A stretch of 28,635 bases of DNA, taken from a virus. Its lineage: Duplodnaviria > Caudoviricetes. This document shows, one piece after another, positions 1 to 28,635 of this stretch. Location: the IMG/VR virus record IMGVR_UViG_3300033067_000584, positions 1 to 28,635 of that record. The stretch is one strand, 5' to 3'. The stretch's first letter is position 1. Each line of letters begins with the position of its first letter. The notes beneath the pieces are model-generated. The model was not told the origin of the DNA and ran no database searches. It saw only the letters and a program-made list of their open reading frames with translations. The position numbers and the translations under genes were made by a program.

Positions 1-1314
1 CGCGCGGCGCTGTTCGAGCAGGTTCTTTTGCTGCGCGCCCATGACCATGCGGAAGTGCTGGATCAGTTCCTTCAACTGCGCCGGGCTGTTGGCTCGCGAA
101 AAGGCCTTTGCCGCCTCGTCGCGCTCGGCAAGCGACCCACCCGCTGGGACGATCGCCTTCACCACTTCCTGGCCGACGATGTTGCGCACGCCGTCGAAGT
201 TGGTAGGAGCCGCCTCGCCGGTCTGCTGCTTGTACCAGTTGCTGACCCGGTTGACGACCTGCATGTTCCCGTTCTGCAGTGCGTCGGCCAGCTCGCCCAG
301 TTGGTCGAGGTGCGCGTTCGCTGTGGCGACGGAGCGCAGCGCGTTCCCCAGCGGACCCGAGGTGAAGTCTCGCGCCGCCTTCCTCTTCGCGTCCACCGTC
401 GTCGAGTCGTAGTCCGGGTTGATCTCCATGACCCGCCCGAGGATGCGCTGATTTTTGGGGTTCAGCAGCGCCATGCCCGTGGGGGCCGGCAACTGCCCGC
501 TGGCGATCGCCTGCGCCGTGCGCTCGGCGTTGTCGTCCAACCCGCCGCCCGGCGCAATGCCTGCGACCTGCAAATCCTTTGCGATGGTGTCGCGGTTGTT
601 CTCGCGGCTTGTGGCGTTGGTCGCCGCGTTGTTTGCGCTTTGCGTGATCGGAATCGATGCGTTGGTCGTCACCGCGCCGGTCAACTTGTCCCGAGAGGTG
701 AACACGCGAGTGCCGCCCTGATCCTCGTTGCCAAGTTGCGGCATCAGCAGTTCCGCGGCCTTTGCCGGGTCGGCCGCGGCGAGTAGCAACTTGACCTGCC
801 ACTTCGGGTCGCTCTTGATCATGTTCGTCAGAGCGGTCGCGTATTGCATCGGGAACGCGCCGGCAGTGACCTGCTGGCTGATGTGCTGGATCGCGTCATC
901 CGGGCCGTTCAGGCTTGCAATCTCGGCCATTGCCGCCTTGCGCTTCGCCTCGGTCGTGGCCTGCGTGTCCTTGCCGGCTGCCGCATTTGCCCTGGCGGTT
1001 TCCGCGGCCTTGAACTGCCGTTCCACTTCCGCCGCCTGCAACGCCTGCGCCTGCTTCAGCGCCGCCGGATTCCCGACCGTTTGCAACTTGTTGACCACGC
1101 TCGGCAGGTAGCCCTCGCCGGGTTGTACGCCTTGAAGCGCCTGCCGGATCGCGCGGTCATCCTCCAGCGCTTGTCGTTGCTGCTGCACCTGCACATCAGC
1201 CAGGTCGCCCTGCTGCTGCATGTGCTGCATCTGCATCAGGCGCATCAACTGGTTGGCCGGCGCCTCCATCTGGAAAGGCCGAACCTGAAGGGCAATGCTC
1301 GAATCGATGGGCAT
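1..1314 (-). CDS. DNA ejection/injection protein, runs off the left edge (partial)
   Basis: Not in the ORF track. Translated by hand at both ends: ATG at 1314 gives MPIDSSIALQVRPFQMEAPANQLMRLMQMQ..., and the same frame is open at position 1 (...QHFRMVMGAQQKNLLEQRRA). Q/A-rich, starts immediately after the stop of 1316..2617, position of P22-like ejection genes. Confidence 0.65.
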   Translation of the reverse strand, partial: MPIDSSIALQVRPFQMEAPANQLMRLMQMQHMQQQGDLADVQVQQQRQALEDDRAIRQALQGVQPGEGYLPSVVNKLQTVGNPAALKQAQALQAAEVERQFKAAETARANAAAGKDTQATTEAKRKAAMAEIASLNGPDDAIQHISQQVTAGAFPMQYATALTNMIKSDPKWQVKLLLAAADPAKAAELLMPQLGNEDQGGTRVFTSRDKLTGAVTTNASIPITQSANNAATNATSRENNRDTIAKDLQVAGIAPGGGLDDNAERTAQAIASGQLPAPTGMALLNPKNQRILGRVMEINPDYDSTTVDAKRKAARDFTSGPLGNALRSVATANAHLDQLGELADALQNGNMQVVNRVSNWYKQQTGEAAPTNFDGVRNIVGQEVVKAIVPAGGSLAERDEAAKAFSRANSPAQLKELIQHFRMVMGAQQKNLLEQRRA

Positions 1315-1315
1315 G

Positions 1316-2617
1316 TCAGTTCCCCCCGCCGTAGCGCCTCATCCACGCATCCAGCATCGGCTGCTGCTGGTAGTTCTGCAGCGCATTACCGATGGCGCCG
1401 CCCCAGGCATTTGCGCCGCCGACGTAGGACGACCCCTGAGCGTTGCCCATGCCGATGATGTTGTTGCCGACCTGCGCTCCGTAGTTGCCGCCCGCGTTCG
1501 ACGTGGCGTTCGTGGCCTGTTGACCAATGCCCGCGATGCTCGCGAGCCGGTTGTACGAGTCGTTCAGCTTGGTGCCGGCGTAGTCCTGCCCGTAGCGGGT
1601 CAGCGCCTTGCCCTGCGCCCCGCTGTAAGTCATCCCTCGGGCAGCGCCCCCCGCGTTCAGCGCCCGCGTGCCTTGGTCAAGGCCGAACTTGTAGTCGGGC
1701 TGCTCGGTGATCGCGTTGGGGTTGCGCAACAGGTTCTGGATCTGCGCCAGCGCACCGACACCCGCCTCGCGGTACGGTGCGAAGTCGGCCCTCTGCTGGT
1801 CATAGATCGACTTGGTCAGCCCGTTGGCCTCCCGCGAGGCGTCGAGTTGCGCATTGGCCGCGCGCCGCGAGGCATCGGCGCCGAGGAACCCCGACACCAG
1901 ATTGCCGCCGACGTTCAGCAGTTGCCCGTTGGAGATTTTGCCCAGCGGCGATCCGCTCAACGACGGGAACAGGCTCGACAGCCACGATCCGCCGCCCGAA
2001 CTCAGCGCCGTGCCGGCACCTCCAGCAGGCGCACCGACGGCCCCCACTTGGCCCAAGTTGTCGCCGAGCGTTTCCAGTACGCCAGCGCCCGCGTTCTCAC
2101 CGACAGGTCCGACAGCCATATTCGGGAACATCCCTTCTGCGACGCCGCCCGTCGCTGACAATTCGCCGGGGACGATCTGCGACATCAACGCATCGACGGA
2201 ACCGCCTTGCGCCACAGGTGCCGCCCCAAATCCACCCATCGCCCCGTAGCCGCCCATCGCGGCCAGGGCCACCGGCAGATACCTGTCCACGGCCCGGTTG
2301 AACCCGGAGTCGCGTAGCGTGTTGCGATACACCTTCGAGCCGACCAGTTGCCCGTTCTGAAAAAGCCCGGTCTCCGAGTCGTTGCGGTTCAGGCCGCGAG
2401 TCCCGAACTGGTAGCCGTGCTGGTTGGCGTAGTCGATGAACGCCGGATCCAGCGTCGCCGGGGCCTGGTAGTGCTCGTCAGCCGTGGGAGTGACCAGCGG
2501 GTTTCCGCTGTAGCCCATCATCCGCGCCCAGTCGTCGGCCCAGGAACCGGCGGGAGCACCAGCCACATACGGCGACCCTGCGGACAGCCCGTTCAGCGAC
2601 CAAGGAATCGTTGCCAT
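1316..2617 (-). CDS. DNA transfer/ejection (pilot) protein
   Basis: 433 aa, G/A/N/Q-rich; the C-terminal half (ADFAPYREAG...PDYKFGLDQG...YGQDYA...YNRLASIAGIG) resembles podophage DNA-transfer proteins; lies downstream of the gp10-like gene. Confidence 0.7.
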   Translation of the reverse strand: MATIPWSLNGLSAGSPYVAGAPAGSWADDWARMMGYSGNPLVTPTADEHYQAPATLDPAFIDYANQHGYQFGTRGLNRNDSETGLFQNGQLVGSKVYRNTLRDSGFNRAVDRYLPVALAAMGGYGAMGGFGAAPVAQGGSVDALMSQIVPGELSATGGVAEGMFPNMAVGPVGENAGAGVLETLGDNLGQVGAVGAPAGGAGTALSSGGGSWLSSLFPSLSGSPLGKISNGQLLNVGGNLVSGFLGADASRRAANAQLDASREANGLTKSIYDQQRADFAPYREAGVGALAQIQNLLRNPNAITEQPDYKFGLDQGTRALNAGGAARGMTYSGAQGKALTRYGQDYAGTKLNDSYNRLASIAGIGQQATNATSNAGGNYGAQVGNNIIGMGNAQGSSYVGGANAWGGAIGNALQNYQQQPMLDAWMRRYGGGN

Positions 2618-2626
2618 GTTCAGTCC

Positions 2627-2887
2627 TCAATCCGGCACGAAGACTGCCGTCGTCGGAATCACCGTGTAGGTCACGGTCACCGCATCGGACGCGCGAAGCC
2701 TCACAGTGCCTGATGTGATGCCCAGCGTCGTGGTCACGCCGCCGCGGCTGTGCTCGATCTTGGACACCGTCCCGCCGGCAACGTAGGCGCAACCCGAGGA
2801 AGCCGCGGTGAACGTCGCCGGGCTGGCCCCAAGGCTCATTGCGCCCGTCGCCGCGGTCTGCGACATCAGCAAAGCCCCGGGGTGCAT
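2627..2887 (-). CDS. small virion-module protein, predicted beta-rich (86 aa)
   Basis: Start reassigned to ATG 2887, which overlaps the upstream stop (TGATG); T/V/G-rich sequence. Confidence 0.55.
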   Translation of the reverse strand: MHPGALLMSQTAATGAMSLGASPATFTAASSGCAYVAGGTVSKIEHSRGGVTTTLGITSGTVRLRASDAVTVTYTVIPTTAVFVPD

Positions 2888-3222
2888 CAGGTCACCTCGC
2901 GACCGCTGGCGCGGATCACGATCTTGCTCGCAGCCGACGCCTTGATCGAGATGATCCCGCCCGCCTCCAGCACATGCCCGACGATCTCGGGGAAGGTGTA
3001 GGTCTCGCCCGCGCTGATTGCTTTGACGACGATGATGTTCGACGCACCGGCCGCCCCCGCAGAGGCCACGAGATTGACCGTCAGCGTCTGGGTGACGGTG
3101 TCCGAGTTGTATCCGGTCAGCTTGTCGATGATGGTCCGCGTCGCGGTCCCCGCGGTGTACTCCGTCGTGTCCGCATTGGCTGCGTACTTTGCCGAAATCA
3201 GCGGCTTTGATGTCGTGGTCAC
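2887..3222 (-). CDS. small structural (tail-associated) protein
   Basis: 111 aa with start and stop overlaps on both sides; motif GETYTFPEIVGHVLEAGG...ASGREVT typical of small podophage tail-module proteins. Confidence 0.6.
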   Translation of the reverse strand: MTTTSKPLISAKYAANADTTEYTAGTATRTIIDKLTGYNSDTVTQTLTVNLVASAGAAGASNIIVVKAISAGETYTFPEIVGHVLEAGGIISIKASAASKIVIRASGREVT

Positions 3223-3560
3223 AGTGATGTCCCTTGTTCCAGCGCTTCGATTCGGGCGATCGCCGCGGCAAGCTCGGCGCGCAAGGCGCCCACTTCATCC
3301 GGCACGAAGTCCTGTGCCTGCGGAATGGCAGCGGGCTGTTGCATCGCAGTGTTGGCCAGAGCAGCGAGTTCGGCCTTGGTTTCTTCGATGCCGGCGTCGG
3401 CGTACTCGGTGACAGCCAGGTCGTTGTTCGACGGCGCGACAGACCCGCCGACGCGCAGGTACAGGTCTCTCAGCCACACACTCGCCGACATCGTCAGCAT
3501 GCCGGTCTGAGGGTCCACCCACGGAGCGCCCGGAGGGGAAAACTGCTGCAGGACGGTCAT
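3219..3560 (-). CDS. tail-module protein with C-terminal coiled coil (tail needle position)
   Basis: Start reassigned to ATG 3560, overlapping the gp10-like stop (ATGA); 113 aa; heptad-like LRAELAAAIARIEALE. Confidence 0.55.
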   Translation of the reverse strand: MTVLQQFSPPGAPWVDPQTGMLTMSASVWLRDLYLRVGGSVAPSNNDLAVTEYADAGIEETKAELAALANTAMQQPAAIPQAQDFVPDEVGALRAELAAAIARIEALEQGTSL

Positions 3561-4948
3561 TCCGCCATCCCCTCGATGATCGAGAACGGCGCGTTTGCGG
3601 AACAGTCCACGCGCCACACTCGGTCGCGGCCGCACCCGAGCTGCGTCCACTCCACGCGCGGCAGGTACTCTCCCGTCAAGCCGATCGAGCGGGACACAGG
3701 ATTGCCCCACGTCATGCCGCCATTGTCGCTCCAGCTCAATTCGGCAGGGACCGATGTGATGGAAGACCCGGCGCCGCCGGTCACACAGTCAAGCGTGAAC
3801 CGTCGAAAGTAGATCCGGTCCCGGCTGGGCGACACATCGTTCGGAGAGATGCGCGAACGCTTGATCGGGTCTTCCCCGAACAGGTTGAACGTCGGATCCA
3901 TGCGGTACACCACCCCGGAGTCACAGCCGACGAGGTGATACCCAAACGCAAAGGCGTGATAGTTCGCCCGGTGCACAGCAAATTGCCCCAAAGCGTCCAG
4001 ATCGCAGCGCTCGTGCCACGCTTGGCTGGCGATCTCATAGCACCACGTCGAAGTAATGCCGGGCGCGTTGACGCACCAAAATGTCTGCCCATTGGACTGG
4101 TACACATAGGCCACCGCCGACGACAGGTCGGTGCTGGCCTGGAGGGCCTGCTCCACTGCGAGCGTGCTGATCCGCGCGGCCTGGTAGCCCATCGACCTGT
4201 ACACAAGGCCCGACCCGTTCGCGTCGCGGCCAATCCAGATCAATGCGTTGTCCACCTGACGCAACGAATGCGTCGCGACGCACCCTACATCAAGCATTGC
4301 GGCCGAGTTGCGAGACAGCGGGAAGTCCGCGGCCCCGGAGTCAAACCACACCTCGGTCGTCTTCTCTCCGACAAACCACACTTCGCGGTGATTGACCGCA
4401 TGCGACACGATGGTGTCCGGGGACGCTTCCGCTCGGGCAAAGTCCAGCGAATCGAGGTTTGTCGCGTCGTCGATCGCCGAGATGTAGAACACATCCGACC
4501 CCGGCTGCGCGAAGATGAAATATCCGTCCAGATACGCGACCCGATCAGACCCAAGCCAGTCGGCGTCCGTGATGGCTCCGAAAGCGTTGGTAGCCAGGGT
4601 CAGGACGTAGCCGTTGGCACCATCCACCACCACCAGCTGCGTGCGCCCCCAAGCAAAATCCACCGGGCCGCTGCTGGACGACAGCACGCCGCGCGCCGTT
4701 TTAACGCCGGCCGAGTTCAACTCGTACAGGGTGTTTCCAGCGACCACGAAGCAACGCCCGGCAGCCTCGAACATGCCCCGCACCGCGGCCCCCATCGCAG
4801 CGAACTGCACGAGTCCTGGGACACTCTGCAAGATGAACGGCGCCTTTGACGGCGTCTCCATCCCGACCAAGAACAGGTTGACCGATCTCTGCACGCTCGC
4901 CTTGCGGGTGGCGAGTTGGTAGCTGGGACCGACGAAGGGAAGCATCAC
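3557..4948 (-). CDS. P22 gp10-like packaged-DNA stabilisation protein (tail hub)
   Basis: 463 aa; motifs PFVGPSY, V.YLDGYFIF, AEASPD, TTEVW, WSDNGGMTW; synteny after the gp4-like gene. Confidence 0.85.
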   Translation of the reverse strand: MMLPFVGPSYQLATRKASVQRSVNLFLVGMETPSKAPFILQSVPGLVQFAAMGAAVRGMFEAAGRCFVVAGNTLYELNSAGVKTARGVLSSSSGPVDFAWGRTQLVVVDGANGYVLTLATNAFGAITDADWLGSDRVAYLDGYFIFAQPGSDVFYISAIDDATNLDSLDFARAEASPDTIVSHAVNHREVWFVGEKTTEVWFDSGAADFPLSRNSAAMLDVGCVATHSLRQVDNALIWIGRDANGSGLVYRSMGYQAARISTLAVEQALQASTDLSSAVAYVYQSNGQTFWCVNAPGITSTWCYEIASQAWHERCDLDALGQFAVHRANYHAFAFGYHLVGCDSGVVYRMDPTFNLFGEDPIKRSRISPNDVSPSRDRIYFRRFTLDCVTGGAGSSITSVPAELSWSDNGGMTWGNPVSRSIGLTGEYLPRVEWTQLGCGRDRVWRVDCSANAPFSIIEGMAE

Positions 4949-6579
4949 ACCACCTGGATGACCTTCAGCACGCCGGCCGAGTTGCGGTACTTGAACGCTC
5001 CGTCACCGGAGTCAAGGAACAGGTTGATCGAACCGGCCGCAGGTGTCGGGACGTTGGCCGCGGCCACCTGCTTGATGGTGATGAACCCTTCGGCGTTGAA
5101 GGTCCACCAGTCGGTCTGCGTGTTCTTCGTCGAACTCGAAGCGCCCTTGGGGGCGCCGCTGATGATGACGTTTCCGGCCGTCCCTGCCCCGGTGCTTTCG
5201 CCGCCGGCAATTCGGATGTCGGATCCAGCGATGTCGGTGCCCACGCCGGTCGTCGCGCTGACCGTGACGGCCCGAGGCGTGCCCACTTCGTACCCGGACC
5301 CCAGGTAGAAGCGGGCGATGTAGCCGTTCGTGTCCTGGCTGCCGATGACGCCGATGTGATCGACGCTGGGCATGTAGGTGCCGAAGCCGATGGCCAGTTG
5401 GCTGACCGCCGTCGCCGTGCTCAGGATGGTGCCGGTGCCGCCGACGCGCTCGTCGCCGCAGTAATTCCCCAGGTAGATCGAATACGAACCGCCGGTCGTC
5501 CACGCGATGCCGGCGTGCGTCCCGATTGCCGCAAACCGCGGAGCGCTGGTGGAGTTGCTGGCCGAAGATGTGCCAATCGAAATGCACTGGCTGCCGCTGG
5601 TCTTCAAGCCGCAGGCATTTGTCCCAATCACGACCGACGTTTGAATGTCCGAATTTGACGCGCCAGCCCCAATGGCGCCCGACCCGATTGCGATAGTCCC
5701 GCTGTAGTTGCCTCCGCTCAGGTCGGTGCCGATCAACCCGTTTCCGGCTTTCGCTCCAATAAAGGTCGAGTCTTTCAGGTTCGCGCCGCCGTTGACGTTC
5801 GTCTGAACGGGGCCGGCCAGATAGCCGATGATGGTGCAGGTCTCACCGATCCACCCCATGCGGACGTTGGACCCACTCGCACCGTCGCGGCGCCACATCC
5901 GGCCCGTGGTGTTGTCGTAGGGCCTGCGGTTCCCGACGAACGTGTCGGCCGTGCCATCGGTGAAGGACGTCGTCGTGTTGTCGAGGATGTCCATGCTTCC
6001 GCTGCTCGCGCGGAAATACTCGCCCGTAATGTTGGCCGCCGTGTGCCCCGCAGGCGTTGGATTGCTTGGAGTCGTCCGGTACACGCGCCGCGACACCACG
6101 CGAGGATCGCTGCTGATGGGAATCGTGAGGAACACCTGCCGCGCGCCGCCCGACACCACGACGTTCGACGAGACCGGACTGGGCGCGGTCTCGCCTCCAT
6201 CGGCAGTCAGGAAGGTATAGCAGTAGTTGTAGGTGCCAACGGCCAACTTGCCCGCGACGATGTTGGCGTCAACGGTTGCCGTCGGCGCAACGGTCGGATT
6301 GGCGACCACCAGGAAGTCGGGAATGGCGTTGAGCAGGTACGACGCCCGCACGCTGCGCGCCAGGGCCGACACCATCGTTGAGGTCAGCGTTCCATCACCC
6401 GCCCCGCAGTCCCGCAGGTTCTGCTGTTCCGCAGCCGTCAGCGGCCCGAAGTACGTCCCCGGGTTGGTTGTGTACGCGGCCCGCCCTTGAGCGACCAGCG
6501 CCGCTTCCGTCGCGTTGTCCAGATCAACGGTCGCGCCTGCCGCATAGGTTGCGTAGGCGAAGTTCAGCGTGATGGTCAT
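4945..6579 (-). CDS. fiber/adhesin-like virion protein with IGxxAG beta-roll repeats
   Basis: Start reassigned to ATG 6579 (544 aa). G/T/S-rich; Ig/FN3-like segment YNYCYTF...GET.PSP.S...RRVYRT; repeats FIGAKAG, AIGSGA, VIGTNA, SIGTSS, AIGTHAG. Confidence 0.65.
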   Translation of the reverse strand: MTITLNFAYATYAAGATVDLDNATEAALVAQGRAAYTTNPGTYFGPLTAAEQQNLRDCGAGDGTLTSTMVSALARSVRASYLLNAIPDFLVVANPTVAPTATVDANIVAGKLAVGTYNYCYTFLTADGGETAPSPVSSNVVVSGGARQVFLTIPISSDPRVVSRRVYRTTPSNPTPAGHTAANITGEYFRASSGSMDILDNTTTSFTDGTADTFVGNRRPYDNTTGRMWRRDGASGSNVRMGWIGETCTIIGYLAGPVQTNVNGGANLKDSTFIGAKAGNGLIGTDLSGGNYSGTIAIGSGAIGAGASNSDIQTSVVIGTNACGLKTSGSQCISIGTSSASNSTSAPRFAAIGTHAGIAWTTGGSYSIYLGNYCGDERVGGTGTILSTATAVSQLAIGFGTYMPSVDHIGVIGSQDTNGYIARFYLGSGYEVGTPRAVTVSATTGVGTDIAGSDIRIAGGESTGAGTAGNVIISGAPKGASSSTKNTQTDWWTFNAEGFITIKQVAAANVPTPAAGSINLFLDSGDGAFKYRNSAGVLKVIQVV

Positions 6580-6581
6580 TG

Positions 6582-7283
6582 TCAGTACCCTTGCAGGAAG
6601 CCGGCAAGGCCGGTGGGTGCGCCGATCAGCGCAGGGTCGAACTCGCTCACGGTCGGCTGCCAGTTGCCACGCTTGATGTCGGCGAACGAATCCCGCGCTG
6701 CTTGAAGCAATGCAGGGGACGGCTCGCGCCCGTACTCCGGGCAGAGTTCGACGGCGAGGTTTGCGCGGAAGGCGCGCATGTAGCCGGGAGGTGCGGTGAT
6801 GGTCGTCGCGACCGACGGCACCGTGGCGATGAGACGGTCGACGCTCAGGGTGAGCGTGTTCGCCACCGAGGGCACCGGCCACAACGTCATCTTCCCCAGC
6901 GGGTAGTCGTTGACGTACAGGCAGTACCGAACGATCGGCTGCGAAAGCGTCTTCAGCGTGATCAGGTTGTACTCGTCCTGATTGATCAGGTCGATCCTGA
7001 ACGTCACGCCTTGGTAGGTCTGGTACAGGCTGTTGATCTGCACCGGGCGATCAACGGCGAAATCGCCGCCGGAGCCGATGGTGTAGACAGACTGCCCGGG
7101 GATCAGCGTCACGTCCTCGTTGGACGTGGCCCACAGCGCGAGGCTGTCGAGGTTCCACCCCTGCAGCATCTCGTTGAACGTGTCCAGCGCGCCAGTCGCC
7201 TGCTCGGACGACGGCGTCTGCCCCTCGCCCAGGATGTTGGCGAGCTTGAGCGACCTTGTGATGAGGTCGAGTGCTGTGGTCAT
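6582..7283 (-). CDS. P22 gp4-like head-tail adaptor
   Basis: 233 aa; MTTALDLITRSLK...GEGQTP...ALD.FNEML..W, LWPVP, PPGY.RAFR.NLAVELCPEYG motifs. Confidence 0.8.
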   Translation of the reverse strand: MTTALDLITRSLKLANILGEGQTPSSEQATGALDTFNEMLQGWNLDSLALWATSNEDVTLIPGQSVYTIGSGGDFAVDRPVQINSLYQTYQGVTFRIDLINQDEYNLITLKTLSQPIVRYCLYVNDYPLGKMTLWPVPSVANTLTLSVDRLIATVPSVATTITAPPGYMRAFRANLAVELCPEYGREPSPALLQAARDSFADIKRGNWQPTVSEFDPALIGAPTGLAGFLQGY

Positions 7284-7294
7284 GCGGCCCCCAG

Positions 7295-7324
7295 AAAAGA
7301 GGGCGAGCCCCGAAAGGCCCGCCC
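7295..7324 (-). terminator. intrinsic terminator
   Basis: Minus strand GGGCGGGCCT-TTCG-GGGCTCGCCC followed by TCTTTT, just after the stop of 7332..8057. Confidence 0.7.
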
Positions 7325-7331
7325 GTGCCGC

Positions 7332-8057
7332 TTACTGGTACAGCCAGCCGATCGGGCCGACGTCCGCGGTGAACGTCGTCGGCGCGGTGATCGACGCCGG
7401 CAGCGTGCCGAACGTGCCGGCGGTGCTGTCGGTCATCCAGTTGCCTCCGTCCACCGCCTTGATGGTGCGCAGCGTCGCGGTCGTGCCGTTCTGCTGGTAG
7501 GCGATGAAGTACCGGCCCGGCAGCAGGGTGACGGGAGTCGCCGTGCCGGCCGGGTTGACGAACGCGCGGTTCTGCATCGTGTTGCCCGAACCGACCACGA
7601 CGCCGGCCAGCGCCGAGTACGTCACCAGCGCGCCAGCCGAGTCGTACAGGGCGATCAGCCCGTTGTCGGTGCCGCCCGTCGTGCCGGTCAGCACGCCGAT
7701 GCCGGTCCACGTCGCCAGGTGCGGAACGAAGATCTCGCTGCGGTAGATCGTACCGGCGACGAGGGTCTTGTTCGTGCCGGCCGACGCGAACGCCGTCAGT
7801 ACGAAGTTCGGCAGGATGCGCGGTCCCTGCGGGGTCGTCGGCACCGTGATGCCGCCAGACACCTGGAACGACACGTTGCCGCCTTGCGTCACCTGCCCCA
7901 GCGGGGTGTCCGTCAGGTAGGTGTTGGACTGCGACGGGAAGCCCGTTGCGGCGGTGCCGTAGCCCTGGGCGATCAGCGCGGCCTCGGTGGACGAGTCGGC
8001 GATCAGGATTGCGCCGACGGCGTTGGAGCCGTAGGCACGAGTCAGAAGGACAGCCAT
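7332..8057 (-). CDS. putative capsid decoration protein
   Basis: 241 aa directly after the coat gene and before a terminator; T/G/A-rich, predicted beta structure. Confidence 0.55.
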   Translation of the reverse strand: MAVLLTRAYGSNAVGAILIADSSTEAALIAQGYGTAATGFPSQSNTYLTDTPLGQVTQGGNVSFQVSGGITVPTTPQGPRILPNFVLTAFASAGTNKTLVAGTIYRSEIFVPHLATWTGIGVLTGTTGGTDNGLIALYDSAGALVTYSALAGVVVGSGNTMQNRAFVNPAGTATPVTLLPGRYFIAYQQNGTTATLRTIKAVDGGNWMTDSTAGTFGTLPASITAPTTFTADVGPIGWLYQ

Positions 8058-8069
8058 GATGTTCTCCGA

Positions 8070-9275
8070 TCAGACGTTGTAGATCTTGACCGCCAGTTCC
8101 GGGTAGGTCGCAGCCCAGCCGAACACCACGTCGAAGCGGAAGATCGAGTTGTCGTTCACGCCGTCGTAGAACTGCACGACGCGCATGTTCAGGCCCTTGT
8201 AGGAAGCCATCGACGAGTCGATGACGCCCTTCGCCGGGGTCCAGATCGGCACGCAGGCCAGCGTGAAGGCGTCCTTGTGGTACGCCACGTTCACGCCGTA
8301 GGACGTGCTGGCCGCGCCGCGGATCGTGAAGGCCGAGCCCGACGTGGGCGAAGCCGACACGTTCTGGAACGCGCCCGAGGTCACGATGGCCGGGCTGATC
8401 GGGATGGAAGTCCCGTTCTGCGCCACGTCAGCCGTGACCACGAAGTCCATCAGCACGCCGGTCGATTGCCGCGACTGCGGGTTCACCGCAAAGCAGCCCG
8501 GCAGGTTGATCACCGTGCCCTTGGTCAGCGTGCCGCCGCCGATGGCGTTGACCGTCACCGTGGAACCGGTCTGGTTCGCACCGTTGACGTTCGACGCCGT
8601 CGCCGCGCCGTTGGCGTGGGTGTAGATGTTCTGGTCCAGCGCGAAGTTCAGGCCCAGAGAGTCCACCACCAGACCCGACCCGTACTGGCGGTTCAACTGC
8701 GGCTGCGCGTTGAACAGACCCGACAGACCGGACACCAGGCCACCGTTCAAGGCGGGACCGGCGACCAGTTGCCGCATCTTGTCGCGCGGCGCGGCCATCT
8801 CGTCCAGGCGCCTGTTGGCGTTGGTCATGATCTGCACCGCGCTGATGGTCGACGTCGGCAGGGCTCCGGTGTCGTTCACCAGGTTGAAGGTGTTCTGCCA
8901 CGCCGTATGCAGGCCCTGACGGTCGATTTCGTTCGCGATCGTCGCCATCGCGGCCTGGAGCTTCTGCTCCATGCTTTGCAGGCTCAGGGTGCGCTCGATC
9001 GACAGGAACGACATGTCCGTACCGCCCTGCGACAGGGTCAGCGCAACCGTCGATTCCGTGGTGCTCTGCGGCACCGACACGCGGCCCGCGCGGTAGGTGT
9101 AGCGCGGCGGCTTCTTGATGTTGATGGTGGTGCCGGGGCTGTAGCCGCGGGCCTGGTTGCCCGTGAACTCTTCCTCCCAGTCACGATTCACGCCGGACGC
9201 GAAGCCCAGCATGTTCTCCAGAACGGCGAGACCTTCCTTCGCCAGGATCGAACAGGTAGCCAGTGAGTTGGCCAT
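8070..9275 (-). CDS. major capsid protein, P22 gp5 coat family
   Basis: 401 aa; MANSL...LEN.L, G.TINIKKPPRY, AYHKDAFTLA, RFDVVFGW motifs; follows the scaffold gene. Confidence 0.92.
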   Translation of the reverse strand: MANSLATCSILAKEGLAVLENMLGFASGVNRDWEEEFTGNQARGYSPGTTINIKKPPRYTYRAGRVSVPQSTTESTVALTLSQGGTDMSFLSIERTLSLQSMEQKLQAAMATIANEIDRQGLHTAWQNTFNLVNDTGALPTSTISAVQIMTNANRRLDEMAAPRDKMRQLVAGPALNGGLVSGLSGLFNAQPQLNRQYGSGLVVDSLGLNFALDQNIYTHANGAATASNVNGANQTGSTVTVNAIGGGTLTKGTVINLPGCFAVNPQSRQSTGVLMDFVVTADVAQNGTSIPISPAIVTSGAFQNVSASPTSGSAFTIRGAASTSYGVNVAYHKDAFTLACVPIWTPAKGVIDSSMASYKGLNMRVVQFYDGVNDNSIFRFDVVFGWAATYPELAVKIYNV

Positions 9276-9292
9276 GATTTGCCTCTGAAACG

Positions 9293-9313
9293 AAAAAGCC
9301 GCCCGAAGGCGGC
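9293..9313 (-). terminator. intrinsic terminator-like hairpin between scaffold and coat genes
   Basis: Minus strand GCCGCC-TTCG-GGCGGC-TTTTT. Confidence 0.7.
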
Positions 9314-9337
9314 CCGTTTGACGATGAGGTCAGCGAA

Positions 9338-10096
9338 TCAACGTGCCCAGCGCGCGCCCTGCGCTTTTCGCGCAGCGACGTATTCCTCCATCGACATCGA
9401 ACTGAGGTCGGTCTTCCCGCTTCGGTTCGCCGCGATGGGCTTTGCTGGTTCCGGTGCCTTGCTGACCGGCTTGGGCGTCTTGGCCGACATCTGCGCTTCG
9501 ATGCGCCCGATGCGACGGCCCAGTGCTGCCGGTGAAAGTCCTTGCAGGTCAGCAGCCAGGTCCGGGTTCTTCCCCAGGTAGTGCAGCAATCCCGCAGGGT
9601 CTTCCGCGTCGAGTACCGCCTCACCGATGGCCGTCGGGCGACCGCGCTGGTCGAAGAGCGGGCCCGCTTCTTCCGCAACGGTCCTCAAGGACTCGCGGAA
9701 CTCGCCGGCAAACCGCGCCTCGCCATCCTTGGCGACGCTGTTGGACTTCTCGGTGACGCGCTCGACGGTCGCGATCTCGCGTGCGAGGGCGACGGGGTCG
9801 ATCTGCTGCTGCTGCTCAGGCTGCCCGCTTGCTCGGGCTTCCAGTGCCGCCAGCCTTTGCGCAAGCTGCTCTTTCTCGGCGCGCTCGCGGTACAGGTCGG
9901 CGGTTCGCTTGTCGATTCGGCGCTGCATCGCGCGGCGTGCCTTGTCGGCGTCGTCCTCGTGGGACTCGGCCTTCGGTTCCGCTTGATCAGGTGCCGCTTC
10001 GGCGTCCGGGGTCACGACTTCCGGGGCGGTTTGCGTGGGCTCAGGAGCGTTTAACGTCTGCTCGGGGTCGACGGTTTCAGGGTTCGTCATGGTCAT
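9338..10096 (-). CDS. scaffolding protein
   Basis: Start at 10096 or 10090 (MTMTNPE). Acidic P/E-rich N-terminus, coiled coil QRRIDK, LLHYLGKNP and C-terminal MSMEEYVAAR; lies between portal and coat. Confidence 0.85.
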   Translation of the reverse strand: MTMTNPETVDPEQTLNAPEPTQTAPEVVTPDAEAAPDQAEPKAESHEDDADKARRAMQRRIDKRTADLYRERAEKEQLAQRLAALEARASGQPEQQQQIDPVALAREIATVERVTEKSNSVAKDGEARFAGEFRESLRTVAEEAGPLFDQRGRPTAIGEAVLDAEDPAGLLHYLGKNPDLAADLQGLSPAALGRRIGRIEAQMSAKTPKPVSKAPEPAKPIAANRSGKTDLSSMSMEEYVAARKAQGARWAR

Positions 10097-10127
10097 GCCG
10101 CTAACCCGGCAAGCGGTTGTTGAGGAA

Positions 10128-12227
10128 TCAGGCGCCAGAAACGCCGAAGGCCCCTTCCGGGGCCTCCTTGTCGTCTTCGGCGAGGTCTTCGCTGACCGCC
10201 ATCGATAGGTCCGGCGGCGGTCGAATCTGCTTGGCAAGCAACTGCACCGCGCCTGCCAATTCGGCGATGTCGTGCTTGACGTCGTTGGTCGTGTCGGCGA
10301 TGTAGCGCTTCGTGTCTTCCTGCAGTTGCGCGATGCGTTCCCGACTGGTCGTCTCGACCTGCTTCAGCGCGATGCCGCTTTGCGCCTCTTGTAGTGCCTG
10401 CTGAAGCTGCTGGATCTCCTGCGCTGCCTGCTGCAGAACCTGCTGGACCTGCGGCGGGATCTGTTGCTGTTCCGGCGGGTTGTCCTGCAACTGAGGCGGA
10501 AGCGTCTTCGCAACCCGGTCGGCGATCTCGTCGGCATCCGGCCAGTCCATCGCGCGGATGATCTTGTCGCCCGCGATCTGCCAGATGTTGGGCCACGACT
10601 GCCCGACCTGCATCATTGCGTCCACAGCCTCTGCACGCTGCGTGGTGTAGCTCGGACCCACTCCGATGGTGACGTCGTACTTCCCAACCGTCAGATCGTG
10701 CAAGACCTGCTTGATGGCGCCGGCTTGGTTTGGCTTGCCCTCGAGGTTCGGCGTGTTGACGGGCACCGACTCCATCTTTTCGTCGGGGCCGAGGATCCGC
10801 AGCATCCGCGGCGTGTCGTACACCTTCGGCAGCATGTCCACGATGCACCGGCCGCACTGACGAATCGTCTTCGCCAGGTTGTCGGAGAAGTGGAAATTCG
10901 CCGTGTCGCCTTCCCGCTGCCGGGCGTTGATCGCGCGGCCAGAGGTTTCGTTGCCTTGAGCCCCGAGCGAGGCGTCGAAGATGCCGGTTGTCGCCTTGAT
11001 GTTGTCGCTGGCGTGCATCGCCATCGCAAGAACACCTGTCGGCACGTCGGCCATCGGCTGACGTTGAGGCGGGGGTGCCAGTTGCCCGTTGACGTCGATC
11101 GGGTCGTACTCGATGAACGAAAAACTGCGCGTGTTTGCTTGGTTCCACGCCTTCTTTGCCGTGTCGAACTGACCCACGGCACCGATGAACGGCGTCTTCG
11201 GACGCAGCGACACCTCTTCCGTCGCGCTGGTCATCCAGAAGTTGTACATGCGCTGCGGATCGCGCGCCCAGCGGACCATGCCATTCCTGCGGATGCGCCC
11301 ATCGACGATGCACTCGTCGCCGTAGACCGGAAAGACCGGAATCCACTTGCACGGAATCTCGGTGCGCTCCAGCACGTCGGCGCCCGTCACCTTGAACCAC
11401 TCCACCGTGCGGACATCGACCTTGCGGCGCTTCTCGATTGCCACGCCATCGGGCAGCGGCTTGGGCAGTTCGTCCTCGTAGCCCTCGTCCCCGGTGTTCA
11501 GCCGGCACAGCGTCCGCGGCGTCAGCTTGATGCGGTAGTACTCGGCCACGCGAACCGAGTCGTCCGACATCCAGATGACTGCGTTGTCACCCGCTCCAAC
11601 GGTCAACGACTCGGCATATCCGGCCTGTGCATCCGGGTACTGCAACTTGAACTCGTCTTTCGGCACCAGTTCCGTGACAAAGCAGTAGGCCATGTCCGAC
11701 CCGTCGGGCTCCTGGGCGAACGGGTCGGTGTAGACCGAAAACGGGTTCTGGATCCGACGGATGCGGATCTCTTGGTCGAACGAGTCGTCGGAGCAATACT
11801 CCGTGCCCAACCTGAAGTAACCGAACCCGCCGATCGTGGCGTGTTGGACCGCCGTGTCGTAGGCTGTGTCGGCGTTCGAGTTGTACTCGATGTACCGCAC
11901 CGCGCCCTGGATAACCTCTGCGGTCTCAGGATCCGCCACCGAATCGACGGGGTGGATCTTGATGCTCGGCCTGTTCTGCCTCTGCTCGTTGATCACCTGA
12001 TGCACAAACGCAGGCAACTTGTTGATCGTCAAACACGGCCGCTGCTCGACCTGACGCAGCCGGCGCATGTCGTCGGGCCACTGTTCCCCCGCCTCGAACC
12101 GGTGATCCTCCATCGCCTCGCGACGGTTCTCGGCGTCGTGCTTGATGCACAGCGCCAACCGGTCGCGCGCTTCCTTCAGGATCGCGTCGTCGTCGGAAGC
12201 TGCCGCGGGCTTCGCGTCGTCAGCCAT
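10128..12227 (-). CDS. portal protein, P22-like
   Basis: 699 aa; GEQWP, RPCLTINKLP, GGFGYFR, DPQRMYNFW, NETSGRAI.ARQ.EG, G.YDV....GPSY.TQR, Q-rich C-terminal barrel. Confidence 0.93.
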   Translation of the reverse strand: MADDAKPAAASDDDAILKEARDRLALCIKHDAENRREAMEDHRFEAGEQWPDDMRRLRQVEQRPCLTINKLPAFVHQVINEQRQNRPSIKIHPVDSVADPETAEVIQGAVRYIEYNSNADTAYDTAVQHATIGGFGYFRLGTEYCSDDSFDQEIRIRRIQNPFSVYTDPFAQEPDGSDMAYCFVTELVPKDEFKLQYPDAQAGYAESLTVGAGDNAVIWMSDDSVRVAEYYRIKLTPRTLCRLNTGDEGYEDELPKPLPDGVAIEKRRKVDVRTVEWFKVTGADVLERTEIPCKWIPVFPVYGDECIVDGRIRRNGMVRWARDPQRMYNFWMTSATEEVSLRPKTPFIGAVGQFDTAKKAWNQANTRSFSFIEYDPIDVNGQLAPPPQRQPMADVPTGVLAMAMHASDNIKATTGIFDASLGAQGNETSGRAINARQREGDTANFHFSDNLAKTIRQCGRCIVDMLPKVYDTPRMLRILGPDEKMESVPVNTPNLEGKPNQAGAIKQVLHDLTVGKYDVTIGVGPSYTTQRAEAVDAMMQVGQSWPNIWQIAGDKIIRAMDWPDADEIADRVAKTLPPQLQDNPPEQQQIPPQVQQVLQQAAQEIQQLQQALQEAQSGIALKQVETTSRERIAQLQEDTKRYIADTTNDVKHDIAELAGAVQLLAKQIRPPPDLSMAVSEDLAEDDKEAPEGAFGVSGA

Positions 12228-12543
12228 GCGGCATCCTCACCATCACGCAAGGCTCGGACTGGATCTCGACGAAGCCCATGCGCGAGTACCAACCCCTCAA
12301 GGCCACAGCATCGACCGGCGAGTCGTCGAACGGCTCGACGACCACCAGCAGCGCCAGATCTTCGGCGTCGGCCTCGCTCATGACGTCGCGCATCATCCGC
12401 GTGGCGTGGCCGTGACCACGCACCGCCTGATCCACCATCAACGAGGACACCTCGCGCACCTTGCCGCGCAAATGCGGCGGCACAGCCTGGCTGTACGTCA
12501 CGCGCAGCGATGCGCCTTCCGACTGCCGGTGTCCGTTGATCAT
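12220..12543 (-). CDS. GNAT-fold acetyltransferase-like protein
   Basis: Start reassigned to ATG 12543 (107 aa). VDQAVRGHGHATRMM matches the acetyl-CoA binding motif and WYSRMGF matches the GNAT C-terminal motif. Confidence 0.65.
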   Translation of the reverse strand: MINGHRQSEGASLRVTYSQAVPPHLRGKVREVSSLMVDQAVRGHGHATRMMRDVMSEADAEDLALLVVVEPFDDSPVDAVALRGWYSRMGFVEIQSEPCVMVRMPHG

Positions 12544-12545
12544 CG

Positions 12546-12796
12546 TCAGGCCTGGATCGGCACCTCTTCCCACTGGAAGCTGAACCACAGGCCGGCAACC
12601 GACGCCTGGCCCGGGGTCACCCACAGCGCATAGGCGCCTGGCACCAGGATTCCAGCAGCGCCGAGATCACGCGGAGTTCGACCAGGATGTTCTGCAGCAG
12701 CAGTTCCGCGGTACCGAGGCCCGGGGCGTTTGCGCCCAGTTCCTGGTTGACCCAACGGCCGCCGCTCAAGTCGGCGCGGTAAAGCTTCATCGGCAT
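12546..12796 (-). pseudogene. frameshifted or deletion-fused gene remnant
   Basis: A protein-like frame from ATG 12796 (MPMKLY...NILVELRVISALLE) switches near 12650 to a second protein-like frame (ILVPGAYALW...FQWEEVPIQA*), whose stop lies 2 nt from the GNAT start. Confidence 0.5.
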
Positions 12797-12831
12797 GGTC
12801 GTGCTTCCGGTTTTGCGCGCCCAGAAACGGC

Positions 12832-12855
12832 AAAAGCCCTCCGAAGAGGGCTCTT
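12832..12855 (-). terminator. tR'-like terminator downstream of the late promoter
   Basis: Minus strand AAGAGCCCTC-TTCG-GAGGGCTTTT. Confidence 0.75.
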
Positions 12856-12931
12856 CAGTCTGAGCTACCGGCGCCGCCGCCTCCACAAAGGGACGGGCCT
12901 GCCTGTGCTGATGCGTCGCGGGTTGGACGCG

Positions 12932-12959
12932 ACTTTACACAAATCGGGGCGCGTGTCAA
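12932..12959 (-). promoter_or_regulatory. pR'-like late promoter
   Basis: TTGACA (12959-12954), 16-nt spacer, TAAAGT (12937-12932); downstream of the Q-like gene and about 95 nt before a terminator. Confidence 0.7.
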
Positions 12960-13153
12960 GCCGCCTGTGATGTTGGGACGTCAGTCCACACGCCACTGTC
13001 GGCATCGAACAACTGGAGCACATAGGCGAACGGCGGCACCGTGGCGACGGCGATCCGTCCGCCCAATGCATCGGGTCGCACCGGCTGAAGGCGCAGCTGC
13101 GGCGTTTGATGCGCCGGCTGCTCCTGCGCTTGAGTCTTTCGCGGTCGCGGCAT
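12956..13153 (-). CDS. hypothetical protein (65 aa)
   Basis: ATG 1 nt after the Q-like stop; its stop codon lies inside the TTGACA box. Confidence 0.5.
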   Translation of the reverse strand: MPRPRKTQAQEQPAHQTPQLRLQPVRPDALGGRIAVATVPPFAYVLQLFDADSGVWTDVPTSQAA

Positions 13154-13154
13154 C

Positions 13155-13523
13155 TCATGCCCTCCTGTTGATCAGCATCGTCCGTCCGTCGATCACCAAC
13201 TCCGCAAGCCCCGCCAGCGTCAAGCCCAAAGTCTTGGCTGCGCGGGTCGGCGCCACAGGGTGGACGTAGTACCACTGCAACCCGTGCCGGTGCGACTCTG
13301 GCAGCCCGCCAATGCCCTTGGCGATGCGCGCGGCGTCCAGACCGTCCACCGGCACCGTCGTGTTGTGCCCTTCGTGGATGTCGGTCGACCTGTACAGCCG
13401 GAAGATCGGCGCGGCGTTGCTGGTCGGCCTGCCGCGGCACCAGCGTGCCCAGTTCCGCAGCCGCGCGTGGATTTGCTCCTGCTGCGCCGGAATCGCCTCG
13501 AAGTCCACGATCATCCCATCCAT
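13155..13523 (-). CDS. Q-like late antiterminator
   Basis: HARLRNWARW N-terminal motif, I..LP...R..LQWYY and a C-terminal HTH-like segment; precedes a promoter-terminator pair. Start may be 13514. Confidence 0.65.
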   Translation of the reverse strand: MDGMIVDFEAIPAQQEQIHARLRNWARWCRGRPTSNAAPIFRLYRSTDIHEGHNTTVPVDGLDAARIAKGIGGLPESHRHGLQWYYVHPVAPTRAAKTLGLTLAGLAELVIDGRTMLINRRA

Positions 13524-14746
13524 CCTCCATCGCCGTACATCGATTCCTCTGCCTGCTCTGGTTCAGCCGCTGGCCGCTTCTTTGCCCTGCGTGCGCCCTC
13601 GCAGGCGTACCGCAGCGCGTCGATCACATGGTTGTCCTTGTCCCGCAGCTTCGGCAGCACCAAGCCCGTCAGCGGGTCGGTCTCGTAGGAATACGCCGTC
13701 AGTTCGTCAGCCGTGTGCCGGCAGCGAGGATGGACGACAATGTCAAACGAGCGCAGGAACTCGATGCCCTCCTCAAGCGACCGAGCCCCTTTGACCGCAG
13801 CTAGCATCTTCGGGAACCCGTGGCGCTGCATGTAGCTGATGGTCTCGGGCCTGGCCGAGTCCGCGATGGTCGGCCAGCGCTCCGCATCAGGCACCGTGCG
13901 GAACAGGTCGGGCAGGAAGTCCACCTCGCAGCCGACGCGATATGCCTCGTGGATGACGTACAGCGTCCTGCCGACGATGGCGCACTGCACCAGTACCGAC
14001 GGATCGACGCTGAAGCCCCAGTCCGCGCCCTGCCGAAGCAGCCATTCCGATTGCGGCTCGAACTCCTCGATCTTCCAGTTCTTGAAAACGCGGGCCTCGC
14101 TGTTCCGGCGGTAGTCGCCCTTCCAGACGTGCGCGTACTTGTCGGGATCGCGCCTGCGGTCGTACTCCAGTTCCTCGCGCAGTTCGACAGGAAGCCACGG
14201 GTTGTCCTCATATGACACTTCGACGACGTGCGCCCTTGGTGGCTTGTTCTCGCCCCGAAGCAGCAGATCAATCGGGTCAGTCGGAAGATCAGGGTTCCAG
14301 GCAAACCACAGTTCCGAATTGGCCGCTCGCAGCGTCGGGCGCAGGATCGTCAGGCTGCGGTCTGTCAGGCTGTGCGCCTCCTCGACATACGCGGCGTGGA
14401 AATCCTCCAGCGACTTGATCGAGTCGGCCGTGTGGTTCTGAAGACCCTCGAAGATGGTCACGCCACCGTGCACGGACTTGATGCGCCTGTCCTGAACCTC
14501 GAAGTAGGCCCCAGCGTTGTGGGCCGCAATCTTCGACTCCAGCAGCTTCTTCACCGAGAACTCAAGCGACCGCTGGATCTCGCGCAGGCACACGCAGTCG
14601 AACCGGTCCTGTACCGACCGGCGCAACCATCTGCCCGCGAAGTAGTGCGACTTCGCCGATCCTCGACCACCGTGCGCGCCGAAGTACCGTCCGGGCTGCT
14701 CCAAAGGCATGAAAGCCTCTGGAACTCGGACTCGCATCTCCGTCAC
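13511..14746 (-). CDS. terL: terminase large subunit, PBSX family
   Basis: Walker A GGRGSAKS, Walker B YVEEA, L.PT.R, WNP, nuclease motifs GADWGF..DP and NHVIDALRY. Confidence 0.95.
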   Translation of the reverse strand: MTEMRVRVPEAFMPLEQPGRYFGAHGGRGSAKSHYFAGRWLRRSVQDRFDCVCLREIQRSLEFSVKKLLESKIAAHNAGAYFEVQDRRIKSVHGGVTIFEGLQNHTADSIKSLEDFHAAYVEEAHSLTDRSLTILRPTLRAANSELWFAWNPDLPTDPIDLLLRGENKPPRAHVVEVSYEDNPWLPVELREELEYDRRRDPDKYAHVWKGDYRRNSEARVFKNWKIEEFEPQSEWLLRQGADWGFSVDPSVLVQCAIVGRTLYVIHEAYRVGCEVDFLPDLFRTVPDAERWPTIADSARPETISYMQRHGFPKMLAAVKGARSLEEGIEFLRSFDIVVHPRCRHTADELTAYSYETDPLTGLVLPKLRDKDNHVIDALRYACEGARRAKKRPAAEPEQAEESMYGDGGWMG

Positions 14747-15045
14747 TTGGCTTTGACCACCTCGACGATGATCTTCTGGAAGACGTGTGCGCCGCCTTCG
14801 CCTGGTCCCTTGACCGTCAGCGGAAGCGTCTTGCCGACCAGCGTCAGAAAGGCGCTGGCGGTCTTCGGGTCGAGTGCCTTCTCCGTCAGGTAAGCGACGC
14901 CGCCCGCGTTGTCCAGGGCTCCGAGGATCATGTCCTTCAGTTCCCGCGTCACCTTGTTGTGCGATCCCTTCGGGCGACCTGGGCCAGCGCCCATTGCGGC
15001 CGCTCCCGTGGGTTTGCGTTTCGTTTTTGTAACGGTGGCGGTCAT
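14743..15045 (-). CDS. terminase small subunit-like protein
   Basis: Start at ATG 15045 (100 aa); GPGRPKGS.NK.T..LK.MI..AL...GG..YL motif; overlaps the terL start. Confidence 0.7.
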   Translation of the reverse strand: MTATVTKTKRKPTGAAAMGAGPGRPKGSHNKVTRELKDMILGALDNAGGVAYLTEKALDPKTASAFLTLVGKTLPLTVKGPGEGGAHVFQKIIVEVVKAK

Positions 15046-15521
15046 GCTGCTACCTCCTGCCTCTGCTGCGTCGCCACGACGGCAACCGCCAGCGCGGCCC
15101 AGGCGTGCGATGTGACTCCGTAGGTCGGGCCTGGGTGCTTCTTGGTGCCTGGTGCGCCGATCCGGTCGATGAGCGCCTGCCGGATGTTCGCGTCCTTGGC
15201 GCGCGCGCTGCCGCACAGGGCCAGCTTGACGGCGCTGCGCTTGATGCGGACGACCTGGTCGGGCTTGTGCCAGGCCTGGACGAAGCGGCCGGTCCAGAGG
15301 ATCGTCTCGACCGACTCGTCACCGATCGGCATGCCGCGGGCCTCGAAACGCTCGACGGCAAGCGTCACCGGCTCGTGCAGCCCTGCCGCGATGTAGCCGC
15401 CGATGTTGCGGATGCGCTCCAGGACGAAGTCGTTGGGTGACACGTCGGATGCGCGGACGCGGCCGGCGTCGAACAGCACCCAGCCGGACTGCGTTGTGCC
15501 TGGGTCGATTGCGAGGATCAC
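15042..15521 (-). CDS. RuvC-like Holliday junction resolvase
   Basis: GTG start at 15521; ILAIDPG catalytic motif, AVE, VK..LCG..RAKD, H.WAALAVA. Confidence 0.75.
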   Translation of the reverse strand: MILAIDPGTTQSGWVLFDAGRVRASDVSPNDFVLERIRNIGGYIAAGLHEPVTLAVERFEARGMPIGDESVETILWTGRFVQAWHKPDQVVRIKRSAVKLALCGSARAKDANIRQALIDRIGAPGTKKHPGPTYGVTSHAWAALAVAVVATQQRQEVAA

Positions 15522-15745
15522 GCCGCACCCCCAGTCCACCTGTAGAGCCGCGGAGCTTTCCCTCCGACATGCTTGCGCGGGCGGGTCTGGGAGTCGTCGA
15601 CCAGCCCCTCCTCGACCAGCGCGTTCAGGATGTGCAGCGACGTGTGCACATCGATTCCGAGCAGCTGGGCGAGTTCGCCGGCCGTGCGCGGGGCCTTGAC
15701 GACCATCAGCGTCACGGCGGCCATCTTGGCGTGGGTGCTGCTCAC
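15518..15745 (-). CDS. winged HTH protein (75 aa)
   Basis: GTG start overlapping the upstream stop; PRTAGELAQLLG...L.ALVEEGLV...RLYRW. Confidence 0.65.
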   Translation of the reverse strand: MSSTHAKMAAVTLMVVKAPRTAGELAQLLGIDVHTSLHILNALVEEGLVDDSQTRPRKHVGGKAPRLYRWTGGAA

Positions 15746-16038
15746 CGCTCGCACTCCGCTGCGTCGATCGCCTGCCGCTCTGCGGCGCGATGCTCGTCGT
15801 CCAGGCGCTGCAGGGTGCGAGCCCAAAAGCGGACGGCCTGGTGGGATTCCTCGCGGCTGGCGGCCGGGAAGGTCGACGACAGCGCGGCGCGGTAGGCGGC
15901 GGTGAAGGTGCCTGCGGCCTCGGCTGCGGCGTAGGTGGGCGACTGGGCCAGCATGCGCGCCTGGCAGCCGGCGCAACTCGAGCGGTATCCGCCGTGGCGG
16001 CGGACGGACTCGGCGGTGGTGCAGTCTGGGCAGGTCAT
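15742..16038 (-). CDS. hypothetical protein with CxxC...CxxC (98 aa)
   Basis: ATG 16038 gives MTCPDC...CAGCQAR; stop overlaps the next start. Confidence 0.6.
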   Translation of the reverse strand: MTCPDCTTAESVRRHGGYRSSCAGCQARMLAQSPTYAAAEAAGTFTAAYRAALSSTFPAASREESHQAVRFWARTLQRLDDEHRAAERQAIDAAECER

Positions 16039-16109
16039 GCTTGCCCCTGCTCCGCTGCCGGCTCCGGACTCGGACGCCCGCGCCCCGAAGGGGCAAGCGC
16101 GGGTGTCAG

Positions 16110-16273
16110 TGTCCGGCTTGTCCGGGCTTGAATGTCCGCCGTCCGGTTTTCTTGTCCGGCCGGACAAACCGGACATCCCTCCGTAAGGAGGGCGTGCGCG
16201 CGCGAGGATGTCCGGGTGTCAGAATGTCCGGCTTGCTTGTCCGAGTGTCCGGTTTTCATGTTTCTATGTCCGG
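16110..16273. repeat. iteron-like TGTCCG(G) cluster, probable replication origin
   Basis: Ten forward copies (16110, 16119, 16133, 16140 variant, 16153, 16209, 16225, 16238, 16246, 16267) and two reverse copies (16160, 16169), around hairpin CCCTCC-GTAA-GGAGGG (16177-16192), immediately 3' of the helicase gene. Confidence 0.75.
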
Positions 16274-16274
16274 G

Positions 16275-17822
16275 TCAGATTTGGCGGAAGATCTGCACGC
16301 GGCCGTTCACGACGCCCAGGACGCCGGACTTCTTGGCCCATTCGAACGCTCGCCTGTAGGCCTTTGACTTGCTGTCGCTGTTGCCCAAGTCGCAGGCCTC
16401 GTAGAACGCGGCGCGCAGTTCCTTCTCGGTCATGCCGTCCTTGGCGAGATCGACCAGCGTGGCGGCGTAGCCCTTGCGACCGCGGCTGATCTGCTCGGCC
16501 ACGATCTCGCGCATCTCCTCGGGGTCGCAGACGTGATGCGCCACCAACGACCCGACCGTGTCGCCGTCCTCGTCGGCGCCCAGTTCGACATGCAGAAGGT
16601 TGAAACTCAGGTCGGCGAAAGGCTCGCTGTCTTTCTGCTTCGCACAGGTCAGCGTCGCCAGCATCTCTGTCTCGTCGCGGAAGACGCCAAACATCCAGTC
16701 GAGGTTGGCGCGCATCGCGCTGCTGCCGCGGGGGCGCTCAGTGGCCAGGTGGCCGCTGTGGTGCAGCAGCATCACAGCGCACTGCCACAGGCTGCGGAAC
16801 CGGGCGCCCAGTTCGCGCAGATACGCTGCGACCTCGTTGGCGCTGTTCTCCTCGCCGGCATAGGTCTGCGACAGCGTATCGACGACGACCATCGCCGGTT
16901 GCACACCAAGGGCCTGGACGGCCTCTACGACGCGCCAGGCGTCGGCCTGCAGGTCCAGGGCCACCGGGACGACGTAGAACGGCGTGGAGCGCCAGTCCTT
17001 GATCCTGTGCTGCCGATGCCACGCCAGGATGCGCTTGTAGAGCCCGCTGCCGCCCTCGGCGGCGATGTAGACGACCGGACCCTGCCGCGTTTTCTTGCGC
17101 AGCCAGGGCATGCCGTGCGCGATGTGCAGGCCGGCGTCGAGGGCAATGAACGACTTGAATGTGCCGCTGCCGCCGAACAGCATGCCGATCGACTCGGCCG
17201 GCAGGATGCCCTTGACAAGCCATGACACGGCCGCCGCGGTCGAACGCAGGGCCTCGAGGTCCAGCAGCGGCACGCGGTTGGCGCCCGGCAGGCGGCGCGA
17301 TTCGATCTGCTTCAGTTCGAGCTTGGCCTGGTCGATCAGGTCGCCGGGCGACTCGTTGCCGAAGGCCCGCGTCGAGATCGACTCGCTGGCGGCGATCAGG
17401 CGGCGCAGCAATGCGCGTTCGCGCACGATCTCGGCGTAGCGCAGCACGCTCGCCGAAGAAGGCACGCACAGCGACAGACCGTTCAGGTACTTGATGCCGC
17501 CGCATTCGTCGGCCTGGTCCTGCGTGCGCAGGCGCTCGAAAACGGTGATGATGTCGGCGAGTTCGCCGGCCTGCACCAGGTCGCAGATCGCGGCGAAGAT
17601 CAGCCGGTGGTCGTGCGAGTAGAAGTCGGCGACTTCCAGGTGCTCGCGGGCCTGCGCCACCGCGGCGTTGTCCAGCAGGAGCGCTCCCAGCACCGATTGC
17701 TCGGCCTCGAGCGAGTGCGGCGGCTTGCGCAGCGTCTCGCGGTATTCCGGCGGCATTGCGCCATCCGAGTCGGTCACCGGATCGTGTCCTTTGCTGCGGC
17801 GTTGGAAGGCCAGAAGCGCCAT
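16275..17822 (-). CDS. replicative helicase: DnaB N-terminal domain fused to a RepA/AAA_25-type SF4 ATPase
   Basis: PPHSLEAEQSVLGALLLDN...DFY...HRLIF (DnaB-N); WLVKGILP, G.SGTFKSF, YIAAEG, VVDTL, ENSA, HHSG, RGSSA (RepA-type). Confidence 0.85.
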   Translation of the reverse strand: MALLAFQRRSKGHDPVTDSDGAMPPEYRETLRKPPHSLEAEQSVLGALLLDNAAVAQAREHLEVADFYSHDHRLIFAAICDLVQAGELADIITVFERLRTQDQADECGGIKYLNGLSLCVPSSASVLRYAEIVRERALLRRLIAASESISTRAFGNESPGDLIDQAKLELKQIESRRLPGANRVPLLDLEALRSTAAAVSWLVKGILPAESIGMLFGGSGTFKSFIALDAGLHIAHGMPWLRKKTRQGPVVYIAAEGGSGLYKRILAWHRQHRIKDWRSTPFYVVPVALDLQADAWRVVEAVQALGVQPAMVVVDTLSQTYAGEENSANEVAAYLRELGARFRSLWQCAVMLLHHSGHLATERPRGSSAMRANLDWMFGVFRDETEMLATLTCAKQKDSEPFADLSFNLLHVELGADEDGDTVGSLVAHHVCDPEEMREIVAEQISRGRKGYAATLVDLAKDGMTEKELRAAFYEACDLGNSDSKSKAYRRAFEWAKKSGVLGVVNGRVQIFRQI

Positions 17823-17826
17823 GTGG

Positions 17827-17994
17827 CTAGAGCCCCAGTTCCTTCATCAGCCGGCGCACCTCGGCCTCAAACTGCTCGGCCGTGGCGCCCGGGTTGCGCT
17901 GCGCCCATTGGCGCTTGCGCTGCTCGTAGTCCAGCCACTTGCGCCGGTAGTCCTCGACGGACTGGGCGTGGCGGTCGGCGGTTGCGGCTTTCAT
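17827..17994 (-). CDS. small conserved-looking phage protein (55 aa)
   Basis: Below the ORF-track cutoff; MKAATADRHAQSVEDYRRKWLDYEQRKRQWAQRNPGATAEQFEAEVRRLMKELGL; ATGA overlap with the upstream gene and fills the gap to the helicase. Confidence 0.6.
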   Translation of the reverse strand: MKAATADRHAQSVEDYRRKWLDYEQRKRQWAQRNPGATAEQFEAEVRRLMKELGL

Positions 17995-18221
17995 GCCCAT
18001 GGCTTCAGCGTCATCGGGTCGATGCCGGGCCGGCAGGAGAAGATGCTCGGCACGGGTTCGCCGGGCGCCACCTGGAACCTGCTGTCCACCGGCGCGGCCT
18101 GGAAGCTGTACTTCGTGGCCGCGGTGATGATCGGCGTGCCGATGTGCTGCTGCTTCGCCGGCCGCTGGTGCGGCTCGAACTTGTTCGACTTGCTGCCCGC
18201 AGGCCGTCCGCGCTTGTTCAT
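17991..18221 (-). CDS. hypothetical protein (76 aa)
   Basis: ATG 18221 overlaps the upstream stop; AT-hook-like KRGRP at the N-terminus. Confidence 0.5.
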   Translation of the reverse strand: MNKRGRPAGSKSNKFEPHQRPAKQQHIGTPIITAATKYSFQAAPVDSRFQVAPGEPVPSIFSCRPGIDPMTLKPWA

Positions 18222-18742
18222 GCTGGGGTGACCTCCGCGCGCCGTGAGCGCAGCTTGATGCGGGAGACGGCCTGCTCGCTGACGCCCAGGTCGCGGGCGA
18301 TGGCTCGTCCGGTTTCGGATCCGATGCGCGCGAGGATCTGGCGCACCGTGGCCTCGGGCGTCGGCGTCTTGCCGGTGACTTCCCAGGCGCGCCTGATGTT
18401 GGCGCGGCGGGCCTCGAGGTGCGCGCCCTTCAGGCGGCCGGTCGCGGCCAGCGCGGCGTGCATCTCGGTCGTGTTCTCTGCAATGCGGATATGCGCCGGG
18501 CAGACGCAGTCGGTGCAGCCGCAGGATCGGTATGGAATGCCGCCTCGGGGCGCGGCGCCGTGGGCGATGTTCCACACCGCGGTGGGGCCGGGCATGCAGC
18601 GCTTCTCGCCGCGGTCGTGGTCGAACGTCCAGATCCGCGGGCTGCCCTTGACCATCGCGCCGAGCCAGTGCCAGCACAGGTCGCCGGGCCGGCGCTCGGA
18701 GCGGTCGAACAGGTCTTGAATGCGTGTGATGCCGCGCTTCAT
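18218..18742 (-). CDS. degenerate HNH-family protein with C-terminal HTH
   Basis: ATG 18742 (174 aa); CWHWLG...RSCGCTDCVCPAHI, then GRAIARDLGVSEQAVSRIK. Confidence 0.6.
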   Translation of the reverse strand: MKRGITRIQDLFDRSERRPGDLCWHWLGAMVKGSPRIWTFDHDRGEKRCMPGPTAVWNIAHGAAPRGGIPYRSCGCTDCVCPAHIRIAENTTEMHAALAATGRLKGAHLEARRANIRRAWEVTGKTPTPEATVRQILARIGSETGRAIARDLGVSEQAVSRIKLRSRRAEVTPA

Positions 18743-19158
18743 GCCGCGAACCTCTTGGCCAAGTGCGCCCCGACGTTGCGCGCGGCCGCGGCAGTTGCGG
18801 CAGCGATCGACGGCGACGCTCCGAGGTCTTGCAGCTGCTGCGCGCACTTGCGCTGCTGGCGCCACCGGCCGCGGTCGTCGCGGGCCTTGGCGCAGTCGTC
18901 GATGCAGCGGCGGCGCTTTGGAATCCGGCGGCGCGCGATCTTGTCGATCAACGAGGTCACCAGTTCGTCTCCGACCGAAGGCTGCCCGTCCAACTTAGCG
19001 ACAAGGCCGTACATGAACTGCCGCAGTGCAATCCGGCAAAGGTCGGAAGCAGTGCGGCCGTCCTCGCAAGCCAATCGTTTCAGGTCGAGCATTTCGCGCT
19101 CGGTCAGCCGCAGCTTCAGTTCCTCGGTGCGTTTGTCGTCGCGGATCGGGAGGTTCAT
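18739..19158 (-). CDS. ribbon-helix-helix-like regulator in the CII position
   Basis: ATG 19158 (139 aa); KRTEELKLRLTEREMLDLKRLACEDGRTASDLCRIALR followed by a basic extension. Confidence 0.55.
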   Translation of the reverse strand: MNLPIRDDKRTEELKLRLTEREMLDLKRLACEDGRTASDLCRIALRQFMYGLVAKLDGQPSVGDELVTSLIDKIARRRIPKRRRCIDDCAKARDDRGRWRQQRKCAQQLQDLGASPSIAAATAAAARNVGAHLAKRFAA

Positions 19159-19310
19159 GTGCTGCTCGTCAGTTGGGCGCGGGGCACGCGCGAATGTGGG
19201 CCAGCGCACGGACGCCGCAGAAATGGGCGCTCCACACTGCGGCGGGGCGAGGCTTGCTCGTGGGGGTCAGATGGTGACCTTTGCTCATGTTCGTGCTCTG
19301 ATCGCGGAGA

Positions 19311-19520
19311 TCAGGCTGCGGCTTGCTGAGGCAGCGGAAACCGGAACTGGTCGCAGTCCGGTTCAGCGCGGAGTTCCCCGGCCGTCAGCGCTTCGATCTG
19401 CAACTGCCTCAAAGGAGGCGGATGCCGATCCCAGTTCGCCACCGACGGCTGCGTGATTCCTAGAGCCTCCGCGACCTTCTGCTGAGACCCAAAGTGCTTG
19501 AGCACATCGTCCTTGGTCAT
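19311..19520 (-). CDS. cro: Cro-like repressor
   Basis: MTKDDVLKHFGSQQKVAEALGITQPSVANW...PP.RQLQIE.LT.G.L; divergent from the CI-like gene. Confidence 0.88.
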   Translation of the reverse strand: MTKDDVLKHFGSQQKVAEALGITQPSVANWDRHPPPLRQLQIEALTAGELRAEPDCDQFRFPLPQQAAA

Positions 19521-19527
19521 GCCCGAC

Positions 19528-19555
19528 ATCATAGCGGGGCCTATGCGTTTGTCAA
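19528..19555 (-). promoter_or_regulatory. pR-like promoter
   Basis: TTGACA (19555-19550), 16-nt spacer, TATGAT (19533-19528), 7 nt before the cro ATG. Confidence 0.8.
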
Positions 19556-19568
19556 TAGCGCCCGATAT
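19531..19568. promoter_or_regulatory. OR-like operator pair
   Basis: ATAGCGGGGCCTAT (19531-19544) and ATAGCGCCCGATAT (19555-19568); ATAG-N6-CTAT dyad. Confidence 0.8.
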
Positions 19569-19592
19569 GGCTTTTGAAGGCAGCATGTATAC

Positions 19593-19991
19593 ATGACCTC
19601 AATGGGCGCTCGTATTAAGGCTCTTCGGGAGGCCCAAGGGCTTTCGATCACTGAAGCCGCTAGGCGGATCGGGATCAAGCAGCCGTCGATGTCTAACATC
19701 GAGTCTGGGAAGACGGTCAAGCTGCGCGGTGACACACTCTCGGCAATCTGTCGAGTGTTCGGGGCCTCCCCGGATTTCATCCTTCGGGGCTACGCCAACT
19801 CCACCGAGGCAACGCTGATGGAAAGCGAGCTAGTCCGGTTGTGGCGGGCCATGCCCGAAGACCAGCGACCGCATGTGCTGGCCGTGATCAGGGCGATGGC
19901 AAAAGAACCGCCGCGCCCTCACTCGGCACCCGACCAGGCCGCGGAAGCCGCGGCAAGCGGTAGGTCTACATCGCTGTTACAACCTCGCTGA
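19593..19991 (+). CDS. CI-like XRE-family repressor without a peptidase S24 domain
   Basis: MGARIKALREAQGLSITEAARRIGIKQPSMSNIESGK HTH; only 132 aa; flanked by operators. Confidence 0.85.
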   Translation: MTSMGARIKALREAQGLSITEAARRIGIKQPSMSNIESGKTVKLRGDTLSAICRVFGASPDFILRGYANSTEATLMESELVRLWRAMPEDQRPHVLAVIRAMAKEPPRPHSAPDQAAEAAASGRSTSLLQPR

Positions 19992-20008
19992 CTTTTTTTC
20001 GCAAAAGC

Positions 20009-20047
20009 ATAGCGGGGCCTATTGACAGGTCCGATAGCGCGGCCTAT
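20009..20047. promoter_or_regulatory. OL-like operator pair
   Basis: ATAGCGGGGCCTAT (20009-20022, identical to 19531-19544) and ATAGCGCGGCCTAT (20034-20047). Confidence 0.82.
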
Positions 20048-20050
20048 AGT
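20022..20050 (+). promoter_or_regulatory. pL-like promoter
   Basis: TTGACA (20022-20027), 17-nt spacer, TATAGT (20045-20050), overlapped by both operators. Confidence 0.85.
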
Positions 20051-20080
20051 CTCTCCATCGACAACGCACCGGAGAGCAGC

Positions 20081-20284
20081 ATGAACGAATCCAGCATCAA
20101 CCGCACAGCCTTCGTGCTTGGCTATCTGGACGGACGCAAGTCCCGCCGGTTCATCTCGATTCGGCAAGCGCAGCGCAAGTTTTCCGGCCTTCCGGCTGCG
20201 GCCATCGAGTGCTATCTGAACGGTCACGACGACGGCGTTCGCGGCGACGACACCCGCTATCGACTGATGTCGAAGCAATCCTGA
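20081..20284 (+). CDS. first early-operon gene, hypothetical (67 aa)
   Basis: GGAG RBS, directly after pL. Confidence 0.65.
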   Translation: MNESSINRTAFVLGYLDGRKSRRFISIRQAQRKFSGLPAAAIECYLNGHDDGVRGDDTRYRLMSKQS

Positions 20285-20342
20285 CCCCACCCGCTGCCCC
20301 TCTGAGGAGGGGATGCGAGTGTGGTCAACCACTGGAGCCGAT

Positions 20343-20630
20343 ATGAATGCAGACCAAGTCCGAGCCCTCGTCGCAGCCAAATTCCCCGGCGTGCTCGATT
20401 TACCGCTGGCGCAAGCCATGCTCGGCGCGTCGTCGATGGCATTGCTGGAGTCGAGCGACGCCGACCGAGTGATCCTGCTGGCAGACGCTCGCGCCCATGC
20501 GGATGCTTGTCTCGCCGCGTGCGACGGTTGGACCGTCGAAACGCTGGGCCACAACATCGAGTCCGCTTTCAGCGGCGAATTGGACTGCGACGAGTGCGAC
20601 GAGATTGCCCGCAAGGCGCTGGGCCTGTGA
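20343..20630 (+). CDS. hypothetical protein (95 aa)
   Basis: ATG 20343 with a GGAG RBS inside the repeat. Confidence 0.6.
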   Translation: MNADQVRALVAAKFPGVLDLPLAQAMLGASSMALLESSDADRVILLADARAHADACLAACDGWTVETLGHNIESAFSGELDCDECDEIARKALGL

Positions 20631-20670
20631 TCGTCGCCAACAAATAGCGGTCAACCACTGTGGTGAAAAC

Positions 20671-20877
20671 ATGAGCTGCAAACATGGAAATTGGACCGCG
20701 TGCGATCAGTGCGAAGCCGAAATCGAAGCAATGCACGCAGGAATCAAGGCTGGCGCCGCAGCAGAGAGAGAACGAATTGCCGCATGGCTTGATTGCGACT
20801 GGCCCGCCGATGCGGTCGAAGAACGATATCACCGCGCATGGATCGCCACAAAGTTGCGTCTTAACAACTTCCATTGA
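20671..20877 (+). CDS. hypothetical protein (68 aa), CKH...CDQC
   Basis: ATG 20671 after the repeat core; contains the AERERIA phage motif. Confidence 0.55.
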   Translation: MSCKHGNWTACDQCEAEIEAMHAGIKAGAAAERERIAAWLDCDWPADAVEERYHRAWIATKLRLNNFH

Positions 20878-20928
20878 ACGCAGCCGCATCTTTTCTGGGA
20901 TGCGGCGTGGTCAACCACTGGAGCCGAC

Positions 20929-21270
20929 ATGGACACCCTGGACGAGATCCGCAGCGCCGAGTACATCGAGCGCAACCCCGAGTCGAACGCCGCGCAGGCC
21001 GTCCGCGAAGCGGCGCACGCCTACAGCTTCGGCGTGTTCTTGAGCGAGTTCGAGCGCGGCAATGACAAGATCGTCGAGACCCCGCAGTACAGCCGCGAGC
21101 GCTCCACGATTCAAGAAGTCGCCGAGTGCGACATGGACATCGGCCCGGTGCTGGACCTGATCCGCGCCGCGTCGAAGTGCAACCACGCCACACTCAGGCT
21201 GCAGGCTCAGGCCATTGTCGCCACGCTGGCCCGGCAGTACGCCGACGACGTGCAGGACGCGACGCAATGA
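20929..21270 (+). CDS. hypothetical protein (113 aa)
   Basis: GGAG RBS in the repeat; ATGA overlap with the next gene. Confidence 0.6.
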   Translation: MDTLDEIRSAEYIERNPESNAAQAVREAAHAYSFGVFLSEFERGNDKIVETPQYSRERSTIQEVAECDMDIGPVLDLIRAASKCNHATLRLQAQAIVATLARQYADDVQDATQ

Positions 21271-21836
21271 AAGCGTGGCACTTTGTGGGTGACACCCTGC
21301 GCGACGGCCGCCCTGTTCCGAAGGACGGTGAGCTGTTGCGCTTCGACGGCAAGCCTATCTTGTGCGAGCAAGGTCTGCATGCTTCTCTGGAGCCGTGGGG
21401 GGCGCTCCAGTACGCCCCGGGAGAAACACTGTGCTTGGTGGAGTGCGGCGGTCAGATCGTCCACGGACTTGACAAGTTCGTCTGTACCGAGCGGACGATC
21501 ATCGTTCGCATGGATGCGGGCCCGCTGTTGCGGCACTTTGCGCGGCAGCAGGCGTTGTCGGTGGTCCATTTGTGGGAGCCGCCGCAGGTCGTTCTTGATT
21601 TCATCATGGGTGACGATGCCGCGAGGGCTGCCGCGTGGGCTGCCGCGAGCAATGCCGCGTGGGTTGCCGCGAGGGCTGCCGCGAGCAATGCCGCGTGGGC
21701 TGCCGCGAGCAATGCCGCGTGGGCTGCCGCGAGGGCTGCCGCGAGCAATGCCGCGAGCAATGCCGCGTGGGCTGCCGCGAGGCAAGACTTCAATGCTCTC
21801 GTCCTCGACTCTTTCGCCGACTGGTTGGAGGATTGA
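21267..21836 (+). CDS. phage protein with LC..GLHAS motif and Ala/Trp tetrapeptide repeat
   Basis: ATG 21267 (189 aa); MKAWHF...LCEQGLHAS...ALQYAPG; AARA/AAWA/AASN repeats. Confidence 0.7.
   Translation: MKAWHFVGDTLRDGRPVPKDGELLRFDGKPILCEQGLHASLEPWGALQYAPGETLCLVECGGQIVHGLDKFVCTERTIIVRMDAGPLLRHFARQQALSVVHLWEPPQVVLDFIMGDDAARAAAWAAASNAAWVAARAAASNAAWAAASNAAWAAARAAASNAASNAAWAAARQDFNALVLDSFADWLED
21618..21785 (+). repeat. 14 x 12-bp coding tandem repeat GCCGCG-N6
   Basis: Units GCCGCGAGGGCT, GCCGCGTGGGCT and GCCGCGAGCAAT in mixed order, plus two variants. Confidence 0.9.
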
Positions 21837-21837
21837 G

Positions 21838-22023
21838 ATGAACTCGCTTCCATCGCACCGTCAACTGATCAACGGCCGCACGTTCCGCGAGTCGTGGAAC
21901 CCGGCGAGCATGGATCCGGTGGAGCGCATCACGCGGCGCACCGAGTCGTTTGCATCCGTCATCCTCGCCTGCACGCTCGGCGTGCTCGGCGCTGTCGCCC
22001 TCGTGGCGTGGTGGAGCCTGTGA
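21838..22023 (+). CDS. small membrane protein (61 aa)
   Basis: GGAGG RBS; C-terminal hydrophobic helix. Confidence 0.6.
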   Translation: MNSLPSHRQLINGRTFRESWNPASMDPVERITRRTESFASVILACTLGVLGAVALVAWWSL

Positions 22024-22265
22024 TGAACCTCAACGACACACCCAGCAGCGGCCCTCTGTACGCGCACGACTTCGAGCCGTGGCACCTGCCGCACATGTCT
22101 CAAGCGCTGGACAACCCGCCGGCGCCGGCCGAAGCCTGCACCGAGATCGGCGTGGACGACCAGGCGCCGGCCACGTTCTCCAACCTGATCTGGGTCGGCG
22201 CCGGCTGCCTGATCGGCCTGGCTTGCTTCTCCGCGCTGTGCGGCTACATCGTCGCACGCATCTGA
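22023..22265 (+). CDS. small membrane protein (80 aa)
   Basis: TGATG coupling to the previous gene; C-terminal hydrophobic helix. Confidence 0.6.
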   Translation: MNLNDTPSSGPLYAHDFEPWHLPHMSQALDNPPAPAEACTEIGVDDQAPATFSNLIWVGAGCLIGLACFSALCGYIVARI

Positions 22266-22391
22266 TCAACGACCCGTCCGCGAAGCTGCGGTGCGCTGTG
22301 GGCGCCTGCAATCTCCTCTCACTTTCCGGTGTTGACGCAGGCAGCAATAGGGTCGGGTTGCGCCGGCCACGGGTCACCAATCGAGACTGAC

Positions 22392-22496
22392 ATGCAAGAC
22401 TTTGTCGCTGTCTACCGCCTTTACCGCCGCGTGCACTCGCGCCGGTACGCACTGCAATCCGCCTGGCGCATCGTCGTGCGCGGGATCCCATTCTGA
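22392..22496 (+). CDS. small basic peptide (34 aa)
   Basis: MQDFVAVYRLYRRVHSRRYALQSAWRIVVRGIPF; its stop overlaps the RBS (TGAGGA) of the Erf gene. Confidence 0.5.
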   Translation: MQDFVAVYRLYRRVHSRRYALQSAWRIVVRGIPF

Positions 22497-22503
22497 GGAC
22501 GAC

Positions 22504-23079
22504 ATGGACACCAAGCAAGTATCTGCCGCTTTCGTCAAGGCACAAAAGGCATTCGGACCTGCGCTGAAGAGTGCGACCAATCCGCACTTCCGCTCAAAGT
22601 ACGCGGACCTATCGGCTTGTGTCGAAGCGGTCATCGATGCCCTGAACAACAACGGCATCGCACTGATGCAGCGGAACATCGCCTGCGATACGGGTGTCTG
22701 CGTCGAGACCGTGCTGATCCACGAATCAGGCGAGATGCTGTCCAGTGGACCGCTTCACGTCCCAGCTCAGAAGATCGACGCGCAGGGCTACGGCAGCGCT
22801 TTAACGTATGCCCGCAGGTACAGCTTGATGGCTGCGTGTGGCATCGCTCCCGAGGATGACGACGGCAATGCGGCCATGAAGCGCAATAAGGTCCGCGACG
22901 AATGGCTGGCCGGCCGTAAGACCGCAATCATGTCTGCGTCGAATGTAGGAGAACTGAAGAAGATCGTCTCCGACGCCATCGAGTCGGCAACGAACGAAGA
23001 CGACGGCCGCGCCGTCGATCAGATCAACGCATGGGCCGAGGAAAAGAAGTCCTCTGCCAAGACCAAGGAGCACGCATGA
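22504..23079 (+). CDS. erf: Erf-family ssDNA annealing recombinase
   Basis: ATG 22504; NPHFRSKYADL, T.LIHESGE, QGYGSALTYARRYSL, EDDDGN. Confidence 0.9.
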   Translation: MDTKQVSAAFVKAQKAFGPALKSATNPHFRSKYADLSACVEAVIDALNNNGIALMQRNIACDTGVCVETVLIHESGEMLSSGPLHVPAQKIDAQGYGSALTYARRYSLMAACGIAPEDDDGNAAMKRNKVRDEWLAGRKTAIMSASNVGELKKIVSDAIESATNEDDGRAVDQINAWAEEKKSSAKTKEHA

Positions 23080-23570
23080 CAGCCCTCTATGTTCTTGTGA
23101 ACGAGTACCGCGCCGCAGCGGAACAACTCGCAAATATCGAACTGGACGAACAGACGGTCGCAGATACGCTCGAAGGACTGTCCGGTGAACTTGAAGTCAA
23201 GGCGCAGCAGGTTGCCTTCATGGTTAGGAACATGGAAGTGACCGCTGACGCAATCGCGCAGTTCATCAAGGATCAGTCGGCCAGGGCCAAGGCTATCCAG
23301 CACCGGGCAGATGGTCTCCGCTCGTACCTGCACAGGTGCATGGAAGAAGCGGGGATCGAGAAGATCGAAGGCCCGGGAATCTCGTTGAGTTTCCGCAAGT
23401 CCAGTGCTGTCGCCATCGATGAACCCGGGCTGATCCCTGTGCAGTTCATGCGGACCCCTGAACCGCCGCCGCCAGCACCGGACAAGAAGGCGATTGCAGA
23501 TGCCATCAAGGCCGGGGTCGAAGTTCCGGGCGCCCACATCGAGCATCGTCGCTCGTTGCAGATCAAGTGA
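23076..23570 (+). CDS. siphovirus Gp157-family protein
   Basis: ATG 23076; LY...DTLE.L...K, coiled coil, PDKKAI..AIK.G.EVPGA. Confidence 0.85.
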   Translation: MTALYVLVNEYRAAAEQLANIELDEQTVADTLEGLSGELEVKAQQVAFMVRNMEVTADAIAQFIKDQSARAKAIQHRADGLRSYLHRCMEEAGIEKIEGPGISLSFRKSSAVAIDEPGLIPVQFMRTPEPPPPAPDKKAIADAIKAGVEVPGAHIEHRRSLQIK

Positions 23571-23890
23571 AGTTCCCGAAGTCGCCTCCTGTTCGCAGCG
23601 AGTCCTATCGCCGATGGGTGGCGACGCTTCCCTGCGCGTGCTGCGGCATCGTCGGATTCAGCCAGGCGGCGCATCCGAATAGCGGCAAGGGCGTGGCGAT
23701 GAAGACAAGCGACCTTCTGTGCTTCCCTCTGTGCTCCATGCGCCCGGGGCATCAGGGTTGCCACGCGATGCATGACCTCTGCGTGGACATGACGCGAGAC
23801 GGCCGGCGACTCGCTGAACAGAGGTACATCGCTCAGACGCAGGACGCTGCGGTCAAGGCTGGGCGCAAGGAGATCGTGTGCACCAACTGA
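23567..23890 (+). CDS. DUF968/Ref-like Zn-binding HNH-type protein
   Basis: RSESYRRWVATLPCACCG...AAH...K.SD...PLC...CH..HD. Confidence 0.7.
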   Translation: MKFPKSPPVRSESYRRWVATLPCACCGIVGFSQAAHPNSGKGVAMKTSDLLCFPLCSMRPGHQGCHAMHDLCVDMTRDGRRLAEQRYIAQTQDAAVKAGRKEIVCTN

Positions 23891-24264
23891 CCCTCTGGAA
23901 CGCGCAGCAAGGGCACAGCACGCTGCTGCAACTGTGGCAGTGGATCAAGCCGCATCTGATCGCAGGACGTCGCATCCAGATCGTGGCGCGAGAAGCGACG
24001 AGGTCATCGGAGCAAAACGCCAAGCTGCACGCGATGATCTCGGACATCGCACGCACCCGCGAGTGGGCCGGCAAGCGGCGCGACATCGAAACGTGGAAGC
24101 GCCTGCTGACAGCGGCGTGGCTCAGGGCGCGTGGCGAGTCCGTGGAACTGCTTCCGGCGCTGGACGGTCACGGGATCGATGTGGTGTTCAGGCCGACGTC
24201 CTCGCTGACTGTCGCGGAATGCTCGGAACTGATCGACTTCATCGAAGCATGGGAGGCATCGTGA
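23878..24264 (+). CDS. ninB: NinB (Orf) recombination protein
   Basis: RSSEQNAKLHAMISDIAR..W.G...WKRL, TS.LTV.ECSELIDFIEAW. Confidence 0.88.
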   Translation: MHQLTLWNAQQGHSTLLQLWQWIKPHLIAGRRIQIVAREATRSSEQNAKLHAMISDIARTREWAGKRRDIETWKRLLTAAWLRARGESVELLPALDGHGIDVVFRPTSSLTVAECSELIDFIEAWEAS

Positions 24265-24701
24265 GTGATCTTCTCAAGGCCGCGCTGGCGGCGCTGGAGG
24301 CGATGGAGCACAGCGTGCCGACCGGCACCATCTCGCTGGACGATTGGTACGGGACGCAGCACCGGCTCCGCGCCGCGCTGGCGCAGCCCGAGCCCACGGA
24401 AGACTGCTGGCTCAATGGAGGTAAGTGCATCGATGGCTGCAAGGGTCGTCCGCACTGTGCCAATAACGACACCACCGCAGCAGGTCAACCCACGGCAGAC
24501 GGCCCGACGCTTCCGAAGCCCCGCGTATTGGATCACCTCGGGTTTAGTGCAGGCACGTACACCGCCAACCAGATGCTCGCCTTCCGAGACGCTGCCGTGG
24601 CGCAGGAGCGGGAGAGGTGCGCGAAGGTGTGCGAGAGCGTGAACAACCACGACAACCCGATGACGGCACAGGACTGCGCCGCGGCAATCCGCAAGGGGTG
24701 A
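24261..24701 (+). CDS. hypothetical mosaic early protein (146 aa)
   Basis: GTG 24261 after GGAGG; LRAALAQP, YTA.QM.A and ERERCAKVCE...CAAAIR motifs. Confidence 0.65.
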   Translation: MSDLLKAALAALEAMEHSVPTGTISLDDWYGTQHRLRAALAQPEPTEDCWLNGGKCIDGCKGRPHCANNDTTAAGQPTADGPTLPKPRVLDHLGFSAGTYTANQMLAFRDAAVAQERERCAKVCESVNNHDNPMTAQDCAAAIRKG

Positions 24702-24704
24702 GAG

Positions 24705-25025
24705 ATGGACCTGATCGAGAGACTGCGCGAGAGGCGCATAACGCGCTGGGTGCACAGCACTGGTATGCCTCCGAAGTCTGACGGATTCACCCGGGATGCT
24801 CTCTGCATTGAAGCCGCCGACGAGATCGAGCGGCTGACCAACAACACCGACAACCTGCGGCAACAGGTTGAGGATCTGACCAAGGAGCGCGATGCGCTGC
24901 GCCTGGATGCGGCACGGTATCGGTGGCTGCGCGCAAATCACCTACAGGTAGGCCCCGATGCCTGGATCATAACGGGCGATGACCTAGACGAAGCCATCGA
25001 CGCGGCGATGAAGGAGCGGAGATGA
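24705..25025 (+). CDS. Ead/Ea22-like early protein
   Basis: DLIERLR, EAADEIERL, DAARYRWLR, LDEAIDAAM motifs. Confidence 0.65.
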   Translation: MDLIERLRERRITRWVHSTGMPPKSDGFTRDALCIEAADEIERLTNNTDNLRQQVEDLTKERDALRLDAARYRWLRANHLQVGPDAWIITGDDLDEAIDAAMKERR

Positions 25026-25270
25026 CAACCTGCCACCGCTGCGGACTGCCGCAATTCGACGGCCCAGCCGGCTACGCTGGGCCGCAGTGCCGGTGTTGGT
25101 TGATTGACCAGCACCGACCTTCTGCCTACAAGCCCATGCCGCCAGTCGGTGGCTGCCAGCCCGCGCAACCACTCACAGAGTCCGACATCCGTCGGATCAT
25201 CCGCGAGGAAGTATCCGCGTGGCGCGAGGAGTTCAAGAAGTGGCAGGAAGTGCTGGAGAAGAAGCCATGA
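25022..25270 (+). CDS. hypothetical protein (82 aa)
   Basis: AAGGAG RBS; ATGA overlaps at both ends. Confidence 0.6.
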   Translation: MTTCHRCGLPQFDGPAGYAGPQCRCWLIDQHRPSAYKPMPPVGGCQPAQPLTESDIRRIIREEVSAWREEFKKWQEVLEKKP

Positions 25271-25377
25271 CTGACGCCGGTTTAATGCTCGCGCTCAGTA
25301 TCTATCTGTACTCAACCGGACACTGGATCGGCGGCACGGTTGCACTCTACCTGTATAGACGCCGTATCAAGGAGTAA
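25267..25377 (+). CDS. small hydrophobic peptide (36 aa)
   Basis: MTDAGLMLALSIYLYSTGHWIGGTVALYLYRRRIKE; exactly fills the gap and carries the next gene's RBS. Confidence 0.5.
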   Translation: MTDAGLMLALSIYLYSTGHWIGGTVALYLYRRRIKE

Positions 25378-25380
25378 ACA

Positions 25381-25728
25381 ATGACCTCTGACCGCGAACT
25401 ACTGGAACTCGCCGCGAAGGCGGCGGGGATCACTTTCATTAAGTGGGTTGAAGATGTGCGGGCGTGGCTCTGCGAAACAAACGATGGCACGCCGCGCTAT
25501 TTCTGGAACCCGTTGGACTACGACGGCGACGCGCTGCGGCTGGCGGTGGCGCTGAACATCGACCTGATGCACGACACCGGCGTTGGCGGCCCGGGTCAAA
25601 GCGTGACGTTCCCGCTCGAAGGCGACTACGAAGCGTTGACTGAGCACCATGCGGAAGGCGACAAGCAGTCCGCCACCCGCCGCGCCATCGTCCGCGCAGC
25701 CGCTGAGATCGGGCGGGCGACGGCATGA
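25381..25728 (+). CDS. conserved phage protein (115 aa)
   Basis: DRELLELAAKAAG, WNPL..DGDALRLAV.L and ATRRAIVRAAAEIG motifs; AAGGAG RBS. Confidence 0.75.
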   Translation: MTSDRELLELAAKAAGITFIKWVEDVRAWLCETNDGTPRYFWNPLDYDGDALRLAVALNIDLMHDTGVGGPGQSVTFPLEGDYEALTEHHAEGDKQSATRRAIVRAAAEIGRATA

Positions 25729-25734
25729 GCGAGT

Positions 25735-25794
25735 GGAGAACGCTGCCGGTAACCGGCCGCCGTCAGGCGGTCCCGGTTGACCGGCTTGTTAGGC
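25735..25794 (-). repeat. attC site 1 (60 bp)
   Basis: Minus strand: GCCTAAC AAGCC GGTCAACC GGGACCGCC TGAC GGCGGCC GGTTACC GGCAGC GTTCTCC. Confidence 0.85.
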
Positions 25795-25819
25795 GCGTTT
25801 CGGTGTTACACAAAAGCGC

Positions 25820-25848
25820 TTGCATGATTGCCATTGCGGTATTACATT
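25820..25848 (+). promoter_or_regulatory. cassette-internal promoter
   Basis: TTGCAT, 17-nt spacer, TACATT in an AT-rich patch; GT(G/A)TTACA repeats at 25803 and 25839. Confidence 0.6.
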
Positions 25849-25892
25849 AACACCACTGCAACACAACGCGCAGCAATCAACCGGAGAAAACC

Positions 25893-26198
25893 ATGACCGC
25901 CAATACTGTCACCACCCTGCTGACTGCCAAGGGCTTCGGCCCCCGGCTTACGTTCGGCGGCTTCGCCGCCGCCGTCTGGCTGGCCGAGGCGGTCACCCAG
26001 ACCGTCAGCTCGCCGATCCGGCGGGCACAATTTGTCGCCGCCGCCGCAGAAGACCTCGCACGCCTTGACTACCAGCCTTTCGAGTGGCTGGAAGACGAGG
26101 CCAAGGGCCTCGCTGAGGTGGCCGAGGCCCAGAGGCCGACGCCGTGCGGTAGCACGGAGCTTTGGGGCAGCTTGCTCCAAAGGATGGGGCCGGCGTAA
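25893..26198 (+). CDS. cassette A gene 1, hypothetical (101 aa)
   Basis: GGAG RBS; TAATG coupling to the next gene. Confidence 0.65.
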   Translation: MTANTVTTLLTAKGFGPRLTFGGFAAAVWLAEAVTQTVSSPIRRAQFVAAAAEDLARLDYQPFEWLEDEAKGLAEVAEAQRPTPCGSTELWGSLLQRMGPA

Positions 26199-26359
26199 TG
26201 CCGGCCGGCAAGAGGCTTGGCCGCCCGGCCCTGCCGCCCGGCGAGAAGCTAGTGGTGGTGCCGGTGCGGCTAACCAAGGAGCAAAAAGCCAAGTTGCAGC
26301 GCATCGGCGTGCAGCGGCTGCGCGAGTGGCTTGACCGTGTGCGCGAGCCAAGCGCCTAA
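26198..26359 (+). CDS. cassette A gene 2, RHH/BrnA-like DNA-binding protein (53 aa)
   Basis: GRPALPPGEKLVVVPVRLTKEQKAKLQRIG...LREWLD; stop is the TAA of GCCTAAC. Confidence 0.65.
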   Translation: MPAGKRLGRPALPPGEKLVVVPVRLTKEQKAKLQRIGVQRLREWLDRVREPSA

Positions 26360-26421
26360 CGCTTGAGCTAAGGCGCAGGCCCGGTACTCCGGGACTGTCG
26401 CCCTTGAGCGAAGTGTTAGGC
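26354..26421 (-). repeat. attC site 2 (68 bp)
   Basis: Minus strand: GCCTAAC ACTTC GCTCAAGG GCGACAGTCCCGG AGTA CCGGGCCTGCG CCTTAGC TCAAGC GTTAGGC. Confidence 0.92.
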
Positions 26422-26448
26422 ATCAGTGGCGAACGAAGGGAAAGAAGC

Positions 26449-26859
26449 ATGCGAACAGCGATGAGGCCGCGCTACTACTGCGACCACTGCAACAAGGGTA
26501 ACGGATCGCCCAGCGCCATGCGCCGCCATGAGCGCGGCTGCACGCTGAACCCGCAGCGCGTGTGCGGCATGTGCAAGATGCTGGCCGACGAAGGCGGGCC
26601 AGAGCCGGCGCCGCCGCGCGATGAGTTGGTGCGGATCATGGACGCCGAAGGCTTCGCGGCCATGTGCAAGGCGGCCGAACACTGCCCGGCCTGCATCCTG
26701 GCCGCGCTGCGAACCAAGAACTTCAAGGGCGACGCGGAGAGCCCGCCCGGTGTGCTTGGCCCGGAGGATGGGCGTGAGTCGTGGAGTTACAAGCAAGCAA
26801 AGCAGGCATGGTGGGACGCCTGGAATAGCAGCGCGTATGAGCGCGAGCGGCCTTACTGA
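26449..26859 (+). CDS. cassette B gene, Cys/His-rich Zn-finger protein (136 aa)
   Basis: ATG 26449; YYCDHC...RHE..C..NP.R.C.MC...CPACILAALR. Confidence 0.7.
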   Translation: MRTAMRPRYYCDHCNKGNGSPSAMRRHERGCTLNPQRVCGMCKMLADEGGPEPAPPRDELVRIMDAEGFAAMCKAAEHCPACILAALRTKNFKGDAESPPGVLGPEDGRESWSYKQAKQAWWDAWNSSAYERERPY

Positions 26860-26860
26860 T

Positions 26861-26926
26861 GCCTAACGCTGCCGGTAAGGCGCCGGCCGCGCCAGCGGAC
26901 GGTCGCCCTTGACCGGCTTGTTAGGC
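26861..26926 (-). repeat. attC site 3 (66 bp)
   Basis: Minus strand: GCCTAAC AAGCC GGTCAAGG GCGACCGTCCGC TGGC GCGGCCGGCG CCTTACC GGCAGC GTTAGGC. Confidence 0.92.
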
Positions 26927-26972
26927 CCTGGCCCCGAAGCGAGATAGTGCAACCGTACTAGGACTAAACAAC

Positions 26973-27368
26973 GTGGATAAGCAAACCGACCTGATTTCGA
27001 GGCTGCAAGACGAGGCCGACTTGTGCCGCAACGACGGCGCAAGCGACATCGCGGCGCTGCTGGACGAGGCGGTGGCAGCACTTCAAGCCCCACGGCCGGA
27101 AGTGGCCGGCGATGGCTCCGAGGCCATGCAACTGTCGTGGGTGCCGCTGAACCGGCGCAACCTTGACTGGCACGCCCACGCCACCGTGCAACTGCGCGCG
27201 ATGCACGTTGCCCTGAGCGCAGCACAGAAGACGCCCCGCGACCCGCTGGAGATTGAAGAACTGTGGGACGAGGCGCACGAACTGCTGGAACAAGGCGGAC
27301 AGCACGACCCCGAAGTGCACGAGTTGTTCGCGCGCCTGATTGAGCGCGCGCATGGGATTGGAGTCTGA
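26973..27368 (+). CDS. cassette C gene 1, phage-type hypothetical protein (131 aa)
   Basis: AGGA RBS with GTG start; LLDEAVAAL and FARLIERAHGIG phage motifs. Confidence 0.65.
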   Translation: MDKQTDLISRLQDEADLCRNDGASDIAALLDEAVAALQAPRPEVAGDGSEAMQLSWVPLNRRNLDWHAHATVQLRAMHVALSAAQKTPRDPLEIEELWDEAHELLEQGGQHDPEVHELFARLIERAHGIGV

Positions 27369-27370
27369 CG

Positions 27371-27694
27371 ATGGCTGACGGAAACATCACGGTCGAGGTG
27401 AGCACCCAGGCAGCGCAGGCCGAGCTGGAGCGGCTGCGCGCCGAGAACTCGGCCCTGAAGCGCGACCTGCAGTACGCCCGGGACGGGCTGACGAATGGGC
27501 GCACCAGGATGCGCGAAGACAACGAGCGGTTGCGGGCGGCGCTGCAGTGGATTGATGGAGCTACTGCCGCGACTCCTGGGCTGACAGACGCAGAGCTTGG
27601 ACGCGCTATGGCTGCGATTGGCAAGAAGGCCCGCGATGCTCTTGGGCCTAACGTTCGAGCTGAACCGGACCCAACAGCGCGAGGAAATACATGA
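27371..27694 (+). CDS. cassette C gene 2, coiled-coil protein (107 aa)
   Basis: GGAG RBS; ELERLRAEN, NERLRAAL; reads on into attC4. Confidence 0.65.
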   Translation: MADGNITVEVSTQAAQAELERLRAENSALKRDLQYARDGLTNGRTRMREDNERLRAALQWIDGATAATPGLTDAELGRAMAAIGKKARDALGPNVRAEPDPTARGNT

Positions 27695-27765
27695 GCACCA
27701 CCGAAGCAAACGAAAACCACGAACGCGGCCCGCTGTTGGGGCTCGGTTCGAGCGAGGGGTTGGGC
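27646..27765 (-). repeat. attC site 4 (120 bp, long loop containing an RBS and ATG)
   Basis: Minus strand: GCCCAAC CCCTC GCTCGAAC CGAGCCCCAACAGCG...CGCTGTTGGGTCCG GTTCAGC TCGAAC GTTAGGC. Confidence 0.9.
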
Positions 27766-28170
27766 GCTGGCGCCGAAGCGCGCTACTGCTACAGCACCGA
27801 TGAGGAAGAGTTCTACGGCGACTTCGACACCCGCGAGGACGCGCTGGCCGAGGCGACGGCAGAACTTGAAGGCCGCGATGAACCGGGAGAGACGCGAAAG
27901 GTCTGGACCGGCGTGCAGAAGCCTGCGATGTACTTCCTGCGCAAGAGCACCGAACACCTGGGCCGCGACTTCGCCGAGCGCATTGACGAATGGCTGGCCG
28001 ACAACATCGCGGCCGAAGAAGAGATTGTTGAAGTCAAGGACCACGCGGCGTTAGGCGCTGCGCTGCTGGACGCGCTGGAGCGGCACGCGACGTTCAACCG
28101 CTGGGCGGTGCACCAGGTGCAGGAACATGAAGCCATCGTGCCCGGCGAACCTGAAGCGCCCAACGCTTAG
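27691..28170 (+). CDS. cassette D gene, acidic phage-type protein (159 aa)
   Basis: GAGG RBS and ATG lie inside attC4; YCYSTDEEEFYGDFDTREDALAEA motif. Confidence 0.7.
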   Translation: MSTTEANENHERGPLLGLGSSEGLGAGAEARYCYSTDEEEFYGDFDTREDALAEATAELEGRDEPGETRKVWTGVQKPAMYFLRKSTEHLGRDFAERIDEWLADNIAAEEEIVEVKDHAALGAALLDALERHATFNRWAVHQVQEHEAIVPGEPEAPNA

Positions 28171-28224
28171 GTGTGGGGCCTGCGCGGCTTTTCGCGCAGG
28201 TCCCACACGACCGACGTGTTCTGC
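28158..28224 (-). repeat. attC site 5 (67 bp)
   Basis: Minus strand: GCAGAAC ACGTC GGTCGTGTGGGA CCTGCGCG AAAAGC CGCGCAGG CCCCACACC TAAGC GTTGGGC. Confidence 0.82.
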
Positions 28225-28241
28225 CTTTTTCGGAGAGAGAT

Positions 28242-28580
28242 ATGGAATGGATTGATGTGGCAACGCTGACGGTGCGGCGCGAGTTCCGGCCTGGCACACG
28301 CAAGAAGTTTGACGGCGAAATTGAGCCGTGTTTCAACCTGCTGCGGGACTGCGGTATCGGATGTACCTGCGAGGCATCGACTTGGTTCCGCGATGGCGTG
28401 CCGACCATCGACGCGGCAGAGAGTAAATGCCTCTGCTTCAACGACCGCAAGAAACAAGGTATCTCCGAAATTAAGGGGACGGGCCGCGCCATCAAGGAAG
28501 GCCCTGACGAATGGATCTACGAGGTTCAGGCGAAGCTCGTGGAAGTAAGGCAGAACGTTGCAATTGAGCCGCGCCGGTAG
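28242..28580 (+). CDS. cassette E gene, Cys-containing hypothetical protein (112 aa)
   Basis: GGAG RBS with ATG 28242; ends inside attC6. Confidence 0.65.
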   Translation: MEWIDVATLTVRREFRPGTRKKFDGEIEPCFNLLRDCGIGCTCEASTWFRDGVPTIDAAESKCLCFNDRKKQGISEIKGTGRAIKEGPDEWIYEVQAKLVEVRQNVAIEPRR

Positions 28581-28606
28581 GCGTCGGCTCGAATTGCGTG
28601 TTGGGC
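28550..28606 (-). repeat. attC site 6 (57 bp)
   Basis: Minus strand: GCCCAAC ACGCA ATTCGAGC CGACGCC TACC GGCGCG GCTCAAT TGCAAC GTTCTGC. Confidence 0.9.
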
Positions 28607-28635
28607 GTCTGTATCCGAAGCGAGAAGGAGTAAGC

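What the first reader, a model, noticed from the sequence alone, without database searches (positions are those of the whole stretch)
25735..28606. Integron attC cassette array inside a temperate phage early operon
Seen: six 57-120 bp sites at 25735, 26354, 26861, 27646, 28158 and 28550, each reading on the minus strand as AAC-ending R'', 5-nt spacer, L'' with an extra C, stem-loop, L', 5-6 nt spacer, GTT-starting R'. They separate five cassettes of about 390-790 bp, and an RBS at the window edge suggests more follow. Established: this is the attC architecture recombined by IntI, and integrons are normally described on chromosomes, plasmids and transposons rather than in phages. The cargo carries phage early-gene motifs (FARLIERAHGIG, NERLRAAL, DTREDALAEA), not typical bacterial cassette genes. 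Inference: a phage gene-shuffling system driven by an IntI outside the window or by the host integrase in trans. I cannot confirm novelty without a literature search.
Basis: partly seen in the sequence, partly recalled or inferred. Interest (0 to 1): 0.95.

Follow-up and report, generated by a model that had tools for sequence, protein, structure and literature searches.

The report
Flipped integron cassettes shuffle phage genes
This bacterial virus keeps five small blocks of genes between six integron-type recombination sites; two of the blocks recur letter for letter beside different neighbours in other samples, and all the genes face the opposite way to normal bacterial cassettes, so they would be read from the phage's own early promoter and are likely shuffled by an integron integrase from the host or from related phages.

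Summary
Observation confirmed. All six sites are real attC sites: a model built only from bacterial attC ranks them as the top six hits, on the minus strand. Each site's R'' pairs with the next site's crossover (5 of 5), as circular-cassette insertion predicts. Cassettes 4 and 5 recur with zero differences and other neighbours at AA|C in other studies.

attC arrays in phages are already published (Qi et al. 2023). This holds for 77 of 77 cassette genes in related phage arrays. In 23 of 25 viral loci with an IntI relative, an attC array lies upstream of intI, and 81 of 88 array genes are inverted; 20 of 22 viral IntIs form one clade.

No IntI lies in this 75%-complete contig, so the enzyme source is unresolved. 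I found no paper on inverted phage cassettes. This scan noted the pattern before in at least 19 other genomes. Verdict: new variant of a known kind.

The parts
19311..20050 (.). Cro-like (19311-19532, minus) and cI-like (19593-19991, plus) genes with divergent sigma-70-like promoters; the plus-strand one at 20022-20050 likely drives the early operon that runs into the array
   Evidence: P22_Cro, HTH; 11 of 12 consensus matches; 2 found vs 1.5 expected, so a weak call on its own
22504..25728 (+). Early operon upstream of the array: ERF, Gp157/Gam-like, DUF968, NinB, small genes, last gene phrog_5086 (25381-25728)
25725..25740 (+). Left junction: an ATG overlapping the stop of gene 25381-25728 gives a five-codon stub that runs into the first crossover; its hexamer matches no R'' of the array, likely the remnant of the original target site
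   Evidence: interpretation inferred
25735..25794 (-). attC site 1 (top strand minus); crossover after 25740
   Evidence: 29.9 bits
25741..26359 (+). Cassette 1 (619 bp): AT-rich leader, ORF 25893-26198, small basic ORF 26198-26359 whose TAA is the junction hexamer; a similar module lies outside any attC in L322
26354..26421 (-). attC site 2; crossover after 26359
   Evidence: 57.3 bits
26360..26866 (+). Cassette 2 (507 bp): Cys/His-rich ORF 26449-26859; homologues in phages PhiPLPE and Tabio have no attC
26861..26926 (-). attC site 3; crossover after 26866
   Evidence: 50.1 bits
26867..27651 (+). Cassette 3 (785 bp): ORFs 26973-27368 and 27371-27694; the second reads through the crossover and stops inside site 4; related cassettes in L082, L085, L090 (IntI phage), L092, L093
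27646..27765 (-). attC site 4 (120 nt); its loop holds the ribosome-binding site and ATG (27691) of the cassette-4 gene, overlapping the upstream stop
   Evidence: (18.5 bits)
27652..28163 (+). Cassette 4 (512 bp): ORF 27691-28170; found with zero differences and other neighbours in runs X4 and X5
28158..28224 (-). attC site 5; 98.6-100% identical to a site in IntI-encoding phages L317-L319
   Evidence: (16.6 bits)
28164..28555 (+). Cassette 5 (392 bp): ORF 28242-28580, no family match; body found with 0-2 differences in runs X2, X3, X4, X6, X7, each ending at 28557
28550..28606 (-). attC site 6; crossover after 28555
   Evidence: 39.2 bits
28556..28635 (+). Start of a sixth cassette (site 6 plus ribosome-binding site), cut by the contig end; a near-identical head begins a cassette in L181 and related heads in L182-L184

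Best explanation
Six integron attC sites divide the far end of the phage's early operon into five complete cassettes whose genes all lie on the attC bottom strand, the reverse of normal cassettes; the cassettes move between genomes as exact units cut at AA|C, likely through an integron integrase (IntI), and the reversed genes would be expressed from the phage early promoter. Shown: the sites, the inversion, exact-unit mobility, and related phages with the same layout, some with intI placed after the array and before xis/int, others without it. Inferred: IntI excises cassettes as circles from folded bottom strands and inserts them at an attI-like site at the operon's far end, beyond this contig. 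For this phage the enzyme most likely comes in trans, from a chromosomal integron or an IntI-carrying phage or prophage (about 0.7), or is encoded in the missing quarter of the genome (about 0.25). Also inferred: inversion makes these cassettes silent under a host Pc promoter and host cassettes silent in the phage operon.
For: Independent attC model. Relay signature, R'' complementary to the next crossover: 5 of 5 in the window vs 2 of 5 to its own; 33 vs 18 of 42 pairs in the first set of arrays, window included; 36 vs 7 of 47 pairs in IntI-phage loci. In cassette 4 both ends change together between the window and L095/L096. Cassette 4 occurs with 0 differences and other letters on both sides in X4, continuing into different attC-like arms in X4 and X13. 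A 1,256-bp cassette is present in L184 and absent in L180/L183 exactly at AA|C. Near-identical phages L317 and L318 differ in cassette content with breakpoints at the sites. Orientation: SD-led longest ORF on the bottom strand in 49 of 56 phage cassettes (top 1) vs 6 of 50 bacterial ones (top 23); 77 of 77 codon-model ORFs. Phage IntIs pass the TIGR02249 cut-off, 7 of 7 tested. 113 of 151 genomes of the genus of G011 have IntI, and G011 holds both a chromosomal IntI and a phage contig with an inverted array and no adjacent intI.
Against: No IntI or attI in the window, and no recombination or expression was measured. No listed joint skips or circularises a cassette at AA|C in 8 of 21 runs laid; contigs drop rare forms and the joint table was cut. 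No listed contig bridges sites 2-6, so the order here is not independently confirmed. Only 4 of 10 array ends score as host-like attI. Five inverted ORFs in host integrons had no convincing PHROG match and no homologue in my phage loci, so phage-to-host transfer rests on orientation alone. None of the five cassette bodies was found in 401 genomes of G011's family, a search that scored two candidates per genome. The host genus is inferred from binned or related phages only. Exceptions: L080 and L326 are viral records with ordinary-looking cassettes, and 7 of 88 ORFs in IntI-phage arrays are on the top strand.
Confidence: 0.82

Rival explanations
1. The phage carries its own complete integron: attI and intI lie just past the contig end, before xis/int, as in L090, L290 and L317. 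This differs from the best explanation only in the source of the enzyme.
For: The record is 75% complete and breaks inside the array. Site 5 is 98.6-100% identical to sites of IntI phages. The cassette-3 family occurs in IntI phage L090. Prophage L290 has intI and shares the helicase at 53.5%.
Against: Only 1 of 12 viral records with such arrays had IntI over the cut-off, and 1 of 3 that are at least 90% complete. In the closest relative by portal and terminase (L100) and in L095 and L096, which end with the cassette-4 homologue, no intI follows the array.
Confidence: 0.25
2. A piece of a host chromosomal integron was captured once by the prophage and is now a passive relic.
For: Qi et al. 2023 describe such capture in Vibrio anguillarum phages. 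L080 and L326 look like this.
Against: Genes are inverted and cargo GC matches the phage, 0.63 vs 0.51 for bacterial cassettes. Homologues are viral. Cassettes are unchanged in other contexts. None was found in 401 bacterial genomes searched.
Confidence: 0.04
3. The sites are now used mainly as short homology linkers for ERF/Red-type recombination between phages, or as mRNA hairpins, and IntI plays little current role.
For: An ERF annealing protein lies in the same operon. Sites 1-3 share stretches of about 30 nt. Genes start inside 13 of 29 long sites.
Against: Breakpoints fall at AA|C with a different attC arm following, which homology exchange would not give. The relay signature requires circular intermediates. 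The site-4 RNA fold is no more stable than shuffles, z 0.02.
Confidence: 0.08
4. The array is an assembly chimera, joined through similar attC sequences from several phages.
For: The contig ends in a shared cassette head, depth rises at the sites, and no listed contig bridges sites 2-6.
Against: An X1 contig spans site 1 from the phage side, 25702-26248 with 0 differences (X1 may be the source sample). L096 has the same cassette 3 to 4 order. Each cassette is internally coherent. A chimera could alter the order but not the existence of inverted arrays, seen in dozens of other records.
Confidence: 0.06

Closest known systems
Phage-borne CALINs and integrons (Qi et al. 2023, PMC9892861)
   Same: Several attC sites in a phage genome, no integrase in view, small unknown genes; DNA methyltransferases among the cargo of related arrays.
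   Different: The paper's text does not mention genes antisense to attC, and I could not see its figures. Its tested TJE1 array has genes on the top strand. It found 21 cases in 10,705 genomes. Here the genes are inverted, sit in the early operon, and belong to a pool shared with IntI-encoding phages.
Sedentary chromosomal integrons of the genus of G011 (record title Rubrivivax sp.)
   Same: Same attC type; the intI-attI-attC geometry of the related phage integrons is canonical; some phage array ends resemble the host attI.
   Different: Host cassettes are mostly top-strand and AT-richer. Phage arrays would be read from the far end towards attI and on into intI; phage IntIs group apart.
SALIN/attG insertions (bioRxiv 10.1101/2022.09.11.507474)
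   Same: IntI can place cassettes at non-att genomic sites, which could explain the degenerate left junction.
   Different: Those are single cassettes in bacterial genomes; attG use was not tested here.
Inverted integron-integrase group (Cury et al. 2016, PMC4889954)
   Same: intI ends up co-directional with the cassette genes.
   Different: There intI is flipped relative to attC; here intI and attC keep the usual relation and the cassette genes are flipped.

Membership tests
attC site | R'' (RYYYAAC) and R' (GTTRRRY) boxes with conserved AAC/GTT | tested here: met
   6 of 6 have AAC/GTT; flanking bases deviate in R' of sites 1 and 6 and R'' of site 5
attC site | L''/L' pairing with an extrahelical base and 5/5-6-nt unpaired spacers | tested here: met
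   7/7 in five sites, 6/7 in site 5, extra C on the minus strand
attC site | Match to a covariance model of known attC | tested here: met
   Own model from 18 bacterial sites; top six hits, two of them below 20 bits. IntegronFinder's model was not available.
attC site | Recombination of the folded bottom strand by IntI | not testable with these tools
   Indirect only: relay signature and breakpoints at AA|C
Gene cassette | Moves as an exact unit between crossover points | tested here: met
   Cassettes 4 and 5; relatives
Canonical gene cassette | ORF on the attC top strand, expressed from Pc | tested here: not met
   All 7 ORFs are on the bottom strand
CALIN | Cluster of attC sites | tested here: met
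   Six sites, 392-785 bp apart
CALIN | No integron integrase nearby | tested here: inconclusive
   None in the contig, which ends 29 nt after site 6
Complete integron | intI gene | tested here: inconclusive
   Not in the window; present in relatives
Complete integron | attI site at the array head | tested here: inconclusive
   No window position reaches the 99.9% background score of a phage-attI matrix; the expected position is off the contig
Complete integron | Pc promoter reading into the array from the attI side | not tested
   That side is missing; gene orientation implies the opposite direction
Temperate lambdoid phage | Divergent cI/Cro switch and recombination genes | tested here: met
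Temperate lambdoid phage | Phage integrase or other lysogeny system | tested here: inconclusive
   No PF00589 match in a 75%-complete record

The most novel reading that the evidence does not exclude
Temperate phages run their own integron system: a phage IntI lineage with its own attI, placed in the early operon, and a pool of inverted cassettes made from ordinary phage early genes, including counter-defence genes. The pool is shared with IntI-less phages like this one and kept apart from the host's anti-phage cassettes by orientation alone. It would be a place to watch new gene cassettes being made.
Probability: 0.5. Interest if true: 0.9.

Novelty: new variant of a known kind. Interest (0 to 1): 0.76.

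Why it matters
It offers a site-specific mechanism for part of the gene mosaicism of phage early regions, usually put down to homologous or illegitimate recombination (own knowledge). Bacterial integrons stockpile anti-phage genes (abstract of 10.1101/2024.07.02.601719, search listing of 10.1101/2024.07.02.601686), while related inverted arrays carry methyltransferase, Lar-like, Mom-like and queuine-transglycosylase-like genes, so both sides may use the same recombination chemistry. The same gene family occurs inside and outside cassettes (phrog_5086; the cassette-2 protein; the cassette-1 module), which makes the open question of how cassettes arise testable by comparing gene ends.

Tried and rejected
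Rfam: one chance match, nothing at the sites. Site 2 against plasmids: only chance matches. Array DNA against INPHARED: 22 matches, all to upstream genes; cassette 4 and 5 proteins no match. The flanking gene phrog_5086 does not mark arrays: no clustered sites on one strand in 79 loci. Among 80 NinB loci, 4 had two or more model hits. Pfam and NCBIfam gave no hit over cut-off for the seven cassette proteins; I assign them no function. Terminator-like sites were at chance level. Phage H101: only the first 50 of 132 kb were fetched and the published sites were not found there, so their orientation was not checked. L183 and L184 could not be searched for IntI. The metagenome scan did not recover this phage's right-hand flank. 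A replication argument (bottom strand on the lagging template with co-directional transcription) fits the geometry, but no origin was located, so it is not used as evidence. No structure prediction was run.
Full report
Context. The window is the whole record, a linear virus contig of 28,635 nt estimated 75% complete. The left two thirds hold minus-strand head, terminase and helicase genes of P22-like type; a Cro/cI pair at 19311-19991 is followed by a plus-strand early operon with ERF, Gp157, DUF968 and NinB. The finding lies at the far end of this operon, and the contig stops 29 nt after the last site. No tyrosine recombinase is encoded.

The sites. My rule-based scan found exactly these six, with 1 hit in 200 shuffles of the region, but it was adjusted on them. 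I therefore built a covariance model from 18 attC sites of bacterial loci, chosen as those of 80 nt or less in 17 loci, none from the window. It ranks the six sites first to sixth on the minus strand, 57.3 to 16.6 bits, with the next hit at 12.5. So the top strand is minus and the recombining bottom strand is plus.

Orientation. All seven ORFs between the sites are on the plus strand by a codon model trained on window genes; the best minus-strand ORF scores 2.5 against 10.6-46.5. In normal cassettes bottom-strand recognition serves to put the gene in line with Pc (passage in 10.1101/2022.09.11.507474), so these genes are inverted. One gene uses the TAA of the crossover hexamer as its stop; another starts in the loop of the 120-nt site, overlapping the upstream stop. 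In related arrays genes start inside 13 of 29 long sites but 1 of 55 short ones, and 36 of 84 junctions supply the stop. A test without the codon model gave an SD-led longest ORF on the bottom strand in 49 of 56 phage cassettes (top 1) and in 6 of 50 bacterial cassettes (top 23); by ORF length alone the split was 40 to 15 and 13 to 37. I assigned the groups by flanking genes and put L080, a provirus record with AT-richer, ordinary-looking cassettes, among the bacterial ones.

Mobility. If cassettes enter as circles, the R'' of each site should pair with the crossover of the next site, not its own. This holds in 5 of 5 cases in the window (own site 2 of 5); across the first set of arrays it is 33 against 18 of 42 pairs, and 19 against 3 where the two differ. 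Pairs over 1,300 nt apart were skipped. In cassette 4 both ends differ together between the window and L095/L096. I laid 8 of 21 listed runs. Cassette 4 occurs with no difference in X4 and X5, with other letters before it, and runs into other attC-like arms in X4 and X13; the body of cassette 5 occurs with 0-2 differences in X2, X3, X4, X6 and X7, ending at 28557. X2 and X5 have no depth on the backbone at 23500-24015. X1 may be the source and is not counted. In relatives a 1,256-bp cassette is present or absent exactly at AA|C, and two phages with flanks 98.5-99.8% identical differ in cassettes with breakpoints at the sites. Against this: no circle or skip joint was listed, and no listed contig bridges sites 2-6.

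The enzyme. Of 12 viral records with such arrays, 1 has an IntI over the TIGR02249 cut-off (L090), and 1 of 3 near-complete ones. In L090 the order is early genes, cassettes, attI-like end, intI, a small xis-like gene and a phage integrase, all on one strand. Using that IntI as query gave 35 viral loci. I examined the 25 with enough upstream DNA, leaving out five weak partial matches, four with under 300 nt upstream and one interrupted match. Of these, 23 have attC sites upstream in the usual relation to intI, with 81 ORFs on the bottom strand and 7 on the top, and the relay signature in 36 against 7 of 47 pairs. Many share an attI-like motif. In a FastTree of 70 IntIs, 20 of 22 viral rows plus prophage L290 form one clade (support 0.973) apart from 47 host rows; L326 and L328 fall among the hosts. 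Near-duplicates, partial rows and one row with a stop were left out. The viral set was found with one member as query and the hosts are nearly all from one genus, so the clade is suggestive only. A smaller IQ-TREE run joined the two phage IntIs then known at 100/96, on long branches.

Host side. A phage contig with an inverted array and no adjacent intI lies in MAG G011, titled Rubrivivax sp., which has a chromosomal IntI on another contig; 113 of 151 genomes of that genus have IntI. A matrix from 23 hand-picked host attI candidates places 4 of 10 phage array ends in the top 0.4% of background, three of them in records without IntI; six are not significant. Among about 19 host loci with attC detected beside intI, three carry inverted ORFs in the attI-proximal cassettes (L224 two, L273, L291), possibly a fourth. 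One starts inside its attC like the phage genes, but none matched a phage family or my phage loci. The host of the window's phage is not established.

Cargo. The seven proteins have no family above cut-off. The nearest Atlas clusters for two of them are mostly viral, though the third hit for cassette 4 is 57% bacterial. Of 77 cassette proteins in related arrays, 21 match a PHROG at 1e-4, among them 2 methyltransferases, 4 Lar-like, 1 Mom-like, 1 queuine-transglycosylase-like and 2 PAPS-reductase-like. The family flanking site 1 here lies inside a cassette in L183, cassette-2 homologues in two isolated phages have no attC, and a cassette-1-like module is attC-free in L322.

Mechanism. Shown: sites, inversion, exact-unit movement, and phage integrons of the same layout. 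From established integron biology: IntI cuts folded bottom strands at AA|C. Inferred: expression from the early promoter near 20022, insertion at an attI-like site beyond the contig, supply of IntI in trans or from the missing part, and mutual silence of phage and host cassettes. That IntI induction and prophage induction share the SOS trigger is recalled, and mentioned as a possibility in Qi et al..

Literature. Qi et al. 2023, PMC9892861: main text read (parts 1-4 of 7, the rest references) and supplement part 1 of 2; figures and the Dryad annotations not seen, so inverted arrays could be drawn there. Its TJE1 array has top-strand genes. Passages only: 10.1101/2022.09.11.507474, 10.1101/2024.07.02.601719, PMC13323075, PMC11551772, PMC13492144, PMC11389934, PMC4889954. 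Nine searches returned nothing on inverted phage cassettes or a phage IntI lineage; the library lacks most subscription papers. I had noted the inversion and found the Qi paper before consulting this scan's notes, which report the pattern in at least 19 other genomes and suggested looking for attI and phage IntI.

Verdict. Real, and more than the published phage CALIN: an inverted-cassette array from a pool shared with phage-encoded integrons. New variant of a known kind, interest 0.76.

Noticed in passing
window 21617-21782: Thirteen or so 12-bp tandem units giving an Ala-Ala-Trp-Ala-type repeat tail on the DUF7666 protein 21267-21836.
   Followed up: no
window 20321-20345 and 20907-20931: A 25-nt direct repeat (96%) just upstream of two early genes, with a third partial copy near 20640; possibly a regulatory leader or modular insertion scar.
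   Followed up: no
window 16275-17777: DnaB N-terminal domain fused to an AAA_25 domain; 53.5% identical to the gene of IntI prophage L290.
   Followed up: partly
window 25795-26359; L322 3630-4172; similar pairs in L091 and L183: A recurring module of AT-rich leader, variable ORF and small basic protein; the leader and second ORF are conserved while the first ORF differs. It occurs inside and outside cassettes.
   Followed up: partly
window 25725-25740; first junctions of L083, L084, L093, L094, L098: An ATG lies a few bases before the first crossover in several arrays, suggesting a leader stub that couples translation into the array.
   Followed up: no
L224 (G011:C260) 829-1658: A chromosomal integron beside housekeeping genes whose two newest cassettes are inverted and whose third is normal.
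   Followed up: partly
L183 and L184: Arrays of up to 13 detected sites in metagenome phage contigs; the two ends of one contig (L180, L184) hold two versions of the array.
   Followed up: yes
L259 (G432:C2:183000-196200): Two intI genes facing outwards about 11 kb apart in one genome.
   Followed up: no
window 12220-12543: GNAT-like gene between terminase and portal, also in L100.
   Followed up: no

Follow-up and report, generated by a model that had tools for sequence, protein, structure and literature searches.

A probable integron-type cassette array with its genes on the opposite strand in a P22-like phage

Introduction

The strand selectivity of integrons is explained as keeping cassette genes readable from Pc. 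In bacterial integrons, class 1 and chromosomal, attC sites carry AAC and GTT cores, an L-box with a bulged G, a second bulge and an unpaired spacer, features that the array described below shares and that are set out in Bouvier 2009 (PMC2727003) and Nivina 2016 (PMC5027507), as is the convention for the top and bottom strands of attC; complementary cassette ends have also long been known (Bouvier 2009). The phage array differs from bacterial integrons in that its genes lie on the bottom strand with each hairpin ahead of its gene, start codons occur in hairpin loops, stop codons are sometimes supplied by the neighbour, and expression would use a phage promoter at the far end rather than Pc at attI.

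In phages, Qi et al. 2023 (PMC9892861, main text and part of the supplement) reported attC clusters, often without intI, that carry DNA methyltransferases and unknown genes, and five phage sites recombined with IntI1. Like the present array, these phage CALINs are groups of attC sites carried by phages. One of them, ctTUS972 (MW202573), is a P22-like phage whose array lies right after gp157 and also has reversed polarity by our analysis, and P12002L_attC1 likewise lies on the coding strand, the sites in both having been located by motif and by eye; TJE1 differs in having canonical polarity. The text of PMC9892861 and that part of its supplement make no mention of attC sites with their genes in antisense or of a group of phage IntI proteins wired to xis-int, and 10.64898/2026.09.14.751636 and PMC13366799 contain nothing on the present subject.

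Two further systems are close. SALINs/attG (Loot et al., 10.1101/2022.09.11.507474) involve IntI insertion at short GWT sites outside integrons, and the first site described below resembles them in its position at a minus-strand GTT within a phage gene start; however, SALINs are normal cassettes inserted singly in bacterial chromosomes, whereas here a multi-cassette array lies in a phage. In the reverse integrons of Treponema (PMC7691350), intI and the cassette genes also point the same way, but it is intI that has been turned round in that case, with ordinary cassettes following downstream. In the phage relatives the position of intI relative to attI and attC is unchanged, and it is the genes, located upstream of intI, that are reversed; the present array is not a reverse integron of the Treponema type, the cassettes themselves being reversed.

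Results

Architecture of the attC-type sites

The window, meaning the whole stretch of 28,635 nt that was analysed, is a fragment of a P22-like temperate phage with the array placed in its early operon. Six attC-type sites span 25735-28606:

S1, 25735..25794, minus strand: 60 nt, attC-type, distal array end, predicted cut between 25740 and 25741
S2, 26354..26421, minus strand: 68 nt, attC-type
S3, 26861..26926, minus strand: 66 nt, attC-type
S4, 27646..27765, minus strand: 120 nt, attC-type
S5, 28158..28224, minus strand: 67 nt, attC-type
S6, 28550..28606, minus strand: 57 nt, attC-type

The canonical top strand of the sites is the minus strand, and all lie in one orientation, as in bacterial integrons. 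In 6/6 sites, conserved AAC and GTT triplets lie in 7-nt boxes at the two ends of a long, imperfect palindrome; the stem of the L-box carries an extrahelical G in the arm facing the 5'-AAC that would be cleaved, and there is an unpaired central spacer (spacers 5-6 nt and 5 nt, with control locus L004 for comparison). On the plus strand, the bulged G belongs to the 3' arm at every one of the six sites; this unpaired G is invariant, and compensatory changes were found in 7 of 10 pairs (9 sites). A structure-aware detector returned six sites for 25200-28635, against a mean of 0.06 and a maximum of 1 in 200 dinucleotide shuffles, and it missed real sites elsewhere (L001 2609-2667, L002, L018 and most of ctTUS972), so that site counts for loci are lower bounds. 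A first, loose hairpin scan was dropped for its dozens of chance hits, and an Rfam search of the window gave no match.

S5 and S6 resemble known attC sites. The inner hairpin of S5 is common to the attC sites of canonical bacterial cassettes, and the plus strand of S6 is laid out like the bottom strand of aadA7 (a by-eye comparison with the oligonucleotide in PMC9892861 Table S3). Searching isolated phages and plasmids by blastn with the array yielded only short matches, one of them between S5 and a class 1 integron. Within the loop of S4 lie the ribosome-binding site and start codon (ATG at 27691) for the gene that follows, and the same S4-type layout precedes the homologous gene in two other loci (L001, L002). 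The left end of S1 interrupts a gene start (ATG at 25725, MSEW...), its left four bases coming from the phage target and finding no match anywhere in the array; GTTCTCC at 22175, considered as their partner, was rejected, lying inside an ORF and lacking a hairpin.

Reversed polarity and cassette boundaries

With the bulged G in the plus-strand 3' arm, the plus strand is assigned as the recombining bottom strand; the cut would therefore fall at plus-strand AA/C (the slash marks the cut), where each site starts on the left, and the genes run antisense to those of normal cassettes. Each unit runs from AA/C to the next AA/C, hairpin first and gene second, and in 5/5 cassettes this reverses the usual arrangement, in which a top-strand gene precedes its own attC. 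The sequence-only reading had proposed circular cassettes integrated at G/TT; the units do look like cassettes of integron type, to which we add that a G/TT cut on the minus strand is AA/C on the plus strand. The circle that it gave as an example, 28164-28555, coincides with cassette 5 as derived here:

25741..26359, plus strand: cassette 1, 619 nt, S1 body, AT-rich leader and two ORFs
25893..26198, plus strand: ORF in cassette 1, 101 aa, no family
26198..26359, plus strand: ORF in cassette 1, 53 aa, small, possibly ribbon-helix-helix
26360..26866, plus strand: cassette 2, 507 nt, S2 body and ORF 26449-26859
26449..26859, plus strand: ORF in cassette 2, 136 aa, Cys-rich, no family
26867..27651, plus strand: cassette 3, 785 nt, S3 body and two ORFs
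26973..27368, plus strand: ORF in cassette 3, 131 aa
27371..27694, plus strand: ORF in cassette 3, 107 aa, running over the junction into S4
27652..28163, plus strand: cassette 4, 512 nt, S4 body and ORF 27691-28170
27691..28170, plus strand: ORF in cassette 4, 159 aa, weak phrog_1672, stop supplied by S5
28164..28555, plus strand: cassette 5, 392 nt, S5 body and ORF 28242-28580
28242..28580, plus strand: ORF in cassette 5, 112 aa, with 29 homologs and no family; S6 supplies its stop
28556..28635, plus strand: first part of cassette 6 with S6 body and leader, truncated where the contig stops

A Pfam search of the cassette proteins found no family. The stop codon TAA of the 53-aa ORF sits within GCCTAAC; in the ESM Atlas, the matches of its protein at 0.9 or above are unnamed clusters, and named clusters, below 0.85, serve as leads only.

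Applied to a class 1 integron as control, the structure-aware detector found the genes on the strand opposite to the bottom strand at 5 sites. Homologs of cassette 4 (L001, L002) and of cassette 2 (L024) end at AA/C with no hairpin after it, and the ends of cassette 2 co-vary, being GTTAGGC and GCCTAAC here and GTTATGC and GCATAAC in L022 and L024. Reversed, canonical and ambiguous polarity was assigned to 66, 2 and 2 of 70 viral segments and to 86, 3 and 2 of 91 metagenome segments, loci that were picked with window-derived queries and whose counts give no estimate of how frequent reversed arrays are. Segments at bacterial IntI loci were mostly canonical (34 of 41, with 4 reversed and 3 ambiguous), and those found in viruses with the same IntI query mostly reversed (35 of 39, with 2 canonical and 2 ambiguous). 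PHROGs matches fell on the bottom strand in 22/70 cases and on the other strand in 0/68. Only 2/80 loci picked by NinB carried an array.

Complementarity of cassette ends

The core motifs were all found where the sequence-only reading had placed them: GTTAGGC at 25788, 26415 and 26920 pairs with GCCTAAC at 26354, 26861 and 27646, GTTGGGC at 27759 with GCCCAAC at 28158, and GTTCTGC at 28218 with GCAGAAC at 28550, so that the end pairs across each cassette are perfect complements in all five cases, as it had said. It had further described the fifth and sixth sites as mismatched internally, which is correct (two of four variable core bases match in both S5 and S6) and extends to S1 (1/4) and S4 (3/4). 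S2 and S3, where all four variable bases match within the site, do not discriminate between within-site and cross-cassette pairing, and at the 7-nt core just two of the five pairs are informative, the other three showing the commonest core. As 12 of 720 permutations of the right ends also reach five matches (p 0.017), the 7-nt core alone is modest evidence for cross-cassette pairing. Complementarity beyond the core is a stronger sign: it runs over 9, 13, 9, 10 and 10 nt across the cassettes, an extension shared with bacterial integrons, and positions 8-10 are complementary at 13/15 across cassettes versus 4/18 within sites.

A site beginning with GCCCAAC had also been predicted to the right of S6. 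The record of the window ends at 28635, and an exact 20-mer of the cassette 6 leader was found in 0 viral contigs; near-identical leaders are closed by GACGCCCAAC 497 nt on in L013 and 357 nt on in L032, and these closing sites agree with the predicted start. End-matching as such is a textbook mark of integron cassettes, and the interest of the locus lies in its polarity and phage setting.

Phage setting and expression

Three features of the phage backbone frame the array:

20022..20050, plus strand: candidate sigma-70-like promoter, 11/12 consensus bases, beside cI/cro and facing the array
22402..24264, plus strand: phage recombination genes ERF, Gp157, DUF968 and NinB, upstream of the array
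25381..25728, plus strand: phrog_5086 gene, a backbone gene just outside S1

Going by its consensus match, 20022-20050 is likely the early-operon promoter. For a promoter in the leader of cassette 1, 7/12 consensus bases were counted by eye and the scanner made no call. The cassette genes point to the attI side and are unreadable from a Pc located there. The phrog_5086 family occurs as a cassette in L032 and L137.

Exchange among phages

Other phages carry the same cassettes, or relatives of them, beside different neighbours, with the joins at AA/C. Cassette 2 has 9 homologous loci, in cassette form with compensatory ends in two (L022, L024) and as a plain gene in six others. In one run (X4), 27649-28166 is identical and the flanks differ on both sides; another (X1) may be the very sample that the window comes from and was left out as independent evidence. 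Ahead of the cassette-3 leader, sites show 47-97% identity to S3, the highest in L122, where the leader is the same, and the hairpin bodies of cassette 2 measure 68, 58 and 126 nt in three phages. Breaks in the contigs fall both past the right ends of sites and ahead of their left ends. Hairpin bodies are thus only loosely tied to the downstream gene, and a second, unexplained exchange route operates. Among the joints examined in these runs no excision circle turned up, a result of no weight either way since contigs lose rare forms. Cassettes are also internally mosaic, with breaks in homology at 27070, 27371, 27465 and 27532. A search of 401 genomes from a single family of Burkholderiales gave no convincing match to the cassette-3 protein (four weak ones, best E 3e-4).

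Integrase and attI-like sites

No PF00589 match to a tyrosine recombinase was found on this contig (record 75% complete), leaving six attC-type sites without intI on a contig whose right flank lies beyond it; it stops 29 nt past S6, on the side where relatives have intI. Among the other array-bearing viral records, 0/10 had an IntI over the cut-off, including one complete record (G001). L022, found through cassette 2, carries an IntI directly after its array (TIGR02249 412.7 bits, cut-off 265; 56% identity to IntI1, catalytic residues kept) besides an attI-like site at the array end. In intI-keeping relatives, array, attI-like site, intI, excisionase-like gene and phage integrase follow on one strand. 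Of 20 distinct viral intI loci whose last site was detected, 16 have a junction before intI that is complementary to that site over at least 7 nt. The geometry of intI, attI and attC in these relatives, as predicted from such features, is normal, and the genes alone are flipped. We put at about one chance in four that the phage of the window has its own intI beyond the contig end. Bacterial cassettes that hold the S5 hairpin are canonical in 11/13 cases and ambiguous in 2, which makes a host-type IntI a plausible partner. In an IntI tree from a quick search with no bootstrap, the viral label needs 7 changes, and a single origin of all phage IntI is therefore not claimed.

Discussion

Origin of the array

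We consider it highly probable, on the strength of the sequence features above, that a P22-like phage here carries, in its early operon, an integron-type array with its genes on the opposite strand, likely built by an IntI from the host or a related phage. Against this stand the lack of a tyrosine recombinase on the contig, the absence of an IntI over the cut-off from the ten other array-bearing records, and the loose tie between hairpin bodies and genes. IntI would cut the folded plus strand at AA/C and excise a circle whose hairpin would close perfectly over 9-13 bp, and the circle would go on to enter a further attC, an attI-like site on the right-hand end or a secondary GTT site; S1 may represent an insertion of the last kind, within the start of a phage gene. 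An integron integrase would thus likely have added the cassettes singly. The gene flip would let the phage early promoter read the cassettes, and new cassettes would enter at the promoter-distal end, the opposite of bacterial integrons.

Other explanations were weighed. Hairpins might be shared linkers at which phage annealing proteins (ERF, Gp157) swap genes by short homology, the integrase being historical or absent; ERF, Gp157 and NinB do lie just upstream of the array, cassettes are mosaic with hairpin bodies exchanged at both ends, and IntI is absent from the contig and from the complete relative G001. Homology swaps, however, do not predict that the two ends of one unit co-vary in complementarity, and they leave the invariant bulged G and the AA/C joins to unrelated DNA without a hairpin unaccounted for, so that we regard this explanation as unlikely. 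It is less likely still, in our estimate, that a piece of a bacterial integron was taken as a block or that normal cassettes were inserted backwards by top-strand recombination. Phages with chromosomal integron pieces are on record (PMC9892861), top-strand insertion exists (PMC5027507) and S5 belongs to a bacterial attC family, but by either route a gene would stay on the top strand with respect to its site, whereas here it is on the bottom strand. The cargo, moreover, is phage-type and found partly as plain phage genes, and the lack of a convincing cassette-3 protein match in the Burkholderiales-family genomes also speaks against a bacterial block.

That the hairpins are used by a different tyrosine recombinase of phage or host is very improbable: phage integrases adjoin the arrays in L005, L007, L013 and L022, but these lie far below the IntI cut-off, like ordinary prophage integrases, the recombinase abutting the array junction, where present, is IntI, and the sites carry the features that IntI reads. 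Scarcely credible, finally, is that the hairpins are terminators or RNA-processing signals with ends matching by chance. Although GC-rich stems do stand between co-oriented genes, the hairpins lack a terminator-like U-tract, no plus-strand terminator was called on the stem of any site (one weak call, 28205-28219), genes begin within S4, S5 and S6 or run through them, and both the excess of sites over shuffles (six versus at most one) and the matching past the core oppose it. The sequence-only reading had likewise set ordinary terminators aside in favour of assembly by site-specific recombination, for which attC anatomy with compensatory changes and swaps exactly at the core argue here.

Significance

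The same hairpins with genes on the other strand in many phages suggest that the phage life cycle would control expression and possibly shuffling, and the reversed layout would put new cassettes farthest from the promoter. More tentatively, and at somewhat less than even probability, phages may run their own integron branch, with a phage IntI group in the early operon and a cassette pool of their own, made back to front by setting host-borrowed attC hairpins before phage early genes. Related arrays carry DNA methyltransferases and Lar-like proteins among their cargo, so that such arrays would be a fast route to vary counter-defence genes. Since members of the cassette-2 and phrog_5086 families are plain genes in some phages and cassettes in others, the arrays would show cassette birth, and genes known with and without attC offer a handle on the old question of how cassettes arise.

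Six attC-type sites matched across cassettes

Applied to 25200-28635, the site detector called six sites (S1-S6); 200 shuffles gave 0.06 on average and never more than 1:

25735-25794, S1 hairpin site
26354-26421, S2 hairpin site
26861-26926, S3 hairpin site
27646-27765, S4 hairpin site
28158-28224, S5 hairpin site
28550-28606, S6 hairpin site

A sequence-only reading had reported that core-site ends match across five cassettes rather than within sites. All five end pairs proved to be exact complements and correctly placed, and the internal mismatch reported for S5 and S6 was confirmed; S1 and S4 are mismatched too, and S2 and S3 match internally. The 7-nt match alone gave a p of 0.017 (12 of 720 permutations), modest because the commonest core accounts for three of the five pairs. 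Complementarity across the five cassettes extends to 9, 13, 9, 10 and 10 nt, and positions 8-10 are complementary at 13/15 positions across cassettes versus 4/18 within sites (82% versus 38% with shuffled partners in 47 viral cassettes). The pattern was already known, since a passage of Bouvier 2009 states that most cassettes pair over 9-11 nt (PMC2727003). The inferred assembly by site-specific recombination holds, the matching being an ordinary mark of integron cassettes. The next site beyond the window had been predicted to start GCCCAAC; leaders near-identical to that of cassette 6, which is cut by the contig end, are closed by GACGCCCAAC in loci L013 and L032.

A leader motif, CCGAAGCG, was observed ~8-12 nt past the right end of many sites (window 26927-26945, 27766-27785 and 28607-28625, and many loci). 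In long sites (~95-126 nt), the downstream gene has its ribosome-binding site and ATG within the hairpin loop, so that a hairpin arm encodes N-termini like ...GLSEGLG or VAPLERQVRP. Near 420-440 of L102, a collapsed site (GCCTAAC, 4 nt, GTTAGGC) precedes the cassette-3 leader, and its sequence reads as a hairpin body lost by deletion.

Window 27646-27765; L001 3000-3119; L003 9095-9214; L006, L010, L020, L024: long sites with start codon in loop

Cassette genes lie on the bottom strand

On the plus strand, all six sites read AAC, a 5-6 nt spacer, a stem with an unpaired G in its 3' arm, a 5-nt spacer and GTT, with the G four bases into the stem, on the 3' arm of that strand, at every site. RNAalifold on nine sites (window, L001, L003 and L022) left the invariant G unpaired, and 7 of the 10 pairs had changed on both sides. 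A section of Nivina 2016 (PMC5027507) puts bottom-strand bulges on the arm facing the cleaved 5'-AAC. By this convention the arm bearing the bulged G marks plus as the bottom, recombining strand, which places the predicted cut at plus-strand AA|C. Run on a class 1 integron as a control, the same detector found 5 sites, their bottom strand being the one that does not carry the annotated genes. The plus strand of S6 is laid out like the bottom strand of aadA7 (Table S3, PMC9892861). The window's array genes are all on plus (5/5 segments), and each of the five units runs hairpin, then gene:

25741-26359, +, predicted unit, cassette 1
26360-26866, +, predicted unit, cassette 2
26867-27651, +, predicted unit, cassette 3
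27652-28163, +, predicted unit, cassette 4
28164-28555, +, predicted unit, cassette 5 (the circle proposed by the sequence-only reading)

An amino-acid log-odds model, with twelve window backbone genes as its training set, scored gene strand in every distinct segment bounded by two detected sites. In locus sets picked by window-derived queries, viral loci L001-L003 and L005-L077 gave 66 reversed segments (gene on the bottom strand), 2 canonical (top strand) and 2 ambiguous (n = 70 segments, 28 loci), and metagenome loci selected using the 27371 protein gave 86, 3 and 2 (n = 91). Bacterial genome loci obtained with an IntI (integron integrase) query gave 4 reversed, 34 canonical and 3 ambiguous (n = 41 segments, in 14 of 80 loci), and the viral loci reached by this query gave 35, 2 and 2 (n = 39). 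Only 2/80 NinB-picked loci held arrays, both reversed where scorable. PHROGs matches were found for 22/70 bottom-strand ORFs, including six DNA methyltransferases, two Lar-like, one PAPS reductase-like and one phrog_5086, versus 0/68 best opposite-strand ORFs, which are shorter. Top-strand ORFs of the bacterial set matched PHROGs in 7/41 cases, three of them toxin-antitoxin or regulator families.

The inner hairpin of S5 matches attC sites of a class 1 integron. In the order holding a Rubrivivax bin, 95 of 401 genomes had any match, the S5 inner hairpin being the commonest; G392, an unpublished genome in this tally, supports none of the claims made here. The gene was canonical at 11 and ambiguous at 2 of 13 examined sites with an S5-type hairpin. 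These hairpins form one family with opposite gene polarity in phage and host.

Cassettes recur as units and are mosaic internally

Modular exchange is seen among phages. Two unrelated phage backbones, L001 and L002, carry the cassette-4 gene. In both, a long hairpin with a start codon in its loop precedes the gene, and none lies past the closing AA|C. The cassette-2 gene has nine homologous loci: L022 and L024 carry the cassette form, with both ends altered together (GTTATGC and GCATAAC), and in L024 it is last, with no hairpin after it; six carry a plain phage gene, and one a short partial match. Cassettes may have been born from phage genes. Homology blocks of cassette 3 begin at 26861-26863 in seven loci, and in four they break off at 27652-27654. 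One contig of sequencing run X4, from a study other than that of the best holder, is identical to 27649-28166 with different letters on both sides, and loose contig ends fall at 27645, 27647, 28157, 28158, 28162 and 28554. Genes 27371, 27691 and 28242 continue through AA|C, translated as Asn, to a stop codon supplied by the following hairpin; beside other neighbours, the homologs have different ends. The left end of S1 breaks a gene start reading MSEW, as would be expected of insertion at a GTT secondary site; the consensus for such sites is GWT in part of a preprint (bioRxiv 10.1101/2022.09.11.507474).

Over 25795-26359, cassette 1 comprises an AT-rich leader, in which there is a weak promoter-like match, and two genes; the second encodes a 53-aa protein, possibly of ribbon-helix-helix type. 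Similar two-gene units occur in rc(L013) ~4100-4620, L051 and L095-L101, both as cassettes and as plain phage genes.

Cassettes are also mosaic internally. The hairpin body of cassette 2 measures 68, 58 and 126 nt in three phages, detected sites upstream of the cassette-3 leader share 47-97% identity with S3, and contigs also break past right site ends (27766-7, 28221 and 28610-1). This pattern could have arisen by top-strand recombination, by ERF annealing or by repeated birth from shared hairpins.

Phage setting and integrase supply

The record (~75% complete; full length 28,635 nt) is a fragment of a P22-like temperate phage, according to family matches of its gene content:

Minus strand of window: terminase, P22 portal, P22 coat, stabilisation protein
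Beyond the minus-strand block: helicase, cro, cI, then a rightward early region with ERF, Gp157, DUF968, NinB
20022-20050: promoter-like match facing the early region (11/12 consensus bases, consensus match only)

The array occupies the distal end of the rightward early region, truncated by the contig end. Its genes would be expressed from the phage early promoter, and the array would grow at its promoter-distal end. Elsewhere in the window, tandem near-repeats at 21620-21780 of the DUF7666 gene (21126-21836 frame) encode AAWAAA(R/S) runs, and a small hydrophobic ORF (MTDAGLML...; 25268-25380), under the 70-aa ORF limit, overlaps the stop of the 25022 gene. L003 holds a reversed three-cassette array (7997-10045) with two DNA methyltransferases that starts at a stop codon and is flanked, in a lambda-like phage, by a Mor-like gene and the head genes; such arrays are therefore not confined to the early operon.

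A contig-wide search of the window found no tyrosine recombinase. Relatives do encode IntI: in L022, a 54.9-kb viral contig reached via cassette 2, an integron integrase directly follows the array (TIGR02249, 412.7 bits, cut-off 265). It is 56% identical to IntI1 and retains R, K, HxxR, H, Y and the IntI insert. Its gene shares the strand of the cassette genes; an excisionase-like gene and then a phage integrase come next, completing a trio present in 5/24 loci tested. The IntI query reached 48 viral loci, with arrays upstream of intI in normal geometry, their bottom strand being the strand of intI. In 16/20 distinct loci, 7 nt or more of the pre-intI junction complement the last detected site, and the conserved stretch after the junction ends in GTAAC at 27 nt, versus 28 nt in attI1 of the class 1 integron L004. 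The 111 IntI rows were placed in a quick tree, where 24 viral rows grouped with one Rubrivivax bin contig (SH-aLRT 94, no bootstrap), the remaining viral rows falling outside this group.

No IntI above cut-off was found in any of 10 array-bearing records, including G001, a complete 36.7-kb genome with ERF, Gp157, DUF968, NinB and the array as in the window, then an excisionase-like gene and integrase. Because many arrays lack intI, the window phage most likely depends on an integrase in trans, and IntI would act on the window sites. T-rich stretches come after the terminal AA|C of several intI-less arrays (L024 8413, L018 5330, L003 10038 and rc(L013) ~6135); resembling the start of attI1 in L004, these may be attI remnants.

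Relation to published phage and integron arrays

Our literature search, covering few subscription papers, turned up a single paper on phage attC sites. The portions of Qi et al. 2023 (PMC9892861) available to us describe 17 phage CALINs (attC clusters without intI nearby) and IntI1 activity on five phage sites, with no mention of genes antisense to attC. By our determination, TJE1 from that study has canonical polarity, unlike the window, whereas ctTUS972, P22-like with its array after gp157, is reversed like the window, and P12002L_attC1 lies on the coding strand, as the window sites do. Treponema reverse integrons, as described in part of PMC7691350, differ in layout from the window array. 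A Treponema-type layout was observed in L306 (KX853513, virus Rctr41k; 4680-10101), with canonical cassettes downstream of an IntI-like gene and a C as the bulged base of its sites. Sections of PMC8876359 and PMC8946536 contain nothing on reversed arrays.

The window element is a phage-adapted integron variant with true attC anatomy and shuffling, its genes carried on the bottom strand. It is most likely read from the phage early promoter, and its integrase probably acts in trans.
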